Part shown: one piece after another, positions 1 through 64,000 of the stretch
How the letters are laid out: each line of letters opens with the position of its first letter
Numbering within the stretch: position 1 is the stretch's first letter
Assembly: GCA_015523295.1 (NCBI GenBank)
Contig: WAKQ01000009.1
Span: 12,805-76,804 of the forward strand
Reading direction: 5' to 3'
DNA from: Desulfurococcales archaeon
GTDB lineage: Archaea; Thermoproteota; Thermoprotei_A; Sulfolobales; NBVN01
DNA length: 64,000 nucleotides
Program-made: the position numbers and the translations under genes
Notes under the pieces: generated by a model
The model's database searches: none
What the model was told of the DNA's origin: nothing
The model's input: the letters and a program-made list of their open reading frames with translations, nothing else

Positions 1-2
1 AA

Positions 3-1103
3 GATCTTCTCAGGGAGGGAGGCGTTGATAACGCGTGGGTAGACAGCGTGGGGAACGTGGTTGCTAGAGCGAAAGGCGGTGGTGCTGGCTCTATACTCCT
101 AGAAGGCCATATGGATACTGTTGAGGTAGGTGATCTAAGAGGATGGCATGTAGATCCCTTCTCAGCTAGAGTAGTTGACGGAGTTCTATATGGGAGAGGC
201 GCTACGGATATGAAGGGAGGTATCGCCGCTCAGATCGCGGCTGTAAATAACCTGAAGGAGCTTGATGTAGATCTATATCTTGTTTATACGGTGCTGGAGG
301 AAGTGGCTGAAGGGGTAGCCTTTAGACATGGCGTTAATGAGGTTATGAACGGGGCGTTACCCGATGTTGTTGTGACTGGGGAGCCAACATCATTGAACAT
401 TTCCCTTGGTCAAAGGGGTAGGGCCTTGGTAAAGGTTGAGCTGACGGGGTTAACCGCCCATACAGCCCTTCCTCATGAAGGCATTAATGCCCTTTCTTCA
501 TCGGCAGACTTCATTAGAGCTGCAACGAGGGAAAATTCGAACTTGCTGCCTGAGGATAAAGTTCTCGGGAGGGAGACCTCAACTCCTATAGGGATTGCAT
601 GCACTCCTCAGAATCTCCCCCAGCTTCCTGACAAATGCATCCTCACCTTCGACCACAGGACGGTGCCAGATAGAGAGAAAGAAGTGCTTAATTACTATCT
701 TGAGATATGCTCTACTCTTAAAGAAGGTGGGAGATGTGTGGACTGCACTGCCGGAATTGTTGAGGGCAGGTTGAGGACTTGGAGAGGTGTGGAGCTAAAT
801 TACCGGAACTTCTTTCCCGGATGGATTAACAGGGATGAAGCCATGGTTAAGGAAGTCCTTAGGGCCGTTAAGGAAGTATACACAAGAGCCAGAAGGTATT
901 ATTGGAGGTTCAGCACGGACTTAGTCTATACTTCAGGGGAGCTGGGTCTCCCGGGTCTAGGTTTAGGGCCGGGTGATGAGAGTATGGCGCATAAACCGGA
1001 TGAGGGTGTAAGCGTCAAGGAGGTTGCTAAGGCTGTGGAAGAGTACCTGAGACTTATTAGCGCTTTGGATACTTACATACCTTCAAGGCTGAGGCGACCT
1101 TAA
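3..1103 (+). CDS. M20-family metallo-deacylase (ArgE/DapE/acetylornithine deacetylase-like); the 5' end runs off the window
   Basis: The frame is open from base 3 (DLLREGGVDNAWVDSVGNVV...), so the GTG at 48 is probably internal. Motifs GHMDTVEVG and GRGATDMKGG are typical of M20 peptidases/deacylases. Confidence 0.8.
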   Translation, partial: DLLREGGVDNAWVDSVGNVVARAKGGGAGSILLEGHMDTVEVGDLRGWHVDPFSARVVDGVLYGRGATDMKGGIAAQIAAVNNLKELDVDLYLVYTVLEEVAEGVAFRHGVNEVMNGALPDVVVTGEPTSLNISLGQRGRALVKVELTGLTAHTALPHEGINALSSSADFIRAATRENSNLLPEDKVLGRETSTPIGIACTPQNLPQLPDKCILTFDHRTVPDREKEVLNYYLEICSTLKEGGRCVDCTAGIVEGRLRTWRGVELNYRNFFPGWINRDEAMVKEVLRAVKEVYTRARRYYWRFSTDLVYTSGELGLPGLGLGPGDESMAHKPDEGVSVKEVAKAVEEYLRLISALDTYIPSRLRRP

Positions 1104-1125
1104 AACCTGACATGTGTTGGCTACC

Positions 1126-1515
1126 TTAGTTTTTCCCTTTGATGTACGCGATCGCTTCCATTTCAAGTGGAGCGCCCTTAGGCAGAGAGGACACCTCGAC
1201 AACCGCTCTAGCCGGTTTATGATCCGTGAAGAACTTCGAGTAAACATTATTGAACTCGGCGAACCGGCTTATATCATTGATGTACACCGTCACCTTAACT
1301 ATGTTTTCGACGTCACCTCCTGCAGCCCTAACCACGGATATTATGTTCTTAATCGCCTGCTCAGCCGCCTTCTCAAAGGGTTCCCTGATCAGCTCACCGG
1401 TGAGGGGGTTTATAGGTATTTGACCTGACACGAAAAGGTAGTCGCCTGCGATGACGCCTTGAGAGTATGGGCCTACTGGTTTGGGTGCTTCATCAGTTGT
1501 TATATACTTCAACAC
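1126..1515 (-). CDS. ridA: RidA/YjgF/L-PSP family reactive-intermediate deaminase
   Basis: 129 aa. The N-terminus APKPVGPYSQGV...LFVSGQIP and overall size match the YjgF/RidA family. Confidence 0.9.
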   Translation of the reverse strand: MLKYITTDEAPKPVGPYSQGVIAGDYLFVSGQIPINPLTGELIREPFEKAAEQAIKNIISVVRAAGGDVENIVKVTVYINDISRFAEFNNVYSKFFTDHKPARAVVEVSSLPKGAPLEMEAIAYIKGKN

Positions 1516-1567
1516 GTTTTCACCGGATTACTGTATTGATGTAGCTCCTAATATTCTCTACATTATT

Positions 1568-2998
1568 TTATTTGAGCCTGAATATGGCATAGATGTTGGA
1601 GATTAATGGAATTAGCATAAGCAATAGAGTTACTACGTTACCATTTAATAGTGAGGCAATGACTCCAGCGGATGATATTCCAGCCATTACATACGGGGTT
1701 AAGTCCTTACCGAGGTTCTCCTCGCTTTCAGCCTTTGGAGTTATTCTATAGCTGAGTTTAATCCTCAGTAGCCCTAGTAAGGAATACACTCCCAGTATGG
1801 GGAAGAGCACTCCATACACTGCAGACGCCCTCCCTACCTGAACAAGGGTGAACTTGTGGTGGGCAGACTTCACAATTTTCCCGATATTTATATGGAGTGC
1901 TGCGTAGGTGAGGATTATTGACTCTGCGAGACCTAGGGAGATGAGTATGGAGAGGCTGTGAAGCGCTTTAAGGATACCCCATCCAGGCTCCATAAAGGCG
2001 GCAACAAGAGCTAGAATTTCCGCAAGCGTGAACGGTATCGAGAACGATGGCTGAAGCATGTAGAGGAGCATCTCAAGCCTAACTCCGAGGCTGAATGGCG
2101 ATCTCATCACCTTCCTCAAGGTTCTGGAGAGTATCTCTGAGGCTCCGTAAGCCCACCTGCTCTGCTGTATCCTAAAGGATTTAATCTTGGAAGGCACTAA
2201 TACGTCGACGCTCCCTTCAGGAAGTATGTCTGGTTTATAGCCCTTGGCAGCAAGCTTAGTACCCAGCCATATATCATCCTGAATTACGTTGGGACCCCAA
2301 TACCCTACGTCTCTAAGCACGGTCTTCTTTATCGCTGTTCCTGAACCTAAAGGGAATATGAAGAACCCCCCAGCCCATCTTAGTTTATACAGAAGGAATG
2401 ATGCAGTATCCGTGTTAAAGATTAGGGCCTCAGCCAGTCTGGTGCTCTTCAAGCTATACCCTGTCCAAGGCAAGACAACGACATCGCTATTGCTCCCGCA
2501 TATTTTACTGTGAAGCAATGAGAGTGACTTTTCATTAATTTTCGAGTCGGAGTCTAGGATCATTATATAGTCATGTGCAGCTATTTTTGCCCCATGGTCT
2601 AGAGCGCCAGTCCTCCCACCGTAGGGCCTCTCTCTACGGACAACCCTTACAAGGCCTTCGTTGATATAGCCTTCGAGTTCATGCGTTAACCTCTTAACGT
2701 AATCTTCCTCATCATCTGAAATGATGAGGACTTCCCCTTTAGGAAGGGTTGAGGCCTTTAGGGCTTCAGCCTTGGCCTTAGTGGCGGAGACTAGGAGTTC
2801 TATAGGTTCACCTTTTGTGGGAACGATTATAGAGAGGCCTAAACCGCATTTTAAGGAGTTGGATATGTTGTACGAGGGTTTGCTGATGGATGTCAGCCTT
2901 GAAACGTGCTTGCGTGCATTAAGGTAGATTATTATATGATAGCCGAACAGCATTACGAGAGTCAGGGTCGCCAAGAAGATCGCTAGCTGTGTTAGCAT
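1568..2998 (-). CDS. Membrane-embedded family-2 glycosyltransferase (processive, cellulose/chitin-synthase-like)
   Basis: DxD-type motif ILDSDSKI and QxxRW motif RIQQSRWAYG. One N-terminal and several C-terminal hydrophobic helices. Confidence 0.8.
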   Translation of the reverse strand: MLTQLAIFLATLTLVMLFGYHIIIYLNARKHVSRLTSISKPSYNISNSLKCGLGLSIIVPTKGEPIELLVSATKAKAEALKASTLPKGEVLIISDDEEDYVKRLTHELEGYINEGLVRVVRRERPYGGRTGALDHGAKIAAHDYIMILDSDSKINEKSLSLLHSKICGSNSDVVVLPWTGYSLKSTRLAEALIFNTDTASFLLYKLRWAGGFFIFPLGSGTAIKKTVLRDVGYWGPNVIQDDIWLGTKLAAKGYKPDILPEGSVDVLVPSKIKSFRIQQSRWAYGASEILSRTLRKVMRSPFSLGVRLEMLLYMLQPSFSIPFTLAEILALVAAFMEPGWGILKALHSLSILISLGLAESIILTYAALHINIGKIVKSAHHKFTLVQVGRASAVYGVLFPILGVYSLLGLLRIKLSYRITPKAESEENLGKDLTPYVMAGISSAGVIASLLNGNVVTLLLMLIPLISNIYAIFRLK

Positions 2999-3103
2999 GT
3001 CAAGTACCTTTCACTTTCTAAAGGAATCACCTTAAAACTCTTAGCTATTCTGAACACTTTTAATGTCTTTGAGCTATAAATAATTCGGAAAAATACGAAT
3101 GAG

Positions 3104-3511
3104 GTGAACGATATGGTCGGCGTAGAGGCTTTGGCCTCACTGCTTACATTGCTTCGTCTGCCTAAAGTAGCTGCTTTAGTCCTCTCCGTTCTGCTGATCG
3201 AGTCAAGACCTATGAGTCTGAGCGAAATCTCCATCGCTACAGGGTATGCTAAGAGTCACCTCTCCTCAGCTCTGAAGCTTCTGGAGAGTAGCTCCCTAGT
3301 AGAGAGGGTAGTCTATGGCAAGAAAGTGCTCTTCAAGCCAAGAAAGAAGGCATTGGAGAACTTAGTGAGGAAGCATATGGAGGATATAAGTAGGTCGCTA
3401 GGCAACGTAAGGGCTAAATTAACTGACATTCCTTCACTCGAGAAGTCAATAGAAAAAATTGATATTAGATTGAGGGAATTATTGAATCAATTAGGAGGTG
3501 ATGATGTATGA
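3104..3511 (+). CDS. Winged-helix transcriptional regulator (ArsR/TrmB/MarR-like)
   Basis: 135 aa. MSLSEISIATGYAKSHLSSALKLLESSSLVERVVYGKKVLF has a helix-turn-helix plus wing pattern. The stop overlaps the next start (ATGA at 3508-3511). Confidence 0.65.
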   Translation: MNDMVGVEALASLLTLLRLPKVAALVLSVLLIESRPMSLSEISIATGYAKSHLSSALKLLESSSLVERVVYGKKVLFKPRKKALENLVRKHMEDISRSLGNVRAKLTDIPSLEKSIEKIDIRLRELLNQLGGDDV

Positions 3512-3888
3512 CCCTTGTGGTGGAAAGAAACGCATATCACGCCGTGCTCGTCGTAACAGGTAAGAAGGTTAGAACAGGATCCCTCTATAACAGACTTCTG
3601 AGGGGTGCAACACTAAGGAGGACCAGAAACATTGTGTTAAGAATCTATTCTCCTCTGCCGAGACCTAAATACATCGAGTTTCTCAGGGATTTAATACAGA
3701 ACAATATAAGCCATGCGTTAACTGTAACCTATGGCGGTTCCAGCCCTGAAGAGCTTTTATTATATCTGAGGGGGAGGAACGACATTGATGTGTATGTAGA
3801 CGATGGCAAGAGCTCTTTTGCTGAGGTCTTAGCTAGGGAGGGAGTAAAGTATGAAATCATACCGTCCTTGGAGGGTGAGGAGAGATGA
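3508..3888 (+). CDS. Hypothetical protein (126 aa), translationally coupled between the regulator and the radical SAM gene
   Basis: ATGA overlaps at both ends (3508-3511 and 3885-3888). I recognise no motif. Confidence 0.5.
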   Translation: MTLVVERNAYHAVLVVTGKKVRTGSLYNRLLRGATLRRTRNIVLRIYSPLPRPKYIEFLRDLIQNNISHALTVTYGGSSPEELLLYLRGRNDIDVYVDDGKSSFAEVLAREGVKYEIIPSLEGEER

Positions 3889-5453
3889 GCGATAGCGGGT
3901 ACGAGATAGTTATAACTACTGATAGAACTATGATGAGTAACCACCATGGCAAGGAGTTCCTGGGTTTCATGGCTACAGGACCTGCGATAGGGGTGCCTCA
4001 CTGGCTATGGATGTGGATAGCAGCCCCTAAGATGAAAGTGGACAGCGAGGGCAAGCCCGTTCAGGCACCCTATGGGTTGAGGAAGGTAGAAGCTAAGCTA
4101 ATTGATGATGGGTTCAGAGCCGCTATAATAGATCCAGATCATCTAGGAAAGCACTTGAATTCCATGAAGGTACTCATGATAGGTCACCATGACTTCTTTG
4201 CCTACGGTCCGCCAAGCAGTGAGTGGTGGATGGTGACAGGTAAGGAACCCGTGAACAGAGAATCGTTCATTAAGTTCATGAACTCGCCCATAATTAAGAA
4301 GGCTAAGGAGAAGGGGGTTAGAATAATAGTCGGTGGGCCGGCAGCATGGCAGTGGCTTTGGGAACTCGACCGCTGGAAGGAGTGGGGGGTGGATACTGTA
4401 GTTGACGGTGAGGCAGAAAGGGTGATCAGTGGGCTCGTCCAGAAAGCGCTGGACGGCGAGCCCTTACCCGACTACATATATGTAGGACCCCATAACTCTC
4501 CGAGCATAGATGAGATACCTGTGATTAAAGGGGCGAGCGTTAACGGATTAGTTGAGATCATGAGAGGCTGCCCCAGAGGCTGCAAATTCTGTTCAGTGAC
4601 CTTACGGCCGCTTAGGTTCTTACCATTGGATCATATACTCCAAGAGATAGATGTTAACCTAAGGGCGGGAGTTAAAGGTGTGATCCTGCATAGTGAGGAC
4701 GTACTCCTATATCATGCTGATGGAGTCAAGCCAAGGCCGGAGCCTCTATTCAAACTACATGAAGCCGTAGCTAAGAAAGTCCCAGGGCATATAGCGTGGG
4801 CTCATGCGAGCCTTGCAGCGATTAAATATGCTGAGGAAAACCATAAAATAATCTCAAAAATAATGGGTGATATCCTTCACGAGAAGCAGGACTTTCTAGG
4901 TGTTGAAGTAGGTATTGAGACCGGAAGCGTGCGGCTTGCCAAGATCATAATGCCTGCTAAGTCAGCACCCTATCCTCCGGAGAAGTGGCCTGAGGTAGTG
5001 GAGGATGCGTTTGCCATAATGCATGAAAACAGGATAGTTCCAGCAGCAACCCTCATACTCGGCCTCCCTGAAGAGACACCGGATGACGTAGTGAAAACAG
5101 CAGAGCTGCTTGACAGGCTTCGCCCTTACAGAAGCCTCATAGTTCCCATGTTCTTCGTCCCCATGGGAGCTTTAAAGAACATGGACTGGTTTAGGAGAAC
5201 GGCGTTAAGGCCTGAACATATCGACGTTATGATGAAGACGCTTGAGCATTCGCTCTACTGGGCTGAAGACCTAATAAGTAACGTGTACTTAAAGGAAGCC
5301 CATCTAGCACCTGTGAGATTTGCATTAAAGCTATTCCTATCCGTGGTTAAAAAGAAAGCTAGCAAGCTAAGGCCATTAGTGGAGTCTATAATTGAAGGAA
5401 AAATCTCTCCAGCCGAGATAGAGAAAAAGGGTGAGACAGCAGTAACTGCATGA
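3885..5453 (+). CDS. Radical SAM protein with an N-terminal Rossmann/B12-binding-like domain
   Basis: A single CxxxCxxC cluster motif, RGCPRGCKFCSV; these appear to be the only three Cys in 522 aa. The N-terminal about 200 aa has an (IIVGGPAAW) Rossmann-like pattern, as in COG1032-type enzymes. Confidence 0.8.
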   Translation: MSDSGYEIVITTDRTMMSNHHGKEFLGFMATGPAIGVPHWLWMWIAAPKMKVDSEGKPVQAPYGLRKVEAKLIDDGFRAAIIDPDHLGKHLNSMKVLMIGHHDFFAYGPPSSEWWMVTGKEPVNRESFIKFMNSPIIKKAKEKGVRIIVGGPAAWQWLWELDRWKEWGVDTVVDGEAERVISGLVQKALDGEPLPDYIYVGPHNSPSIDEIPVIKGASVNGLVEIMRGCPRGCKFCSVTLRPLRFLPLDHILQEIDVNLRAGVKGVILHSEDVLLYHADGVKPRPEPLFKLHEAVAKKVPGHIAWAHASLAAIKYAEENHKIISKIMGDILHEKQDFLGVEVGIETGSVRLAKIIMPAKSAPYPPEKWPEVVEDAFAIMHENRIVPAATLILGLPEETPDDVVKTAELLDRLRPYRSLIVPMFFVPMGALKNMDWFRRTALRPEHIDVMMKTLEHSLYWAEDLISNVYLKEAHLAPVRFALKLFLSVVKKKASKLRPLVESIIEGKISPAEIEKKGETAVTA

Positions 5454-5547
5454 TAGACTACCCCACATGTAAAACCAGAATAAACAGACTCGTTAGGTTC
5501 TTAACTGATTTATTTAACAAGAAAGATTAGAGGAGCGGTGTCCGAAC

Positions 5548-6798
5548 GTGTTCGGAAATATTAGACTGATCTATATAGCTTCACCTCTTCATGACCCGCG
5601 TAAAACATCTCACCTCATTAGTGCGTTTAAAGAGGCAATAGGGGGATTAGGTACCGATTTAATTGAGTCCGGCCTTGTAACTACTTCAGATGAGGTAAAT
5701 GGTTTAGGATTAAAAGGGGATGAGTTAGCGCTTATCCTCCCAATTACTGGAGGTACAGAAGCTCTAATAGCCGCTATTGCAGGAAGGAGCAAGCACTCGA
5801 TAATCCTATACCATGAGAAAATGAACTCGTTGGCAGCTACCCTTGAGGCAATTTCATACCTTAAATATTCAGGCATACCTGCCACGCTATTACCCCTCAC
5901 AAAAGAGGGATTGGAAAAGCTTCGCTCAGCTGTTACTGCCTGGATAGGGCTTCATAAAATTCCAAAGAAGATGGCACTCATCGGCGAGCCATCGCCTTGG
6001 CTAATCTATAGCTCTGGACCTGAGATAGAAAGGTTCATGAGTGAGGAGTTAGGGATTGTTATAGAGAGAATTCCTTTAGCTGAAGTATACGGGGAGTTCG
6101 ACAACATCAGAGAGGATGTGATGGAGTTGGCTGAAAAGGTAATGAAGCAAGCAAGCTTCATGAATGTGGAGATTCAGGACTTGATTAAGGCTCTAAAGCT
6201 TTATGAGGCAATAAAGCGAGTTCTTAACCACCATAACATAGAGGCGTTCACTATCAGATGCTTCGACGTTATCAATTCGTTAGGAACCACCGCTTGCCTG
6301 CCGCTATCACTACTTAACTCAGAGGGGTTTATCGCTGGTTGCGAGGGCGATCTTCCAGCACTTCTCTCCCTGGCCATAGCTAAAGCCCTCACCGGAAAAC
6401 CAGGCTTCATGGGTAACGTAGCAGACATTAAAGGAAAGGATATTATCTTAACTCACTGCACAGCACCCATCTCAGTCCTTCAATCTTATGGACTGAAAAC
6501 ACATTATGAGAGCGGTATCGGGGTTGGTGTAGAAGGAAAGCTTCCTGAGGGGGAGACGATCACGTTACTACGTGTTGATCCACTATCGGCATCAATGAGG
6601 GTTAACAAAGGCGTAATTCTACGGAGCGGCAGCCTAATAGAGGAAGGTTGCAGGACCCAGGTTCTCATAAGGCTTGAAGAGGGCACTAAAGGGATGCTAA
6701 AGGAGTTCATAGGGAATCACCATGTGATGATGTTTGGAGACCACGTGAATGAGCTTGAGAGAATTGCTGAATACCTCGACTTAGGTGTCATCCATTGA
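5548..6798 (+). CDS. L-fucose/L-arabinose isomerase family protein
   Basis: 416 aa. The FTIRCFD...TTACLPLSLLNSEGFIAGCEGDLPALLSL pattern is typical of the fucose-isomerase-like sugar isomerase family. Confidence 0.6.
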   Translation: MFGNIRLIYIASPLHDPRKTSHLISAFKEAIGGLGTDLIESGLVTTSDEVNGLGLKGDELALILPITGGTEALIAAIAGRSKHSIILYHEKMNSLAATLEAISYLKYSGIPATLLPLTKEGLEKLRSAVTAWIGLHKIPKKMALIGEPSPWLIYSSGPEIERFMSEELGIVIERIPLAEVYGEFDNIREDVMELAEKVMKQASFMNVEIQDLIKALKLYEAIKRVLNHHNIEAFTIRCFDVINSLGTTACLPLSLLNSEGFIAGCEGDLPALLSLAIAKALTGKPGFMGNVADIKGKDIILTHCTAPISVLQSYGLKTHYESGIGVGVEGKLPEGETITLLRVDPLSASMRVNKGVILRSGSLIEEGCRTQVLIRLEEGTKGMLKEFIGNHHVMMFGDHVNELERIAEYLDLGVIH

Positions 6799-8033
6799 GG
6801 AAAGAGTATATCGCTGCATCCTTAGTGCTGATTTCTACGCTTTTACTCCCTTTTGTAGGGTTTCAATCATTAGCAGGTACTTCCAACCAACAGTTCATGC
6901 TGTTCGAGTATGGAAGTTCTGGATGCCCTCACTGCGTGCCTCTACATGAATTCTTACTGAAGACTTACGGGGAGGAGCATCACGAATTCTGCGATATCGC
7001 AACAAATAGAACGTGCTTGATCTACTTTGAGAGATACATAAATGAGACAGGTATGCCGCCTTACGTGCCTCAGACCCTCGTCTTTAGGGCAGGCCGTCTA
7101 ACTTCAATAGTGATAGGTGAAGTAGAGAATAAAACTTTCTGGGATTCCCTTATCATATCCTCAAAAATCTCCAATAACGTAACAATATACTCTGGGATAC
7201 ACCCAGTTGCAGTCCTAATCCTCCCCGTGGATAAGCAGGAAGCGTTCATTAAGGAAGTCATACCTCCGCCTTACTCATTCATGATTTTGAATGAGGTGAA
7301 TACCAGCGTTGTTTCAAGAATTCCATCTGGTGAGGTACCTAACCAACATAATGTGTCATGGGGCAGTAGCTTCTCTAGAGCTACTGCCCTTCTCCTGCCT
7401 CTAGCGTTGGCCGATTCCGTAAATCCCTGCACTTTCGCACTATACGTTGCCCTTCTAACATCTGCTTCGATGGCTGCAGGGAGGAGGTTGATGGTTATTG
7501 CTGGAACCTCCTTCACTCTCTCCGTTTTTGCAGGGTATTTCATATTAGGGTTGCTTTTAAGTATGGGGGCCTCCCTATTACCTTCATGGGTTCTCTCATC
7601 TATTGCCATAGGTTACGGCTTGCTAGTTATCATATATGCTTCCTACAGGAAAAATGATGAAAGAGCTTGTAGGGAGGATAACGCTACCTGCAAGGTATTT
7701 AAACACTTCAAGAGCCTCTCAGGCAGTGTTAGCATAGCGGGTTCAGCAGCGTTAGGGTTTATAGCCTCTTTCACACTCCTCCCTTGTAGCGGGGGACCTT
7801 ATTTGGCTTTCGCTTCTATAGTTTCAAAGACTCCACTCACGTGGAGAATCTCACTCCTTGCACTATATAATTCTATATTCGTAACCCCTCTTATTCTTAT
7901 AACTGCGGGCATGCTAGGCGTCTATAAACTCAGAAACGTTCAGGAATGGTTGATGAAGATGCAGCGGCCTCTGCTCGCTATTTCAGGCCTTCTTCTAATA
8001 GCAGTAGGTCTATATCTATTGCTGCGCTTCTGA
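6795..8033 (+). CDS. Fusion of a thioredoxin-like CxxC domain with a CcdA/DsbD-type thiol:disulfide electron-transfer membrane domain
   Basis: N-terminal signal/anchor, then SGCPHCVPL (CxxC). The C-terminal polytopic domain has the two CcdA-type cysteines in ADSVNPCTFALY and LLPCSGGPYL. Confidence 0.75.
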   Translation: MRKEYIAASLVLISTLLLPFVGFQSLAGTSNQQFMLFEYGSSGCPHCVPLHEFLLKTYGEEHHEFCDIATNRTCLIYFERYINETGMPPYVPQTLVFRAGRLTSIVIGEVENKTFWDSLIISSKISNNVTIYSGIHPVAVLILPVDKQEAFIKEVIPPPYSFMILNEVNTSVVSRIPSGEVPNQHNVSWGSSFSRATALLLPLALADSVNPCTFALYVALLTSASMAAGRRLMVIAGTSFTLSVFAGYFILGLLLSMGASLLPSWVLSSIAIGYGLLVIIYASYRKNDERACREDNATCKVFKHFKSLSGSVSIAGSAALGFIASFTLLPCSGGPYLAFASIVSKTPLTWRISLLALYNSIFVTPLILITAGMLGVYKLRNVQEWLMKMQRPLLAISGLLLIAVGLYLLLRF

Positions 8034-8188
8034 GAATGTACCGGGATTTTCGTTTTATTATCATGTCATTACTTGAGATCGACTGGCATATGCTTCAAAG
8101 AATCAAATTCGTTTCTATTGCCGGATTCTTAACCTGAGCGGCTCGCCTTCTTTAAATCAGGTTTTTATTGGTTATCTTATAGCTCTCT

Positions 8189-8926
8189 ATGTGGAGTGTG
8201 TTGAGCCGAGAGGATGCCGTAATTGTCGATAACTTAAGAAAGGTATTCGGTGATGTAGTTGCAGTAGATGGTCTTTCATTTGAGGTTAAGTCAGGCGAGG
8301 TTTTCGGGCTTGTCGGGCCTAACGGGGCTGGCAAGACTACCACGTTGCGTATTTTAGCCACTATCTTAAGGCCGACAGAAGGAAGTGTTACGATTTTCGG
8401 TAGGGACGTTGTAAGGGAGACTAAGGATGTAAGGAAGATGATCTCTTATTTGCCGGAGGAAGCAGGAGCTTATAAGTACTTGACAGGTTACGAATATCTT
8501 ACCTTTATGGCTCACGTATATGGTGTGGATAAGACCGCATTAGAAGATGGGATAAGGTTATCTGGTCTGGGTGAGGCGCTCCGTAGGTACGTCAGCACAT
8601 ACAGTAAAGGTATGAAGAGGAGGCTACAGGTGGCTAGGACGTTAATGGTTAAGCCGAAGTTGGCAATCATGGATGAGCCTACATCTGGCCTTGATGTTGT
8701 TCATGCTGTATATCTGAGGAACGCACTCAGAGAATATGTCAAGAAGTACAATATAACGGTTGTTCTATCCTCGCATAACATGCTGGAGGTTGAATATCTA
8801 TGCGATAGAGTCGCCCTGATCAATAGGGGTAAGGTAGCCATCATAGGTGCGCCTAATCAACTGCTTCAGGAATTCAGGGCTAAGAACTTAGAGGAGGTCT
8901 TCGTCAAGGTGGTGGGGGATGCTTAA
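8189..8926 (+). CDS. ABC transporter ATP-binding protein (ABC-2/NatA-like exporter)
   Basis: Walker A GPNGAGKTT, signature YSKGMKRRL, Walker B AIMDEPTSGLD. Confidence 0.9.
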   Translation: MWSVLSREDAVIVDNLRKVFGDVVAVDGLSFEVKSGEVFGLVGPNGAGKTTTLRILATILRPTEGSVTIFGRDVVRETKDVRKMISYLPEEAGAYKYLTGYEYLTFMAHVYGVDKTALEDGIRLSGLGEALRRYVSTYSKGMKRRLQVARTLMVKPKLAIMDEPTSGLDVVHAVYLRNALREYVKKYNITVVLSSHNMLEVEYLCDRVALINRGKVAIIGAPNQLLQEFRAKNLEEVFVKVVGDA

Positions 8927-10277
8927 GGACCTCATAGTGAAGGAACTGAAGAATACCCTGCGGGATAAGAAAGTCCTGATCACATCCATACTCATGCCAG
9001 TGCTGATCTTCGGGATTATGGGTGTGATTTACGGCTTCGCCTTCGGTAAGGCTGCGCAGACCGTTAAGGAGAGTGTAACTGGATTGAAGGAAAACGCCGT
9101 CATATATGTATGTGATGAGGATACTGGGGTTTTCAGCAAGCTATTCCTGAACTTCACGTCAAACTACGCCCACAGAGCCGTTGTGGTGAGGGCATGCAGC
9201 TTTAAAGATGTGATCCAGGCCTTATCAGAGGGGAACTACAGCCTAGCTGTTTACATACCCTCGAATGCCTCCGAAGATCTTCAGGAACTTAGGCCTATCC
9301 CCATTAAGGTATTAATTAAGACGGACAAAGTATCATTTTCTTCGTCTATGGCACTCATGGGGATTCTTAATGCCTTCACATCAGGCCTAAACTCGTTCAT
9401 AAGGACATACATAGTTGCGTCTAGAGGCCTTAACCCCCGTGTAGTGATGTCCCCTGTCATACCGTACGCTGGCGTTATCTTTAGGGGAGCGTTAATTCCT
9501 CCCGAACTCCTTAACTCATTATCATCGTCTTTCTTTCTCTTCGCTTTTGCACCCTTAGTAGTTATTTCTATGGCTTTAGGTCAAGCAGCTTCCTCTATGG
9601 CGGTTGAGAATGAGGAGAAGACGCTTGAGGTCCTCTTATCACTTCCTATTCCGAGGTATAAGATTGTTGCTGCGAAATTGGTTGGGACAATGGTTGTAGT
9701 TATCCTTGCCACCCTTTCATTTGCTGCAGGCTCAGGAATATATGCCTACTCTCTCTTCACCTCCATGAACTCCCTAACTTCCAGTATGAGTAATACTTCA
9801 GGAGGTAGTGGGATGTTCTCGCTGAATGCCCTTACATCACTCATCGATCCGTTTACGGTAGGAGCGCTTATTCTCTCCACCTTCCTATCCTTAACCGCTG
9901 TTGCCTCACTAGGCCTTCTTCTCGGCTCGTTAACCCCCGATGTGAGGACGTCATCAACTTTCGTAGGCCAGCTCTCATTTCTTGTCATGATTCCAGGATT
10001 TATTCTGGCCTTCGTAGACCTTAGCTCCCTGGGGAGCTCAGGAGTAGCTTTAATGATCGCTCTATCGCCTTTCATAGCCCCCATCCTAGTGCTTAAGGCA
10101 TACATGGAGAACTTGCCATGGATTACGACAGCCACCTTGGTGTGGACGGCAGGTTTCACGTTATTGCTTGTGTATCTCTCATCCAAGCTGATTGATTCTG
10201 AGAGACTCTTAACGCTCCAGCATGCCTTCATGAGGAGAAGGCTTAAGGCTTCTAAGCTTTTTCAACGTAAAAGATAA
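8919..10277 (+). CDS. ABC-2 type exporter permease (NatB-like)
   Basis: Overlaps the ATPase gene by 8 nt. An N-terminal TM helix is followed by a large extracytoplasmic loop and a C-terminal bundle of hydrophobic helices. Confidence 0.75.
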   Translation: MLKDLIVKELKNTLRDKKVLITSILMPVLIFGIMGVIYGFAFGKAAQTVKESVTGLKENAVIYVCDEDTGVFSKLFLNFTSNYAHRAVVVRACSFKDVIQALSEGNYSLAVYIPSNASEDLQELRPIPIKVLIKTDKVSFSSSMALMGILNAFTSGLNSFIRTYIVASRGLNPRVVMSPVIPYAGVIFRGALIPPELLNSLSSSFFLFAFAPLVVISMALGQAASSMAVENEEKTLEVLLSLPIPRYKIVAAKLVGTMVVVILATLSFAAGSGIYAYSLFTSMNSLTSSMSNTSGGSGMFSLNALTSLIDPFTVGALILSTFLSLTAVASLGLLLGSLTPDVRTSSTFVGQLSFLVMIPGFILAFVDLSSLGSSGVALMIALSPFIAPILVLKAYMENLPWITTATLVWTAGFTLLLVYLSSKLIDSERLLTLQHAFMRRRLKASKLFQRKR

Positions 10278-10346
10278 TGTACTCCTATGGAAGGGAAAAC
10301 TTATTTATCTTAAATTAATTAAATATTTCCTTGCTGGTAATGTGGT

Positions 10347-11852
10347 ATGAAGCTAAAGGTAGACTTAGTTAAGAATGATTTAGGAGAGCTTCGCCTTATC
10401 TTCATTTCCAAGGAGATTGCTAAAGAGCTTGACCTAATTCCGGGTGGGAAAGCGCGTGTGATCGCCGGTTCAAAAGAAACTACGGTCTACGTGGCCATTG
10501 ATGGAGACGCAGGTAGGAATGTGAGGATGTCTGAAAGCCTTTACGAGAAATTAGGGAGGCCTAGGGAAGTGGATGTGAAACCTCATTTAATCCCTCCCTC
10601 AGTCAGCTTCATAAGGAAAAAGCTGGGTGGCGGTAAGCTATCCAAGGATGAGATCTATAGCATAATTAAAGATGTAGTGAGCGGGGTTTTAACCGATGTA
10701 GAGATAGCTGCCTTCGTCTCAGCACAGCTCAGCGTGGGGATGGATATAAATGAGATGGTCTCGCTCACTAAGGCAATGGTAGAGACGGGAAATGTGCTTC
10801 GGTTCGAAAAGCCAGTCTACGATATTCACTCCATAGGTGGAGTTCCAGGGAATTCTAAAGTATCCATAGTCGCTGTCCCTACCGTAGCCTCTGCTGAAGT
10901 GTTCATACCTAAGACCTCATCGCGTGCGATAACCTCTCCTGCAGGAACCGCCGACACTATGGAGGTCTTCGCCCCCGTCGAGTTTACCGCTGACGAGGTA
11001 TTGGAGTTAGCTCAGAAGGTCAACGGATTCATAATTTGGGGAGGCACTTTAGGATTGGCGCCTGCCGATGATATCCTTATCAGGGTGGAGTATCAGCTGC
11101 GTGTAGATCCAGTATCTCAGATGATAGCTTCAATACTCTCCAAAAAGCTCAGCATGGGTGTCCAGAACCTTCTCATAGATATACCTGTTGGGAGGGAGGC
11201 TAAGGTCGAGAGTTTGGAAGGAGCGCGAAACCTCGCGTCATTGTTCACCCAGGTTAGTGATGGGCTGGGTTTGAGCCTTAGGGTAGGGATAACCTATGGA
11301 GGGCAGCCCATAGGATATGCAGTGGGACCGGCGTTGGAGGCTAGGGAGGCCCTTGAGACGTTAATGGGCGGTGGGCCTACTTCCGTTAAGGAGAAAGCAA
11401 CGGCTTTAGCGGGTCTGGTGCTGGAGATGGCTGGAGTGGCCCCCAAAGGTGCCGGCAAGAAAACCGCTAAGGAGATTCTACTCTCGGGCAAGTCACTCGA
11501 AACCTTCAGGAAGATCGTTGAGGCTATGGGCGGTAATCCAGACGTGAAGCCCGATGATATAGAGGTAGGTAAGCATAAAGTGGAGGTAAGGGCTCCCATG
11601 GATGGATATGTAACCGGCGTTTACAATAGGCCTATAACAACTATAGCAAGAGCTGCAGGAGCACCTATCGATAAAGGTGCAGGCGTCCTTCTCCATGTTA
11701 AGAGAGGGCACAAGGTTAAGGAGGGTGATGTGCTAATGGAGATATACAGCAACTCAGCCCCCCGTCTTCAGGAAGCTCAGAGACTTGTGAGCGTCCTAAA
11801 ACCGATAACTATTGAAGGAATGCTGTTAGAGACATACCCGGAATACATGTAA
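10347..11852 (+). CDS. deoA: AMP phosphorylase (archaeal thymidine-phosphorylase family, DeoA type)
   Basis: 501 aa with the archaeal-specific N-terminal extension. Motifs HSIGGVPGN and KTSSRAITSPAGTADTMEV belong to the pyrimidine-nucleoside phosphorylase fold. Confidence 0.8.
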   Translation: MKLKVDLVKNDLGELRLIFISKEIAKELDLIPGGKARVIAGSKETTVYVAIDGDAGRNVRMSESLYEKLGRPREVDVKPHLIPPSVSFIRKKLGGGKLSKDEIYSIIKDVVSGVLTDVEIAAFVSAQLSVGMDINEMVSLTKAMVETGNVLRFEKPVYDIHSIGGVPGNSKVSIVAVPTVASAEVFIPKTSSRAITSPAGTADTMEVFAPVEFTADEVLELAQKVNGFIIWGGTLGLAPADDILIRVEYQLRVDPVSQMIASILSKKLSMGVQNLLIDIPVGREAKVESLEGARNLASLFTQVSDGLGLSLRVGITYGGQPIGYAVGPALEAREALETLMGGGPTSVKEKATALAGLVLEMAGVAPKGAGKKTAKEILLSGKSLETFRKIVEAMGGNPDVKPDDIEVGKHKVEVRAPMDGYVTGVYNRPITTIARAAGAPIDKGAGVLLHVKRGHKVKEGDVLMEIYSNSAPRLQEAQRLVSVLKPITIEGMLLETYPEYM

Positions 11853-11929
11853 AATAACTAATGTCTTTCCTGGTGTTCTTCTTTCCTCTGGAAATGTTTT
11901 TACGCTTTATTGCCCATCATTTCAGGTTG

Positions 11930-12883
11930 ATGGCGATGGACGTCATTATAACTCACACAGATCTGGATGGTGTTGCATCAGCTGCCCTTGTAGTTAGGGG
12001 TTTAGGGAGAGAGCCTGAGAAGATATTATTCGCTCAGCCCCATCAACTCCATGCAGTATTGGGTAAGGTTCGTGGAGGTTCGAAGCTCTACATAACTGAC
12101 CTAGGAATAAACCCGTCAACACTGGCTAAGGTTGTGGATGAGGTTAAAAGGATCGTGGACAGTGGAGGCAGTGTCAGATGGTTTGATCACCACATATGGG
12201 ATGATGAATGGATCCGCAAAGTTAGAGATGCTGGGGCCGACCTTTACGTGGATACCTCGACATGTGCTGCAGGAGTGGTTAGTAGGTACTTCCCTGTATC
12301 AGGTCCTGGCGTTGACGATCTGGTGTCAGCTACCTGCTCCATAGATCTATGGGTGTTTAATGACTGGAGAGGGAATTTCCTTGCGAGATTCGTAGCGTAT
12401 AGGAAAGGTTCAAGATGGCGTGAGGAGGCTGTTAAGAAGCTGAGCAGTTTTGACGGTCGCCTAGACGATGATACTATGAGGGCAGCTGAAGAGGTGATCG
12501 ACAAGGAGTTGAAGCTATACTCCAAGGTCGCTAAGGAGGCAGAGCTTAGGGAGTGCAGGGGATTAAAGATCGCTTACTACTTCAAGAACAATGATGAGCA
12601 CGCCACTTCATATATAGGTAATTTAATGCTTAGCCGCTTTGATGCGGACATTGCAGTGATCTGTAAGCTGAAGTCAATCAGTTTGAGGAGCAAAGGCTTT
12701 AACGTAAGGGAATTAGCTAAGAGGTTGGGTGGTGGAGGTCATCCACGAGCATCCGGTGCTAAGATGAAGCCTCCTCTCCTTAAGTATCTGCTGGCGGTCA
12801 TCGGGATTAAAGGACCTTTAGAGAAATGGTGTGTATCTGAGGTGGTTAAAGCTCTATTATCGATGCAGCTTGAAGGAGCTTAG
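11930..12883 (+). CDS. DHH/DHHA1 family phosphoesterase (NrnA/RecJ-like)
   Basis: DHH motif I ITHTDLDGVASAAL and DHHA1 motif GGGGHPRASG. The track ORF starts at 11861, but the hydrophobic 23-aa leader looks spurious. ATG at 11930 or 11936 fits better. Confidence 0.8.
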   Translation: MAMDVIITHTDLDGVASAALVVRGLGREPEKILFAQPHQLHAVLGKVRGGSKLYITDLGINPSTLAKVVDEVKRIVDSGGSVRWFDHHIWDDEWIRKVRDAGADLYVDTSTCAAGVVSRYFPVSGPGVDDLVSATCSIDLWVFNDWRGNFLARFVAYRKGSRWREEAVKKLSSFDGRLDDDTMRAAEEVIDKELKLYSKVAKEAELRECRGLKIAYYFKNNDEHATSYIGNLMLSRFDADIAVICKLKSISLRSKGFNVRELAKRLGGGGHPRASGAKMKPPLLKYLLAVIGIKGPLEKWCVSEVVKALLSMQLEGA

Positions 12884-12918
12884 ATGAACTACAGAAGCAA
12901 ATCTTTTAAAGAGTCTTA

Positions 12919-13281
12919 ATGGTGAGAGATTGGGGGTGTACCCCCTTGTATGGGGGTCCTGTTGTTAGGTTAAAAAGGAAATTGACTGTAGAAAACTTAT
13001 GGATGTACGTCCTAGCGGTCTTATGTGACGGGCCAACATATGCATATGATATTAGGAAAAGGATTGTGAGGGAATTCGGATTTAAACCTTCGACAATAAC
13101 CCTTTACTCTGTCGTTTACAGGTTGAAGAGAGAAGGCCTTATCCGCGAGATCGATGACGGCGTTAAGGTTTACGAGGTCACTGACGATGGCGTTAAGTCT
13201 CTCAAGGATGCGGTTAAGTTCATAGAGGATAGTACCAGCAAGATCAAGAAAAAGGCAGCCACACCACATGTAAGTGAGTGA
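12919..13281 (+). CDS. PadR-family transcriptional regulator
   Basis: The pattern LWMYVLAVLCDGPTYAYDIRKRI...TLYSVVYRLKREGLI is typical of PadR. The start is uncertain: in-frame TTG at 12946 lies after a GGGGG-TGTA-CCCCC hairpin at 12931-12944. Confidence 0.75.
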   Translation: MVRDWGCTPLYGGPVVRLKRKLTVENLWMYVLAVLCDGPTYAYDIRKRIVREFGFKPSTITLYSVVYRLKREGLIREIDDGVKVYEVTDDGVKSLKDAVKFIEDSTSKIKKKAATPHVSE

Positions 13282-13327
13282 GGTTTTGAGGCATTAAGGT
13301 TAAAGTTTTGCTCACCATTACCTCAAG

Positions 13328-13885
13328 GTGCGTCATCCTTTGTATGCTATAGGCATTGATTTGGCAGCACGTCCAACTAAGTGCTCTGGATTTGCGGTCA
13401 TTGAGATGGGTTCTCAAGACGTGTTAAGGAGGGTAGCATGTTTGGGAAGTGATGAGTCTATCTTACGGGCTGTCAAGCAGTATGGGAGGGCAGTAATCGC
13501 CGTTGATGCCCCTATAATGCGTGAACCTGGGATGCGTGAAGTTGATAGGAAATTGATCAGGATGGGTTCAAGGGTGTTCCCTCCTAATTTCTCATGGATG
13601 AAGGTGTTGTCGGTGAGGGCTTGGAGGATAGCGGGCATACTTATGAAATCAGGTTATGAGGTTATTGAAACTCACCCGAGGAGTGCCCTGCTCTCTTCAG
13701 GAGTACCTAATGCAAAAAAGCTCCTTAAAGTGCTGGGGATAAGGGTTGAGGTAAAAGATCTTAGGAAGAAGGACTTGTTGGACGCCGCAGTGGCTTCTGT
13801 TGTCGCTTACTGCGTGATTAAGGGGTGTGCTATCAATGTGGATGACGGTGAGTATAAGATCTATCTATTAAGGAGGCTTGCCTGA
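13328..13885 (+). CDS. Predicted RNase H-fold nuclease-like protein (DUF429/COG2410-like)
   Basis: 185 aa. The N-terminal YAIGIDLAARPTKCSGFAV strand-turn pattern is typical of RNase H-fold DUF429 proteins. Assigned from memory of the family only. Confidence 0.45.
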   Translation: MRHPLYAIGIDLAARPTKCSGFAVIEMGSQDVLRRVACLGSDESILRAVKQYGRAVIAVDAPIMREPGMREVDRKLIRMGSRVFPPNFSWMKVLSVRAWRIAGILMKSGYEVIETHPRSALLSSGVPNAKKLLKVLGIRVEVKDLRKKDLLDAAVASVVAYCVIKGCAINVDDGEYKIYLLRRLA

Positions 13886-13887
13886 GC

Positions 13888-13896
13888 AGGTTTTTA
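13888..13896 (+). terminator. Oligo-T tract immediately after the stop of the 13328..13885 gene
   Basis: GCAGGTTTTTAG, with T5 at 13891-13895. Archaeal termination typically uses such T-runs. Confidence 0.35.
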
Positions 13897-14007
13897 GATT
13901 TCTTAGAGCGTTAATGATGAGTTTCCTGCTTACTAGCAGCTTGAGTAAGGTAAGAGAACATTTGTGGCTTAGAGTGGTGAGCTCACGGATTTCAAGGTCT
14001 TAAATCT

Positions 14008-15462
14008 TCAGATTTCGCTCTCTGATGGTATATATGTTATTACGATACCTTGTGTTTTCCTTGACCACCACCTCAGATAGTCCTGAAGGGATATTCTTTC
14101 ACTTACGTTAACGTTGAATTTCTTCCTCCCCCATTCTAGGTCATCGTAGCTTATTCTCCCACCTCCCTTGCTTGCAGCGAGCCTTAGAAGAGCATCCACT
14201 TCAGCCAGAGTAAACCATTTAGTAATATCAACCATCTTGTTGATGACTCCTTCATCATGGAAGGATACCCTGTATCTTTGAGAGTTCTTGAGAATTGCTT
14301 TCATTCGTGTCCTCCTGTCCGGATATCCCATCACGACTGTAACGTCTATTCTTCCAGGTCTTAGGATGGCAGGGTCTATTAAATCAGGGTTGTTAGCAGT
14401 TAATATAGTGAAGGGCCTGTCAGGTCTCTGTAGGTGGTAGAGGATTGTCGATATTTCGCTTATATGGGCTTCATGCATTGTGTATTTTCTTGAGGAGAGG
14501 AATTCAGCATCATCAATTATCAAGGCGATGTGCTTTCTCTTCTTAACTATTTCCTTGAAAATCGCGTTAAGAGTTCTCTCAGTAGCTCCATACCACATGG
14601 ATCTGTATGTCTGAGGCCTTAGCTCGACGACTTTAAGTCCTAAAGAATCGGCTAAGGCCTCAGCCATAACGGATTTCCCCACTCCTGGGGGTCCTGTGAG
14701 GAAAGCCCCCTTCGTGGCAAAGGACATGCCCTTCTTCAAAGGTTCAACTATAGATGTTTTGATGTCTTCGATTATAGAGGATGGGAGATCTTCTAGTTTC
14801 CATTCAGGTTTCCTTACGGGGATCTTAACTTCCCTATATTCACCCCCGTCATTTAGCACGGCTTTTATCTCCTCAACGCTTCTACCTTTAGCTGTGAGGG
14901 CGATTATAGCTAAAGGTGATGTGAGATTAGTAGGATCTAGTCTAAAGTATCTGCCATTAAGTGGAGAGAGCTCGCTTACCGCAGCTTTCCATAGACGACT
15001 GGCTACGGCACTAGCGTGTTTCTTCATCAATGAAGATGACGTTCCTGGATTCACCGTTATTATAAGAGGCCTGATGTAATCCACATAGCTATCTTTGCTT
15101 ACCGTCAGCGAGAATGAAAGAGGCCTAGGATTTCTAAAGCCCTCAATCACTGCAGAGAAGACCCCATAGGCGGGGTTCTTAAGGACTGATTTACCTATGA
15201 GGTTTAGCGAGAGTGGGACTAAAGCATAGGCTAATTCCTTTCTCGACGGATACCTACTCACTAACACTTTAAGGAGGAATTTTGACTCAACGTCGTCCAA
15301 GTCTATGAGTTCCTTTGCTCTCTTGCTCAGCGTTGCAAGCAACTTATAGGAAAAGAAGGTCTCCTTAGGCCGTATAAAGGATAGGTAGAAGGTTCTGACC
15401 CCTTTATGTAGGTTGCTCCATAAAACCTTGATATCTGCCATCCTTCTCTCCACTTCCCTCAC
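14008..15462 (-). CDS. AAA-family ATPase (single classic AAA module) with an uncharacterised N-terminal domain of about 230 aa
   Basis: Walker A GPPGVGKS, Walker B LIIDDAEF, and second region of homology NNPDLIDPAILRPGRIDV. Confidence 0.85.
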   Translation of the reverse strand: MREVERRMADIKVLWSNLHKGVRTFYLSFIRPKETFFSYKLLATLSKRAKELIDLDDVESKFLLKVLVSRYPSRKELAYALVPLSLNLIGKSVLKNPAYGVFSAVIEGFRNPRPLSFSLTVSKDSYVDYIRPLIITVNPGTSSSLMKKHASAVASRLWKAAVSELSPLNGRYFRLDPTNLTSPLAIIALTAKGRSVEEIKAVLNDGGEYREVKIPVRKPEWKLEDLPSSIIEDIKTSIVEPLKKGMSFATKGAFLTGPPGVGKSVMAEALADSLGLKVVELRPQTYRSMWYGATERTLNAIFKEIVKKRKHIALIIDDAEFLSSRKYTMHEAHISEISTILYHLQRPDRPFTILTANNPDLIDPAILRPGRIDVTVVMGYPDRRTRMKAILKNSQRYRVSFHDEGVINKMVDITKWFTLAEVDALLRLAASKGGGRISYDDLEWGRKKFNVNVSERISLQDYLRWWSRKTQGIVITYIPSESEI

Positions 15463-15530
15463 CTAATGAATGATTCGGCAAACAAAGGAATTAAACAGTT
15501 AATCCCCATTGACAGTCCTAAGATCGAGAA

Positions 15531-16544
15531 CTACATAGAGAGTTGTGCTATGGATGAAGGGTCAGGTACTCTGAAGCCAACAAGTCTAAGGAATTTCATG
15601 ATTTCATTCCTGTCGATCGATTCATTTAACCTGTAAAACCTCCACCCTTCTTTGATTACATCTGTCGGTATTCCCACCTTCCACGAGTACCAATCAAACC
15701 ATGTGGTTGGATTCCTCACGAAGTCACGGAGCGCCCCCTCATATTCCCGCTTCACCTTAGCGATCAGATCATTAGGTAACCCGGCATGTACGGCTAGAGT
15801 GCAACAGTATCTCAGTTCATAGTCTTCCGGCTTTGCCACTGGTTTAAGCCCGTAGGTCATTAATTCTTTAGTTAGGGGGTGCCACACAGTGAAATATTTT
15901 GCGCGTCCTCTCTTAGCTAGGGATAATGCCTTTACAGGATCCTTGAAATATAATGTTCCTGAAGCATCAATCTCGCCTGAGCCAAGAGCAACTGATCTTA
16001 GAATATCCATTGTGGAGAGATAGCTTGAAACTATTAAATCATCCCTGCTTCTCGAGTTCTCAAGAATTGCTGCCCCTCCGTAAGCGCCCCCTCCAATAAC
16101 CCTAATGTTCTTGAATGTAGTGTAGAAGTAGATCTCAGTCACAAGCGGTGCAAGAGCCAACTGTATTCTACCCCTAACTAATTCGCTGACAGTTTCCAAA
16201 GCATTCATGTAAATTACCACCCTGAGCCTAATACCGGCCTTTCTTTCAAGCCTCTTAGCGAATGGTGCTAGGAAGGGGTATTCACTGGACCATACTATAC
16301 CTATTGAGATTGACTTAGCATCTCTATAATCGGTTCTAGTATCCTCTGAGAGTTTGAGTACGTACTGATTATTCAATCTTCTCCTAATGATGATGCCCTC
16401 CTCTTCCAGCCTCTGAAGGACTTCGCTTATCCTAGACCTAGAAACCCCTAAGACCTTATGAAGGATGGACTGCGGTACATACTCGCTATCAGTGCTTTTA
16501 AGGTACTCAATAATCCTCGACCGAATGAACCCTTTTCTCCCCAT
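15531..16544 (-). CDS. Transcriptional regulator: N-terminal winged helix fused to a periplasmic-binding-protein-like (NMT1/THI5-type) ligand domain
   Basis: wHTH segment ILHKVLGVSRSRISEVLQRLEEEGIIIRR is followed by an alpha/beta PBP-like region of about 250 aa. Divergent from the symporter operon. Confidence 0.6.
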   Translation of the reverse strand: MGRKGFIRSRIIEYLKSTDSEYVPQSILHKVLGVSRSRISEVLQRLEEEGIIIRRRLNNQYVLKLSEDTRTDYRDAKSISIGIVWSSEYPFLAPFAKRLERKAGIRLRVVIYMNALETVSELVRGRIQLALAPLVTEIYFYTTFKNIRVIGGGAYGGAAILENSRSRDDLIVSSYLSTMDILRSVALGSGEIDASGTLYFKDPVKALSLAKRGRAKYFTVWHPLTKELMTYGLKPVAKPEDYELRYCCTLAVHAGLPNDLIAKVKREYEGALRDFVRNPTTWFDWYSWKVGIPTDVIKEGWRFYRLNESIDRNEIMKFLRLVGFRVPDPSSIAQLSM

Positions 16545-16585
16545 TTGCCTCCATTAACCTATTTGAGGTAAAGCTTAATTTATAT

Positions 16586-16606
16586 TTCCGAATAATTGTT
16601 CGGGAA
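16586..16606. promoter_or_regulatory. Operator-like inverted repeat between the TATA-like box and the symporter operon start
   Basis: TTCCGAA-taattg-TTCGGGAA lies directly downstream of the AT-rich box TTAATTTATAT (16575-16585) and upstream of ATG 16612. Confidence 0.35.
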
Positions 16607-16611
16607 TATCT

Positions 16612-16800
16612 ATGAGGGCTCGCGTAAGGGATATATCTTACGCGCTGGCAGGTATTTCCATTCTACTGATTCACTACCTCGTCCCCTATACGATGTTGAA
16701 GAATGCTGAGGGTTTCTCACTGTATGCTTTCTGGGGCACTCTAGCCACGATCTGGCTCTTAATAACTATAATCTATTTGAAGGGTGACAGGGATGAGTGA
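16612..16800 (+). CDS. Small two-helix membrane protein (DUF3311-like) preceding a sodium:solute symporter
   Basis: 62 aa with two hydrophobic helices. It overlaps the symporter start by 17 nt, the usual arrangement for DUF3311 partners. Confidence 0.5.
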   Translation: MRARVRDISYALAGISILLIHYLVPYTMLKNAEGFSLYAFWGTLATIWLLITIIYLKGDRDE

Positions 16801-18286
16801 GACTTCCTTCCTAATCTGGTTCGCGGGAATGCTCATAGGGTATATAGTCGCTGGCACGGCCCTCGCGATTTTCTCAAGAAGATATGGGGTGAGAACCTCC
16901 GCGGACTACTTCGCTGCTGGGCATAGGCTCGGAGGTCTCATGGCTTCAATGACTTATGCAGCAACTACATATAGCGCCTTTATGATGATCGGCCTAGTAG
17001 GTCTGGCATACGCTACCGGATCAGGCGCGTTGGGATTTGAGCTCTCATACCTAATAGCTACTCTGCTGCTGCTCGGCGTCTTTTCCAAGAAGGTTTGGAA
17101 GTTAGGGAAGGAGAAAGGATGGGTAAGCGCTTCAGAAATGCTATCAGATCTCTACGGGTCAAGATTCATAGGCCTTTACACAGGTTCTCTATACTTAGTA
17201 GCTCTCATACCTTACGTATCTGCGCAGTTCATAGGTATTGGAAAGATCTTTGAGGGATTAGGAGTAAGTTATGGTTTAGGAGTAGCTGTCGCTGCACTCT
17301 TAGTCCTTCTGTGGGTCGTGATAGGAGGCATGTGGAGTAAGGCGACCACCGACCTCTTTCAAGGTATTTGGATGATTTCAGCGGCTATTTACTTCGTCCT
17401 ATGGCTAGTTCTAGGGTATCTCCCATCGGAAAAAGTTAACCTCCCTCAGATAGCCCTATCATTGACTAGAACCGGATATTCAGGCCTTACTCCTTTCTGG
17501 AGCATATCTACCTTCCTCGCGTTCACTATACCATGGTGGTTTTTCTCAGTGACCAACCCTCAAGTAGTCAGGAAATTGTTCATGCCGTCAAATGAAAAAT
17601 CTCTTAAATCCATGATAAAGTACTTCGGCATTTACGGCCTCCTCTACACACTTATCGTAGTGTTTATAGGGCTCACAGCCAGAGGTCTAACCAATTTAAA
17701 CATCTTCCCAAAGGTTACCGATAGAGACTTAGTAACCCCTCTCCTCCTCCTGCGGCTTGACCCGGCCTCAGCATCTTTCATTTACGTGTCCATAGTTGCG
17801 GCAGCAGTCACTACAGCTAATTCAATCATACTTTCCGTAGCAGCGTCCTTCATAAGAGACGTATATGAGAAAATGGTTTTAAGGCAGGTAGGTAATGCTC
17901 GTCCTATTAAGGCAGCTGATTTAACAGTCGTGCTCCTAACACTTTTAGTCGCCTTCATAGCTTATCTAAGGCCTTCATTTATCGTCGAGATGTCAGTGCT
18001 TTCTTCCCTAATACTTCTCCCTCTTGCACCAGTTACCCTAGCAGCATGGATATACCCTATTAAGGTAAGGGGGAAAGCAATTAAGTTCTCAGCATCCATT
18101 GCTGTAGTAGCGGGAACGCTGATCCCGTTAATACTAGCCCCCCTAATAGGGGCGAAGAGAACGTTAACCATGAGTTGGTTTTCACTCCCTCTATCTGCCT
18201 GGCTACTCATTATGGTTACAGCCCTCCTAGTAGCTGGCTTCATCTTCGAACAGGGATTGGCAAGCGAAAATAGTAAGTTAAAATAA
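16784..18286 (+). CDS. Sodium:solute symporter (SSS) family transporter
   Basis: 500 aa with about 13 hydrophobic helices and SSS-like sequence patterns (GHRLGG..., YVSAQFIGIGKIF). Confidence 0.8.
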   Translation: MTGMSETSFLIWFAGMLIGYIVAGTALAIFSRRYGVRTSADYFAAGHRLGGLMASMTYAATTYSAFMMIGLVGLAYATGSGALGFELSYLIATLLLLGVFSKKVWKLGKEKGWVSASEMLSDLYGSRFIGLYTGSLYLVALIPYVSAQFIGIGKIFEGLGVSYGLGVAVAALLVLLWVVIGGMWSKATTDLFQGIWMISAAIYFVLWLVLGYLPSEKVNLPQIALSLTRTGYSGLTPFWSISTFLAFTIPWWFFSVTNPQVVRKLFMPSNEKSLKSMIKYFGIYGLLYTLIVVFIGLTARGLTNLNIFPKVTDRDLVTPLLLLRLDPASASFIYVSIVAAAVTTANSIILSVAASFIRDVYEKMVLRQVGNARPIKAADLTVVLLTLLVAFIAYLRPSFIVEMSVLSSLILLPLAPVTLAAWIYPIKVRGKAIKFSASIAVVAGTLIPLILAPLIGAKRTLTMSWFSLPLSAWLLIMVTALLVAGFIFEQGLASENSKLK

Positions 18287-18514
18287 ATTCCAAAGCTAAT
18301 ATTTAAGTTGATATAACTGAAACGTAAAGAATGATGAGTAATTTAACTCAATGGTTTTTCCTATAACGATTTAATTAAAAAGTCTAAAATGCTTCATATA
18401 TTTTATCTGCGCTATGATGTAATAAACTTACATGAGATTCATGGTTTTAGAAAATATCCATTTCCACAATTGAATTCAACAATTTTTTAAAGAGCGGCTC
18501 AAGGAGATTAACCG

Positions 18515-19993
18515 GTGATTCAACCAGTGTCAAACACCGCCTTAGTTGCTGGATTTGTAATCGCCATAATAATTGTGGGTATAGCTGCATTCTATGCGGG
18601 TCAAATGACCGCGCCACAAGCACCCGCAGCAACCACCACCGTAACCAAAACGGTAGGTGGTGCTGGTGCATCCACAGTGACTCAGACGGTTACTCAAACC
18701 GTCACAGCTTCAGGTACTGCCGCAGCAGGAGGGATTCAGTCCTACACACCACCTAAAGTGGTTAAGGCTGCATGGATCTATATTGGACCCATAGGCGACT
18801 TCGGATGGACATATGCTCACGACTTAGGTCGTAGGGTAGTAGCTTCCCTCTTCAAGGATTGGCTGAAGACAACTTACGTGGAGAACGTTCCTGAAGGCCA
18901 GGAGAAGGCTAGAATTGAGACGCTCATCAGCCAAGGATATAACGTGATCTTCACCACATCCTACGGATACATGGAGGGAACCTTAGACGAAGCAAAACTC
19001 CATCCCAACGTGATGTTCTTCCACTGCAGCGGTTACCTAAGGTATCATAACATGGGTACATACTTCGCTGACTTCTACCAGATCTACTATTTGGACGGCT
19101 TAATTGCAGGGGCATTAACAAAGACAGGTCACTTGGGCTATGTTGCAGCCTTCTATACTCCTGAAGTGGTTAGGCACCTGAATGCCTTCGCTATAGGAGC
19201 TAAAGAAATGGGTGAAAAGCTAGGCAAGAAAATCACCGTCTACACAATCATGCTGGGTGCTTGGTACGCACCTGATAAAGCTAGGAAGGCTGCCGAGACC
19301 CTAGTAAACCAATATAACGTGGACGCGATTGCATGGACGGAGGATTCAACCGCTATCATTCAGTACGCTGAGCAACTCTATAAGCAGCAGGGCAAGCAGA
19401 TATACGTGTTCAGCCACTATAGTCCAGGATATATTTACGGCCCTGACGTAGTTGCAAGCGGCCAGATAGTTAGATGGGAGGTCATTTATGCAGACATCCT
19501 CAGCAAGATAAAGGCCGGGGTCTACACACCATATAACCTACAGAATGTAGATTACTGGGACCTTCTCAACTCAGGTGCTGTGGAGTTCGGCGACTGGATC
19601 TTCCAGAATGGTACCGTGATGCATATCAACCCGAAGTTCATACCCGAGCTGAAAAGCTTAAAAGTTAAGGATGACTTCACCGGGAAGACCGAGAGCGTAT
19701 ACGATTACATCATGTTAAGGTATTACGCCATGAGAAATGCACCCATGATGACACCGCTAGAGGCTGTTGCACCACATCACTACGAGAACATTACAACGAT
19801 TAACATAGGAGGTAAGGAGAAAATCTACCATATAGCACCGCCTTTCGACCCGTTCATTGGACCGCTTTCAGGGTATAAGATCAATAATCCAAGCCAGAAG
19901 GTCAACATACCTGCTGGTGTGAGATTAGGTCACGATGCCCTATGGAGTATGGACTGGTTCGTGAGCTGGGTTAAGGTATTAGGAAAGGCTTAA
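18515..19993 (+). CDS. BMP-family (PnrA-like) nucleoside-binding lipoprotein/substrate-binding protein, membrane-anchored with a Thr-rich linker
   Basis: N-terminal anchor helix, linker TTTVTKTVGGAGASTVTQTVTQTVTASG, then the BMP pattern AWIYIGPIGDFGWTYAH. Confidence 0.8.
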   Translation: MIQPVSNTALVAGFVIAIIIVGIAAFYAGQMTAPQAPAATTTVTKTVGGAGASTVTQTVTQTVTASGTAAAGGIQSYTPPKVVKAAWIYIGPIGDFGWTYAHDLGRRVVASLFKDWLKTTYVENVPEGQEKARIETLISQGYNVIFTTSYGYMEGTLDEAKLHPNVMFFHCSGYLRYHNMGTYFADFYQIYYLDGLIAGALTKTGHLGYVAAFYTPEVVRHLNAFAIGAKEMGEKLGKKITVYTIMLGAWYAPDKARKAAETLVNQYNVDAIAWTEDSTAIIQYAEQLYKQQGKQIYVFSHYSPGYIYGPDVVASGQIVRWEVIYADILSKIKAGVYTPYNLQNVDYWDLLNSGAVEFGDWIFQNGTVMHINPKFIPELKSLKVKDDFTGKTESVYDYIMLRYYAMRNAPMMTPLEAVAPHHYENITTINIGGKEKIYHIAPPFDPFIGPLSGYKINNPSQKVNIPAGVRLGHDALWSMDWFVSWVKVLGKA

Positions 19994-20001
19994 TCTTAGA
20001 G

Positions 20002-21570
20002 GTGGTTATAGTGTCAGAGGCGCAAACCAAAACCTCTGTTTTTACTCAAAACCCTAATTCTTCAAACGAAGTTGTTTTAGAGGCAAAAAACATAGTTAAA
20101 AGGTTCCCTGGGGTTGTAGCCCTAGATCACGTGTCCTTCAACGTAAGGAAGGGGGAGATCCTCGCCCTCCTGGGCGAAAACGGTGCAGGTAAGTCAACGC
20201 TTGTTAAGATATTGTATGGTGTATACGTACCGGATGAGGGGGAGATCGCTGTTGAAGGTAGGAGAGTCTTCATCACATCCCCCCTGGAAGCCATAAAACT
20301 TGGAATATCCATGGTCTCCCAGGTTCCTCAGATCATCGGTTCATTAACTGTGGCTGAAAACATTATCTTAGGACTCTCAAAATACGGCATGATCTCTAAA
20401 ATAAGCAGGGTTAAGGAGTTCATCAGGGAGGAGAGTAAGAGGACGGGCATTGAAGTAGACCCAGATATAGAGGTCTGGAAACTGAGTTACACTCAGAAGC
20501 AGCTTGTGGAGCTACTCAGATCCGTTATACTCGGTGCCAAGGTGATCATGTTAGATGAAGCTATCACGTTCCTGCCAATACAGGAGAAGAGGAGATTCTA
20601 TGAATTTCTAAGGAGATTCGTCGGGCAAGGAGGGTCTGCGATTTTAATCACTCATAAAATACCTGAAGCCCTTGAAGCAGCAGATAGGATAACTGTGCTC
20701 AGGAGGGGCAAGGTTGTCGGTACAGTAGATGCGAAGAAAACAACCTTAGATCAGGTGAGGAAAATGATGTTCGGTGAAAGATCTTCAGAGATAACATATG
20801 AGCGATTACCTCCTTCAAAACCCACGGAGGAAGTCGTAGTTGATGTAGAGGATCTCTGGGTTTTAGGCGCTCATGGCGAATACGCTGTAAAGGGCGTCAC
20901 TCTCGAAGTTCGTGCCGGGGAAGTCTACGGAATAGCCGGGGTTGCCGGTAATGGCCAGTTAGAGCTTATTCAAAGCGTCATAGGGCTAAGAAAGCCAGTT
21001 AAAGGAAGCGTGCGAGTGAAGCTTAACTCTAAGCCTATAGATGTGTCGAAGGTCGGGATCGGTAAAATCAGGTCTATCGGGGTAGGTTATATACCTGATG
21101 AGCCGCTTAAGTTCGGTGTCTCCATGGAGAACAATATAGAGGAGAACCTCGCCATGTTGCCCTCAATCACTAATGGTATTATAAGGTGGGGGAGAATAAA
21201 GAAGCTGGCTGAATCCCTAATCAAGGACTTCGACATAAAGACGCCGTCAAGCAAGACGAAGGTCAAGCTCCTTTCAGGAGGTAATCTTATGAAGGTTCTG
21301 GTATCGAGGGAGCTGATGGTTTCAAAGAAACTGCTGGTTGCTTACAACCCTACTAGAGCTTTGGATGAGGTAACTGCTATAATGGTGCGGAAGAGGATAA
21401 AGGAGAAGGCCTTAAATGAAAAGCTGGCTGTTCTCATGGCATCTGAAGATCTAGACGAGGTGCTTCAAGTGAGCGATAAGATCGCTGTGATGAATTCTGG
21501 AAAAATTGTTAGAGTGTTTAACGCCCAGGAGGCTAAAAGAGAAGAAATTGAGAAGCTCATGGTGATGTGA
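20002..21570 (+). CDS. ABC importer ATP-binding protein with duplicated ATPase domains (sugar/nucleoside type)
   Basis: First Walker A GENGAGKST, second GVAGNGQ. 522 aa. An alternative GTG start at 20011 follows the GAGGTGG ribosome-binding site. Confidence 0.9.
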   Translation: MVIVSEAQTKTSVFTQNPNSSNEVVLEAKNIVKRFPGVVALDHVSFNVRKGEILALLGENGAGKSTLVKILYGVYVPDEGEIAVEGRRVFITSPLEAIKLGISMVSQVPQIIGSLTVAENIILGLSKYGMISKISRVKEFIREESKRTGIEVDPDIEVWKLSYTQKQLVELLRSVILGAKVIMLDEAITFLPIQEKRRFYEFLRRFVGQGGSAILITHKIPEALEAADRITVLRRGKVVGTVDAKKTTLDQVRKMMFGERSSEITYERLPPSKPTEEVVVDVEDLWVLGAHGEYAVKGVTLEVRAGEVYGIAGVAGNGQLELIQSVIGLRKPVKGSVRVKLNSKPIDVSKVGIGKIRSIGVGYIPDEPLKFGVSMENNIEENLAMLPSITNGIIRWGRIKKLAESLIKDFDIKTPSSKTKVKLLSGGNLMKVLVSRELMVSKKLLVAYNPTRALDEVTAIMVRKRIKEKALNEKLAVLMASEDLDEVLQVSDKIAVMNSGKIVRVFNAQEAKREEIEKLMVM

Positions 21571-22784
21571 AGATGAAGCTCATAGTTACCAGAAGGGTTA
21601 AACCCCTTAGATATGGTGGGGTTGTAATTCCTTTACTATCCTTAATAATTGGAGTAGTTATCTCACAGTTAATTCTATGGGCGGTAGGTGTACCTCCCGA
21701 GCTGTTCTACGGTACTATGGCAGGATCTTTCATTGCTCCGGAGATGCTTAGACCCTTCGTCCTCCTCACCATTTTAGGGGCTGCTCTGCTAGTAGCTTTC
21801 ATCGGTGCAGTATGGAACATCGGTGCAGAAGGTCAAATTATCTGGGGGATGATCGTAGCAGCCTATATTGGGGTATTCGTAGCTGCACATTCAATAAAGG
21901 TGCCTCTATCAGAGCTACCGAAATACGAGAGCATGCCTGGTGCTCAAGTGCTCGACGCTACCTACGGTGTCGTGTCTGTAGTGCTATGGAATCCCGTTCT
22001 CGCAGGACTAGTGATGATTCTGGCAGCAGCTGCTGTAGGTGCAGTATGGGCAGCCATTTCAGGAGCTTTAAGGGCCTATCTCGAGATCGATGAGGTAGCA
22101 TCAACCCTTATAATGAACTACATTGCCTACTATTCACTAAACCAGCTAGCCACAGGCCCTATGAGGGGCCTCAGCGTCCAAGCCGCTCAATTCGGCAGGA
22201 CTGATGCCCTTAACGATGCACTTAGATTCCCTAGACTACCAATACCAGGCACGACAGTCACAACCGTTGAAGTGATTTTAGCAGTTATCGCCTTCGTGGG
22301 TGTGTGGTTCATGCTCAAATATACGTCCTTTGGATTAAGGCTTAAGATACTGGGCTCTAATCCGAACGCCTTAAAAGCCGCAGGCGTTGATACGAGGAAA
22401 TACATCACTCTAGCGCTTACTTTAAGCGGCTTAATAGCGGGCACAGTAGGGGCAGCTCTCTTCGCCGGTGACTACTTCTTCCTAGGCAAGATCGACAACA
22501 TAGTCTCACCCCCTACGCAGAACATGGGATACACGGCCATTCTCGTAGCTTGGCTGGCAATGCTCGATATTAGAGCAATACCTATATCGGCATACATAAT
22601 AGCTGGGTTGATGCAGTCAGGCGCCACGCTTCAGGCAAACTTGGGAACCATGGCGGGATTGAGCGGGATGATCAGTGGGGCGGCAATAACTTACACCCTC
22701 ATAGGATTCGTCCTCCTTACATTCTCAGTGCTTAGAGTCCTTACTGAATATAGAATAAGGTTTGTTAGAGGTGGTCCTAAATGA
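21567..22784 (+). CDS. ABC importer permease (BMP/nucleoside system, first permease)
   Basis: Polytopic protein whose start overlaps the ATPase stop (ATGA-type coupling). Confidence 0.8.
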   Translation: MKMKLIVTRRVKPLRYGGVVIPLLSLIIGVVISQLILWAVGVPPELFYGTMAGSFIAPEMLRPFVLLTILGAALLVAFIGAVWNIGAEGQIIWGMIVAAYIGVFVAAHSIKVPLSELPKYESMPGAQVLDATYGVVSVVLWNPVLAGLVMILAAAAVGAVWAAISGALRAYLEIDEVASTLIMNYIAYYSLNQLATGPMRGLSVQAAQFGRTDALNDALRFPRLPIPGTTVTTVEVILAVIAFVGVWFMLKYTSFGLRLKILGSNPNALKAAGVDTRKYITLALTLSGLIAGTVGAALFAGDYFFLGKIDNIVSPPTQNMGYTAILVAWLAMLDIRAIPISAYIIAGLMQSGATLQANLGTMAGLSGMISGAAITYTLIGFVLLTFSVLRVLTEYRIRFVRGGPK

Positions 22785-23680
22785 TGAGCCTAAAAACAAT
22801 CCTGGACCTAGTTCTTGCAGCCGGGCCTGCCTTCGCGACGTACTACCTAGCAGCGGTAGGTCATGGAATTTTCGAGAAATCAGGTGTCCTTAACTTAGCC
22901 ATAGATGGAGTATTCACCTTAGGTGTCGCCTTAGCTTTCGCAGTCTCTGCTGTCTACATGAATCCCAACTTAGGCCTCCTTGCCTCAGTAATCGTTGCCT
23001 CAGCTTTCGGGGTGATTATCGCCTACCTGACTACGAAGTTCCCGACCAGCCACGGTGCCATCGGCCTTTCTACCATGTTTGTTGGGTATGGTCTAGCGTC
23101 ACTTATTGGAGTCCCTATCAGGAGTACTACACCTAACGCTGCATGGTACCCTCTAAGCGACACGTTCTGGGCTGAAATAATAGTGGTTGCTGTTGTGATA
23201 GGTCTCCTCGCCCAATATATGCTCCGGAAGACAAAACTAGGTGCATCTATAAGGGCTGCTGGTGAGAACCCCTATGCGGCATCTGCTTTAGGTGTCGACA
23301 TATTAAAGATTAGGTTGATAGCTGGGGCTATAGGGTATGCCCTTATAGGGGCGGGTGCGGCTCTCTATGTGCTCGCGTATACTCAGTCATGGTCAGAGGG
23401 CACGGGAATGGGTCATGGATGGGTGGCCTTCGCAGTCTCACTCTCTGCAGGTAGAAGCCCATTATTAACTCTGTTGAGCGCTGCAGTGTTCGGTGGGCTC
23501 GTCAACTACAGTTACTCCCTCCAAGCAGCAGCTAATCTAAGCCCCCATATAACGAACATGCTTCCTTTCATAGCGGCACTAGCTGCAATGGTGATCTATG
23601 CAGTGACTCCACTAAGAAGAAGGCTGGCACCTCCAAAGGGTCTCGGCAAAATATATTTCAAGGAGGAGAGAACAGTCTGA
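22781..23680 (+). CDS. ABC importer permease (BMP/nucleoside system, second permease)
   Basis: Polytopic protein whose start overlaps the previous stop. Confidence 0.8.
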   Translation: MMSLKTILDLVLAAGPAFATYYLAAVGHGIFEKSGVLNLAIDGVFTLGVALAFAVSAVYMNPNLGLLASVIVASAFGVIIAYLTTKFPTSHGAIGLSTMFVGYGLASLIGVPIRSTTPNAAWYPLSDTFWAEIIVVAVVIGLLAQYMLRKTKLGASIRAAGENPYAASALGVDILKIRLIAGAIGYALIGAGAALYVLAYTQSWSEGTGMGHGWVAFAVSLSAGRSPLLTLLSAAVFGGLVNYSYSLQAAANLSPHITNMLPFIAALAAMVIYAVTPLRRRLAPPKGLGKIYFKEERTV

Positions 23681-23691
23681 TCTCGATCTAA

Positions 23692-24480
23692 CTATCTCGC
23701 ATCTTTCTCTTTTTCAGTTAACAGCCTCTCCAGGCCTTTAAGCTTCCTCCCTATCTTCTCCAAGTCCAGTGCCCCTTCCGAGGTATAGCTTGGTAGATGG
23801 AACTCCATATTGAGTTTAGAGTTAGACCAATAGATGAGAACCTCTGATGAGCCCTTCAGCATCCCACCTAGCCTGCCCTTAAAGGAAGCGTAGACTCCTT
23901 CCTTAACTTTAACCTTCCTGAATCGAAGGTTTTTCCCCATGAAGTCAAGCACGGTGTTAAAGAGGATGTCCTTGCTTAACGCACTATGAATCACGCAGAT
24001 ATGCTTATTGAAGGATTTAGACCTGCAGGAGATATGATCACCTATAATGAGCTTATCCGTTCCTCTTCTCACCGATGAGAGATCCCTATATAGGAGCACT
24101 GAAGCACCAACTGCTGCTAATCCAAGCAAACTGACGCCTGCCCTTAAAGCCTTAGTGTAGGCCGAGGCCCTGCAAATTGATATAGTGCAGCTGCTCGGGC
24201 AGGTTATCGAGTAGTTCCCTCTCGATGGCACCATCAGCTCGTTGCCGACGCCTAGCTTTCTCTTATAACCGCTGCTTTCCTCTACCAGGATATAAGTGGC
24301 AGCAGGATTACCTCCTTTAAGGTATACTCTATCACCTGCCTCAAGTGTCACTTGCATGGAGCTATTGGCTAGGAATTCATCCCTGCAGTCTAGGGTGAGA
24401 TGAGTTTCAAGTATGCCTACCCCTAAGCCAATCCCTATAATGCTCAAAGCGAGTGTCAACACCAGCCACACCGTTCTCAA
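23692..24480 (-). CDS. Hypothetical two-TM membrane protein with a Cys-containing extracytoplasmic loop and a cytoplasmic tail of about 130 aa
   Basis: TM helices near residues 5-25 and 113-131. Loop cysteines occur in LDCRDE and ITCPSSCTISIC. No family recognised. Confidence 0.5.
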   Translation of the reverse strand: MRTVWLVLTLALSIIGIGLGVGILETHLTLDCRDEFLANSSMQVTLEAGDRVYLKGGNPAATYILVEESSGYKRKLGVGNELMVPSRGNYSITCPSSCTISICRASAYTKALRAGVSLLGLAAVGASVLLYRDLSSVRRGTDKLIIGDHISCRSKSFNKHICVIHSALSKDILFNTVLDFMGKNLRFRKVKVKEGVYASFKGRLGGMLKGSSEVLIYWSNSKLNMEFHLPSYTSEGALDLEKIGRKLKGLERLLTEKEKDAR

Positions 24481-24678
24481 AGCAGATGCCCGGAGGTCTA
24501 CTCCTCCAAGGTTTAATTAAGTGTTCCCCTTCTTTAAGGTCATCCCGGGTTTCAACTTAAAAGCTCTTTCATAGAAGTACTTCACAGGGGATCAGAAAGT
24601 TGTATACCAAGATATACTTAAGTTTACAGTTGCTCGGAGGAAGCGAATCAATTATGAAGAGGTGAGGGGGATTACCTG

Positions 24679-25509
24679 GTGATGGGTTTCATACCGCTAC
24701 TGTCTTTTCTCCTTGTAGTTCTTTTCTCAATTATTGTTGTCAGGGTCGGGACAGTAGCTTTAACGATGACTGGACTGTCGAGGGATGTAGCGGCCTTTCA
24801 AGCTCAGTCAGCATTTTCAGGGGTGGGATTTACAACATCGGAGTCGGAATACGTCGTATCTCATCCTGTCAGGAGGAGGATAATAAGAGTTCTAATGCTC
24901 CTTGGCAGTGCCGGCCTTACTTCAGCTATGGCGACCTTAGTGCTTACTTTCGTCGGCAATACTTCTGTCGAGATGATGTATAATGGATTGTGGCTTGCTA
25001 TAGGTTTAGGTTTGCTGTATGGATTCAGCAGGTCTAAGTTAGTAGATAGAGGATTGAGTAAGGCAATTGAGTTGGCTCTAACTAGATGGACAAACATTAA
25101 AGTGTTTGATTATGAGCAACTCCTTGGCTTAAGTAAGGGATATACTATCTCTATGGTTAAGGTAAAACCTGGGAGCTGGTTGGAGGGTAGAACATTAAGG
25201 GAGTTGAGGTTAAGGGACGAAGGCGTCGTGGTGCTTGCCGTTTATAAAAAGGCTGACGGGAAGGAAGTTTACCTGGGGGTTCCGAGCCTAGACCTTAGGC
25301 TTGAGGCAGGGGACACCCTTGTTTGCTACGGACCAAGCGATGTATTGAGTAGTTTGCCTGAGAGGTTGAAAGGCATAAGCGGTGAGCTAGATCATGTAAG
25401 GGCTATGGCAAAGCAAGCTATTAGGGAGCAGGAGGAGAGAGCTGATGAGGAGAAGCTCATAGGAAGGAAGTCAAACTCCTCTACAACGCCCCCTCAGGAT
25501 AAAAAGTAA
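24679..25509 (+). CDS. Membrane protein with a KtrB/TrkH-like pore-loop segment fused to a TrkA-C (RCK_C) domain
   Basis: N-terminal helix - FQAQSAFSGVGFTT - helix. The C-terminal GSWLEGRTLRELRLRDEGVVVLAVYK...LEAGDTLVCYG is a typical TrkA-C pattern. Confidence 0.6.
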   Translation: MMGFIPLLSFLLVVLFSIIVVRVGTVALTMTGLSRDVAAFQAQSAFSGVGFTTSESEYVVSHPVRRRIIRVLMLLGSAGLTSAMATLVLTFVGNTSVEMMYNGLWLAIGLGLLYGFSRSKLVDRGLSKAIELALTRWTNIKVFDYEQLLGLSKGYTISMVKVKPGSWLEGRTLRELRLRDEGVVVLAVYKKADGKEVYLGVPSLDLRLEAGDTLVCYGPSDVLSSLPERLKGISGELDHVRAMAKQAIREQEERADEEKLIGRKSNSSTTPPQDKK

Positions 25510-25544
25510 ATACTTCGCTATAACTACCTCCTAGGCTGATAATC

Positions 25545-27257
25545 GTGGAAGCAGAAGATATAGTCTCAAGATACTACGGCAGGCTGTTCTTTCTTCCTGA
25601 GGCGTGGAAAGTAGCGTTACTCTACATAGCATTGTTGATTGGCGTGGGGATTATCAACGGGATCCCGCCTCTCTCAGTGTACACCATAGGTAGATCTGCC
25701 TATCAATACGTTATCATAGGAATAGCTATTTTCCTCATGTTTATGCCCTTAAACGTAAGTAGGGTTTTCTCTGTAAAAAGAATACTAGGTCTCTCACTAG
25801 CGATGATTGTGGCTTCATTGCCTGCAGAGATAGTCTTCTTCAGGATCACTGGGCTCAGGGGTACGGGGATGCTTGCAGGCAGCGGGTTAGTATTTCTTGT
25901 GCTCACGGCCTTTTACACCCCGCTGATATCCCTAGCTATCGCTTCATCAGTACCGTTACTTGCGTTTATGGCTGTAAACGAGTTGTTCGGGACCCTGACC
26001 CTTAACACTATTATGGGTGCTGCCCTAACTGATCTCACGTCAATACTGGCAGGGAATGTTTTCTGGCTATATATTGAGTGGCTGGGCAAAAGGCTCAGCG
26101 GATATTCACCAATGTGGCTAGCAAGGTCCTTTCTAAACACATGGTTAACTAAGGATCCAGCAAGCCTTGAAAAGGTGTTCACTAGTACAGGCAGCATCAC
26201 CGACGTTAAGGTGAAAGCCCTCCTCCTGAACAAGGGGGGCAGGAATAGAGTGTTAATGATTTTTCCATCCATTCACTTCGGCCCTTTCAGGGATATCGGA
26301 TCTTCTAGATTCATCTACCAGTTAGAGGGCTTGCTGGAACCTGAGTTCAAGCTGCTGACCTTTCATACAGCAGGGTCTCATGAACATAATATAGCTTCAT
26401 CGCAGGAATCACTTAGAGTCGCTGAAGAGATAGCTAAAGCCGTGAAAGAGAAACTTAATCACATAAAACTTGAGGGGATGTGCGAACCTTATCGGGTGAA
26501 AGTTAACGATGGCTGGGAAGGATTCACTATAAGTAGTCCTTCTTCATTAGCGGTGTTTGTGGTGAACAAAAAGAATGGGAATGATGACCTACCTCACGAG
26601 CTTTGGAACATCATAGAAGAGGATCCAAGGTCTCCAGAGGTCGTCGCTATCGCCGACTCACATTCCTTTAGGGGGCCGAAGGTTACAGATGTTAGGGTGT
26701 TGAAGCCATTAATAGATGCTGTTCTAAGCAGGTACGACTGTAGTGAAGGCGAAGACTTTCTCATGGGGTTCGGGGAAGCGTCCCTGAAAGAGGATTGTAG
26801 ATGTATATGTTATCCTAAGGTTAAGTTTTTATCGATAAAAGCTAATGGAAGGAGATATGGCATTGCCTACATCTACGGTAACAACATGGATGGAAACTAC
26901 AGGATGAAGTTAGAGGATATGATCAAGTCCCTCGGTTATCATGATGTGGAAGTGGTAACTCCAGACGATCATAGCTGTGCAGCCTCCTTTGAAGACGCCC
27001 CTTATGACGTCGTTAGGGAATGTCCTTCACTATCTGAGGCAGTAGCACAGGCAGCTGAAAAGGCTATCAAAGATGAATCACCTGCGAGAATATCCCCCTT
27101 CAAGTTCACGGTTCCAAATGTGCGGATAGCAAGCGACAGAATATTCGAGTTCATAGATTCCCTCTCCATTCTCGGCTCCAGGGGTGAGAAGGGTCTTATA
27201 GCATTGCTTGCAGTAGTAAATGTTTTACCGCTGCTCATCTATCTAACCTTATTTTAA
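25545..27257 (+). CDS. DUF2070-family archaeal membrane protein
   Basis: 570 aa. The N-terminal polytopic region, large soluble domain and C-terminal TM match the size and architecture of DUF2070 proteins. Family call from memory. Confidence 0.55.
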   Translation: MEAEDIVSRYYGRLFFLPEAWKVALLYIALLIGVGIINGIPPLSVYTIGRSAYQYVIIGIAIFLMFMPLNVSRVFSVKRILGLSLAMIVASLPAEIVFFRITGLRGTGMLAGSGLVFLVLTAFYTPLISLAIASSVPLLAFMAVNELFGTLTLNTIMGAALTDLTSILAGNVFWLYIEWLGKRLSGYSPMWLARSFLNTWLTKDPASLEKVFTSTGSITDVKVKALLLNKGGRNRVLMIFPSIHFGPFRDIGSSRFIYQLEGLLEPEFKLLTFHTAGSHEHNIASSQESLRVAEEIAKAVKEKLNHIKLEGMCEPYRVKVNDGWEGFTISSPSSLAVFVVNKKNGNDDLPHELWNIIEEDPRSPEVVAIADSHSFRGPKVTDVRVLKPLIDAVLSRYDCSEGEDFLMGFGEASLKEDCRCICYPKVKFLSIKANGRRYGIAYIYGNNMDGNYRMKLEDMIKSLGYHDVEVVTPDDHSCAASFEDAPYDVVRECPSLSEAVAQAAEKAIKDESPARISPFKFTVPNVRIASDRIFEFIDSLSILGSRGEKGLIALLAVVNVLPLLIYLTLF

Positions 27258-27396
27258 ACGATGATTCTGAATAGAACCTTCAAAATATTATCGTGTAGGA
27301 AGCTGCCTAATCCTCCCTGCAACTCAAGTGCGGCTTAGAGAATGCCGGTGTATTATTTAATTTGCTAAAAGCACCATAGGAGTCAGGAGAGGGAAA

Positions 27397-28725
27397 ATGA
27401 GGAATGATTATCTCCTTATTAAGGATCCCGTGCATGGGTATGTACGTGTATACCCTCATGAAAGATGTCTAATCGACTCATCAGCTTTTCAAAGATTAAG
27501 AAGGCTGAAGCAGCTATCCACGACTTATCTAGTGTATCCGGGAGCTGTTCATAACAGGTTTGCTCACTCTTTAGGGGTGATGCATGTCGCGGGTATCTTC
27601 GCCGAACACATTTACTCTAAGCTCGATATAGGGCTGGATGAGGTGAGGAGGCTCTCAATGATAGCTAGGCTTTTAGGCCTTCTTCACGATATAGGTCATG
27701 GTCCATTCTCCCATACCTTTGAAGATCATGTCCTCGTAAATTACAGCACTAACCATGAGGTAATAGGTGGCAGGCTAGTTAGGGAAGACCCTGAGCTATC
27801 TGACTGCTTCGACAAATACATTGAAAAAGAGCTAGGGGTTTCAGCTGAGACGATGGGTAAGATGATCGAGGCTCCTGCCACCGAGGTGTGGCCTTTAACT
27901 TCCAGTATAGCCGAGGGTGTGACTGAGAGATCGCTGTATTACATAATCAAAGGGCCCTATAGTGCCGATCTCATCGACTACCTAATAAGGGACTCGCTCT
28001 TCACAGGCGCTAATTATGGGCTTGGGCTTGACTGGGAGAGACTTGCATATAACTCTACGGTAATCAACGACAGGTTAGTACTTGATTATAAAGCGAAGGA
28101 CGTGTTAGACAACCTCCTAATAGCAAGAGTCTTCATGTTTAAGACCGTGTACTTCCATAAGACTACTAGAGCCTTCGATAAGGCAGCAGGTGAAATGCTA
28201 GTAAAGGCTGACAATATCTTGAAGTTCGGGGATGCAGTTAATGACTTAAGTCGCTATGCTCTCCTGGATGATGAGTCAGTCCTTTCCCATCCGGAGGTAA
28301 GAAAGCTTGAGGAAGCCCAGTACCTTTTACAGAGGAGAGTGCCCTATAAGGCTGTTTACCAGGCTGTTCTTCCAGTAGATACAAGCACGAAGGTCTTCCT
28401 TAACTTCAGTAGGAGAATTATTAAAGAGGAGCTTGAGACTAGGCTTAGGGAGGTCGCAAGTATCAGCAATGATGACGAATTAGTTTTTGTCGACACTCCG
28501 AAATTACCGACTAATCCGATGTTTGAAGAAGTCGCTGTCCCCATCCTGGGACCTGATGGTGAAATAAGCGAGAAACCGGTTAGGGAGACTCTGATGGGCC
28601 TAATGCCTTCTGAAATAGCCTTCATCAGAATATACATAAAGAGTAAATACTCTTCCCATGCCGACCTTCTTAGAAACATAGCGAGCACTGTTTTCCAAGG
28701 GAAGGAAACGAGGACATTCTACTAA
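27397..28725 (+). CDS. HD-domain dNTP triphosphohydrolase-like protein (SAMHD1/dGTPase-related)
   Basis: RFAHSLGVMHVA ... LLGLLHDIGHGPFSH ... ADLIDYLIRD, the classic HD...HD...D arrangement. Confidence 0.85.
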   Translation: MRNDYLLIKDPVHGYVRVYPHERCLIDSSAFQRLRRLKQLSTTYLVYPGAVHNRFAHSLGVMHVAGIFAEHIYSKLDIGLDEVRRLSMIARLLGLLHDIGHGPFSHTFEDHVLVNYSTNHEVIGGRLVREDPELSDCFDKYIEKELGVSAETMGKMIEAPATEVWPLTSSIAEGVTERSLYYIIKGPYSADLIDYLIRDSLFTGANYGLGLDWERLAYNSTVINDRLVLDYKAKDVLDNLLIARVFMFKTVYFHKTTRAFDKAAGEMLVKADNILKFGDAVNDLSRYALLDDESVLSHPEVRKLEEAQYLLQRRVPYKAVYQAVLPVDTSTKVFLNFSRRIIKEELETRLREVASISNDDELVFVDTPKLPTNPMFEEVAVPILGPDGEISEKPVRETLMGLMPSEIAFIRIYIKSKYSSHADLLRNIASTVFQGKETRTFY

Positions 28726-29735
28726 GCAATCTCCTCAACACGCACGCCATCACCGCCCAGATCAGCTTTCAGCGTTCTTGAGGCTCTAAGCCTGAGAGCG
28801 ACTTCAACGCTCTCATTCTTTTCAGGTGTTAAAGCAATAATCGCTCCTCCGCCTCCTGCACCCGTTAATTTTGAGCCTAGAGCACCAGCTTCCCTAGCGA
28901 TATAGACGAGCTCACTTAATCTCATGTCCGAGACGCCTAGGGCGTCAAGAAGGCCTTGGTTTATGTTCATGAGCTCGCCCAGGACATGTAGATCTCCTGC
29001 CTTCAAAGCACTTTCAGCTTTTCGAGTGACTTCTCCTATTAGGTTCATGATACCTTGAATCAAAGGCGTGTGTCTTGAAAGCAATTTACGCACCTTTAGA
29101 ACCATCTCCTTAGTCGACGCCTTTCTCTCTACGTAAGCTATAATTACTGGAAGTTGGATATTGACGTCAATGCGTTCCCTGTGGAACACCCTCCCATCTC
29201 CCCAAAGCTTCAAAAACCCCCCGAAAGTTGAGATTGAGGTATCCATGGGGGACGCAATTCCCTGAACCTCTTTCTCAACATCCCACGCTATCCTCGCTAT
29301 CTCCTCCTTACTCAATTCATATCCCAGAATTCTTGAGTATGCATACACAGTAGCTACGGAAACGGCTGCCGATGTCCCCAGCCCCGCACCTACAGGCATT
29401 TCAGACGACACGACTAGGTTAACGCCCTTGAACCTCCCAATATACTTTGAGGTAAGCTCCACGGACTTGTTAAGATAGGCTATGGCAGATAGACTTTTTT
29501 CATAATCTGTAGTGACTTCAATCTTCCCATCTTTGTAGTTTATTATAAGGCCGGGAGTTTTCAGGTCCCTAGCTATTATCTTAACGGATGAATCACTTCT
29601 AGGTGTCGCAGTGACATAAACTCTACTATTAATGGATGCCACAATTGCCGGGTACCCATATACAATAGCATGTTCCCCGAACAGCGTAACTTTGCCAGGC
29701 GCGGAGACAGTGATGTGATTTGGCATATTAATCAC
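28722..29735 (-). CDS. mvk: Mevalonate kinase
   Basis: GHMP kinase motifs APGKVTLFGEHAIVYG and MPVGAGLGTSAA. 337 aa. Confidence 0.85.
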   Translation of the reverse strand: MINMPNHITVSAPGKVTLFGEHAIVYGYPAIVASINSRVYVTATPRSDSSVKIIARDLKTPGLIINYKDGKIEVTTDYEKSLSAIAYLNKSVELTSKYIGRFKGVNLVVSSEMPVGAGLGTSAAVSVATVYAYSRILGYELSKEEIARIAWDVEKEVQGIASPMDTSISTFGGFLKLWGDGRVFHRERIDVNIQLPVIIAYVERKASTKEMVLKVRKLLSRHTPLIQGIMNLIGEVTRKAESALKAGDLHVLGELMNINQGLLDALGVSDMRLSELVYIAREAGALGSKLTGAGGGGAIIALTPEKNESVEVALRLRASRTLKADLGGDGVRVEEIA

Positions 29736-29741
29736 TCAACC

Positions 29742-29764
29742 ATGGTTACGATGCCTGTAACCAT
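29742..29764. promoter_or_regulatory. Perfect 8-bp inverted repeat in the divergent mvk/nadE intergenic region
   Basis: ATGGTTAC-gatgcct-GTAACCAT. Confidence 0.3.
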
Positions 29765-29829
29765 TAAAATGATTTAGCGTGAGTTTCAGTTAAATACACG
29801 ACTGTATAATTAACTGATGGTGCTGAAGA

Positions 29830-30636
29830 GTGCTACCTCCAAACCTGCGTTTAGACTTTCGAAAGGCAGAGAAAGTAATCACTTACTTCATCAAAGATAC
29901 CGTCGAAAAAGCAGGTGCTAGAGGCGTGGTTGTCGGATTATCTGGAGGAGGGGACTCTGCAGTGGCGGCCGCCCTTGCCGTTAAAGCGCTAGGCGCATAT
30001 AATGTTAAAGCACTTCACCTTCCTGATAAGGAATCAGACCCTGTGTCAGCCCTCATAGCTAATAAGGTCGCTGATGCTCTAGGGCTGGAACTACATATAG
30101 TAGACATAACTAAAGCTGTGGAAAGCCTGCTGAAGCTCACTGGATTAAGCTATGATTCAGATAAGGTTGTGAGAGGGAATGTTAAAGTCAGAGTGAGGAT
30201 GACTACTTTATATAGCGTAGCTAACTCTGAGAACAAGTTGGTCCTAGGGACTAGCGACCGATCAGAATGGCTAATCGGTTATTTCACTAAATGGGGTGAT
30301 GGTGCAGCCGATCTCTATCCAATCATAGGATTATATAAGACTCAAGTAAGAGAATTCGGTAAATATTTGGGCCTCCCAATTGAGGTAACTTCGAGACCTC
30401 CGACTCCTGACTTATGGCCAGGCCACACAGCCGAGGGTGAACTAGGCATCACATACGATATGATCGATCAGGTTCTTTACTACGTATTTGACGAAGGACT
30501 TAATGAGGATGAAGTTAGTGAAGTAGCTGGTGTTCCTCTGGAAGTAGTTAAGAGAGTAATGGAGCTTCATAGAAAGAGCGAGCATAAGCGAGCACCTATA
30601 AGGGCACCCTTCAAATCTTTTAAGGATATTTCCTAG
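29830..30636 (+). CDS. nadE: NH3-dependent NAD+ synthetase
   Basis: PP-loop GLSGGGDSAV. 268 aa, with the usual NadE pattern TSDRSEWLIGYFTKWGDGAADL. Confidence 0.9.
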   Translation: MLPPNLRLDFRKAEKVITYFIKDTVEKAGARGVVVGLSGGGDSAVAAALAVKALGAYNVKALHLPDKESDPVSALIANKVADALGLELHIVDITKAVESLLKLTGLSYDSDKVVRGNVKVRVRMTTLYSVANSENKLVLGTSDRSEWLIGYFTKWGDGAADLYPIIGLYKTQVREFGKYLGLPIEVTSRPPTPDLWPGHTAEGELGITYDMIDQVLYYVFDEGLNEDEVSEVAGVPLEVVKRVMELHRKSEHKRAPIRAPFKSFKDIS

Positions 30637-30823
30637 TGTCCATCTTCAATTAAATTATATCGTTGATCAATGTTTTTTGAAGATTTACTCACGAAGTTAG
30701 AAGTCCACATTAGCAATTCTTATTACTGTTCCCCATCCAGTATTTTAAGGTGGTATTAAACTGTCAGAAGCTCACCGTGATATAGGAATATCTGAATCTC
30801 CATCCCTTGAAACCCTTAAAACA

Positions 30824-31180
30824 ATGTTAAAGATCTCGAGGATACTTTCCATAGTGTTTGCCGCTGTCTTCTTTCTGTGGGGTCTTATCTCGGGAATAGT
30901 TTCATTAGTATGGGCTTTTAACGCTCCTGGGGTCTTCTTCGCGGCTTTGGCTGGACCAGTAGTTCTTATACTCTTCGGGGTAATCGACTTTGTTATATGG
31001 GGTGAGGTTAGAAGAATAGAGTATTTGGTTAATGAGGGGCGCTACAGAGAAGCTAAGGACAAAACACTTGTTTGGTCGATAATAGGCCTGATACTTGGTG
31101 GTGTGCTGGTAGGGATCTTCCTTCTGATAGCATATATTAAGTATGATGAGGTCATAGCTACTGCGTCTCCACAGATTTAA
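30824..31180 (+). CDS. Small hypothetical membrane protein (3-4 helices)
   Basis: 118 aa and strongly hydrophobic. No family recognised. Confidence 0.5.
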   Translation: MLKISRILSIVFAAVFFLWGLISGIVSLVWAFNAPGVFFAALAGPVVLILFGVIDFVIWGEVRRIEYLVNEGRYREAKDKTLVWSIIGLILGGVLVGIFLLIAYIKYDEVIATASPQI

Positions 31181-31229
31181 AGTTAAGATCATGCTTAAAG
31201 GAAGAGCTAGATATTTTTAATGAAGGGGC

Positions 31230-32120
31230 ATGAGGGTTGTATACTTTTCTTTTATCATGAATGCTGTGGGTCTGGTCCTTAAGGCCCTCTCGATGGCAAC
31301 ATCCACTTCAACAGCCATTGATTCTGAGTTTCTTCATTCGCTGGGTGACTTCATAGGTTCAGGCCTTCTAGCTGTGGGGGCGGCTATGATGTTCAGGAGG
31401 CCGACCTTAAAACATCCTTTTGGGTTCGGCCGAACGGTGTATGTCTTTGGGCTAATATCTACGGCTATCGTGGGGGGATTTCTATTTAGCATTTCACTTG
31501 CTCAGGGAATCAATCAGCTAAGGGAATTACACACTGTGAGAGCTTCGTCCACCTCACTCACCTCACTATTTATAGCTAATGTTATGGATGTAGGTGTTCT
31601 CGTGTGGGCGGCTAAAGAGTATAGAACGTCTAGGGAAGACCCTTCTATAAAGGGTACTGTAGTAGAGAATCTATCGGATGTTGTTGGGGATGTAGCTGCA
31701 TTATCGGCACTCCTGACCGAGAACCCGGCTATAGATGCGTACGGAGCACTGATCATCTCTGGAATACTACTCCTTTCCTCCTCCAGTTTAGGATATAAGT
31801 ACTTCAACGTGCTTATAGGTTCGTCTGCACCTAAGAACGTTGTCGGCAGAGCCATTAAGGTTGCGGTATCAATACCCTATATCATAGATGTAAATGATGT
31901 CAAGTCATTAGTGATAGGACCGGATGAATATCTTCTCATAATGCAGGTTGAAGTGCCTCCTAACCTAAGTGCAGGAGATATAGAAGAGATCCGAAAGGAA
32001 CTGAGGGAAAAGCTTCTCGAGATAGAGCCCGGTATTAAATACCTTATAATTGAGTTCGTAACTCCTAAAGAACCTCCAGCAACATTCAAAAGACTTTTGA
32101 GAGAGGTGATCAAGCTTTAA
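31230..32120 (+). CDS. Cation diffusion facilitator (CDF) family metal efflux protein
   Basis: Six hydrophobic helices, an HSLGDF motif in TM2 and a C-terminal cytoplasmic alpha/beta domain. Confidence 0.7.
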   Translation: MRVVYFSFIMNAVGLVLKALSMATSTSTAIDSEFLHSLGDFIGSGLLAVGAAMMFRRPTLKHPFGFGRTVYVFGLISTAIVGGFLFSISLAQGINQLRELHTVRASSTSLTSLFIANVMDVGVLVWAAKEYRTSREDPSIKGTVVENLSDVVGDVAALSALLTENPAIDAYGALIISGILLLSSSSLGYKYFNVLIGSSAPKNVVGRAIKVAVSIPYIIDVNDVKSLVIGPDEYLLIMQVEVPPNLSAGDIEEIRKELREKLLEIEPGIKYLIIEFVTPKEPPATFKRLLREVIKL

Positions 32121-32698
32121 TGAGAGAGCTCTGACTCTAGAGAATTAAGAAAGTCTAGAATAATCCTCATCCTTTCTTTCGCTTCTCTCCTTCCTTCCTC
32201 AGTCATCATTTGTTGCGGGAGTTTGATGATTTTTTCCTTGAAATGTTCGATTGAGTCCTCTAGACTCCTTCTTTTATACCCTGAATACATGAAGACCCTT
32301 GCAATGCCTATAGCACCTAGCGCGTCAAGTTTATCGGCATCGCTGAGGATTTTCCCTTCCAAAGTTTTCGGTCTTCTTCCACTTGAAAAAGAATGCCCCA
32401 TTATAGCATCTTTAACTTTTTCTATCTTATCGGGAGGGTAACCAGATAGCCTCATTAAGAATTCGGCGACCTCAGCGGAGGCAGCGGCATGGTCTTCCTC
32501 CCCTAGCTCGCCCATCCTACCTATGTCATGGAGATATGCAGCTATTTCTAGAGCCTCCATATCGACATAATTTTTGCAATTTCTCGCTAGTTTCAGAGCA
32601 AGATCGTGTACTCTTTTAACGTGGGGAAAACCGTGGACAGGTTCAGGAGGCATGATCAACTGAACTATCCGCTCGACTGCTTTGACAAAATCATTCAT
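32117..32698 (-). CDS. HD-domain metal-dependent phosphohydrolase
   Basis: GFPHVKRVH ... AAYLHDIGR ... SDADKLDALGA. Confidence 0.85.
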   Translation of the reverse strand: MNDFVKAVERIVQLIMPPEPVHGFPHVKRVHDLALKLARNCKNYVDMEALEIAAYLHDIGRMGELGEEDHAAASAEVAEFLMRLSGYPPDKIEKVKDAIMGHSFSSGRRPKTLEGKILSDADKLDALGAIGIARVFMYSGYKRRSLEDSIEHFKEKIIKLPQQMMTEEGRREAKERMRIILDFLNSLESELSH

Positions 32699-32827
32699 GA
32701 ACTTCCCCTGTGAACCTCCTGATGATCCCCTTATAAAACAACACCCATTTTCACAGGTACTACATCAGTAATACCTCAGTTGAGGCCTTAAAAGATATCT
32801 GTTATCAAGCAAATTGCAGGTGAGGTA

Positions 32828-33157
32828 ATGTCAGAAGGCCTTGTCACGGCGAATCCAACTCAATTGACCTCTGAGAACTCAGAGAAAACGAACGAGACTA
32901 AGGAGGAAGGCTTTAACATTGTCATGCAGGTCAGTTGGAGAGGCGAACTTAAGGATATAGCCCTGAATGATGAGGTCAGCTCCATTGACCCGGAGCTAAT
33001 TGCTAAAATCATTACCCTTACAGCATGGACTGCGAGGAATGCAGCTATCAATATGGGGGAGGAGGTTAACGAAATAGATATTGTGATGAAGAATAAGTTT
33101 ATAGTAATATTTCCAGAAGCTAACGTCTTAAGAGTGGGGATAGCTTCATCTATTTAG
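32828..33157 (+). CDS. Hypothetical protein (109 aa; possibly Roadblock/LC7-like)
   Basis: Acidic N-terminal tail, then an alternating beta/alpha pattern. The family assignment is weak. Confidence 0.4.
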   Translation: MSEGLVTANPTQLTSENSEKTNETKEEGFNIVMQVSWRGELKDIALNDEVSSIDPELIAKIITLTAWTARNAAINMGEEVNEIDIVMKNKFIVIFPEANVLRVGIASSI

Positions 33158-33183
33158 CCTCTTAAAGAGGTCGTTTTTATTTG
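33158..33183 (+). terminator. Hairpin plus T-run terminator
   Basis: CCTCT-taa-AGAGG directly after the stop codon, followed by TCGTTTTTATTTG. Confidence 0.5.
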
Positions 33184-33242
33184 CTTAAAGGTTCTCCGGA
33201 AAATAAGCTTTAAAAAAGTACGTAAAAAATTCAATGGGGTAG

Positions 33243-33524
33243 GTGGATACGGCAGCAATTTCTGAGGAAAGCTATAGCGGCACGGATTTAGCGTCAGCCT
33301 CTAATGGAAAGTTCCGGGTGGTGGTGATTAAGGAGAGGTGTAAGGAATGCGGCATCTGCATTAATGTATGTCCTAAGGACGTCCTCGCCAGATCCAGTGA
33401 TATAAACTCGAAGGGATATCACTATACAATTCCTGAGAGGATTGAGGCCTGCATAGGATGTCGTTTATGTGAAATTAATTGCCCTGATTTCGCTATTTAT
33501 GTTGTTAAGGAGGGATCACAGTAA
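33243..33524 (+). CDS. 2-oxoacid:ferredoxin oxidoreductase delta subunit (2x[4Fe-4S] ferredoxin-like)
   Basis: CKECGICINVCP and CIGCRLCEINCP motifs. First gene of the delta-alpha-beta-gamma operon. Confidence 0.85.
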   Translation: MDTAAISEESYSGTDLASASNGKFRVVVIKERCKECGICINVCPKDVLARSSDINSKGYHYTIPERIEACIGCRLCEINCPDFAIYVVKEGSQ

Positions 33525-34649
33525 TTGAGGGCTGATTACATTACAACAAACATAGCTATTGCAGAGGGGGCGATGGCGGCAGGCCTAATGTTTTACGCTG
33601 GTTATCCTATAACTCCCGCATCTGATCTCTTCGAATATCTGGCGTCTGTACTCCCTTCCAGGAATGGGGTAGTAGCTCAGTTTGAAGATGAGATTGCTTC
33701 CATTAACGCCGTTATAGGGGCTTCCTGGGCTGGAGTTAAGGCAATGACAGCTACATCAGGACCCGGTTTCTCTCTCATGGTGGAGGGGCTGGGTCTTGCG
33801 ATAATTACTGAGGCTCCTCTTGTGGTTGTTGACATTATGAGGGCGGGTCCATCAACAGGTGTTCCAACTAAGGCCACTCAAAGTGATGTTTATCAGGTAC
33901 GTTTCTCATCTCATGGAATTTACTCTATCCCAGTATTAGTTCCGTGGTCAGCTCAAGAGGGTTTCGATCTAGCGGTAAAGGCGTTTAACATTGCTGAGAG
34001 GTTGAGAACCCCCGTAGTTCTCCTGTCAGATGCGGTGCTGGCCCATGCCTGGGAAAAAGTCAGTTTAAGAAGTAGTGAGGAAATTCAAGTAGTTAACAGA
34101 AAGAAACCTAAGAATCTAGAGGAAGGGATGTTTCCCTTCAAGCCCGAGAATGATCTGGTTCCACCCATGCCCTGCTTCGGAGAGGGTTTTGGAGTAAAGG
34201 TTGAATCATTATCTCATGATGAGAGAGGCTGGTATGCACCGGATAACGAGACATATAAGAAACTTGTTTGGAGGCTTGTGAAGAAAATTGAGAACAATAT
34301 GAGTCTAATTTGGGATAGTGAAAGATACTTCACCAATGATGCAGAATATGCGATTGTTGCATACGGTTCCGTGGCACGACCAGCTTACGCTGCAGTGAAG
34401 GAGTTCAGAAGGGAGGGGTATAAGTTCGGACTCTACCGCCTTAAGACCCTGTGGCCGTTCAACGATCGCGATGTAGCCAATTCTTTAAGGAAAATTAAGA
34501 AGGTGTTTGTGGTGGAAAATAATGAAGGGAAGATGTACAGGGAGATTGCTAGATCGGTTAAGTCAGCTGAAGTTATTTCTGTGCCACTCATAAACTTAGA
34601 GGTACCTCCCCCAGAAGAGATTGAGGAGGCTGTTAAGGAATGGCTTTAA
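33525..34649 (+). CDS. 2-oxoacid:ferredoxin oxidoreductase alpha subunit
   Basis: The pattern [10 protein letters not shown]...[33 protein letters not shown] is typical of OFOR alpha subunits. Confidence 0.9.
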
Positions 34650-35476
34650 CAAGGGTTATTGCTGAACACCCGCTTAGCAAGTACCTGGTTAATGAGAGAC
34701 TCCCTCATGCATGGTGTCCTGGATGCGGTTTAGGCATCACTTTAGGGGCAATCCTCAGAGCTGTTGACAGAAAGGTTAGAGAGGGGAAAATAGATATTAA
34801 GAAACTGGTTCTCGTTAGCGGCATCGGTTGCTCGGCGAGGGCTTCCTTCTACGTGAGATTTGATTCAGCTCATACTATACATGGTCGGGCAATCCCATTT
34901 GCAACCGGTGCTAAACTCGCTAACCCATCCCTAGAAGTAATTGTGTTTGGTGGAGACGGGGATATTGCAGGGATAGGAGGTAATCACCTCATACATGCGG
35001 CGAGAAGGAACATGGATCTCCTAGTCTTCATGGTATCTAATCTCGTCTACGCTATGACTGGTGGACAGGTAGCACCAACTACGCCAACAGGCCTTTTCAC
35101 AACGACTACCCCTTACGGCAATCCTGAAAGGCCGATTAACGTGGTTAAGCTAGTTGCGTCGCAGAACCCGAACTATGTGGCAAGGGCCTCAGCTACGCAT
35201 CCAGCGTTAATCGAGCAATATACTTATAGAGCATTGGGGATGGAGGGATTTAGATTCATTGAAGTCATATCGATGTGTCCAGAGGTCTTCGGCCGCCATA
35301 TAGGGTATAATGACCCCGTCTCCCTATACAAGGCCATAAAAAGCAAGACAAGGGTAAAGGCCAGGCCTTCCCTGGATGAGGCTGATTATGACTGGAATCA
35401 CGGCTGGGTGCTTGGAGAATTCATTATAAAGAACAATCCAGGATATCTGAGAACCACGGGGAGGTGGAGAGCTTGA
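34640..35476 (+). CDS. 2-oxoacid:ferredoxin oxidoreductase beta subunit (TPP-binding)
   Basis: WCPGCG..., GIGCS..., GGDGD motifs. Confidence 0.9.
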
Positions 35477-36009
35477 GGAAGGAATTTCTCGCTGCGGGAA
35501 GAGGGGGGCAAGGAATACTTATACTGGGGCATGTTCTGGGCCTTGCAGCAGCTAAATACACGGGCCTCTATGTTACTGGCACTGAATCCTATGATGCTGA
35601 GACAAGAGGTGGGGACTCTAGAGTCGATCTAATATTTACGGACAGTCAAGATGAGCTTGACTACTTTAAGGTGAGGAGCGCGGACATCGCCCTCTTCATG
35701 TACTCAGATCAACTGCTGAAGTATAGGAGGCTAGTGGGAAATGAAGCTATTGTATTCATTGATAGTTCATTTCATATACCTGAGTTAAGGAGCTCATGGC
35801 AGGTTTACAGGGTGCCCTACACGGACATGGCAGAAGAGAAACTGGGTACCCACGTTGTCGCCAATATGATCGCTTTAGGTCACATTATCAGGAAAACAGG
35901 GTTAATTGACCGAGAAGCAGTGATAAGTTCGATAAAGGAAGTTGTACGAAAACGGTGGGTTTCAGTAGATCTCAAAGCATTCGAGCTTGGTATGGAACTC
36001 GATCCTTAG
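35464..36009 (+). CDS. 2-oxoacid:ferredoxin oxidoreductase gamma subunit
   Basis: AGRGGQGIL pattern. 181 aa. Overlaps the beta subunit stop. Confidence 0.85.
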   Translation: MESLRKEFLAAGRGGQGILILGHVLGLAAAKYTGLYVTGTESYDAETRGGDSRVDLIFTDSQDELDYFKVRSADIALFMYSDQLLKYRRLVGNEAIVFIDSSFHIPELRSSWQVYRVPYTDMAEEKLGTHVVANMIALGHIIRKTGLIDREAVISSIKEVVRKRWVSVDLKAFELGMELDP

Positions 36010-36159
36010 AGAGTGCTCCGACTAGAGAACTGAAGGTTAGTAAAATAGTGGTCTATCAAATAATTCGTTTCATTTACTGGCAAGCTTATTATTTCTCTGA
36101 AAATATTTGTTATCGAAGGCTGTTAGAGAGGTCTTCAGTGAAACTCAGAGGTGATATGA

Positions 36160-36369
36160 ATGATATGGAGAAGTAATGGTTCCCCTAAATGTCCTCGTTG
36201 CGGAGGGAGACTAACATACTATGTCGAGACTGAAGGAGGTAACGGCATTAAGACAATAAGATACGTACTCAGATGTAAAGCTTGTGGATACAGGCAAGTG
36301 CTTCAAGAAGTAATGATTAGAAAGACATCAGAAGGTGTGATAATATCCTTGCCTAAGGCCAAAAATTAG
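36160..36369 (+). CDS. Small zinc-ribbon protein
   Basis: CPRCGG ... CKACG (two CxxC pairs) in 69 aa. A GAGGTGAT ribosome-binding site lies upstream. Confidence 0.55.
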   Translation: MIWRSNGSPKCPRCGGRLTYYVETEGGNGIKTIRYVLRCKACGYRQVLQEVMIRKTSEGVIISLPKAKN

Positions 36370-36381
36370 ATTTTATTTCAT

Positions 36382-37128
36382 TTACTTCAACGTGATATTA
36401 TCAATTGTTTCAGCCAACACATAGGAATGAGGGAGCGGCATGAGGAAGATGAGGCCACCGAACTTAAAACCCCCTACTTCTTCAACTGCAGAGTATTGGC
36501 CTCCCTGGCTTAAGTAAGCTTTAAAAAATCCCCTTAGGACTTTCCTATAACCTTCAAGATCAAAAAAGTAGGTGTAGGCAGCGAAAAAAGCAGTGAGCAT
36601 CAGATCCCATGACATGTGAGATGTATTGCCTGTGTCCACGGCCTGCTCAGCATCTATCACGTAGAGTTCTCCCCCTCTACTCACTATAAAGTTAGTCGGT
36701 TTAACATCTCCCAATGCCCACCCTTTCATATGAATCTCAGCTAAAGCCGCCGCTAATAGAGGTGAATCCTTTTTATAATTAAGGATTTCACCCTCAACAT
36801 ACTCCCTAACGATTGTTGGCTCTTCTTCACGTGCCTCAATAAGCTTAGGAGTCTTAAACCTCACCCATGGACTCGTTAAGAAACGCACTTCTCTTCTAAA
36901 CCTCTCTTTAGCTAGCAGAGTGAAAGGATATGTCGCCCTGAAAATTACGGCAGGGGGGATCCATTTTATGAGGCCTATCTCCTTAGTGAATTTCTTGACC
37001 ACTAACTTTCTTCCATTCCTTTCAATTACCTCAGTCTGGGAGATCAACTTATCCATGTTAGGGACACTGGAGACTATAAACTCCCTGAGATTTCTGAGTA
37101 ATTCGTTAAGTCTGTTGGACGCACTCAT
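36382..37128 (-). CDS. Atypical protein-kinase-fold protein (RIO/Bud32/Kdo-kinase-like)
   Basis: VVKKF (VAIK-like Lys), hinge REYVEGE, catalytic loop GDVKPTNFIV, and metal-binding YVIDAEQA in place of DFG. Confidence 0.65.
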   Translation of the reverse strand: MSASNRLNELLRNLREFIVSSVPNMDKLISQTEVIERNGRKLVVKKFTKEIGLIKWIPPAVIFRATYPFTLLAKERFRREVRFLTSPWVRFKTPKLIEAREEEPTIVREYVEGEILNYKKDSPLLAAALAEIHMKGWALGDVKPTNFIVSRGGELYVIDAEQAVDTGNTSHMSWDLMLTAFFAAYTYFFDLEGYRKVLRGFFKAYLSQGGQYSAVEEVGGFKFGGLIFLMPLPHSYVLAETIDNITLK

Positions 37129-37224
37129 AAAACCCTTCCTCTCCTTAAATCCTTATGTTATTAGGGAGGTATTAACGTTGCCCTAAATTATCTAAGGTTT
37201 ATTATCTCTGAAACTAGAAAAACA

Positions 37225-37440
37225 CGGTGGGGCGGCCAATAACTCTTAACTACTGTAACGTCATGCTGATTCCATGAAAACTACCGCCCTATAAGAGCAG
37301 ATAAAAACGTGTGGATAAGGAGGTTTACGGCCTTTTTAGTCATAGTAGATGATGCCAATGAAGAGGGTTTCCAGCGTTGTAAGGGCGGAGTATCTCCAGG
37401 AAAATTGGTAGTTAGTTCGTAATTTACGGCCGCCCCACCG
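37225..37440 (+). ncRNA. Candidate structured non-coding RNA of about 216 nt, family unknown; strand tentative
   Basis: Nested helices: 37225-37237/37428-37440 (13 bp, perfect); 37246-37255/37406-37415 (10 bp, three of them G-U only on the + strand); 37280-37290/37382-37391 (10 bp, one bulged A). Hairpins at 37261-37277 and 37317-37337. A TATA-like TTTATTAT at 37198-37205 is centred about 26 nt upstream of the 5' G. It lies in the longest gap in the window without a credible ORF. Confidence 0.4.
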
Positions 37441-38275
37441 CATTCACTAACTTGCCCGCTATCTTCATAATGCTGGATACCCATTCACTCCTTTCAGGTT
37501 TTGCGAATATCTCCCGTAATTGCCCTGAGTCAGCTGCCCTCGATATTTCAGGGTCTAAGGGTAGCTCCGCAAGTATTTCTATCCCTACATCCTTGAACTC
37601 CCCGAAAACCTTAGTGGTTCTCCCGCAGTAAGGACATCTAAAGTAGGACATGTTAACCACCACTCCAAGGAGGTCTAACCCTACTATCTTGGCAAAGTTC
37701 TTGGCTTTAACTACGATATGGCTGACCATTCTCCCAGGCGTCATAACTAGAACTCCTAATGGTCTCTTGCTGCTTAGATACCTGGCTACTGTTTGAGCTT
37801 CATCTCCAGTTCCTGGAGGCAGGTCAACCACTAGGTAGTCCAGATCTCCCCACTTAACCATAGAAAGAAGGTCTAGGATTGCCCGGGTTTTGAGAGGCCC
37901 CCTCCAGATGAGGGGTAGTTCTTTCCTGTCCATAGCCAGTTCAACAGAAACCACTCCAACACCTCCAGCGTCAACAGGTAATATTCTCCCGTCCTCATCT
38001 GCAATCATTCTTTCATGCTCAACACCTAGAAGCCAAGGGATGCTAGGTCCATGAACATCAGCATCTAGGATGTTCACTCTAAAGCCTAACTTGTTCAGTG
38101 CTAATGCGAGGGAGGCAGATGTTATGGATTTGCCGACTCCTCCCTTGCCAGACATCACTATTACGACGTTATGGATGTTCTTTATCGCGTTCTGAACTCT
38201 TGAAGTTAATTCCTTCATAAGTTCTGCTCGTTCCTTAGGGCTTAGAGTAGCCATTATCTTTCCCTTGTTCAGCAT
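37424..38275 (-). CDS. Mrp/NBP35/ApbC-family Fe-S cluster carrier ATPase
   Basis: Deviant Walker A SGKGGVGKS. CPYCG (CxxC) cluster-bridging motif. Confidence 0.9.
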   Translation of the reverse strand: MLNKGKIMATLSPKERAELMKELTSRVQNAIKNIHNVVIVMSGKGGVGKSITSASLALALNKLGFRVNILDADVHGPSIPWLLGVEHERMIADEDGRILPVDAGGVGVVSVELAMDRKELPLIWRGPLKTRAILDLLSMVKWGDLDYLVVDLPPGTGDEAQTVARYLSSKRPLGVLVMTPGRMVSHIVVKAKNFAKIVGLDLLGVVVNMSYFRCPYCGRTTKVFGEFKDVGIEILAELPLDPEISRAADSGQLREIFAKPERSEWVSSIMKIAGKLVNAVGRP

Positions 38276-38352
38276 TGATTGTGGGCGTTATAACGTTAAG
38301 GAAGTTGAGATAATGTTTGAATATGTTCTGGTTTATAGTGTTAGGTTTAAAA

Positions 38353-39615
38353 CTAGATCTTAAACTTAGTTGCTGATTCTGTCTCTGCTACTATTTTGCC
38401 TCTGCTTAGGACATACTTAGGCGGCTCGTGATGCCATATCACCTCATAAACGGACCTTCCTTCATGCACCAGCAGATCGGCTGGACACCCCTCCTTGATG
38501 CCGCAGAAACTGAGGTTCATGGCCTTCATAGCCCTCCAAGTAATCATGTCCATGAACTCATCCATGTCTTTGAGAGTCATTGACCAGGTAATGTGTGAGG
38601 CCAGGAATGCTACTTCAAGCATGTTGTTTCGCCCATAAGGGTAATAAGCGTCGGAGATGTCATCCTGCCCTAAAGCTACATTTAAGCCGAATTTAAGCAT
38701 CTCTTTGAATGGTAGATGGAGAGGTCCGGTGTGAGGATCCATTACGAATGACATACCTGCCTTCTTAGAAAGTCTCATGACTTTAAGTAGTGTGGGTTTT
38801 CCATAGGTTGATAGGGCTCTAGCGTGGCAAGCCGTAACCCTGTCTTTCCATCCCATTTTTATGGCTTCAGAGGCTAATATTTCTGTAGTCCTGAGGAAGG
38901 GATCGCCTGCATCGTCTGTAAGCATGGCTACATCTCTATCGAACTCTTTCGCAAGCGTTAACGCCTTTCGCACATGAGATAGGGCATCCTCTTCAGTGAG
39001 TTCAATCCAAGGAATCCCTCCAACTACATCTGCTCCGAGCTCCAGTGCCTTCCTAACGTAGTCTTCAGCACCTTCATCTCTGATGAGACCGTCTTGCGGG
39101 AATGCCACAACTTGGATGTTCATCACGTGCTTTAATTCGTCTCTAACCCTGAGCAAAGCCTTAATTCCTTCTAACCTGGCCTTAGTGTCGGTATCTACGA
39201 ATGCCCTTAAGTGCAGGGTGCCGTGCTTTAAAGCCTCTAAGGCAGCCTTCTTCGCATTCTCATAAATCCAGTCCTCACTATATTTCTCCTTAACCTTAGA
39301 TGCAAGCTCGATAGCGGCCATAGCACCCCCCATCCCGCTGGACTGATATTGCCTCACCGCTGCCTCTCCAAGCATGAGGAATGTGTAGACCTTACACATG
39401 TGAATGTGAGGGTTTGCGAAAGGCTCAGTCACTAGCCCGCCTTTCGCGTCAATCTCTATTATACCTTTAGACGTGATGCCTTCCGAAACCTTCCTGATCT
39501 CTCCACCTGAAATGCCTATATCATATACCCTGTCTGCGGGATGATATCTTAGCCTAGCGTTCCTAATGATGACATCGTATTCCTCAACCAATATGAAACA
39601 CCTATTAAAAATCAA
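38353..39615 (-). CDS. Amidohydrolase-superfamily enzyme, cytosine-deaminase/AtzC-like
   Basis: The metal motif FANPHIHMCK (HxH) resembles the CodA PHIHLD motif. 420 aa, with the typical later His/Asp pattern (ACHARAL, GQDDISD). Confidence 0.75.
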   Translation of the reverse strand: MIFNRCFILVEEYDVIIRNARLRYHPADRVYDIGISGGEIRKVSEGITSKGIIEIDAKGGLVTEPFANPHIHMCKVYTFLMLGEAAVRQYQSSGMGGAMAAIELASKVKEKYSEDWIYENAKKAALEALKHGTLHLRAFVDTDTKARLEGIKALLRVRDELKHVMNIQVVAFPQDGLIRDEGAEDYVRKALELGADVVGGIPWIELTEEDALSHVRKALTLAKEFDRDVAMLTDDAGDPFLRTTEILASEAIKMGWKDRVTACHARALSTYGKPTLLKVMRLSKKAGMSFVMDPHTGPLHLPFKEMLKFGLNVALGQDDISDAYYPYGRNNMLEVAFLASHITWSMTLKDMDEFMDMITWRAMKAMNLSFCGIKEGCPADLLVHEGRSVYEVIWHHEPPKYVLSRGKIVAETESATKFKI

Positions 39616-39653
39616 ATGAGAAGGTATATATGGTTTAAAACGTTCGAAAATGG

Positions 39654-39839
39654 CTACAAGATCTTCTTAAGGATGTCCTCCAAATCCTTTTCTAGTTCAG
39701 GCTTAGGCTGCCATATCACGTGGGCGGCGTTGACTCCCTGCTTTCTGAGTTCCTTGTAGAAGTACTCTAGGCCAACGTTTATTACCTTGACCTCCTCTTT
39801 GAACAGCCTCAGCACCTTGCTCACATCAGGTTCGGACAT
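39654..39839 (-). CDS. Small protein (61 aa) of the FdrA cluster; resembles the short N-terminal extension seen on some long DUF1116 proteins
   Basis: VINVGLEYFYKELRKQGVNAAHVIWQP pattern. It lies 6 nt downstream of the FdrA stop on the same strand. Confidence 0.45.
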   Translation of the reverse strand: MSEPDVSKVLRLFKEEVKVINVGLEYFYKELRKQGVNAAHVIWQPKPELEKDLEDILKKIL

Positions 39840-39845
39840 AACCTC

Positions 39846-41465
39846 TCACCTCCTACCAACTAAGTATTTTTCAAAGAAGTTCCGGGCGGTTCTTTCTGAA
39901 GAGTCTCCCTTAGCTATCATTCCAGCAACCAAGGCCATCAAAGCATTTGTTGGCAGGAGGATGACGCCAGCCTTTCTTAGCTTATTCTCCTGCTCTAAGG
40001 CATTCTGAGGGTCTCTCTCTGTACCCACCACGTGAGCTAAAATTGTCAGATGGCGGCCGCTGTCTGACGCTATTTCCTTCGCCTTCTTTATCGCGCTGAG
40101 GTGGGCCTCCGCCGGGTCTGGATGTGATCCGTAACCTAGCACGAAATCAAGCATGATTACAGCAGTTTCAGGGTCCTTAGCTTCCTGCACTATTCTCTGC
40201 AGTCTAATGGTTGGGTCTATCATTGGGTGGGCTCTTCCCGCAGTGAACTCTTCTTCACCTAAGTCAATAACACTGTGCTCCTTGCTTATCCAGGCGTTGG
40301 GGAGGGTGAAGTCCTTATTTAGCGGTGTGTTTGACCATACATCACCTAGGAATTCTTTGAAGATGACTTGAGATTCATAGAGTAGAGTGCCTCCGGTGAA
40401 GAGGCCTCTCACATATCTCTGACCTTCCCTCAGTTTGCTCAGCTCATCCTCAACGATCTTGGCAACCTTTTCTGGGGGAAGGGATATCCTCTCCAATGCC
40501 TTCTCATAAAGTGAATTACTGACGAACCTTATTGATTCGAGAGATGCAGCATGTAATGTGTTCGTCTGCACAAGCCTCCCTTTAAGCTCGACAGGAATGG
40601 AGAACTCCTGACCGCCTATGAAGCATGTGACATATTTCTTCCTCCCTTTATCCCTAATCAAGTTAACGATCTTTTCCTGCACGTCTGGAGAAGGAGGCTT
40701 AGACACTATTGTAATTACTTCAGTGTTTTCATCAGCCTCCAACGCCCTCATAGAGAATAACGTCATCATACCTCCAACTGGTGACTTCACATCACGTCCT
40801 CCTACGCCAATGCCTTGCGTGATCCCGGAACCCCCTCTCGTGATAAGCACGCTCGTTTCTTGGAGCCCTGTACCTGCTGCAGCGACAATACCTATAGGTC
40901 CCCTGTCAACCACATTGGCGAATGCCAGCGCAACCCCATTTATAATTGATGTGCCGGCTTCAGGTCCCATAACCAGTACTCCTTTTTCTAGGGCTGCTTT
41001 CTTAAGCTCTATCTCATCCTCTAAAGGTACATGATCGCTGAATAAGTGAATGTGTATCCCCCTATTTATGAACTCCATTACAACATCCTTCGCGTATTTT
41101 CCCGGGACGGACACTAGTGCAACATTTGCACCAGGTAACGCTTTCAACGCTGATTCAATACTGTAGTAGTAAGTCTCTCCTGATTCCGCAGGTCTTGTAA
41201 GCAGTTCCTCGATCTCTCTAATTATTCCGTGAATGTCTGCAGAGTCCTCAGCCTTAACAGCGATAATCATGTCATTCTCGCTAGCCCTCCTACCCTCTTC
41301 AGTAAGGAGTCCCTCCTTCTCAAGGAGCTCTTTATTAAGTTCCGTGCCCATTGCCAGGGCCGCATCGATGACTCCCTTGAGTTTCTTCACTTCTTCGCTA
41401 AGATGGAGGAGCTGTACAGAGTCCCTGAAGAAGTTAGTTTTAACAATGTTCTTCACCCTGGCCAT
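39846..41465 (-). CDS. fdrA: FdrA-family protein (succinyl-CoA-synthetase-alpha-like; AllF-type)
   Basis: About 540 aa. The N-terminus MARVKNIVKTNFFRDSVQLLHLS resembles E. coli FdrA (FQDSVSLM). CoA-binding/ligase-CoA Gly-rich segments are present. The ATG at 41465 is preferred over the track start at 41483. Confidence 0.75.
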   Translation of the reverse strand: MARVKNIVKTNFFRDSVQLLHLSEEVKKLKGVIDAALAMGTELNKELLEKEGLLTEEGRRASENDMIIAVKAEDSADIHGIIREIEELLTRPAESGETYYYSIESALKALPGANVALVSVPGKYAKDVVMEFINRGIHIHLFSDHVPLEDEIELKKAALEKGVLVMGPEAGTSIINGVALAFANVVDRGPIGIVAAAGTGLQETSVLITRGGSGITQGIGVGGRDVKSPVGGMMTLFSMRALEADENTEVITIVSKPPSPDVQEKIVNLIRDKGRKKYVTCFIGGQEFSIPVELKGRLVQTNTLHAASLESIRFVSNSLYEKALERISLPPEKVAKIVEDELSKLREGQRYVRGLFTGGTLLYESQVIFKEFLGDVWSNTPLNKDFTLPNAWISKEHSVIDLGEEEFTAGRAHPMIDPTIRLQRIVQEAKDPETAVIMLDFVLGYGSHPDPAEAHLSAIKKAKEIASDSGRHLTILAHVVGTERDPQNALEQENKLRKAGVILLPTNALMALVAGMIAKGDSSERTARNFFEKYLVGRR

Positions 41466-41558
41466 TTCCCATGCCTCACACAAGTTAAGATTTGCTAGAA
41501 TTCGTTATAAAAGATTTATGCTTTAAAAATAAATTTAATAAACGTGTTCTTCAAAGTG

Positions 41559-42476
41559 TCACTTCCTTTCTTCATCTGTGCATATGGCGGTAAGTCTGCA
41601 GAAGGCCGATTCCCCACCGACGAACTTAAATGGGAAGGCAGAGATTAGACACCTTCTGTTCAGGACCTTCCTTATTTCCCCGCCAGCATTTTCAACGTGG
41701 AGCACACCCTTCGGGAAGAGGTATGTGTGCATCAGCTGGAAGTTCTCAGGCCAGGGCATGACGTCCTGGATCTTCTTCCCATGCTTCTTCTCAAACTCCT
41801 CCACTATATCTGGACGTATTCTCCTGATTGGCGTGTTCAACGGATGATCCTGTGATGCAGCGTCTACCGCCGTCCACCTTATTTTATTCTTGACGAGCCA
41901 GTCAGCGAACTCTTTTATAGGTCCTGGATGCTTAAGCATGTACCTCACGGTGTTGGCTTCAGGCCTATAGTAAGCGTACCTGTCATAGCCTGTATGAATT
42001 ATGAGTATGTCATAAGGCTTGAGACCTAAGTTATACGACCTTATCTTCTCCTCTATTAAGTCGGATGTATATATATCTAGGTCACCTACATCCTCACTTA
42101 TATCAACTATAATCCCCTCACCTATCCAGTACTCAATAGGTATTGACGCGATGTCAAGGCCAGCTGAATCGAAGTGAAGAGGTCCATCCATATGTGTTCC
42201 TATATGAAGGGGTGTCTGAATGTACTGGGCTCCAACACCATGCTCGTATATTACTTTAATCCATTTGAACTCGAAGGGCGGATATGTCGGGAATGGTGGT
42301 GAGAGAGTGCTCAATGGCTGAGATAGGTCGTATACTTTAGCATTAGACCAGTCAACGACCTTGCTCCAGTCGTAGGTAGGCTTCTTTTTAAGGACTTCGG
42401 CAGTAAACTCCTCTAACACGTTGCCTGGACGCGGTTTCCAGTTCATCCATCTGTCAGAACTGAAGTATATTGACAT
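41559..42476 (-). CDS. Cyclase-family metal-dependent amidase (kynurenine formamidase/isatin hydrolase-like)
   Basis: Signature HIGTHMDGPLHF (HxGTHxDxPxH). Confidence 0.8.
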   Translation of the reverse strand: MSIYFSSDRWMNWKPRPGNVLEEFTAEVLKKKPTYDWSKVVDWSNAKVYDLSQPLSTLSPPFPTYPPFEFKWIKVIYEHGVGAQYIQTPLHIGTHMDGPLHFDSAGLDIASIPIEYWIGEGIIVDISEDVGDLDIYTSDLIEEKIRSYNLGLKPYDILIIHTGYDRYAYYRPEANTVRYMLKHPGPIKEFADWLVKNKIRWTAVDAASQDHPLNTPIRRIRPDIVEEFEKKHGKKIQDVMPWPENFQLMHTYLFPKGVLHVENAGGEIRKVLNRRCLISAFPFKFVGGESAFCRLTAICTDEERK

Positions 42477-42545
42477 TATTGAAACCTCAATGTAATTACT
42501 ACGGCAAATGTTTTAAACGTTTTTTTGGCAGAGGTTATCATGACA

Positions 42546-43523
42546 TCAATTAATGCATGGATGAATGATGTTTTGGAAACTATCTTCTATCCTTTCATGT
42601 ATTCCATCTACTGCTTTTTGAGTGAGTAAACCTTTCAAAGTCAGCAAGCCAGCTATGAATCCCGCAAAGAGGTATATTCCTGAGTCATGCCCGTAATGGA
42701 GGAGGTCCATTAAGCTGTGGATTGAGCGGTTGATATCGTTTTTCAGGAGTGTGTGGAACCCCATTAGTAGCGAATAGGGTAGCTTACCATCTAGTGATTC
42801 TATAAGAAGAAATGCAGAGGTCTCAGTTGTTCTTCCGAATATCTTAAACGGATCGTATACGATTAACTTGTGATGTGTGATTGACTGAGAGATGTAATTT
42901 ATTGAGCCTATGAATCCCGAAAGGAAATCATCGTAGGATGGAGTAGCTCCAGAACCCAGTCCAATGAGGGAATAGGCGGTTTCAGGTAGGTGAGCTGTTT
43001 TGCTAAATAGGTTAATCAAATTTCTCACCTCTCTTATAGTTTCCATCATTTTGGTGAGGATGAAACTATCTATGAACTTCTTCAGGAGTGAGGCAAGCGT
43101 ACAGAATTCTCTGGTTTCCTTTCTTATTATATCCCACCCTACTTTAGTGAGGATGTCAGCACGAACGCGCTCTAATGGTATGTCGGGAAGTAAATAAGCG
43201 TTATTGAGTTTAATAATCATATCGCACGACAATAGCTTGAGAGTCACCTTTCCATTGCCTAACCTTATTTTAATGACTTCTTTAGCACGTGCGCATCTTT
43301 CGAAGCTCTTGAGCGTTTGAAGGAAGGTTAACGGGTCTAAAGTGATGGCTATTGGACTTGTTATGTTTTTGGCTGTAACTGAAAGCATTTGAAGGTTGTT
43401 TAATTTTAGGTTGATCGTATGTGGGTAAACGGAAATAATTTCGGTTCTGAAAAAGCCCGGTCTTTTATTGAGGCGTTGCCAGGCAACCTTACCTAACTTG
43501 GAAGCTTCTAATACGCACTTCAT
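42546..43523 (-). CDS. DUF2877-family protein (YlbF/AllH-like)
   Basis: The motif GLGSGATPSYDDFLSG matches the G-x-G-x-TP-x-x-DD core I associate with DUF2877. The start overlaps the DUF1116 stop. Confidence 0.6.
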   Translation of the reverse strand: MKCVLEASKLGKVAWQRLNKRPGFFRTEIISVYPHTINLKLNNLQMLSVTAKNITSPIAITLDPLTFLQTLKSFERCARAKEVIKIRLGNGKVTLKLLSCDMIIKLNNAYLLPDIPLERVRADILTKVGWDIIRKETREFCTLASLLKKFIDSFILTKMMETIREVRNLINLFSKTAHLPETAYSLIGLGSGATPSYDDFLSGFIGSINYISQSITHHKLIVYDPFKIFGRTTETSAFLLIESLDGKLPYSLLMGFHTLLKNDINRSIHSLMDLLHYGHDSGIYLFAGFIAGLLTLKGLLTQKAVDGIHERIEDSFQNIIHPCIN

Positions 43524-44797
43524 ATTCCATATTTCTCAGCAAACTTTCTTAATGCATTCTTGAAGGGTTCCATGGGGAAGGTAACTATTCCAGCACCGAC
43601 TTGCCCTATGCCTGGTTCCTTGTGTGAGATCCCGGTATTTATGGTCGGGGTTATGCCTGTAGCAACAACTTTTCGTATGTCTACACCTGTTGGTGTCCCT
43701 TGGAAGGAGAGGTAAGGGATGGTGAAGTATTTGTGACGTGTGTATGTTATCTGGTACATTCTTTTGGTGTTCTCTACAGCATATTCGGCTGTTCCACCCA
43801 CATAGCTTACTATTGCTGGGGCTGCTGCCATGGCGAAGCCTCCAAAGCCCGCAGTCTCAGTTATTGATGAGTCCCCTATATCCGGGTTAGCGTCTTCCTC
43901 TTTAAATCCTGGGAAGAGGACGCCTTTAGGTATTGGTGATGGTGCAGTAAACCATTCGTTGCCTAACCCACTTACCCATATTCCCATATCAGTTCCGTTT
44001 CTCGTCATTACAGTGACAATGGTGGAGTATTTGATGTTGTGCGCAGCTAATGTCATAACCTTAGCTGACGCCATCCCCATGTTCAGAGGGAATATTATGT
44101 TGTTGGCTATGAATCTATACGCTTCTAACACATCTTTCCTATCTATTCCTGTGTTGAACATGTAAGGCGCAATCTCCTTTAGGAGGAGTGCGTTCGTAGC
44201 AACGTATCTATTATGACATTCGTCACCCATATGAAGGGCTTGGGCTATCAGGTTCTTGAAGTTGAGTCCCTTCCCCTGATCCTTCTTATATTCATCTATC
44301 GTAGCCTTCAAGACGGGATAGAGGACCTTATCCATCCATTTAAGTCGCTTGATGACCTCCTCTCCATATGCCCCATATCTTAACACCTTCCCGAGTCCTT
44401 CATTCATGTTTGAATATGCCTTGTTTCCATACTTAGGATCTTCAAATATGAAGACGGGCATTGAAGGGGAAATAACACCTGCCATCGGGCCTACGACGTT
44501 ATGAGGGTGTGTGGGTTCGAACACCACCTCGCCCTTCGCCAGAAGCTTTTCAGCTTCCTCTGGGGTGCTCGCCCAACCTTCGTAAATTACAGCGCCAATG
44601 AGCGCACCCCTCAGGGGTCCGGAAGCGCGTTCCCAAGTAATTGGTGGGCCTGCATGAAGAAGCATCCTGTCCTTAAGACCGGTTATAACCTTCCCCGCGA
44701 GATCCATGCCCACCCAATGCGGTTCCGATTCCATCAACCTCTCAACAGCTTGAGTGTTGGCCTTCTCAATCTCTTCTTTTATAGAACTTGAAGTCAT
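43520..44797 (-). CDS. DUF1116-family protein (YlbE/AllG-like)
   Basis: Full-length similarity to remembered YlbE features: LLHAGPPI.W, GEV.F.P.H..N.VGPMAGV, NEGLGKVLRYGAYG, DSSITETAGFGG, TGI.P.INTGI.HKE.G.GQ.GAG. Confidence 0.75.
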   Translation of the reverse strand: MTSSSIKEEIEKANTQAVERLMESEPHWVGMDLAGKVITGLKDRMLLHAGPPITWERASGPLRGALIGAVIYEGWASTPEEAEKLLAKGEVVFEPTHPHNVVGPMAGVISPSMPVFIFEDPKYGNKAYSNMNEGLGKVLRYGAYGEEVIKRLKWMDKVLYPVLKATIDEYKKDQGKGLNFKNLIAQALHMGDECHNRYVATNALLLKEIAPYMFNTGIDRKDVLEAYRFIANNIIFPLNMGMASAKVMTLAAHNIKYSTIVTVMTRNGTDMGIWVSGLGNEWFTAPSPIPKGVLFPGFKEEDANPDIGDSSITETAGFGGFAMAAAPAIVSYVGGTAEYAVENTKRMYQITYTRHKYFTIPYLSFQGTPTGVDIRKVVATGITPTINTGISHKEPGIGQVGAGIVTFPMEPFKNALRKFAEKYGI

Positions 44798-44969
44798 GTG
44801 TTAGTACCCACTAAAGAATACCGTGCTATAAAGCTTTAAGTATTTCGACTTAAGAGGATTTACATAACTATCCTTTCAAGTATTTATTTAGCAAACTTGC
44901 ACCTTATTCATGAGTCACATTTACTCTTACGAATCAATAATTTTTTAATCATAGGCGGGATATTATTTA

Positions 44970-45734
44970 TTGTGTGGAACCATGTACGAAATTCCTGTAA
45001 GGACAACATTAAAAGACGGTAAATACTCAGTGTATGCACAATGGGTTGAAGCGTTCCTCAGGCCTCCGAGATCGCCGTTACTGGATAGGCCTTTCGAACC
45101 TAAGTTGGTGGAGTTGAGGAATGGAAGGAAGATGGTTATCAGGATGGCGACTGAGAAAGATCTGCCACTGATATTAGATGTCCTTAGAGACATGATCAAC
45201 TTGCAGATTGATGTCGACTTCTTCGACTTAGTGGCTGCTAGGACATACGCAGAAATTCTCGCAATATTGAGAAAGAGAATTAAGGATGAGTGGGTGATGA
45301 TAGGTGTGTTGGATGACGGTACCCTGGCAGGTCAGGTTAATGCAAGGTTATGGAATGATAAAATAGCGATAAGCCTTCATACAATAGTGTTCAAGAGGAG
45401 GCTAGGTGCTGGACTACCTATGTATCTCGCTAAGATGGAGTACGCCTTTGAAACACTGGGCGTAGAGGAATGGTGGCCAACCTTTGAATCCTACTACGGC
45501 TTCAGAGAGTTCGTGCTCAAACTAGGAACCCATATGAAGCCTTACCCGGAATACCAGCATGAGCTAGGGGGTGCTACAGTATTCTATAACACGAGGGCAG
45601 ACTGGGACAACTACATTAAGCCAACTTGGAAGGAACTCCTTGGCACGCGTCCAGTACCCGAGGAACTCTTAAAGATCGCAGAGAACCCCAAGAAGCCTGA
45701 CGTCAAAGAGGAATTCGGTGATTTCCTTAAATAA
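44970..45734 (+). CDS. Hypothetical protein with a possible GNAT-like fold, divergent from the DUF1116 gene
   Basis: The pattern MVIRMATEKDLPLILDVL...GTLAGQVNARL... is reminiscent of N-acetyltransferase N-terminal strands. Weak call. Confidence 0.4.
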   Translation: MCGTMYEIPVRTTLKDGKYSVYAQWVEAFLRPPRSPLLDRPFEPKLVELRNGRKMVIRMATEKDLPLILDVLRDMINLQIDVDFFDLVAARTYAEILAILRKRIKDEWVMIGVLDDGTLAGQVNARLWNDKIAISLHTIVFKRRLGAGLPMYLAKMEYAFETLGVEEWWPTFESYYGFREFVLKLGTHMKPYPEYQHELGGATVFYNTRADWDNYIKPTWKELLGTRPVPEELLKIAENPKKPDVKEEFGDFLK

Positions 45735-45781
45735 TATGAAGGCCATATGAATTTTTCGGCCTTAAGCCCCTTCACCCGGTT

Positions 45782-46441
45782 TTAGTAAGAATATGGAACT
45801 TCGATCACCTCAATATTATTCTTCATAACCCTGAACCTCACGTTCTTCTTCCCCTTGATTCTGTCTAACTTCTCAAGCTCTTCCATTAGCTTAATCATTC
45901 TTTTCCTTAACCGGTATGTCTTCCTATAATACATGACACCTGTAAAGACTACAGTAGCGAATATGATTGAATCCAGTATCAAGTCATAAAGTATGATTCC
46001 TAGATAAATAGAGGCAGCCCAAATCAAGGTATAGAGCGAGACATCAATGATAGTGCTTCTCCTCACACTTCTCTTCAGTCTTCCTAACTCAACCTCAATG
46101 TCTGTCTTCTCACCTCTTCTTAGGGATAGGATATCGATGGAATGCATGCTGAGGAACTTCTTAATAAAGAGGAATACTTCCAAGCTTGGAAAAACCTTTA
46201 TAGTGGGCACCACGACCGCATCAACTATTATCTCCCCCCTGCTGATAGAGGTTAGGAGCTCGCTTAATCGAGGATAAGTATTTCTTCGGGCTACTGTATC
46301 TTCCCAATCGGCAAAAACCTTAAGAACTTTAAAGCCGTGTTTCTTGCTAACTTCTTCAGTGAGTTGTCTTAGATCCTCTCCTCTCTGTACTACGGCATAA
46401 ACCACGGCGCTCTTGGCAGGGTCGCTCTTCGCATCTGACAC
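45782..46441 (-). CDS. Hypothetical membrane protein: degenerate serine-recombinase(resolvase)-like N-domain, two TM helices and a basic C-tail
   Basis: AVVYAVVQRGED...GFKVLKVFADWEDTVARRNTYPRLSELL...VDAVVVPTIKVF...LSMHSIDILSL follows the resolvase catalytic-domain pattern, but the Ser and Arg positions are substituted. Confidence 0.4.
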   Translation of the reverse strand: MSDAKSDPAKSAVVYAVVQRGEDLRQLTEEVSKKHGFKVLKVFADWEDTVARRNTYPRLSELLTSISRGEIIVDAVVVPTIKVFPSLEVFLFIKKFLSMHSIDILSLRRGEKTDIEVELGRLKRSVRRSTIIDVSLYTLIWAASIYLGIILYDLILDSIIFATVVFTGVMYYRKTYRLRKRMIKLMEELEKLDRIKGKKNVRFRVMKNNIEVIEVPYSY

Positions 46442-46583
46442 ACTTGCTTCTCCTATGATGTGTTATATTGATGTTCTTTAAAGTTCTTTCATGCTTTGCG
46501 TGTACAATATATTTGAGTGTTTCTCATGGATTATAATATAATTATGGGGCTCTTTATGGTTTAACACTGTTAAAAATGAAACC

Positions 46584-48266
46584 ATGAAAGTGGATGACTT
46601 AGAGAAATTTTTATTAATCACTGGTTTTAATACTTTAATGACAAGTGATACTATGACTTCTGAAGCACCAGAGGAAAAAAACCCTCAAGAAACTCAATCC
46701 CAGAAGCTTCCTCATAAAAAGCTGAGGAACTTTGAGGAGTGGCGGCGTGAAGCAGCTAAGGGACCTAAGAAGTGGATGATTTATGGGACCGAGGATAAGC
46801 CAGAGTCAATAATCGAGGCTGCGTTTCTAGGGCTTCAGCAGTACTTCATAATGTTTGGAGCTACGGTAGCAGTCCCCATTCTAGTGGCTGGGTGGATCGC
46901 ACAATACTATCAGATCCCGGACAATACTATGAGGTTACTGATCATAGACCTCATCACCATCCAGTTCCTAGGTGCTGGAATCACAACATTACTGCAGACA
47001 TGGCATAAGACGGGAAGCGGTCTACCTATAGTGCAGGGCTCATCATTCTCGTTCCTGGGAAGCCTGTTCGCCATAATAAGCTCTACAAGTATCATCGCTC
47101 AGAGCGAGGGATACCCTGATGTTAAGGCATTCATAGCTGCAGTGCCTGATCCTTGGGTTAGAGCCTCTATAGTCCTCCGTTACACAACTGGGGCCATCAT
47201 AGCGGCTTCGTTCTTCGAGATAATTCTAGGTTACTCCATGTTGATGGGTAAGATTAAGCGCTGGATAACCCCGGTATCTATCGGTCCAACTATCATAATC
47301 ATCGGCCTGTCTCTGTTCGGTGCACCAAGCGCCATGCATACTGCCGAAGGATGGTGGGAGGCCCTTCTAGTGGTGTTCTTCATAATATTATTCAACCAGT
47401 TCATAGGACGTAAATACATTAAGGTGCAGATGTTCTCAGTATTGCTAAGTATAGTGACTGTATGGGTCATAGCAGCAATATTAACAGCTGGTGGATTACT
47501 CAAGGGAGCGACTGCAGTAAACTTCTGGCCAATAGAAGAGGTGGTTAAGACTAACTACTACTTCAGACCCCCATGGATATTCCCATGGGGTCCGCCTAGG
47601 TTCGTGGCTGCCTTTGGGCTAGGGATGATTGCTGCCTACCTAGCAAGCATGGTTGAATCCATAGGCGACTATCACTCAGTGGCAAGAATGTCAGAGGCAC
47701 CACCGCCCACTGAAGACATGATCAGTAAGGGACTGGGTGCTGAAGGCCTAGGATGCTTGATAGGAGGGATATTTGGTGCGGCAGGCGGTTACACTAGCTA
47801 CTCTGAGAATATAGGTGCTATAGGCCTCACTAGAGTGGCAAGCAGGTATGTCTTCCAACTTGGAGGTGCCCTCATCCTCTTCCTAGGAGGAATGATCACT
47901 GCCTGGGGCGCATTCATGGCCACCATGCCAAACCCCATCATCGGTGGCCTCTACCTCTCAGTATTCGGGCTGATAGCCGCCATAGGTGTTTCAGTAGTCT
48001 CAATGGCTAATATGAAGTCATCGAGGAACCTATACATAATAGGTCTTGCTATGTTTGCCGGTCTGGCCGTTCCGCCGATGGCGCAGTCGCAGGCGATGAA
48101 CAACTGGGTAGCCAGTCTCGGGCCGTGGGCTTGGTTGGGTCAGATCCTTCAGGTATTCCTTGAGACTGGCATGGCTGATGCAGCAATTGTAGGCATTATA
48201 CTCGACAACCTACTTCCAGGTACTCCAGAAGAAAGAGGCATGCTACACCCTGACTGGGCATCATAA
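46584..48266 (+). CDS. NCS2/NAT (SLC23-like) nucleobase:cation symporter
   Basis: NAT signature motif ENIGAIGLTR at 47805-47834. Polytopic, 560 aa. The true start may be an internal Met. Confidence 0.8.
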   Translation: MKVDDLEKFLLITGFNTLMTSDTMTSEAPEEKNPQETQSQKLPHKKLRNFEEWRREAAKGPKKWMIYGTEDKPESIIEAAFLGLQQYFIMFGATVAVPILVAGWIAQYYQIPDNTMRLLIIDLITIQFLGAGITTLLQTWHKTGSGLPIVQGSSFSFLGSLFAIISSTSIIAQSEGYPDVKAFIAAVPDPWVRASIVLRYTTGAIIAASFFEIILGYSMLMGKIKRWITPVSIGPTIIIIGLSLFGAPSAMHTAEGWWEALLVVFFIILFNQFIGRKYIKVQMFSVLLSIVTVWVIAAILTAGGLLKGATAVNFWPIEEVVKTNYYFRPPWIFPWGPPRFVAAFGLGMIAAYLASMVESIGDYHSVARMSEAPPPTEDMISKGLGAEGLGCLIGGIFGAAGGYTSYSENIGAIGLTRVASRYVFQLGGALILFLGGMITAWGAFMATMPNPIIGGLYLSVFGLIAAIGVSVVSMANMKSSRNLYIIGLAMFAGLAVPPMAQSQAMNNWVASLGPWAWLGQILQVFLETGMADAAIVGIILDNLLPGTPEERGMLHPDWAS

Positions 48267-48384
48267 TGTTGTAAAAATAATAAAAATATTTTTAAGTAAT
48301 ACTTTACTCATTGTTCAGCTCAATTTAGTAAATTTTGATAAGATTCATTTTAAAAAGTTTAACTGCAGAGCACCCTAGCTCACG

Positions 48385-49002
48385 TTAATTCTCCATGGAG
48401 TTTAAGCGCTCAATAAAATCCAACAGGACCTCAATCACCTCTCTATGCATGAATCTCTGCAGATCTTTAATTCTAGAGTCGCTGAAAGGATATACCACTC
48501 TCTTCTCATTCACATTGACTATATGCGTCACCTTAGTGAAGGATGTCCCTAAAAGATCCCAAGGCATTACCGGCCTTAAATTCCAGGAGTCATACATCTT
48601 CTTCCTAATGTACCTAAGGGCATCTTCTGTGACTCCATTCTCGGTGATCAATACTATATTGTAGAAGTAGAACGTAGCTGGCTTTTTCGGCTTTCTTTTC
48701 TCGAATAATTTATTGATGAGTTTAGCGCTCTCCTGCGTTATGAAGTCTGCACGCTTGATAAGCATGAATATAGCTCTATTCTTGACGCCTACCTTGCTGA
48801 GTTTCTTAAATGCCTCGAAGGTATCTGGGCCGATATTGGTTATTTCAAACCCCCTATTTCTTAACTCCTCTAGGAGGAGGCCTAAAGCAGTCGAAGACCT
48901 CGTCTTCAGCACCCAATAAGTTATTAAGTTATACAGTAGATTAATTAAACCCGTAAATGTTGGTAGAATGCCGTATCTAGGAATCTGTTCAATTACAGTC
49001 AT
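48385..49002 (-). CDS. Hypothetical protein (205 aa), orphan, flanked by AT-rich spacers
   Basis: An ORF only. One N-terminal hydrophobic segment. No motif recognised. Confidence 0.4.
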   Translation of the reverse strand: MTVIEQIPRYGILPTFTGLINLLYNLITYWVLKTRSSTALGLLLEELRNRGFEITNIGPDTFEAFKKLSKVGVKNRAIFMLIKRADFITQESAKLINKLFEKRKPKKPATFYFYNIVLITENGVTEDALRYIRKKMYDSWNLRPVMPWDLLGTSFTKVTHIVNVNEKRVVYPFSDSRIKDLQRFMHREVIEVLLDFIERLNSMEN

Positions 49003-49121
49003 TAAATTTTAGGAGAAAACTTGCTTCTTAATGTTTTTCACGAGACTTTTTTACTATACGGGTAAGATCTTTAAAGCTAAACTTTTATATTGGTAACTGC
49101 TCTTAATATAAATGTGATATC

Positions 49122-51530
49122 TTGCCCGACAGTTATAAATATGTAGGTAGTAAAGTCCAGCGAATTGATAAGGACAAAGTTTTAGGTGGTGCTGAGTTCG
49201 CCTACGATTTTGAGTTACCTGGTATGCTGTGGGCTAAGCTGGTAGGCAGTCCATACCCCCACGCAAAAATAGTATCTGTGGATTATAGTGATGCCTTGAA
49301 GGTTCCTGGGGTTGTGGCAGTATTCACGGGGGAGGACTTTCCCTTCAAAGTAGGTCTCTATGCTGCAGATAGAGACGTTCTAGCTAGGAAGAAGGCCCTC
49401 TACTATGGTCATCCTGTAGCTGCTGTTATAGCGGAATCTCTTGATGCGGCTGAGGAAGCAGCTACGAAGATACAGGTTGAGTATGAGCCTCTCCCCTACT
49501 CCCTTAAGGTCGAGGACTCGCTTAAGCCGGATGCACCGATAATACATGAGGAGATGCACACCTACAAACACGCGGTCTTCATTTACCCCAAGCCAGGCAC
49601 GAATATAGCCCATCAGACGAAAGTGAGGAAAGGTAATGTTGAGGAGGCGTTCTCCAAAGCGGACGTCGTGGTTGAAAAGGTCTATAGGGAGCCACTCCTA
49701 TCACACTATTACTTGGAGCCATGGACAGGCATTGCAAGGGTGAGAAGCGATGGAACTGTAGAGGTTTGGTCCTCTCATCAATCACCTTTCGCTGTGAGGG
49801 AGCTTCTTTCAAAATCCCTAAGCATACCCATGAATAAGTTAGTGGTTCACCACCTTTACACTGGCGGGGGCTTCGGAGGTAAGGCAGGGCTGCTCCTAGA
49901 GCATTTGCCGATACTCTTCTCTAAAAAGCTCGGTGGGAGGCCCGTAAAACTCAGGTTAACTGCAAGGGAGAACTTCTTCTATATGGCTCAAAGAGCGGGC
50001 TACCTGATAAAGATGAAGACCGGTGCAACCAAGGACGGGAAGCTGATAGCACACTGGGGAGAGTATTACCTTGACGCAGGCGCATACGCTGATTACACCG
50101 TCAACATGGCAAGGGCCATAGGTTTAACGGCTACAGGCCCCTACGAAATACCTAATATACATGTGGACTCCTTCGCGGTTTACACGAATAAAGTACCTAC
50201 GACAGCATTCAGAGGATTCACTATGCAGGAGCTTCACTACGCGTTCGAGTCTCAGATAGATGAGCTCGCCCATAAGTTGGGGATGGATCCAGCTGAGTTC
50301 AGATTGCTTAACGTCTTCAAACCAGGGATCTCTAGAACAGCTATAGGTGAGAGACTTAAGGAAGATGCAGGAGACCCGGCCACCCCTATCAAGGAAGTGG
50401 TTAAGATGCTGTCTGAGGATGATGAGAAGCCAAAGAAGCCATGGATTGTTAGAGGTAAGGGTATCGCTGCCTTCTGGAAGGGACCCTTCCAGCCCTCTAG
50501 CGCGGCTTCATCAGCTATCGTTAAGGTCAATGACGACGGCACTGTAGACGTATTGGTAGGTACTGGTGCCATGGGACAGGGCACTATTACGGCACTAACT
50601 CAGATAGTTGCTGAGGAGCTGGGCATACCTCCCGAGATAATAAGAGTATCACCTCATAGGAGCACGGATATGGTTCCATACACGTGGCAGACCGTGGGTT
50701 CAAGAGGGCTGTTCTCGGAGGGTATGTCAGTAATCATGGCTTGCGAAGACCTAATAGAGCAGGTTAGGGAGGTGGCTTCAATAGTCTTTGACGTGAATAA
50801 GAACATGATCGAATACTCTGAAGGGAAGGCATGCGTGAAGGGCGAGCCATGGCATTGTATAACCTTAAAGGAGGCGGCGCTAGGTTATATGAATCCTAAA
50901 GGCGTCACGGTTGGCGGTCCCTTAATTGGCAGAGGCTACTACGTCCCTCCAAGAAACGTGTTGACGGACCCTGAGACGGGACAGGTTCTTGAAGAGGGCC
51001 ACTTAGCTCCCTTCTACACCTTCGGCGCTGGAGGTGTTGAAATAGAGATAAACCTCCTGACCGGCGAGATAAAGGTGCTCAAGGCTGTGTCAGTGTACGA
51101 TACCCCTGCAGTCAACCCCGGCCTAGCTGAAGGGCAGGTCGTGGGAGGAACTGTGATGGGTTTAAACATAGCCATGAGGGAGCGCCTTATCTACGATGAG
51201 GAAGGGGAATACAAGGGTGTCTTTCCCGAAGGAATGCTGTTAAATCCGTGCCTCACAGGTTACCTTCTTGCTAGAGCCAGTGACATACCTGAGAAAATAG
51301 AGTTCAAGTTCTTAGGTGTGAAGCAGAAGGACGCTCCCTTCGGCGCTAAGGGTATCGCAGAGCTTACGATGATTCCATGGCCTGCAGCGCTCGCCAACGC
51401 TATCTACAATGCCATAGGTGTAAGGATAACTGAACTCCCGATAACTCCAGACAAACTCATTGAGGAGATCAGGAAGCAGAAGCCTGAGCTACTGGAGCAA
51501 GCTGAGAAGTACTTGGAGGTGAATCTCTGA
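49122..51530 (+). CDS. Molybdenum hydroxylase large (molybdopterin-binding) subunit, xanthine dehydrogenase/aldehyde oxidoreductase family
   Basis: N-terminus VGSKVQRIDKDKVLGGAEFAYD, TAFRGFT, and C-terminal GAKGIAE catalytic-Glu motif. The CO-dehydrogenase AYRCSFR loop is absent. Confidence 0.85.
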   Translation: MPDSYKYVGSKVQRIDKDKVLGGAEFAYDFELPGMLWAKLVGSPYPHAKIVSVDYSDALKVPGVVAVFTGEDFPFKVGLYAADRDVLARKKALYYGHPVAAVIAESLDAAEEAATKIQVEYEPLPYSLKVEDSLKPDAPIIHEEMHTYKHAVFIYPKPGTNIAHQTKVRKGNVEEAFSKADVVVEKVYREPLLSHYYLEPWTGIARVRSDGTVEVWSSHQSPFAVRELLSKSLSIPMNKLVVHHLYTGGGFGGKAGLLLEHLPILFSKKLGGRPVKLRLTARENFFYMAQRAGYLIKMKTGATKDGKLIAHWGEYYLDAGAYADYTVNMARAIGLTATGPYEIPNIHVDSFAVYTNKVPTTAFRGFTMQELHYAFESQIDELAHKLGMDPAEFRLLNVFKPGISRTAIGERLKEDAGDPATPIKEVVKMLSEDDEKPKKPWIVRGKGIAAFWKGPFQPSSAASSAIVKVNDDGTVDVLVGTGAMGQGTITALTQIVAEELGIPPEIIRVSPHRSTDMVPYTWQTVGSRGLFSEGMSVIMACEDLIEQVREVASIVFDVNKNMIEYSEGKACVKGEPWHCITLKEAALGYMNPKGVTVGGPLIGRGYYVPPRNVLTDPETGQVLEEGHLAPFYTFGAGGVEIEINLLTGEIKVLKAVSVYDTPAVNPGLAEGQVVGGTVMGLNIAMRERLIYDEEGEYKGVFPEGMLLNPCLTGYLLARASDIPEKIEFKFLGVKQKDAPFGAKGIAELTMIPWPAALANAIYNAIGVRITELPITPDKLIEEIRKQKPELLEQAEKYLEVNL

Positions 51531-51540
51531 GGTGATCCCC

Positions 51541-52476
51541 ATGAGTGTAGGGAACACACGTAAGGAGAGCGCCGTCGTCCTTTGGAGAGAGTATTTCCCC
51601 AGGTATGAGTACTTTAAAGTGTCCTCTTTAGAGGAGGCACTAAAGCTTAAGGCAGAGTACGGTGAGAACGCGTATATTGGAGCAGGCTTCACGTGCTTAA
51701 CGAGGAGAATGAGAGCTGGGAAAATCTTCCCCAAGTACATCATAGATATTAAAGGTGTTGAAGAACTCAAGAAAATTGAATCCAATGGAGACGAGATCTT
51801 CATAGGTTCAGCGGTGACCTTCCATGAGCTCAAGGCCAATTCTTTGATAGCGGAGCACCTCCCAGCCTTGAGGGATGCCGCGCTCGGTTACGGGGATCTA
51901 GAGCTGAGCTATAGGGCCACAATAGGGGGCAATATAGGTAATGCATCACCGCAGGCTGACTCAGCAGCCCCCCTCTTAGTCTACAGGGCGAGAGTAGTAC
52001 TGAAGAGTTTAAGTGGGGAGAGGGAGCTCCCGCTCGAAGAGTTTATCGTGGGAGTCAATAAGACGGCAATAAAGCCTGATGAAATAATTACGGGATTCAG
52101 AATACCCCACCCTCCAGCAGGGAGTAAGTCAGGTTACCTGAAATTCAAACGGTCTGCAGAGGATAGAGCTGTAGTTGGGATAGCAGCATTAGTAGCTAAT
52201 ATCAAGGAACCCAGCCAGAGGACGGTGAGGCTGGCGTACGTATCTATAGCTAAGACTCCTGTCTACTTGAGGGAAGCGGAGGAGATATTCAAGAAGGATG
52301 AGCCGATCAATAAATTAATCAATGAGGCGGTGGAAGCTGCGCAGTCAAAGTACGACATGCCCGTTGGTAAGAGAGGGATAGATCTCAGGGCTACTAAGGA
52401 GTACAGGCTCCACCTAATTAAAATAGGTACTAAGGCTTTGCTCAAGAAACTAATTGAGGGTGTGGAGGTGTTATGA
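51541..52476 (+). CDS. Molybdenum hydroxylase FAD-binding medium subunit (CoxM/CutB-like)
   Basis: FAD-binding PCMH-type pattern (IGAGFT..., ATIGGNIGNASP). The ATG at 51541 follows a GAGGTGAT ribosome-binding site. Confidence 0.85.
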   Translation: MSVGNTRKESAVVLWREYFPRYEYFKVSSLEEALKLKAEYGENAYIGAGFTCLTRRMRAGKIFPKYIIDIKGVEELKKIESNGDEIFIGSAVTFHELKANSLIAEHLPALRDAALGYGDLELSYRATIGGNIGNASPQADSAAPLLVYRARVVLKSLSGERELPLEEFIVGVNKTAIKPDEIITGFRIPHPPAGSKSGYLKFKRSAEDRAVVGIAALVANIKEPSQRTVRLAYVSIAKTPVYLREAEEIFKKDEPINKLINEAVEAAQSKYDMPVGKRGIDLRATKEYRLHLIKIGTKALLKKLIEGVEVL

Positions 52477-52477
52477 G

Positions 52478-52960
52478 ATGAAGCCGGTGAGAATAACCTT
52501 AACGGTTAACGGGATTAAGAGAGAGCTCGACGTCATGCCTAACGAGAGCCTGCTGCACGTGCTGAGGGACAGGCTCCATATAATCAGCGTTAAGGGTAAC
52601 TGCTTCAGGGGCGAGTGCGGTATCTGTACAGTGCTGATGAATGGAAGGCCCGTTAAGTCATGTCAGGTTCTAGCACCCGAGGCCGACGGCTCAGAAATAG
52701 TGACTCTAGAAGGCCTCGTTAAGAATGGTGAGCCCTCCTTAGTTCAGAAGGCGTTCCTCGAGGAGTTCGGATATCAGTGCGGCTTCTGCACATCAGCATT
52801 CGTCCTCCTAGGGGAGTGGATAATAAATAACATACCGAATCCTACGGAGGAGCAAATAAAGGAGGTACTCAACGCTGTTGTGTGTAGATGCACGGGCTAT
52901 CAGCAGATAATAAAAGCAATCATGAAGGCCGCTCAATGGAAACGAGAAGGTAAAAGCTAA
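52478..52960 (+). CDS. Molybdenum hydroxylase [2Fe-2S] small subunit (CoxS/CutC-like)
   Basis: CFRGECGICTV, CGFCTSAF and CRCTGY cluster motifs. The ATG at 52478 follows GGAGGTG. Confidence 0.9.
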   Translation: MKPVRITLTVNGIKRELDVMPNESLLHVLRDRLHIISVKGNCFRGECGICTVLMNGRPVKSCQVLAPEADGSEIVTLEGLVKNGEPSLVQKAFLEEFGYQCGFCTSAFVLLGEWIINNIPNPTEEQIKEVLNAVVCRCTGYQQIIKAIMKAAQWKREGKS

Positions 52961-53094
52961 GGATCCTTAGTCAAATTTCTTTTTTATTATGTAATGTTAT
53001 TAAATAAAAATCTTATTGAATAACTACTAGCAGTTTGCAGTATATTCAGATTATCTGCGGCGATATCTACATATCCCTCCTTCATATCTTTAGG

Positions 53095-54015
53095 ATGGGG
53101 GTAGTGTTGGAAGCGATGACTCACTACGTAAGTGTTAAGGGGCGTTCATTCATAGTACGGCCTCCGGCCACGCCAGAGGAACATATAGAGCTTATGGAGC
53201 TCGAGAGGCTTATCTGGGGAAGCGATTATAGGGATGTAGTTCCCTATCACATAACTATCCCTTTGGCTGAGATGGGGGGCGTTGTCCTAGGCGTCTATGA
53301 GGTTGGCATCGGGAAAGCCGTAGGTGTTCTCGTTATGTTTCCAGCCATTAGTGAGGGTAAGGTACATTATCACTCGCACATCCTGGGCTTCCTGAAAGAG
53401 TATAGGGGCCAGGGGCTCGGCACTAAGATTAAAGAGATTCAGAGAATGATATCCATTCAACGTGGAATAGACTTAATTACTTGGACCTTTGACCCTCTCC
53501 TCCTCAGCAATGCTTGGTTAAATATAGTGAAGATGGGCGTGGTCGTTAAGGAGTACAGAATTAACTATTACGGCGTCGGCGCTTTCGAGTATAACAGGGG
53601 TGTTGAGACAGATCGCTTCATGGCTGAATGGCATCTTAAATCAGAAAGAGTTAAGAGAAGGTTGGATAAGGGGGAGCTGAAGGTTCAAACTCTCAGTCAC
53701 TATATCAATGATGTAGGTGCGGAAATAGTTCTTGACGCTGATATAGTCGATGGTTACCTCAAACCGGGTAAGCCTAAGCTTACTTCAAGGAATGACGTAT
53801 TGCTCGTTAGAATACCTGATAACTTCGTGAAAATTCTCACGAGCTCGCTAAGTTTAGCTAATGAATGGAGGTTGAAGAGTAGATTGGCTCTCAGGCACTA
53901 TCTCCTTAGGAAGTACGTAGTTATCGACATCACAGCAGATGAATCCAGAGAGCGTTACTATTATGTTATGTGGAAGAACGGCTATGAGAGAGCTCTAGAA
54001 GGTGAGCTTCCATGA
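53095..54015 (+). CDS. GNAT-superfamily acyltransferase-like protein (COG3375-type)
   Basis: The pattern ...HSHILGFLKEYRGQGLGTKIK... (Q/RxxGxG/A) is typical of GNAT. The stop overlaps the next start. Confidence 0.55.
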   Translation: MGVVLEAMTHYVSVKGRSFIVRPPATPEEHIELMELERLIWGSDYRDVVPYHITIPLAEMGGVVLGVYEVGIGKAVGVLVMFPAISEGKVHYHSHILGFLKEYRGQGLGTKIKEIQRMISIQRGIDLITWTFDPLLLSNAWLNIVKMGVVVKEYRINYYGVGAFEYNRGVETDRFMAEWHLKSERVKRRLDKGELKVQTLSHYINDVGAEIVLDADIVDGYLKPGKPKLTSRNDVLLVRIPDNFVKILTSSLSLANEWRLKSRLALRHYLLRKYVVIDITADESRERYYYVMWKNGYERALEGELP

Positions 54016-55130
54016 GGCTCAAGAAAATAATATTGCATCACTTAAGAATGCCTATGAAGGAGACCTTTAAGACTGCCATCAGCGTCGACGTGGTCAGGGA
54101 GACTCTCATTGTTGAAGCATGGGAGAAGTCAGGTGAGATCGGTTGGGGGGAGGTAGTTGCCGATGTAGCACCATGGTATAGCTGTGAAACGGTGGCCACC
54201 GCATGGCACATCGTTAAGGACTTCATAGCGCCTACGTTAAAGGGTAAGGAAGTGACTCCAATGACTTTCAAGGAGATGGTCTCCGGAATAAGGGGTCATA
54301 GAATGGCGAAGGCCGGAGTAGAATTCGCCCTCTGGGACATTGAAGGTAAGCTTAGGGGGAAGCCCCTACGTGAGCTAATAGGTGGCGTGAAGGAGAGAGT
54401 GGAGATCGGGCTGAGTGTCGGAGTCATAGGTGATGAAGATCTTCTATTAAAGACGGTGATGAAAGGCTTGGAAGCAGGGTTTAGGAGAATAAAGCTTAAG
54501 GTGAAGCCGGGATGGGTGATAAGGCCCGTGAAGAGGGTGAGAGCCGAGTTCGGGAATATCCCCCTCCAAGTTGACGCGAACGGGTCCTTCAACTTCACTG
54601 AAGAGCATATAGCTATTTTAAGGAAGCTAGACTCCTATGATTTACTCATGATTGAACAGCCTTTACACCACGAGGATCTCCTCCAGCACTCAAAGCTACA
54701 GAAAATGCTGAAGACGCCAATATGTCTTGATGAGAGCATACGTTCTTTAATGGATGCCAGAGCCGCTCACGAACTAGGTGCCTGTAAGGTGATTAACATA
54801 AAGCCCGGTAGAGTGGGTGGTCTCCTTGAGACTTTAAGGATACACGATTATGCTCTGAAGTCAGGTATTCCCGTATGGATAGGCGGCATGCTTGAGTCAG
54901 GGGTGGGCAGGGCTTACGCAATAGCTGCAGCTACATTACCTGGAATTAGATATCCTAACGACATATCGCCAAGTGATAGGTTCTGGGTAAAGGACATAGT
55001 TGAGCCTCCTTGGAGGATGATGGGTGACGGCACTATTGAAGCGCCTAAGAAGCCTGGGATAGGCGTGGAGGTCTTAGAGAGGGTTCTCAGGTCTTATGAG
55101 GTTAGATCAGTAGGTATAGAACTCAACTAG
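54012..55130 (+). CDS. Enolase-superfamily enzyme: o-succinylbenzoate synthase / N-acylamino-acid racemase (MenC/NSAR-like)
   Basis: KLKV (KxK), VDANGSF, MIEQPL and CLDES motifs are spaced as in the MLE subgroup of the enolase superfamily. Confidence 0.8.
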   Translation: MRLKKIILHHLRMPMKETFKTAISVDVVRETLIVEAWEKSGEIGWGEVVADVAPWYSCETVATAWHIVKDFIAPTLKGKEVTPMTFKEMVSGIRGHRMAKAGVEFALWDIEGKLRGKPLRELIGGVKERVEIGLSVGVIGDEDLLLKTVMKGLEAGFRRIKLKVKPGWVIRPVKRVRAEFGNIPLQVDANGSFNFTEEHIAILRKLDSYDLLMIEQPLHHEDLLQHSKLQKMLKTPICLDESIRSLMDARAAHELGACKVINIKPGRVGGLLETLRIHDYALKSGIPVWIGGMLESGVGRAYAIAAATLPGIRYPNDISPSDRFWVKDIVEPPWRMMGDGTIEAPKKPGIGVEVLERVLRSYEVRSVGIELN

Positions 55131-55132
55131 TT

Positions 55133-56119
55133 TTAGGTGGCTACTCTATCGTTTATCTGTTGTATCAGCTGATGGAACCTGGCTTTAGGGATCCTAGCAC
55201 CAGCAGCCTCAGGATGCCCGCCCCCACTACCACCTAACAGAAGGGTCACCTTTCTTAGCATGCGGTCAAGATCTATTACACCTTTAACAGCCCTTAAACT
55301 CATAACGAGAGTCTCCCCTCGAGTCTCAGCAGCTATGCCGACCTTCTTCCCCGTCAATCCCATAGCGTAGGTAGCTGCTATGCCAATGCTACCAGGCGGG
55401 TCAACCACGTAAGCCACTTCACCCTCAACCCTGACGTTAGCCTTGACCCATTTATATAATTCTTCATTGTTAACGGCCTCAATGAGGGCCCTCACAAGCA
55501 GCTCACTTAGCATTGAGGGTCTGAGATTCTTAGAGAGGTGCTCCACCACATGTCTTTTAAAGTCATGCATCCTTCTCGAGCCTTCAAGCCCCTGAACTAG
55601 GACTCCGGCCTCGAAATAGATCTGCCTTTTATCCCATCTGCCTAGGGCCTCCTTAACCCATGAGGTTTGGTCAGCGTAATCGCCTATGCATCCATATAGG
55701 GCGACCCTGTCGTAGTCCCTTGGTAAGTGCTTACTGAATCTACGGAAGACAAGCTCTGATGAGGAAGCGTCTTCCCCATTAGGCGGCCTCACAAACTCAA
55801 CGTTGAAAGCTTCCAATGAAGCACTGAGTGGGGGTGGATGATGATCCACGAATGTGATATTCCCTGGGTAGTTCCTAAAGGTTGAAATTAGCTCATTTGC
55901 ATGTGCCTCGTTAATAGCTATGTCAACTATGACCACATCACCTTCGGCGAACTCCCTAAAATCGTTGAGGAGCCCTACAGGATGAGTGAAAAACACTTTT
56001 ACCTCATCGTAGCTTCCTCTGAAGGCAGCCACTGTGAGGGCCGCAGAAGCTACACCGTCTGAGTCGCCGTGTGCAAGGACTGTGAGAACCTTATGATGTT
56101 TGTTGCTGGTTAAAGCCCA
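55133..56119 (-). CDS. DHH/DHHA1 family phosphoesterase; start codon unresolved (possible frameshift)
   Basis: DHHA1 motif GGSGGGHPEAAG. DHH motif I LAHGDSDGVASAAL is encoded at about 56042-56080, upstream of the first in-frame ATG/GTG/TTG (GTG at 56032). The frame is open back to the TGA at 56120-56122. Confidence 0.7.
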   Translation of the reverse strand, partial: WALTSNKHHKVLTVLAHGDSDGVASAALTVAAFRGSYDEVKVFFTHPVGLLNDFREFAEGDVVIVDIAINEAHANELISTFRNYPGNITFVDHHPPPLSASLEAFNVEFVRPPNGEDASSSELVFRRFSKHLPRDYDRVALYGCIGDYADQTSWVKEALGRWDKRQIYFEAGVLVQGLEGSRRMHDFKRHVVEHLSKNLRPSMLSELLVRALIEAVNNEELYKWVKANVRVEGEVAYVVDPPGSIGIAATYAMGLTGKKVGIAAETRGETLVMSLRAVKGVIDLDRMLRKVTLLLGGSGGGHPEAAGARIPKARFHQLIQQINDRVAT

Positions 56120-56194
56120 TCACCGGTATCAACTTCACTTTAACTTATTAACACTTTAGAATTTCCCATAATGTGATATTGCGAATGAGGTGTA

Positions 56195-56926
56195 ATGATG
56201 CTGAGAGACGATATAATACTGAAGGCAGTTAACCTGAAAAAAGCCTACCGGGTAGGGGACGTAGTCACTTGGGGGTTGAGAGGAGTTAACTTGGAAGTAA
56301 GGAGAGGAGAGTTCATATCTATTATGGGTCCATCAGGTTCTGGGAAGACAACACTCTTAAACATGATAGGGATACTGGATAAGCCGACAAAAGGTGATAT
56401 AATTATTGATGGAGTTAGGGTTTCAAAGCTATCCAGTAAGGAAATGGCTAAACTGAGAAACAGGAAGATAGGCTTCGTTTTCCAACAGTTCAACCTAATC
56501 TCAAGGCTCACCGTTTATGAGAATATTGAACTCCCCCTTGTCGCTCGGGGGATGAAGAGGCATCTCAGACGTAGGATGGTTGTCGATGCATTGAAGATGG
56601 CTGCTGGTGACCTAACATGGCTGAAGAAGAAGCCGAACCAGCTTTCTGGAGGTCAGCAACAGAGGGTCGCGATAGCCAGGGCTTTAGTCAATAATCCAGC
56701 TATAATACTGGCGGACGAGCCGACAGGAGCATTAGATAGGTCGTCAGCAAAGGCAGTACTACAGACCTTCGTCAACGTCAACAAGCATGGTCAGACAGTC
56801 ATCGTAGTAACGCATGATCCAGAGGTGGCCAACTGCTCAAACAGGATACTCATCATAAGGGATGGCATTATTGTTAAGGAAGAGGAACCATGCTGGGATA
56901 AATGCATAATTAACACTGTCAAATAG
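56195..56926 (+). CDS. MacB/LolD-type ABC transporter ATP-binding protein
   Basis: Walker A GPSGSGKTT, signature LSGGQQQRVAIARAL, Walker B ILADEPTGALD. Confidence 0.9.
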   Translation: MMLRDDIILKAVNLKKAYRVGDVVTWGLRGVNLEVRRGEFISIMGPSGSGKTTLLNMIGILDKPTKGDIIIDGVRVSKLSSKEMAKLRNRKIGFVFQQFNLISRLTVYENIELPLVARGMKRHLRRRMVVDALKMAAGDLTWLKKKPNQLSGGQQQRVAIARALVNNPAIILADEPTGALDRSSAKAVLQTFVNVNKHGQTVIVVTHDPEVANCSNRILIIRDGIIVKEEEPCWDKCIINTVK

Positions 56927-56996
56927 TTTCCTCCATAGATGGACGAATATGTATATTTATATATCTTCAGATAATTACCTGGTTAGGTGGTGAGAT

Positions 56997-59900
56997 TTGG
57001 GGCTGCTTAAAAAATCGGTCACATATTTAACTCTTGTGCTGATACTAATGGAACTTCTCGCTGTTTTAATACCCTTCACGCAACAGGCTATAGCAGAGAA
57101 CGTGAGTGTAGTCTCTTACAGTGTGACATCATCCACAGGAGGGAAAGTCTATCCCGGAAGTAAAGGGGCCTCAATAGTTGTACAGCTAAGGAATGACGAA
57201 TCCTCTAACATAAGCGTCGTCCAGGGCTGTTTCTCCTTTAATAATCCGGGCATAAAAATAAGTGGGGGCAGGGGGGCCTGCGTAGATGCAACCACACCAG
57301 ACGGAAAGCATAAGACAGAGTTCACGCCAGGTGAGATCTTCCAGCTATCCACATCGGTCGATGTTGATAAAAATGTGAGCCCTGGAACTTACTGGATGCA
57401 CCTAAACGTGTCCTACACTGTAAACGGAAATAGGGTGTGGAGATACTTTAACCTACGGTTCACTGTATCTCCCTACCCCCCCGTAGAGATCAGTGCGTTA
57501 AGCAGCTGGTGGGGTAGTGAGGAGGTATACCCGGGCACTTCCAGCGCCACCCTCTATATCCGCCTTAGAAACGACGGCTCTACAGATATACGGGGAGGTA
57601 CTGCAGTAATTAGCGTGCCAGAGCCGCTCAAGCCGAGAGAGATACACATAGATCTCCCCTCCATTAACTCAGGCGATGAAGCAACGATTCAAGTTAGCGG
57701 AGTGGATATTCCTATAACAACTGAACCAGGGAATTACACTTTTATAATAAAGTACAATGCCACAGCATCTACAGATGATGGTGTGACCTACCAAGGGGAA
57801 GGAGAGACAAGTACTAATGCCTCCATTAATAGACCTGAAGTCCCGGACGTGAGAGTTATTGATGAAGGATGGGTTGGAGCTGCATACAACGACACGAGGA
57901 ATGCCGCAGTCTATGTAACACTTCAAAACTTAGACCACTCTAGGATAGAGTCAATTGTTGCAGAACTGTACCTCCCGCCTGGTGTAACTACCAGGGAGGG
58001 GGAAACGAGGGTGGTGACATCGGCTACTACACCTGTAGGTTTCGGAGATCTAGTAACCCTAAGGTTTGAAGGCATTAACTTAAGCGCATACGCTGGTAAG
58101 GAAGTTAACTTCACACTGACAGTTAATTTCCTAGCTAACTACAATGGCGCAGAATATTATGTAAGCAGGAACTACACGATCCCGGTAAATATAGTTCACG
58201 AGAGTATACTGGCTGTTAAACAGGTGAGGTGGGTTACTAACGGCAACACAGCAGAGGCACTACCCTCTTCTAAAGGGATTACACTTGAGATAACCCTGAC
58301 CAATTACGGGACCGATACTGTAACAGCGATTATTCCTAAACTCGTAACAGGTCAGGAATTCACAATAAGATCCTTTTCAGGTCAATGCGTTGACGGCATC
58401 GCACCAGGGTCTACGTGTAGGCTGGACTTTACTGTAGATGTGAGTAACAAGGTGTCCCCGGGTCCTTACCCGGCTACCCTTAACTTAGAATATCTCATAA
58501 GAAGTGGGAATGCTCTCCTCCACAACATGAAGAGTACTGAGATCTATCTGGTCGTAGATGATCCTGAAAAATACATTCCTAACTTGGTAATTAGCAGATG
58601 CTGGTGGGGTACCTCAAACCCGTCAACAGCGTATGGTATGGAGCGAATGCTCCCAGCCCATGTGGAGATCGCGAATCTGGGAAGATATCCAGCCAGTTAT
58701 CTCTTCGTAAACATCACACCACTTACTAAAGGTGTTAAGGTAATTGAAGGTAAATCATTATGTGCTAACGAGTTGAGTCCAGGTACTGCCTGCAGGGTAA
58801 CCCCTTACGTGGATCTCGGGAACTTCACTGGAAATGACGTGAGGCTGAGGATATCCATATACTACTATCTTACGCTCTATGGAGCCTATATACCGGTTGT
58901 GAAGAACTTCACAGCAGACCTTGAAGTGGAGAAATACGCCTCACTTAAAGAAGGTCCTCTAACCATTGTAAGTGAGGGCTGGGGGAACGGATATCCTGTA
59001 TATCCAAACACTCAGAACGCGACTTATTCCATAACATTAGCGAATCACTACCCTTACAGCATCTCGTCTATCATGGCATTCCTAGAGCTCCCACGAGGCT
59101 TCAGACTAGTGGGATTACCTTCCTATGCGTATGTTCCAGGCCCTATTGCATCTGAGCAGACTGCATCAATGAGCTTTACGATAAGTGTTGGTGACGTTAA
59201 GCCAGGGGACTATAGGGGTAACCTCACCCTAATGTACGTGGTTAACTCAGGAGGTGCTTCAGTGCTCAACATATATGAGGCCACCGTAATGCTTAAGGTT
59301 GAGGGTTTCGGTCCCGGAATCGAGTACATTTCATCAGGATGGTACGGTAGACCTGCTCAGCCAGGAACTTACGGCAACATGATGTACGTGGTTTTCCGGA
59401 ACGATGTTTTCCCTTCTATGAAGGGAGTCGTTGCTGATGTGAGGCTCCCCCCAGGATTCACTTCCAGTATAAATAACGCCTCAACGGTTAAGGTTCCTGC
59501 GTCGACCTCATTGCCACAGGTTTCATCGATGGGTAATGCAGGCCTTAAGGGGCTGCCGAAAGAGGTAGTAAGCAGTATTATCCAGCAAGCTCAGCCAGTG
59601 CAGACACTTAGTAAGGGCGACCTCATATACTTCCTTATACCTGTGAATGTTCTGAACGTTTCTCCTGGGACTTACCGGGCACTAATGAATATATCATTTC
59701 TCGATCAGTGGGGTAATGTAAGGTGCTTTAGCCTAACAGTACCTCTATCAGTTTTAGGTGCACCCTTCATCATTAAGGTATGGAGTGACGACGTCCTCAG
59801 CTTTAATGACTCGAGGATGGCTGTCATGCATGTGAAGGTGCTTAACGAAGGGTCAGCCCCTGTCTACAATGTCTACATGGCTATATATTCACCTAATCAA

Positions 59901-60593
59901 TACATGATCCTTCTACCTAAAACTAATCCAATGTACCTGGGTGAGCTATACCCTGGGAAAACTAAAGTAGTGAATGTTACAGTGTTCTTTAACCCCATAG
60001 TGAGTCCTCAGATACCCACCCCCATCACATACGGGAATGTCCCATTCATGACAGGGATCATGTATACTGACGTTCTAGGGAATATGCACACAGTTAATGC
60101 CTCTTTCACGGTAAGCATTCAGCCCTTCATAAAGCTCGTCTTGCAGGACGTTAAAGTAAGGAAGGAGGGTAATGAGATCAAAGCTTCAGCAACGGTGACT
60201 AATCTCGGCAACGCACAAGCACAGCGCTTAACAGCAAGGATAGTAATAGGTAATTATTCAGGTCCTGAGGAGTTTATCGGTGACTTAGATCCCTCCTCTC
60301 AGACGTCCTTCTCAGCCTCAGCAACTTATGAGGGATCTGTAAAGGAAGTGAGAATAGTTATAAGTTATAGGAATCCATATAACGAGCTTAGAAACGTGTC
60401 CTTTACAGCCCCTGTCACCGAGGTCAACTTAACCACTACCACCACATCACAGCCTTCACAGAAGATATTGGATATCTATAAAGTGGGGATAGTTCTAGGA
60501 GTGATAGCCTTTCTCTCACTCTCTGCAATAGCCATACATAAGTACCTTAAGAAGCACCCCCTGCCTAGAGGCAGTGAGGAGGAAGAGTTTTAG
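56997..60593 (+). CDS. Large surface protein (1198 aa): signal/anchor, about nine tandem beta-sandwich (CARDB/COG1361 S-layer-domain-like) modules, Thr-rich stalk, C-terminal TM anchor
   Basis: The module pattern recurs about every 120-130 aa (...YPG...a.l.v.l.N.G...). Many N-x-S/T sequons. TTTTTSQPSQ stalk, hydrophobic helix, then KKHPLPRGSEEEEF tail. Confidence 0.7.
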   Translation: MGLLKKSVTYLTLVLILMELLAVLIPFTQQAIAENVSVVSYSVTSSTGGKVYPGSKGASIVVQLRNDESSNISVVQGCFSFNNPGIKISGGRGACVDATTPDGKHKTEFTPGEIFQLSTSVDVDKNVSPGTYWMHLNVSYTVNGNRVWRYFNLRFTVSPYPPVEISALSSWWGSEEVYPGTSSATLYIRLRNDGSTDIRGGTAVISVPEPLKPREIHIDLPSINSGDEATIQVSGVDIPITTEPGNYTFIIKYNATASTDDGVTYQGEGETSTNASINRPEVPDVRVIDEGWVGAAYNDTRNAAVYVTLQNLDHSRIESIVAELYLPPGVTTREGETRVVTSATTPVGFGDLVTLRFEGINLSAYAGKEVNFTLTVNFLANYNGAEYYVSRNYTIPVNIVHESILAVKQVRWVTNGNTAEALPSSKGITLEITLTNYGTDTVTAIIPKLVTGQEFTIRSFSGQCVDGIAPGSTCRLDFTVDVSNKVSPGPYPATLNLEYLIRSGNALLHNMKSTEIYLVVDDPEKYIPNLVISRCWWGTSNPSTAYGMERMLPAHVEIANLGRYPASYLFVNITPLTKGVKVIEGKSLCANELSPGTACRVTPYVDLGNFTGNDVRLRISIYYYLTLYGAYIPVVKNFTADLEVEKYASLKEGPLTIVSEGWGNGYPVYPNTQNATYSITLANHYPYSISSIMAFLELPRGFRLVGLPSYAYVPGPIASEQTASMSFTISVGDVKPGDYRGNLTLMYVVNSGGASVLNIYEATVMLKVEGFGPGIEYISSGWYGRPAQPGTYGNMMYVVFRNDVFPSMKGVVADVRLPPGFTSSINNASTVKVPASTSLPQVSSMGNAGLKGLPKEVVSSIIQQAQPVQTLSKGDLIYFLIPVNVLNVSPGTYRALMNISFLDQWGNVRCFSLTVPLSVLGAPFIIKVWSDDVLSFNDSRMAVMHVKVLNEGSAPVYNVYMAIYSPNQYMILLPKTNPMYLGELYPGKTKVVNVTVFFNPIVSPQIPTPITYGNVPFMTGIMYTDVLGNMHTVNASFTVSIQPFIKLVLQDVKVRKEGNEIKASATVTNLGNAQAQRLTARIVIGNYSGPEEFIGDLDPSSQTSFSASATYEGSVKEVRIVISYRNPYNELRNVSFTAPVTEVNLTTTTTSQPSQKILDIYKVGIVLGVIAFLSLSAIAIHKYLKKHPLPRGSEEEEF

Positions 60594-60599
60594 GGGTGA

Positions 60600-61823
60600 G
60601 GTATTACGGATATAGCGGACATAATAAGATATTCTTTCAAGGCACTGACAGAAAAAAAGGTTAGGGCAGTATTAACCATTATTGGAATAGCTATCGGCCC
60701 CCTTGCTTTGGTGATGATGACTTCAGTCGTGAGAGGGTATGGCAGTTACGTAGAATCCCAGCTTTTAGGATTAGGTCAAAACACGGTCGTAGTAATGGGA
60801 ACGTCCGAATATACGCTGACTCGAAATGACCTTGACTACATCAGGGGACTTCCTGAGGTTGATGTTGCAGAGCCCTTCTACCTCACGCAGGCATACATTC
60901 AGACGAAGGAAGGTAGGAAGCAAGTCTACGTCTACGCCATAGACTACGATATCCTCAATAAGGCCATAGGTAATCTCAAGCTTGAGAAGGGAGAATACCC
61001 TAGCCTTACCGACGTCACCTCCGCAGTTATAGGTCATTTCGTCGCCTTCTCGGAGAGCACTGGCGCTAAGCTATTCGACATCGGCGACGCGATAACTATT
61101 CTAATGCCCCAAGTAAAATCAGGAGGTAAAGTAACCTTCACAAGAGCCACCGTCAGGGTCTCAGGAATCTTCGAAGAATATGGGGGTGCAATGTTCGTGT
61201 CTCCTGACACAGGAATATTCCTTCCTGAGAAGTCAGGCAAGAGCATCCTCCACATGAACTCTTGGTCGGGGATCTTCATCATAGTCAAGGATCCCATGCT
61301 AGTTGATTCGCTGGTCAAGAAGCTGAGGTCCACCTATGCTGGAAAAGTTGACATTATAGCCTTCCAGCAGATAGCGAAGGTGGTCTCATCAATAACTGGT
61401 GCGATAGACTTCATAGCGTTCTCAACGTCGCTCTCCGCTTTCGCCGTAGCGGTAGCAGGTACGGCGGCTACCATGATAACCTCAGTAATTGAAAGAACTA
61501 GAGAGATCGGGGTGTTGAAAGCCCTCGGATTCACTGACAGTCAGGTTATGTGGATGATCATAGCTGAGGCAATTCTGATGAGCTTAATAGGAGGCTTAAT
61601 AGGTGTTACTTTGGGATTGGGGGGTGCTTTCGTTATGGCGTCTAGAGGGCTTTCCATCAGCTCAGGGGTTTCAAAGTTAGTCATTAAGGCCCCTCCAAAG
61701 ATAACGCCTGAGTTGATTTCATATACTATGGGGATAACCATTATTGTCGGTATCATAGGTGGATTAATACCTGCATATAGGGCGGCTAAGATACCTCCTG
61801 CAGTTGCATTAAGATATGAATAA
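60600..61823 (+). CDS. FtsX/MacB-type ABC transporter permease; start codon unresolved
   Basis: The conserved N-terminus and TM1 (ITDIADIIRYSFKALTEKKVRAVLTIIGIAIGPLALV) are encoded at 60603-60713, mostly ahead of the first canonical start (TTG at 60708). The C-terminal FtsX 3-helix domain ends with [13 protein letters not shown]. Confidence 0.8.
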   Translation, partial: GITDIADIIRYSFKALTEKKVRAVLTIIGIAIGPLALVMMTSVVRGYGSYVESQLLGLGQNTVVVMGTSEYTLTRNDLDYIRGLPEVDVAEPFYLTQAYIQTKEGRKQVYVYAIDYDILNKAIGNLKLEKGEYPSLTDVTSAVIGHFVAFSESTGAKLFDIGDAITILMPQVKSGGKVTFTRATVRVSGIFEEYGGAMFVSPDTGIFLPEKSGKSILHMNSWSGIFIIVKDPMLVDSLVKKLRSTYAGKVDIIAFQQIAKVVSSITGAIDFIAFSTSLSAFAVAVAGTAATMITSVIERTREIGVLKALGFTDSQVMWMIIAEAILMSLIGGLIGVTLGLGGAFVMASRGLSISSGVSKLVIKAPPKITPELISYTMGITIIVGIIGGLIPAYRAAKIPPAVALRYE

Positions 61824-62757
61824 GGTGGTGATGATGAAGAGACTGCTTTCCCTTCTTATGGCTGTGTCTATTTTATTGTCCATGTACGTGGGTGTAGTTC
61901 ATGCTTCCTCCGTGAATGAAGGTGAGGTGGCTAGGGAGTTCATGTTAAGAGCACTTCCGCAGCTTAGTAAGTTCTTGGGTAGCGAGCCGAACGTGACAGT
62001 GATTGGCAAGGATCCTATAACCTCTCTTTTAGTAGTTAAGGCCTGGTGGAATGAGAGTGGCCTATATGCCGAAGTGAAGGAAGCGAGAATAGAGGGTGAT
62101 TGGGTGCCCTATGCCCTCTACGTGACCGTTGACAGAAAAACAGCTGGGAATATCTCCGCATTCATTGACGCTCACTCAGAGGAGCTCATTGAAGCACTTA
62201 GGAACTATCACATGAAGCTGGTGGAACTGGCCGAGGAGCAGGGCGTTAAGGTCATTGGCTTCGGCGTTTATATTAATGACACACCTCTAGCCTTCCTACT
62301 ACCAGGCCCTTACCTTCAGCCAGTGAAGATATACTGGGGGGTCAGATTTGAGGGTCCTATTATCGCCCTCGCTTTAAGCAATGATTACGTCCTGATAAAG
62401 CCCTTCCTTAAGTCGAACCTACCGAAGTACGTATTAAGTCCTGGAGACGCCTCTCAGAGGCTCTCCAAGCAGGCGGGGTTAAGGATAAATGAATCAGCCC
62501 TTATGAAGTACTATGTAGTGTTTAACGGTTCTTTAAGACCTGCCTATATAGCCTACATTAACCCTTATGATATAGGAGTAGTTTTAGCTGATGATGGCAG
62601 TGTGAAAGTACCTCAGCAGTATACAAGCGTGTCCAAGGAGGTTACAAGTGAAGGAAACTGGTTTGTAGATAATGCATGGATCATATCGCTGGGTATAGCT
62701 TTATTAGTTTTGATTGTAGGGGTGTTGCTCTGGAGGCTCAGGCTTCGGTCTTTTTAA
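61816..62757 (+). CDS. Hypothetical exported protein with signal peptide and C-terminal TM anchor (ABC operon accessory)
   Basis: [25 protein letters not shown] signal. C-terminal [19 protein letters not shown] helix plus RLRLRSF. The start overlaps the permease stop. Confidence 0.55.
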
Positions 62758-64000
62758 TGAGGTCTAAAGCTACCTGACTTGGGCTTCTCCTTCTCACTTC
62801 CTTCTCAAGGGCTTTAATAAACTCACTTAACGGAACCGACTTCACTTGCTTGTTCCCTCTACCTCTAACGGTAACTGTCTCCTCATTAGCCTCCTTAGGG
62901 CCGATAAGCACTATATAGGGAACACCCTCCCCATATGCTCTCCTTATCTTCTTCGAGGTTGTTTCCTCGCTTAAATCCAGGTTAACTCTGAAGCCGTGAT
63001 TCTTAAGGACTTCGAATACATGGTATGCGTAGTCAACGGAATCATGCCTTACGGGGATCACAACCACCTGTACAGGGCTTATCCATGTCGGCAGCTTCCC
63101 CTCGAACTCCTCAATAATTATTGCCATAAATCTCTCGACGCTGCCTAGAATAGCTCTATGAATCATGACCGGCCTCTTCCTACTTCCATCATTCTCTACA
63201 TACTCTAATCCGAACCTTTCCGGCAAGGCGAAGTCCACTTGGATCGTGCTGCACTGCCACCATCTTCCCAGAGAATCCCTGAAATGAACATCTATTTTCG
63301 GACCGTAGAACGCGCCTTCACCCTCCCGAACCTGGTAGGGCATTCCCAGCTCCTCGATAGCAGTCTTCAGAGCGTCTGTCGCCTTAGCCCACATTTCCTC
63401 GGTGCCGATGTATTCATCGGGCCTGGTAGAGAGATATATTTTAACGTCCTCCTCCCTGAAACCGAAGATGGAAAGAACGTACAGGATTTCCCTAAGTATG
63501 GCTTTTATCTCGTTCTTCACTTGGTCTTCTCTAAGGAAGGCATGGCCATCATCCTGTGTGAACCCTCTAACCCTTAAAAGACCATATAGTTCCCCCCTCT
63601 TCTCCCACCTATATACGGTTCCGAACTCGGAGAACTTTATAGGGAGGTCCCTGTATGACCTAGTCTTGGATTTGTATATCAGTATATGGCCTGGGCAGTT
63701 CATCGGCTTGATCCCGTATTCCTCACCTTCAATATTAGCCAAAACCATCTTATCGCGGTAGAGGGTGTAATGTCCACTTATTTTCCACAGAGTAGATCTG
63801 AAGACGTGAGGAGTATATACTTCTGAATACCCGAGCCTTTCATTCACCTCCCTTATTAGCTTCATCAGCTCCTCTCTAATGACTTGGCCCTTGGGGTGAT
63901 AAATAACGAGTCCCGGCCCTACCTCTTCATGGAAGCTGAAGAGATCTAGCTTCTGACCTAAAACCCTATGATCCCTTCTCTCAGCCTCCTCCAGCCAATT
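62738..64000 (-). CDS. thrS: Threonyl-tRNA synthetase (catalytic core plus anticodon-binding domain); the N-terminus lies beyond the window
   Basis: The frame is open to base 64000 ([38 protein letters not shown]...). Class II aaRS motifs are present, with an anticodon-binding domain at the C-terminus. Confidence 0.9.

Follow-up and report, generated by a model that had tools for sequence, protein, structure and literature searches.

What could an AllFGH-type triad be doing in an archaeal locus that holds no carbamate kinase, allantoinase or ureidoglycolate enzymes? In Escherichia coli, AllFGH catalyses the phosphorolysis of an N-acylurea (oxalurate + Pi ↔ carbamoyl phosphate + oxamate; PMC11326118). 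In the 64,000-nucleotide stretch of DNA analysed here (the window), the corresponding genes belong to a run of six tightly spaced ORFs on the minus strand, whose positions and, by profile searches, families agree with those given in a first-pass annotation. The absence of the enzymes named above, also reported there, is borne out by Pfam scans of the large ORFs of the window and by tblastn searches of the window with YahI, YbcF and AllA–E, which gave no match below E = 0.025. For comparison we used 80 loci around AllG homologues (identified by L numbers), 44 of which are at least 15 kb long.

Profile searches place the three triad subunits in the families expected. The AllG-type protein (43520–44797, 425 amino acids) matches Pfam PF06545 (DUF1116; E = 6e-88) and the uncharacterised DUF1116 protein of PDB entry 3clq (E = 3e-119). 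Its identity is 46% with E. coli YlbE and 45% with YahG, and it falls apart from both in an archaeal clade of a neighbour-joining tree; it lacks the N-terminal module carried by most bacterial homologues. The AllH-type protein (42546–43523, 325 amino acids), whose gene start overlaps the DUF1116 stop by 4 nt, matches Pfam PF11392 (DUF2877; E = 1e-15) in its C-terminal domain only (residues 186–293). This subunit is hypervariable, with no more than 22–31% identity to any other AllH, the L001 and L088 proteins among them; its gene shows no DNA-level similarity, although the flanks align. FdrA (39846–41483 or 39846–41465, depending on which of two starts is used; 545 or 539 amino acids) scores 446 bits against NCBIfam NF004760 (cut-off 433) and matches E. 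coli FdrA (PDB entry 3dmy; E = 1e-75), with the motif GRxHPMIDP kept. Identity is 42% with YahF and 37% with E. coli FdrA; the protein resembles the succinyl-CoA synthetase α subunit (Pfam domains CoA_binding and Ligase_CoA) and lacks the C-terminal module of E. coli AllF.

This module is instead encoded by the free-standing 61-amino-acid ORF (39654–39839), preceded by a Shine–Dalgarno-like GGAGGTGA that overlaps the FdrA stop codon. The ORF aligns to positions 502–554 of the FdrA model and has counterparts in the C-terminal end of E. coli FdrA (residues 509–554) and in the N-terminal extension of YahG, the E. coli DUF1116 protein (residues 5–38). In an HMM survey of 74 loci, 52 had the module fused to the N-terminus of DUF1116 and 5–6 to the C-terminus of FdrA, and 14 encoded it as a free-standing protein. 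The module is thus mobile, as a rule beginning a DUF1116 protein and in E. coli ending AllF, and its earlier description as a detached piece of DUF1116 was apt. The accompanying suggestion of a subunit make-up different from that of the bacterial enzyme does not hold, since the free module is found in bacteria too. We propose its product as a putative fourth polypeptide of the triad.

The six genes, separated after the initial overlap by gaps of 69, 93, 6 and 38 nt, are the core of a larger conserved cluster (38353–52960). The first-pass annotation, whose general idea stands, had stopped at 44797 and missed three further components, all on the plus strand, which indicate the substrate class. 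A gene divergent to the six-gene run (44970–45734) encodes a protein with no Pfam family, whose AlphaFold2 model (pLDDT 90.8) retrieves GNAT acyltransferases from the PDB with Foldseek (E of about 4e-6). Homologues adjoin the triad in 15 of the 80 loci, bacterial and archaeal, and this divergent GNAT-fold protein is a conserved cluster member. Next lies an NCS2/NAT nucleobase:cation symporter (46584–48266; Pfam Xan_ur_permease, E = 1e-66), a gene linked to the triad in 11–13 loci. Its signature is ENIG, as at Glu290 of UraA, whereas XanQ and UacT have QN; the UraA-like ENxG is shared with the permeases of other clusters of the same type, that with Mo-hydroxylase and cyclase (Xdh/cyclase type), and those of clusters with carbamate kinase and cyanuric acid hydrolase have QNIG. 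Overall, the window permease is marginally nearer to urate/xanthine permeases (25% identity to UacT versus 24% to UraA; 189 bits for the pbuX model versus 59 bits for the UraA model). The last component is a three-subunit molybdenum hydroxylase of the xanthine-oxidase family (49122–52960), assigned by Pfam domains, with large (49122–51530), FAD (51532–52476) and 2Fe–2S (52454–52960) subunits. The large subunit falls under every NCBIfam equivalog cut-off, its best sub-threshold match being XdhA, and has no close relative in the PDB. Cluster-linked copies from bacteria and archaea are 40–49% identical to it, compared with 29% for E. coli XdhA, and the enzyme is present in 33 of the 80 loci. The window also encodes an AMP phosphorylase and a Bmp-type nucleoside ABC transporter, a possible source of free bases.

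The triad's most frequent partner is the cyclase-family metal-dependent amidase (41559–42476, 305 amino acids; PF04199, E = 5e-31), found in 46 of the 80 loci; the link noticed in the window, outside the allantoin pathway, is therefore a conserved one. Within its metal motif (HIGTHMDGPLH), H91, H95, D97 and H101 are invariant, as are 40 further positions, in 42 triad-linked homologues (39–90% identity to the window protein). The subfamily is discrete (34 clusters at E ≤ 1e-30). The window protein scores 48.7 bits on the arylformamidase equivalog (cut-off 223), and only its N-terminal 90 residues align to KynB structures. In Fisher tests, which treat loci as independent regardless of phylogenetic kinship, the cyclase co-occurs with the Mo-hydroxylase (p = 0.005 among the 44 loci that span 15 kb or more) and is never found together with an AtzD-family ring-opening amidohydrolase (0/6, p = 0.004). 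In L075 and L078 (Bar–AllH–AllF–AllG ... XdhMSL–GNAT–thiolase), an AtzD-family gene takes the place of the cyclase and scores 526 bits to barbiturase 5hwe versus 318 bits to cyanuric acid hydrolases, a swap based on two or three loci. The cyclase may therefore be a ring-opening amidase that stands in for barbiturase.

Is the arrangement peculiar to archaea? It is not: Synergistota, Bacillota, Caldiserica, Elusimicrobia, Verrucomicrobiota, Chloroflexota and others carry this gene set too. It recurs in both domains and in no fewer than 10 phyla, its order rearranged and its content kept. Such conservation in dozens of genomes puts the arrangement far beyond chance. The cultured Acetomicrobium hydrogeniformans (L086) has kept the whole set, as have two archaeal contigs, L088 and L092; Clostridium rhizosphaerae is another cultured carrier. 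We found no paper describing this cluster. The claim that the triad had not been characterised in archaea is right as regards assays, although archaeal allFGHK had already been noted, from genes only, in a metagenomic survey (PMC12625717).

The last gene of the run (38353–39615, 420 amino acids) encodes an amidohydrolase with an HxH motif (Amidohydro_3) that is equidistant in the PDB from AtzC (E = 1.6e-51) and CodA (E = 1.5e-50; 31% identity). Its best NCBIfam models are cytosine deaminases, all under their equivalog cut-offs. The protein keeps the HxH, Gln156, His246, Asp313 and Asp314 of CodA, but the strand-5 metal ligand His214 and the catalytic Glu217 are replaced by Leu and Asp (motif MLTDDAGD), as in 120 of its 120 closest homologues. 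It is therefore not a canonical cytosine deaminase. The gene is also sporadic: it lies inside the triad cluster in four of the 80 loci (L011, L086, L088 and L092), is solitary in L090 and L091, and is missing at that position in the closest relative, L001.

Family membership, the gene set common to two domains, the patterns of co-occurrence and exclusion and the active-site states are all observed. Conserved in lineages as far apart as archaea and clostridia, the cluster probably serves the breakdown of uracil-type bases along a so far undescribed route with carbamoyl phosphate as a product. In general terms we hold it very likely that the Mo-hydroxylase and the ring amidase make an N-acylurea, which the triad cleaves phosphorolytically; comparative genomics thus points the same way as the earlier suggestion of N-heterocycle ring opening followed by phosphorolytic carbamoyl transfer. 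The pyrimidine/barbiturate version, in which we infer all substrates and products, has in our view about an even chance. The NCS2 permease would import uracil or thymine, which the Mo-hydroxylase would oxidise at C6 to barbiturate or 5-methylbarbiturate, and the cyclase-family amidase would open the ring to ureidomalonate (3-oxo-3-ureidopropanoate, the product of barbiturase; PMC3758960), an N-acylurea one CH2 longer than oxalurate. FdrA, DUF1116, DUF2877 and the 61-amino-acid module would then transfer the carbamoyl group to phosphate, giving carbamoyl phosphate, for ATP formation by carbamate kinase or for biosynthesis, and malonamate. The latter would be deamidated and, in relatives, passed to a CoA transferase and a (methyl)malonyl-CoA decarboxylase; the Leu/Asp-variant amidohydrolase could be the malonamate amidase or a feeder deaminase.

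The pyrimidine version is favoured by the barbiturase found in place of the cyclase and by several pyrimidine markers: the ENxG permeases, the L050 (C. rhizosphaerae) permease, which is a UraA orthologue (58% identity to E. coli UraA; uracil-permease equivalog 639 bits, cut-off 477), and in L006 a canonical cytosine deaminase (463 bits, cut-off 438) encoded with an NCS1 permease between XdhLMS and FdrA. Downstream genes in relatives, including L001 (amidase-signature or CN-hydrolase, CoA-transferase III, carboxyltransferase and OAD_beta), fit a malonate product. Against this version count the proximity of the permease to UacT and pbuX, that of the Mo subunit to XdhA, and the PucR-type regulators of bacterial clusters, a family named for purine catabolism. 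Phosphorolytic transfer is favoured by the known AllFGH reaction and by the carbamate kinase that adjoins the triad in the archaeal relatives L002, L007 and L020. Counting against the route, few loci of the Xdh/cyclase type have an adjacent kinase (4 of the 28 large ones), and the window lacks, besides the kinase, a malonamidase-type amidase, a CoA transferase and a malonyl-CoA decarboxylase.

The purine-type matches and PucR regulators would suit an oxamate carbamoyltransferase proper, fed with oxalurate by a purine (xanthine/urate) or five-membered-ring route, in which hydantoin-type compounds would be oxidised to parabanate, whose ring the isatin-hydrolase-like cyclase protein would open to give oxalurate. 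Oxalurate is the sole assayed substrate of the family, the enzyme of a Streptococcus was induced by parabanic acid according to a 1965 reference as cited in PMC3364942, and the CoA-transferase III family is also that of the oxalate/formyl-CoA transferases. We nevertheless find this reading unlikely: allantoin and ureidoglycolate genes are absent from the window, AllG is equidistant from YlbE and YahG in its separate clade, equivalent clusters replace the cyclase by barbiturase rather than a five-ring amidase and hold UraA and CodA orthologues, and the linked decarboxylase genes belong to the (methyl)malonyl-CoA type rather than to oxalyl-CoA decarboxylase. Rather improbable too is that the substrate is another N-heterocycle, either some other base or an s-triazine (ammelide or cyanuric acid, from which biuret or carboxybiuret would arise), which the AtzC-like amidohydrolase would deaminate before the triad cleaves a carbamoyl-urea. 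That amidohydrolase is as near to AtzC as to CodA, allFGHK adjoins biuret and triuret genes in nitrifiers (PMC12625717), and in L056, L071 and L020 true orthologues of cyanuric acid hydrolase (488 bits to 6bum; NF052395 555 bits, cut-off 360) accompany the triad and carbamate kinase. However, these last clusters, with QN-type permeases and without Mo-hydroxylase, cyclase or GNAT gene, look like a sister system; fully oxidised triazines need no hydroxylase, and the His that AtzC and CodA share is missing from the window amidohydrolase.

The CoA_binding and Ligase_CoA domains of FdrA, the scarcity of adjacent carbamate kinases and the clustering of thiolase/DUF35, GNAT-fold, CoA-transferase and acyl-CoA decarboxylase genes with the triad could also mean that it makes no carbamoyl phosphate here and performs CoA chemistry, for example by transferring the acylurea's malonyl group to CoA with release of urea, or as an ADP-forming acyl-CoA synthetase. 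We consider this quite improbable, as carbamoyl phosphate and oxamate suffice for purified E. coli AllFGH (PMC11326118), some Xdh/cyclase clusters (L002, L007, L019 and L022) do carry the kinase, and neither urease nor urea carboxylase is among the recurrent neighbour families of the triad loci. Finally, each intergenic gap of the six-gene run has its own TATA-like TTTAAA box, so separate transcription is possible, and two amidohydrolase orthologues lie outside any triad cluster (L090 and L091). The chance that the triad and hydrolases from unrelated pathways are fortuitously adjacent is nonetheless next to nil, given the same content, in rearranged order, across both domains.

How does the proposed pyrimidine route compare with known systems? 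E. coli AllFGH (FdrA–YlbE–YlbF) with the carbamate kinase AllK (Kim & Kim 2024, PMC11326118) has three protein families in common with the window, as well as the GRxHPMIDP motif and the linker module, and the window FdrA passes the curated FdrA model; identity is only 46% for AllG and 37% for FdrA. Unlike the E. coli locus, the window has neither allK nor allantoin genes, its order is G–H–cyclase–F–module, the module has a gene of its own instead of forming the end of AllF, and the partners are the Mo-hydroxylase, cyclase-family amidase, GNAT-fold protein and NCS2 permease. The uncharacterised paralogous cluster yahE-yahF-yahG-yahI-yahJ combines the triad with a CodA-like amidohydrolase, as in the window, whose FdrA is nearer to YahF (42%) than to AllF. 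Its module is part of the DUF1116 protein YahG, the arrangement of most relatives. However, YahJ (24% identity over 232 amino acids) retains the His and Glu missing from the window protein, and the cluster has a carbamate kinase and lacks cyclase and Mo-hydroxylase. With kynurenine formamidase and isatin hydrolase (PF04199), the window cyclase shares the motif HxGTHxDxPxH and the family fold assignment, but it is distant from kynurenine formamidase, about 90 residues longer, and part of a discrete triad-linked subfamily.

The oxidative pyrimidine pathway of Rhodococcus and Corynebacterium (uracil dehydrogenase, barbiturase and ureidomalonase; Soong et al. 2001/2002, as cited in PMC3758960) would share the intermediates barbiturate and ureidomalonate with our proposal, and the window has a Mo-hydroxylase. 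In the sister clusters L075 and L078, orthologues of its barbiturase stand where the cyclase would be; the window has no barbiturase, and we propose that the non-homologous cyclase-family amidase takes over its role. The pathway would end in a phosphorolysis (to carbamoyl phosphate and malonamate) and not in a hydrolysis (to urea and malonate), and the hosts of the window-type cluster are anaerobes and archaea. Hydrolytic variants likewise exist, in other organisms, of the YgeW/YqeA step of the reductive uric-acid pathway (PMC12507026). YgeW has a classical transcarbamylase fold unrelated to the triad, and its substrate and pathway differ, yet the logic would be the same: a ureido group is phosphorolysed to carbamoyl phosphate, which conserves energy.

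The gene set encoding FdrA/AllF, a DUF1116 protein (AllG) and a DUF2877 protein (AllH) is a real, conserved and uncharacterised feature of the window. The first-pass annotation had described six minus-strand ORFs, and all of them are found exactly where it had placed them: AllG (43520-44797), AllH (42546-43523), a cyclase-family protein (41559-42476), FdrA (39846-41465), a 61-aa ORF (39654-39839) and an amidohydrolase (38353-39615). AllG and AllH share a 4-nt overlap, and the remaining gaps are 69, 93, 6 and 38 nt. Profile-HMM searches (Pfam and NCBIfam) bore out the families proposed for the run. AllG matches PF06545/DUF1116 (E 6e-88) and, in a PDB search, the DUF1116 structure 3clq, an uncharacterised protein. 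AllH matches PF11392/DUF2877 (E 1e-15) within its C-terminal domain only, and DUF2877 gave no match in the PDB sequence search. FdrA passes NCBIfam NF004760 (446 bits against a cut-off of 433), matches the E. coli FdrA structure 3dmy (PDB search) and keeps the GRxHPMIDP motif. The three proteins that mark the AllFGH-type carbamoyltransferase family are co-encoded here, and the family's linker module of about 50 residues (the C-terminus of AllF or the N-terminus of YahG) is present as the free 61-aa ORF. An exact-sequence look-up found no record for the window AllG.

AllG has abundant homologues in thermophilic archaea (64-84% identity). A scan of one genome per species yielded 80 loci, spread over archaea and many phyla of bacteria, the closest being that of an uncultured Desulfurococcaceae MAG (83%). 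These loci were surveyed through six-frame ORFs searched with the window and E. coli proteins, all neighbours being clustered. Beside the triad, a cyclase-family protein occurs at 46 of the 80 loci, a Mo-hydroxylase large subunit at 33, carbamate kinase at 21, the GNAT-fold protein at 15, an NCS2 permease at 11-13, an amidase-signature amidase at 11 and a thiolase-like protein with DUF35 at ten. Less frequent are an AtzD/TrzD-family ring-opening amidohydrolase and XdhC (six loci each), a CN-hydrolase and a PucR regulator (five each), and a CoA-transferase III, a carboxyltransferase, OAD_beta and a CodA-like amidohydrolase (four each). Association tests on the 44 loci that span 15 kb or more, with p values that ignore shared ancestry, showed that the cyclase co-occurs with the Mo-hydroxylase (p = 0.005), tends to be missing where a carbamate kinase is adjacent (p = 0.006) and never accompanies an AtzD-family gene (p = 0.004). 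In bacteria the genes typically run (GNAT-thiolase-DUF35)-AllH-AllF-[module]AllG-cyclase-XdhM-XdhS-XdhL-permease.

The 61-aa ORF aligns to the last 53 positions of the FdrA model and, by BLASTP, to residues 509-554 of E. coli FdrA and to the N-terminal extension of YahG, a DUF1116 protein. An HMM built from this module and run over the 80 loci located it as an N-terminal fusion to DUF1116 at 52 loci, as a free ORF directly after FdrA at 14 and as a C-terminal fusion to FdrA at 5-6. The earlier description of the ORF as a detached piece of a longer DUF1116 protein is correct in this respect, and it is equally the C-terminal piece of E. coli AllF. The 14 free-ORF loci comprise the entire archaeal clade, Caldiserica and some other bacteria. 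In the window the module is in frame with FdrA, set apart by a single TGA plus two codons; the junction varies among relatives, the two genes being 5 nt apart and out of frame in the closest relative (L001) and overlapping by 4 nt in several others, and a conserved Shine-Dalgarno-like GGAGGTGA overlaps the FdrA stop codon. Because the split recurs with differing junctions and GGAGGTGA overlaps the stop, the ORF is a genuine separate gene; the recurrence at 14 loci, the junctions and the conserved GGAGGTGA rule out a frameshift, a sequencing error and a TGA read-through or selenocysteine product.

The window AllG forms a separate clade in a neighbour-joining tree of AllG, which does not cleanly separate the cluster types; the substrate class is unreadable from AllG phylogeny alone. 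AllH is hypervariable, with 22-31% identity in every pairwise comparison, even where AllG, FdrA and the cyclase are 72-90% identical (genes compared: 42546-43523 in the window, 11292-12266 in L001 and 5927-6886 in the vent contig L088). Between the window and L001 the AllH gene shows no DNA similarity by blastn, although both flanks align at 69-78% identity. A TTTAAA-type box, a possible archaeal TATA element, lies in each of the window gaps 39616-39653, 41466-41558 and 42477-42545, so internal promoters may operate instead of one strict operon. A candidate operator shared by the triad-operon, permease and hydroxylase promoters (AACTTGCWYC; two matches against 0.59 expected) was equalled in 8 of 100 shuffles and is not significant.

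The cyclase-family protein matches PF04199 (E 5e-31, 108 bits against a gathering cut-off of 23.1) and carries the motif HIGTHMDGPLH, with H91, G93, T94, H95, D97 and H101 invariant. Triad-linked cyclases are 39-90% identical and share about 45 invariant positions, including the metal motif. They form a discrete subfamily, since only 34 clusters in a library of 1.8 billion representatives match at E <= 1e-30. The window protein lies below the kynurenine formamidase (arylformamidase) equivalog TIGR03035 (48.7 bits against a cut-off of 223). The neighbourhood survey of the 80 archaeal and bacterial loci ruled out the insertion of a cyclase as an archaeal peculiarity. In L088 two blastn pieces matching the window cyclase gene, one of them inverted, sit between AllH and FdrA (6943-7985), with an intact cyclase upstream of AllG; the pieces look like what a duplication left behind of an ancestral G-H-cyclase-F order.

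The amidohydrolase belongs to Amidohydro_3, and its best NCBIfam models are cytosine deaminases, all below cut-off (251 bits against 438); by PDB search it is equidistant from AtzC and CodA. CodA binds metal through His61, His63, His214 and Asp313. The window protein retains the HxH, Gln156, His246, Asp313 and Asp314 of CodA, with the metal ligand His214 replaced by Leu and the catalytic Glu217 by Asp. The same replacements, within a common motif MLTDDAGD, are found in all 120 closest homologues, archaeal and bacterial (55-91% identity). The strand-5 His of AtzC is likewise absent, alignment to 5akq setting MLTDD against YHIHD. A canonical cytosine deaminase is ruled out by the active-site substitutions, and a YahJ orthologue by 24% identity over a partial length; the protein represents a distinct subfamily, neither canonical cytosine deaminase nor AtzC. 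Its linkage to the cluster is frequent without being obligatory: the gene is a member of the cluster in the window, L011, L088, L092 and Acetomicrobium hydrogeniformans, is solitary in L090 and L091, and is absent from the cluster of L001. It may be a feeder deaminase or, since no amidase-signature or CN-hydrolase gene occurs in the archaeal clusters that include it, the amidase for the triad's amide product.

Divergently from AllG, 44970-45734 encodes a 254-aa protein with no match in Pfam or in the PDB sequence search, whose GNAT fold was resolved by structure prediction only (AF2 model, pLDDT 90.8). An NCS2 nucleobase permease (46584-48266) and a three-subunit molybdenum hydroxylase (49122-52960) follow, the latter assigned to the xanthine-oxidase family by its Pfam domains and having the Mo/FAD/2Fe-2S architecture of xanthine dehydrogenase. 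Its large subunit lies below every equivalog cut-off, including XdhA, PucD and XdhB (best 425 bits against 780), and has no close solved relative; cluster-linked large subunits share 40-49% identity across domains, compared with 29% to E. coli XdhA. For uracil dehydrogenase, we found no sequence of a characterised enzyme with which to compare it. Interleaved with these genes are minus-strand ORFs of 219 aa (45782-46441; C-terminal half hydrophobic) and 205 aa (48385-49002), which match no family and are conserved only in L001 (32% and 46% identity). As the first-pass annotation had stated, the window contains no carbamate kinase, allantoinase or ureidoglycolate enzyme (Pfam scans, tblastn): no AA_kinase homologue appears within the 64 kb (tblastn E >= 0.05), and AllA-E gave no tblastn match, leaving the triad without linkage to allB, allC, allD or allE. 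No AtzD/TrzD-family (barbiturase) gene was matched in the window either.

Further genes surround the cluster, all on the plus strand. At 10347-11852 lies an AMP phosphorylase (TIGR03327, 579 bits against a cut-off of 535), which carries out the first, base-releasing step of the archaeal nucleotide-monophosphate/RuBisCO pathway; in L088 a type III RuBisCO lies 3 kb from the cluster. A Bmp/PnrA-type substrate-binding protein, a double ABC ATPase and two permeases (18515-23680) form a nucleoside-type ABC importer resembling the bmpA-nupABC reported beside allFGHK in nitrifier MAGs. Just upstream of the cluster region are 2-oxoacid:ferredoxin oxidoreductase alpha, beta and gamma, then two small ORFs (33525-36369). 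A 326-aa protein (no Pfam match, GNAT-like by eye) and a mandelate racemase/muconate-lactonising enzyme of the enolase superfamily (53035-55130) recur in L001 (14853-16870), inserted between cyclase and FdrA; the pair may work as a module of the N-acylamino-acid racemase type, or it may be one more component of the cluster. At 56195-61823 an unrelated surface/export module comprises an ABC ATPase, a 1198-aa NPCBM_assoc/CARDB protein and a MacB/FtsX-type permease.

Several independent context clues point to a likely pyrimidine substrate with barbiturate as intermediate. AtzD-family genes fall into two groups, barbiturase-like genes and cyanuric acid hydrolase orthologues. In the sister clusters L075 and L078 such a gene stands directly upstream of AllH-AllF-AllG, in the same cluster as hydroxylase, GNAT protein and thiolase, so that the gene set is that of the cyclase type except for an AtzD-family gene in place of the cyclase. 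Among solved structures the replacement matches barbiturase best (526 bits, cyanuric acid hydrolases reaching 318). The substitution is seen in few loci, and barbiturase orthologues occur only in L070, L075 and L078. 3-Oxo-3-ureidopropanoate is the next higher homologue of oxalurate. The former is the product of barbiturase (PMC3758960) and the latter the assayed AllFGH substrate, which the E. coli enzyme converts reversibly with Pi into carbamoyl-P and oxamate (PMC11326118). Permease and deaminase genes also bear on the substrate: in Clostridium rhizosphaerae the permease at the cluster end shares 58% identity with E. coli UraA and scores above the cut-off of the uracil-permease equivalog, and in L006, an archaeal MAG, the genes between XdhLMS and FdrA include one for a canonical cytosine deaminase (463 bits, cut-off 438) and one for an NCS1 permease. 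The window permease has the signature ENIG, as in UraA, and ENxG recurs in permeases of other hydroxylase/cyclase clusters; those of clusters with cyanuric acid hydrolase and carbamate kinase have QNxG, as in xanthine/urate carriers. In the NAT-family literature this position reads the substrate class. Finally, relatives including L001 carry downstream amidase, CoA transferase, carboxyltransferase and OAD_beta genes, which would suit a path from malonamate through malonate and malonyl-CoA to acetyl-CoA.

Other substrates and chemistries have to be weighed against this. Purine-type signals are the whole-protein similarity of the window permease, which slightly favours urate/xanthine permeases despite ENIG, the sub-threshold XdhA match of the Mo subunit and the PucR regulators. 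In a sister cluster type without hydroxylase and with carbamate kinase (L056, L071, L020), the AtzD-family gene is orthologous to cyanuric acid hydrolase (488 bits, compared with 316). A triazine or biuret-type substrate for another triad subfamily in cultured Bacillota is suggested by Tissierella pigra (L056) and [Clostridium] ultunense (L071), where positions 500-12200 read PucR - cyanuric acid hydrolase orthologue - canonical CodA/AtzC-like amidohydrolase - QN-type NCS2 permease - AllH-AllF-AllG - carbamate kinase. Carbamate kinase is usually non-adjacent in the cyclase/hydroxylase type, and the window has none. FdrA also contains CoA_binding and Ligase_CoA domains; a CoA-dependent reaction of the triad seems to us improbable.

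In general terms, the gene content probably encodes a hydroxylase and a ring amidase that act ahead of the phosphorolysis of an acylurea. The best-supported specific reading, which stands at about an even chance, is that pyrimidines are broken down oxidatively by a new, phosphorolytic route: the Mo-hydroxylase would convert uracil or thymine to barbiturate, the cyclase-family amidase would open it to ureidomalonate and the triad would yield carbamoyl phosphate and malonamate. We more tentatively entertain a joint reading, somewhat short of even, in which the FdrA/DUF1116/DUF2877 complex is a general N-acylurea phosphorylase with substrate subfamilies and the cluster a fifth pyrimidine-degradation route, oxidative and phosphorolytic, widespread in anaerobic bacteria and thermophilic archaea. 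One subfamily would act on oxalurate in E. coli, another on carboxybiuret/biuret where cyanuric acid hydrolase and carbamate kinase genes accompany the triad, and a third on ureidomalonate in the window cluster. For the newly discovered AllFGH family this would mean a second physiological substrate, and acylurea phosphorolysis would define its chemistry in general. The long-known, genetically incomplete oxidative pathway would gain gene candidates for uracil/thymine dehydrogenase, a cyclase-fold, non-homologous barbiturase and an ATP-yielding alternative to ureidomalonase; described as rare (PMC3758960), the pathway would, with other enzymes, be common among anaerobes and archaea. The archaeal cluster would also offer a fate for bases released by the AMP-phosphorylase/RuBisCO nucleotide pathway. 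The proposal is directly testable, since the cluster is present in the cultured A. hydrogeniformans and C. rhizosphaerae; the region in A. hydrogeniformans is 609-631 kb of ACJX03000001.

A literature search, with most subscription journals outside its coverage, found no published description of the cluster. The window triad is of the same structural family as the E. coli oxalurate enzyme; unlike the latter, it lacks allK and the all genes, and it is equidistant from the YlbE/AllF and YahG/YahF paralogues, no closer to the former (AllG 46% to YlbE and 45% to YahG; FdrA 37% to AllF and 42% to YahF). On context it fails as an orthologue of that allantoin-pathway enzyme. The allFGHK genes noted in comammox and in a Nitrososphaerales MAG were interpreted as oxalurate degradation (PMC12625717, metagenomic). 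In composition the nearest E. coli analogue is the uncharacterised yahEFG-yahI-yahJ, in which YahJ, 24% identical to the window amidohydrolase, keeps the canonical active site. The same alternation of hydrolytic and phosphorolytic steps was recently described in reductive urate degradation with YgeW, an unrelated enzyme (PMC12507026); the four known pyrimidine routes listed in that paper include none that resembles the proposed one. The closest pathway is the oxidative one (uracil dehydrogenase, barbiturase, ureidomalonase), compared with which the window cluster would use a non-homologous ring-opening amidase and a phosphorolytic, not hydrolytic, last step.

Follow-up and report, generated by a model that had tools for sequence, protein, structure and literature searches.

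A nucleobase permease and a molybdenum hydroxylase from a conserved archaeal and bacterial gene cluster that may serve pyrimidine-base catabolism

We found that an NCS2/NAT permease and a three-subunit molybdenum (Mo) hydroxylase of a vent-dwelling Desulfurococcales archaeon belong to a gene cluster that is conserved across archaea and bacteria. The best reading, to which we assign a probability of roughly 55%, is that they are two parts of one cluster for the catabolism of pyrimidine bases, the permease being a uracil/thymine importer and the hydroxylase a uracil/thymine C6-hydroxylase. What was observed is which genes are present and which motifs they carry, the clade to which the hydroxylase belongs, and how consistently the genes are linked and co-occur; every substrate and every reaction named below is inferred, without experimental or RNA data. 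The window (the whole stretch of DNA that was analysed) is 64,000 nucleotides in length, and the features of the island are listed in Table 1.

Table 1 Features of the island, with positions counted from the first letter of the window.
Feature	Position	Strand	Remarks
CodA-like (cytosine-deaminase-like) amidohydrolase	38353..39615	-	best NCBIfam PRK07572
Conserved 61-aa ORF, directly downstream of AllF	39654..39839	-	homologues in related loci
AllF/FdrA-like subunit	39846..41483	-	NCBIfam FdrA 446 bits vs cut-off 433
Cyclase-family metal hydrolase, candidate ring-opening amidase	41559..42476	-	PF04199
AllH-like subunit (DUF2877)	42546..43523	-	PF11392
AllG-like subunit (DUF1116)	43520..44797	-	PF06545, 294 bits
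GNAT-fold protein, core cluster member	44970..45734	+	no Pfam match
Conserved gene, function unknown, adjoins permease	45782..46441	-	homologues beside permease in three related loci
NCS2/NAT permease, prokaryotic SLC23-like subgroup	46584..48266	+	560 aa; Pfam PF00860
NAT signature ENIGAIGLTR, TMS10	47805..47834	+	permease residues 408-417
Conserved gene, function unknown, between permease and hydroxylase	48385..49002	-	conserved part ~170 aa
Mo hydroxylase large (Moco) subunit	49122..51530	+	802 aa; Ald_Xan_dh_C, MoCoBD_1, MoCoBD_2
FAD-binding medium subunit	51532..52476	+	PF00941, PF03450
2x[2Fe-2S] small subunit	52454..52960	+	PF00111, PF01799; likelier start ATG 52478

The permease scored 225.4 bits on the Pfam Xan_ur_permease profile (gathering cut-off, 27), and the NAT signature that the preliminary description had located in it proved to be placed exactly to the base. 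Alignments with its relatives begin only at approximately residue 40 and a 97%-identical relative is 536 aa long; accordingly, the true start is probably an internal ATG near 46653. The TMS10 signature is [Q/E/P]-N-x-G-x4-T-[R/K/G], and nucleobase carriers have an aromatic residue two positions ahead of it (PMC5972032); TMS10 of the permease, S-Y-S-E-N-I-G-A-I-G-L-T-R, has this extended nucleobase-type form. TMS8 reads ESIGD and meets the NAT motif E-x-x-G-D/H/G. The Gln-His pair of TMS1 was not met: QQ was found in the permease and in 13 of its 15 closest relatives, and QH was seen in more distant members of the SLC23-like subgroup.

When the first signature position was aligned, Q was found in E. 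coli XanQ and UacT, E in UraA and RutG, and P in SVCT1. From the E of the permease, it had been argued that a uracil-type specificity is at least as likely as a xanthine-type one. This reason did not stand, because E characterises the prokaryotic SLC23-like subgroup in general (108 of 120 members), so that the motif alone is weak evidence on the substrate, and because the permease is far from UraA overall. Indeed, neither a UraA-type uracil permease (58.8 bits on NCBIfam NF007995 vs a cut-off of 477) nor a PbuX-type xanthine permease (189.5 bits on TIGR03173 vs 414; E instead of the Q of XanQ/UacT) could be assigned, and these scores place the permease nearer to the xanthine-permease subfamily than to UraA. 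It shares with E. coli UraA/RutG the NAT family, the E and the TMS1 sequence MFGATV, but is only 24-27% identical to them and has ExxGD, not ExxGH, in TMS8. Its closest solved relative is SVCT1 (7ytw, 8jew) of the SLC23/SVCT clade, with 247 bits over approximately 500 aligned residues as compared with 58 bits for UapA and 42 for UraA; however, the permease has S-Y-S-E, the nucleobase type, in place of the ascorbate-type S-S-S-P (PMC5972032), and QQ in place of QH in TMS1. It was the sole NCS2 gene detected in its own genome, which is 77% complete. A pyrimidine nucleobase importer is its likely role, transport being inferred.

The Mo hydroxylase begins 855 nt downstream of the permease, close to the 0.9 kb reported earlier, and its L-M-S subunit set was confirmed to be complete. 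It meets the architecture of the xanthine dehydrogenase family: the large subunit has an a/b-hammerhead together with two Moco-binding domains, the FAD subunit is present, and the 2x[2Fe-2S] subunit retains all eight cluster cysteines (Cys 50, 55, 58, 70; 109, 112, 144, 146). The lack of the CO-dehydrogenase Cys loop was likewise borne out: the loop VAYRCSFR aligns to TAFR-GFTMQE, which contains no Cys, and aerobic CO dehydrogenase was rejected as an identity. Throughout the clade, the catalytic Glu (E747, near the C-terminus) and a Gln close to the Mo centre (Q220) are conserved without exception, and both align to the family; the large subunit has further invariant residues that are specific to the clade, i.e., Y325, V327, N328, R331, E370, K453, P455, W522 and Q523.

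The subunit set, the cofactor motifs, the catalytic Glu and the Gln are held in common with the xanthine dehydrogenases (bovine, R. capsulatus and E. coli XdhABC). Hence, the alternative of purine catabolism has to be weighed, in which the permease would take up xanthine, urate or hypoxanthine, the hydroxylase would be a divergent xanthine dehydrogenase, and a ureide of purine origin, e.g., oxalurate, would then pass to the hydrolases and AllFGH. XdhA was the best NCBIfam match of the large subunit, and the permease scored better on the pbuX than on the UraA profile, as described above. However, the XdhA score was 425 bits against a cut-off of 780, with 360 against 784 for PucD and 253 against 850 for XdhB, and the large subunit reached none of the NCBIfam equivalog cut-offs. 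Furthermore, the position of the substrate-binding Glu802 of the bovine enzyme follows GGGFGGK and is Ala in the large subunit, as in 56 of 63 linked proteins. A bona fide xanthine dehydrogenase was thus rejected, and the hydroxylase also differs from these enzymes in forming a separate clade, marked by the invariant residues listed above.

The genes might also be neighbours by chance, in which case the hydroxylase would serve central metabolism as an aldehyde or glyceraldehyde oxidoreductase and have no connection with the permease and AllFGH. Crenarchaeal glyceraldehyde oxidoreductases are likewise three-subunit enzymes, the same genome holds two further Mo hydroxylase paralogues, and two clade members adjoin an Fe-alcohol dehydrogenase instead of AllFGH. 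Nevertheless, the large subunit scored 385 bits on the glyceraldehyde oxidoreductase model NF041018, the cut-off of which (790) was reached by no genome of its family (0 of 17), and a glyceraldehyde oxidoreductase reference with 1344 bits grouped in the tree with one of the two paralogues (L002), not with the large subunit. In the tree, all 30 sampled large subunits adjacent to AllF/AllG formed one clade (SH-aLRT 99), from which the glyceraldehyde oxidoreductase was excluded, as were E. coli XdhA, XdhD and PaoC. Clustering with crenarchaeal glyceraldehyde oxidoreductases, named in the preliminary description as a result that would refute it, was therefore not observed. Among 201 genomes of the class, AllG was present in all 14 that bear the hydroxylase, which also speaks against chance; the permease was present in six, each with both the hydroxylase and AllG. 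We consider the chance explanation disfavoured and very improbable.

The AllFGH-like cluster described upstream of the permease was found at 38353-44797 and consists of AllG, AllH, the cyclase-family hydrolase, AllF and the CodA-like amidohydrolase. The hydroxylase adjoins AllF/G/H and the cyclase in Desulfurococcales, Sulfolobales, Pyrodictiaceae, Nitrososphaeria, Bathyarchaeia and Aigarchaeota, in shuffled gene orders. AllF or AllG was located within 10 kb of the hydroxylase in 49 of 87 clade loci and was not found within this distance in the remaining 38, some of which are short contigs and which include all nine sampled Asgard (Heimdall-/Hodarchaeota) loci; in the only Desulfurococcales genus checked genome-wide, AllG lies on a different contig from the hydroxylase. 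Near more distant hydroxylase relatives (36% identity or less), AllF/AllG never occurred. The idea of an island consequently holds, with the hydroxylase, permease and FdrA/AllFGH linked by conserved neighbourhood and genome co-occurrence in several archaeal phyla and in bacteria; at this level of gene linkage, the hydroxylase did not prove independent of the permease and the FdrA cluster, which was the other refuting result named beforehand.

Several smaller genes belong to the same neighbourhood. The cyclase-family hydrolase was found in 29 AllF/AllG-positive loci, and homologues of the 61-aa ORF come after AllF in most related loci, both archaeal and bacterial. Loci with the GNAT-fold protein numbered 23, all of them AllF/AllG-positive; the AF2 model of this protein (pLDDT 87) matched GNAT acyltransferases in Foldseek, and an atlas search led to GNAT-like clusters. 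The product of 48385-49002 had no match in Pfam or NCBIfam; in five loci from Desulfurococcales, homologues of it (35-40% identity) are neighbours of the permease or of AllG. Since this opposite-strand gene separates them, the permease and the hydroxylase are not one transcript. The CodA-like amidohydrolase scored 251 bits on the cytosine deaminase profile, below the cut-off of 438. A carbamate kinase scoring above cut-off is present in this genome, and such kinases lie inside some related clusters.

The cluster context indicates a pyrimidine rather than a purine as the substrate. The transporter slot is filled interchangeably by NCS2, NCS1 or Bmp-ABC types, although it counts against a pyrimidine that binding proteins of the Bmp type are known chiefly for purine nucleosides. 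Every cluster-linked NCS2 permease has E at the first motif position, and those of the bacterial clusters, in Anoxybacter and Maledivibacter, are UraA/RutG-like (183-313 bits vs 41-142 for XanQ/UacT; 43% identity to UraA or less). A relative 47% identical to the permease adjoins a PreA equivalog and a PreT-like gene in a reductive pyrimidine cluster, and its locus also holds a carbamoyl-amidase-like gene, an aminotransferase and a methylmalonate-semialdehyde dehydrogenase. A uracil-type specificity is thus backed by these permeases, on grounds other than the motif. In one further locus, a CodB equivalog and a CodA-like gene adjoin the hydroxylase, and nine of the archaeal loci encode a TudS-related desulfidase.

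Downstream genes of the clusters handle (methyl)malonyl-CoA or malonate. One locus encodes MdcA (887 bits), and within the Anoxybacter cluster a carboxyltransferase of the MmdA type is accompanied by OAD gamma, OAD beta and a biotin carrier. Among archaeal loci, only AllFG-positive ones had genes for methylmalonyl-CoA mutase, PrpD, methylisocitrate lyase and thiolase; lineage-specific gene order could alternatively account for these propionate/methylmalonyl-CoA neighbours.

With respect to purine catabolism, the sole characterised AllFGH, that of E. coli, cleaves oxalurate derived from allantoin and thus from purine (PMC11326118), and the bacterial clusters contain PucR-family regulators. However, the linked loci contained no gene resembling guanine deaminase, hydantoinase, YgeW or SsnA, no E. 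coli-type (Q-type) xanthine/urate permease occupied the transporter slot, and the downstream genes are those for C3/C4 acids, not for glyoxylate or oxamate. This explanation is unlikely. Slightly less unlikely, though still doubtful, is the catabolism of a different N-heterocycle or cyclic ureide, for example orotate, a modified pyrimidine or a ring of the hydantoin or parabanate type, the hydroxylated and ring-opened product of which would be the acylurea for AllFGH. The linkage evidence fixes the partnership and not the substrate, the NCS1 relatives in some clusters match allantoin permease profiles best, albeit far below cut-off, and the proposed steps leave the GNAT-fold protein and the two conserved genes of unknown function without a place; on the other hand, ordinary pyrimidine bases are favoured by the UraA-like/CodB-type transporters, the CodA-like deaminases and the (methyl)malonyl-CoA genes alike.

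Most likely, by inference, the cluster imports uracil or thymine and degrades it oxidatively, along a route that has not been described and has carbamoyl phosphate as a product. Uracil and/or thymine would enter via the permease, and cytosine possibly via the CodA-like deaminase. The Mo/FAD/[2Fe-2S] hydroxylase would then hydroxylate C6 to form barbiturate or 5-methylbarbiturate, and the ring would be opened to ureidomalonate by a metal hydrolase, probably the cyclase-family enzyme. Ureidomalonate is an acylurea longer than oxalurate by one CH2, and the AllFGH-like enzyme is presumed to convert it with phosphate to carbamoyl phosphate and malonamate. ATP may be obtained by the genome's carbamate kinase, and the C3 or C4 acid would become (methyl)malonate or (methyl)malonyl-CoA. 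The order first suggested for the island, namely uptake, hydroxylation, ring hydrolysis and carbamoyl transfer, is consistent with the genes that are conserved. The ring-opening enzyme remains a guess, since no barbiturase/AtzD homologue (PF09663) was matched in the 77%-complete genome; this negative is weak, because the control genomes gave none either. The hydroxylase is a candidate uracil/thymine C6-hydroxylase by inferred activity only, in the absence of a characterised uracil/thymine dehydrogenase sequence for comparison.

Pyrimidines are degraded by four textbook routes, i.e., the reductive, oxidative, Rut and URC routes, and to our knowledge none of them is established in Thermoproteota. 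The uracil/thymine dehydrogenase of the oxidative route has three subunits. The proposed C6 hydroxylation of uracil/thymine and the intermediates barbiturate and ureidomalonate are shared with this route, which proceeds via uracil/thymine dehydrogenase (EC 1.17.99.4), barbiturase and ureidomalonase in Rhodococcus and other aerobes (PMC12507026, PMC3758960). In contrast to the Rhodococcus-type pathway, no AtzD-family gene was found for the island, its acylurea would be cleaved by AllFGH with phosphate to carbamoyl phosphate instead of being hydrolysed to urea, and its hosts are mostly anaerobes and archaea. The FdrA/DUF1116/DUF2877 trio is in common with the oxamic transcarbamylase AllFGH of E. 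coli, which works with the carbamate kinase AllK; however, the E. coli enzyme follows the allantoin pathway, whereas that of the island is tied to the Mo hydroxylase, cyclase-family hydrolase, GNAT-fold protein and nucleobase transporters.

Our literature search found no paper on such a pathway in archaea, and no published sequence or assigned genes for uracil/thymine dehydrogenase. It is tentatively proposed, with less confidence than the main reading, that the large-subunit clade supplies the genes of EC 1.17.99.4 and, together with the AllFGH homologues, constitutes a further pyrimidine-degradation route, widespread in anaerobic archaea (Thermoproteota, Bathyarchaeia and non-ammonia-oxidising Nitrososphaeria) and bacteria, in which energy would be conserved via carbamoyl phosphate and, in some bacteria, via a sodium-pumping (methyl)malonyl-CoA decarboxylase. 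The bacterial version of the cluster occurs in two cultured species, Anoxybacter fermentans and Maledivibacter halophilus, which makes the pyrimidine reading directly testable. If true, it would provide candidate genes for the first enzyme of the oxidative route, would add a second class of substrates to the one known for the newly identified AllFGH, would give the uncharacterised SLC23-like permeases of prokaryotes a functional anchor, and would explain how archaea of vents and sediments may gain ATP and nitrogen from nucleobases.

The island lies in a metagenome-assembled genome of 0.93 Mb that is 77% complete and has Desulfurococcales genomes from hydrothermal vents as its closest named relatives. 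Among sequencing runs, one DNA dataset matched, a hydrothermal-vent metagenome that is probably the source, and no RNA dataset did. The preliminary description had placed a NAT-family permease between an AllFGH-like cluster (the FdrA/DUF1116/DUF2877 set) upstream and a molybdenum hydroxylase downstream. Indeed, AllG, AllH and AllF were found on the minus strand, the NAT motif was located exactly, and the genes for all three hydroxylase subunits were present after a gap of 855 nt. The start codon of the permease is probably later than the longest ORF implies (region 46584-46700), because alignment with relatives begins only near residue 40 and a protein with 97% identity is 536 aa long. For the small subunit of the hydroxylase, the ATG at 52478, just past the stop codon of the FAD subunit, is the more probable start.

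Features of the island in the window
Feature	Coordinates	Strand	Remarks
Upstream set: AllG, AllH, cyclase-family hydrolase, AllF, conserved 61-aa ORF, cytosine-deaminase-like amidohydrolase		-	
Conserved 61-aa ORF	39654-39839	-	starts 7 nt past the AllF stop
GNAT-fold protein	44970-45734	+	254 aa, no Pfam match; 23 positive loci, 0 negative
NCS2/NAT permease	46584-48266	+	Pfam 225 bits
NAT motif ENIGAIGLTR	47805-47834	+	permease residues 408-417
Gene between permease and hydroxylase	48385-49002	-	homologues (35-40% identity) in five Desulfurococcales loci
Mo hydroxylase, large subunit	49122-51530		
Hydroxylase, FAD subunit	51532-52476		
Hydroxylase, 2x[2Fe-2S] subunit	52454-52960		eight of eight cluster cysteines present

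The permease, the hydroxylase and the AllFGH genes form one system, as three independent kinds of evidence, namely neighbourhood, phylogeny and genome co-occurrence, agree. AllF, AllG, AllH and the cyclase-family gene adjoin the hydroxylase in lineages from Desulfurococcales through Bathyarchaeia, in varying gene orders, and AllF or AllG lies within 10 kb in 49 of the 87 loci of the hydroxylase clade; among the clade loci without AllFGH nearby are those of Asgard members and some Desulfurococcales members. The transporter slot is swapped among these loci, being occupied by NCS2 in the window and in loci L006, L023 and L049, by NCS1 in L004, L051, L067 and L085, and by a Bmp-type ABC transporter in many other linked loci. 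In the phylogeny, all 30 sampled large subunits adjacent to AllF or AllG, archaeal and bacterial, fell within one clade of 47 (SH-aLRT 99), and neither gene was ever observed near relatives outside that clade. Furthermore, the hydroxylase clade occurs in 14 of 201 genomes of the class, and every one of these carries AllG, which is found in 17 genomes in total. The permease occurs in six of the 201, all with both hydroxylase and AllG; of the five besides the window genome, three have it a few kilobases away from AllG. In a genus whose hydroxylase does not adjoin AllFGH, AllG was found on another contig. Related genomes are not independent in these counts, though the 14 genomes cover nine genera and seven families.

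Subsequently, the identity of the hydroxylase was examined. As had been proposed, the large subunit lacks the Cys loop of CO dehydrogenase, since VAYRCSFR aligns with TAFR-GFTMQE; both the catalytic Glu, E747, and the Gln near the Mo centre, Q220, are retained. The large subunit met none of the curated NCBIfam equivalogs, scoring 425 bits with the XdhA model (cut-off 780), 391 with 4-hydroxybenzoyl-CoA reductase (995), about 386 with glyceraldehyde dehydrogenase (790), 360 with PucD (784) and 288 with CO dehydrogenase (991). Clustering of a library at 50% identity put the entire clade into a single cluster, the next representative being just 42% identical, and the named members of this cluster are all archaeal (Desulfurococcales, Sulfolobales, Pyrodictiaceae, Nitrososphaeria, Bathyarchaeia, Aigarchaeota and Asgard lineages). 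Grouping of the large subunit with crenarchaeal glyceraldehyde oxidoreductases would have refuted the proposed role in nucleobase metabolism. This grouping was not observed: the glyceraldehyde oxidoreductase reference paired with another paralogue of the window genome, on contig C10, and true glyceraldehyde oxidoreductases (up to 1344 bits), which occur in 47 of the 201 class genomes, were found in none of the 17 genomes of the archaeon's own family. Contig C10 of the window genome (G000) carries two further XDH-family large-subunit paralogues close together at 101732-108727 (loci L002 and L003; 37% and 34% identical); the one that groups with the reference scores 436 bits, yet the cut-off is 790.

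The clade-invariant residues E260, Y325, V327, N328, R331, E370, K453, P455, W522, Q523 and T524 lie within the parts of the protein that in this family bind Moco and substrate. Bovine Glu802 corresponds to Ala, and R331 is offset by one residue from bovine Arg880, an equivalence that alignment alone cannot settle. An AlphaFold2 model of the large subunit was set aside for pocket analysis, as pLDDT averaged 70 overall and stayed under 50 in every cofactor and substrate loop (244-261, 359-365, 457-460, 511-528 and 740-745).

A uracil-type specificity of the permease had been suggested from its motif. In the alignable references, the first motif residue does track substrate, being Q in XanQ and UacT of E. 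coli, E in UraA and RutG, and P in SVCT1. The extended motif of the window permease reads S-Y-S-E-N, which is the nucleobase form, the ascorbate form being S-S-S-P (PMC5972032). The protein falls in a prokaryotic SLC23-like group with members in Deltaproteobacteria, Thermoplasmata, Spirochaetia and others, in which E occupies the first position in 108 of 120 members; it is thus a subgroup trait and weak evidence alone, and a substrate call from this residue alone was dropped. By overall sequence similarity the permease is not UraA-like: among solved structures, the ascorbate carrier SVCT1 is closest (247 bits; UapA 58, UraA 42). Profile comparison leans towards xanthine carriers (xanthine-permease subfamily 189 bits, uracil permease 59, both far under the cut-off), which is a weakness of a pyrimidine reading. 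The Gln-His pair of TMS1, nearly universal in NAT proteins, is Gln-Gln here (46815-46830) and in 13 of the 15 nearest relatives; more distant SLC23-like prokaryotic permeases retain Gln-His.

Gene context, with nothing experimental behind it, clearly favours pyrimidines over purines as the substrates. In the bacterial sister group, including the cultured Anoxybacter fermentans and Maledivibacter halophilus, a UraA-like transporter lies between the hydroxylase and AllFGH. The permeases of these two clusters are 41-43% identical to E. coli UraA, carry the motif ENTGVLALTK, and score 281-313 bits with UraA against 80-142 with XanQ or UacT; the same pattern recurs in metagenomic loci. At another locus (L109), a CodB equivalog (579 bits, cut-off 326) and a CodA-like gene adjoin the hydroxylase, and the amidohydrolase of the window resembles cytosine deaminase. 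A gene related to the thiouracil desulfidase TudS, under the cut-off, occurs in nine archaeal loci (L070:5270-6187 and eight others); the first 150 residues of this family of about 300 aa match a TudS-related desulfidase model at 103 bits against 130, and it may provide a feeder step from thiouracil to uracil. Beside a Syntrophobacterales permease (L204, CP070774.1 1558249-1575673), SLC23-like, E-type and 47% identical to that of the window, are a PreA equivalog, PreT-like and carbamoyl-amidase-like genes, aminotransferases and methylmalonate-semialdehyde dehydrogenase. These look like a reductive pyrimidine pathway, in one example only. PucR-type regulators in the bacterial clusters count against the pyrimidine reading.

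The neighbours on the output side were also informative. One locus (L108) has a full-length MdcA (887 bits) and a CN-hydrolase, and the Anoxybacter cluster contains an MmdA-type carboxyltransferase, OAD gamma, a biotin carrier and OAD beta. In archaeal loci, the neighbours are methylmalonyl-CoA mutase, PrpD together with methylisocitrate lyase, or thiolase; they come in more than one arrangement and are confined to loci where AllF or AllG is nearby. Such neighbours agree with malonate as the product of uracil and methylmalonate as that of thymine, and not with the C2 products that purines would yield. Genes resembling guanine deaminase, hydantoinase, YgeW or SsnA were absent from all linked loci.

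Two variations in the hydroxylase genes were also observed. Bathyarchaeia loci L012, L063 and L074 have two tandem sets of subunit genes, which suggests two related substrates (e.g. uracil and thymine) or two successive hydroxylations. The Maledivibacter halophilus cluster includes a YqeB equivalog for selenium-dependent Moco maturation (L203:14021-14821, 385 bits, cut-off 220); because of this gene, the clostridial version may be a selenium-dependent hydroxylase.

Other core members of the cluster are the GNAT-fold protein, the 61-aa ORF, CoxG and a ThiS-like protein. The GNAT-fold protein is a core member in both archaea and bacteria, and its confidently predicted fold (pLDDT 87) is that of a GNAT acyltransferase-like domain extended at both termini. 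Malonyl-CoA decarboxylases are GNAT-fold enzymes, a possible likeness that is only a lead. In most of the related loci, archaeal and bacterial alike, the 61-aa ORF follows AllF; its product may be a fourth subunit of the AllFGH-like enzyme, or a partner, that has gone unrecognised. The gene at 48385-49002, AT-rich and supposedly an orphan, has conserved homologues that adjoin the permease or AllG. Its true start is probably downstream, since the conserved part begins near residue 38, and its matches in the protein atlas were limited to unnamed clusters with low scores. Pfam and NCBIfam gave no match for the three small conserved genes of no known function. At 53035-55130 (+) lie two genes that do not accompany the cluster in related loci: one for a weak GNAT-like protein and the other, whose start it overlaps, for an enolase of the o-succinylbenzoate-synthase/N-acylamino-acid-racemase type (TIGR01928, 341 bits).

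Without assay data, all substrates and reactions of the following route are inferred. Uracil or thymine would be taken up and hydroxylated at C6 to barbiturate or 5-methylbarbiturate, whose ring would be opened by hydrolysis to ureidomalonate. This compound is the next-higher homologue of oxalurate, the known substrate of AllFGH (PMC11326118). Its phosphorolysis would yield carbamoyl phosphate and malonamate, and carbamate kinase, present above the cut-off in the window's genome, would then form ATP. The identities of the ring-opening protein and of the malonamate hydrolase are guesses; a search of the 77%-complete genome for barbiturase/AtzD gave no match, but control genomes were blank too, so this negative is uninformative.

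The literature searched yielded no paper that links AllFGH-like genes to Mo hydroxylases, deals with barbiturate in anaerobes or reports a cloned uracil/thymine dehydrogenase, and no characterised uracil dehydrogenase sequence was available for comparison. A 2025 survey that noted allFGHK in nitrifier genomes took the genes to serve oxalurate use and made no connection to the hydroxylase (PMC12625717). The parts come from known families (NAT, XDH-family and AllFGH), and their conserved combination is undescribed in searchable papers. Taken together, we class the cluster as a variant of the oxidative pyrimidine pathway with a phosphorolytic ending, its substrates and reactions being inferred.
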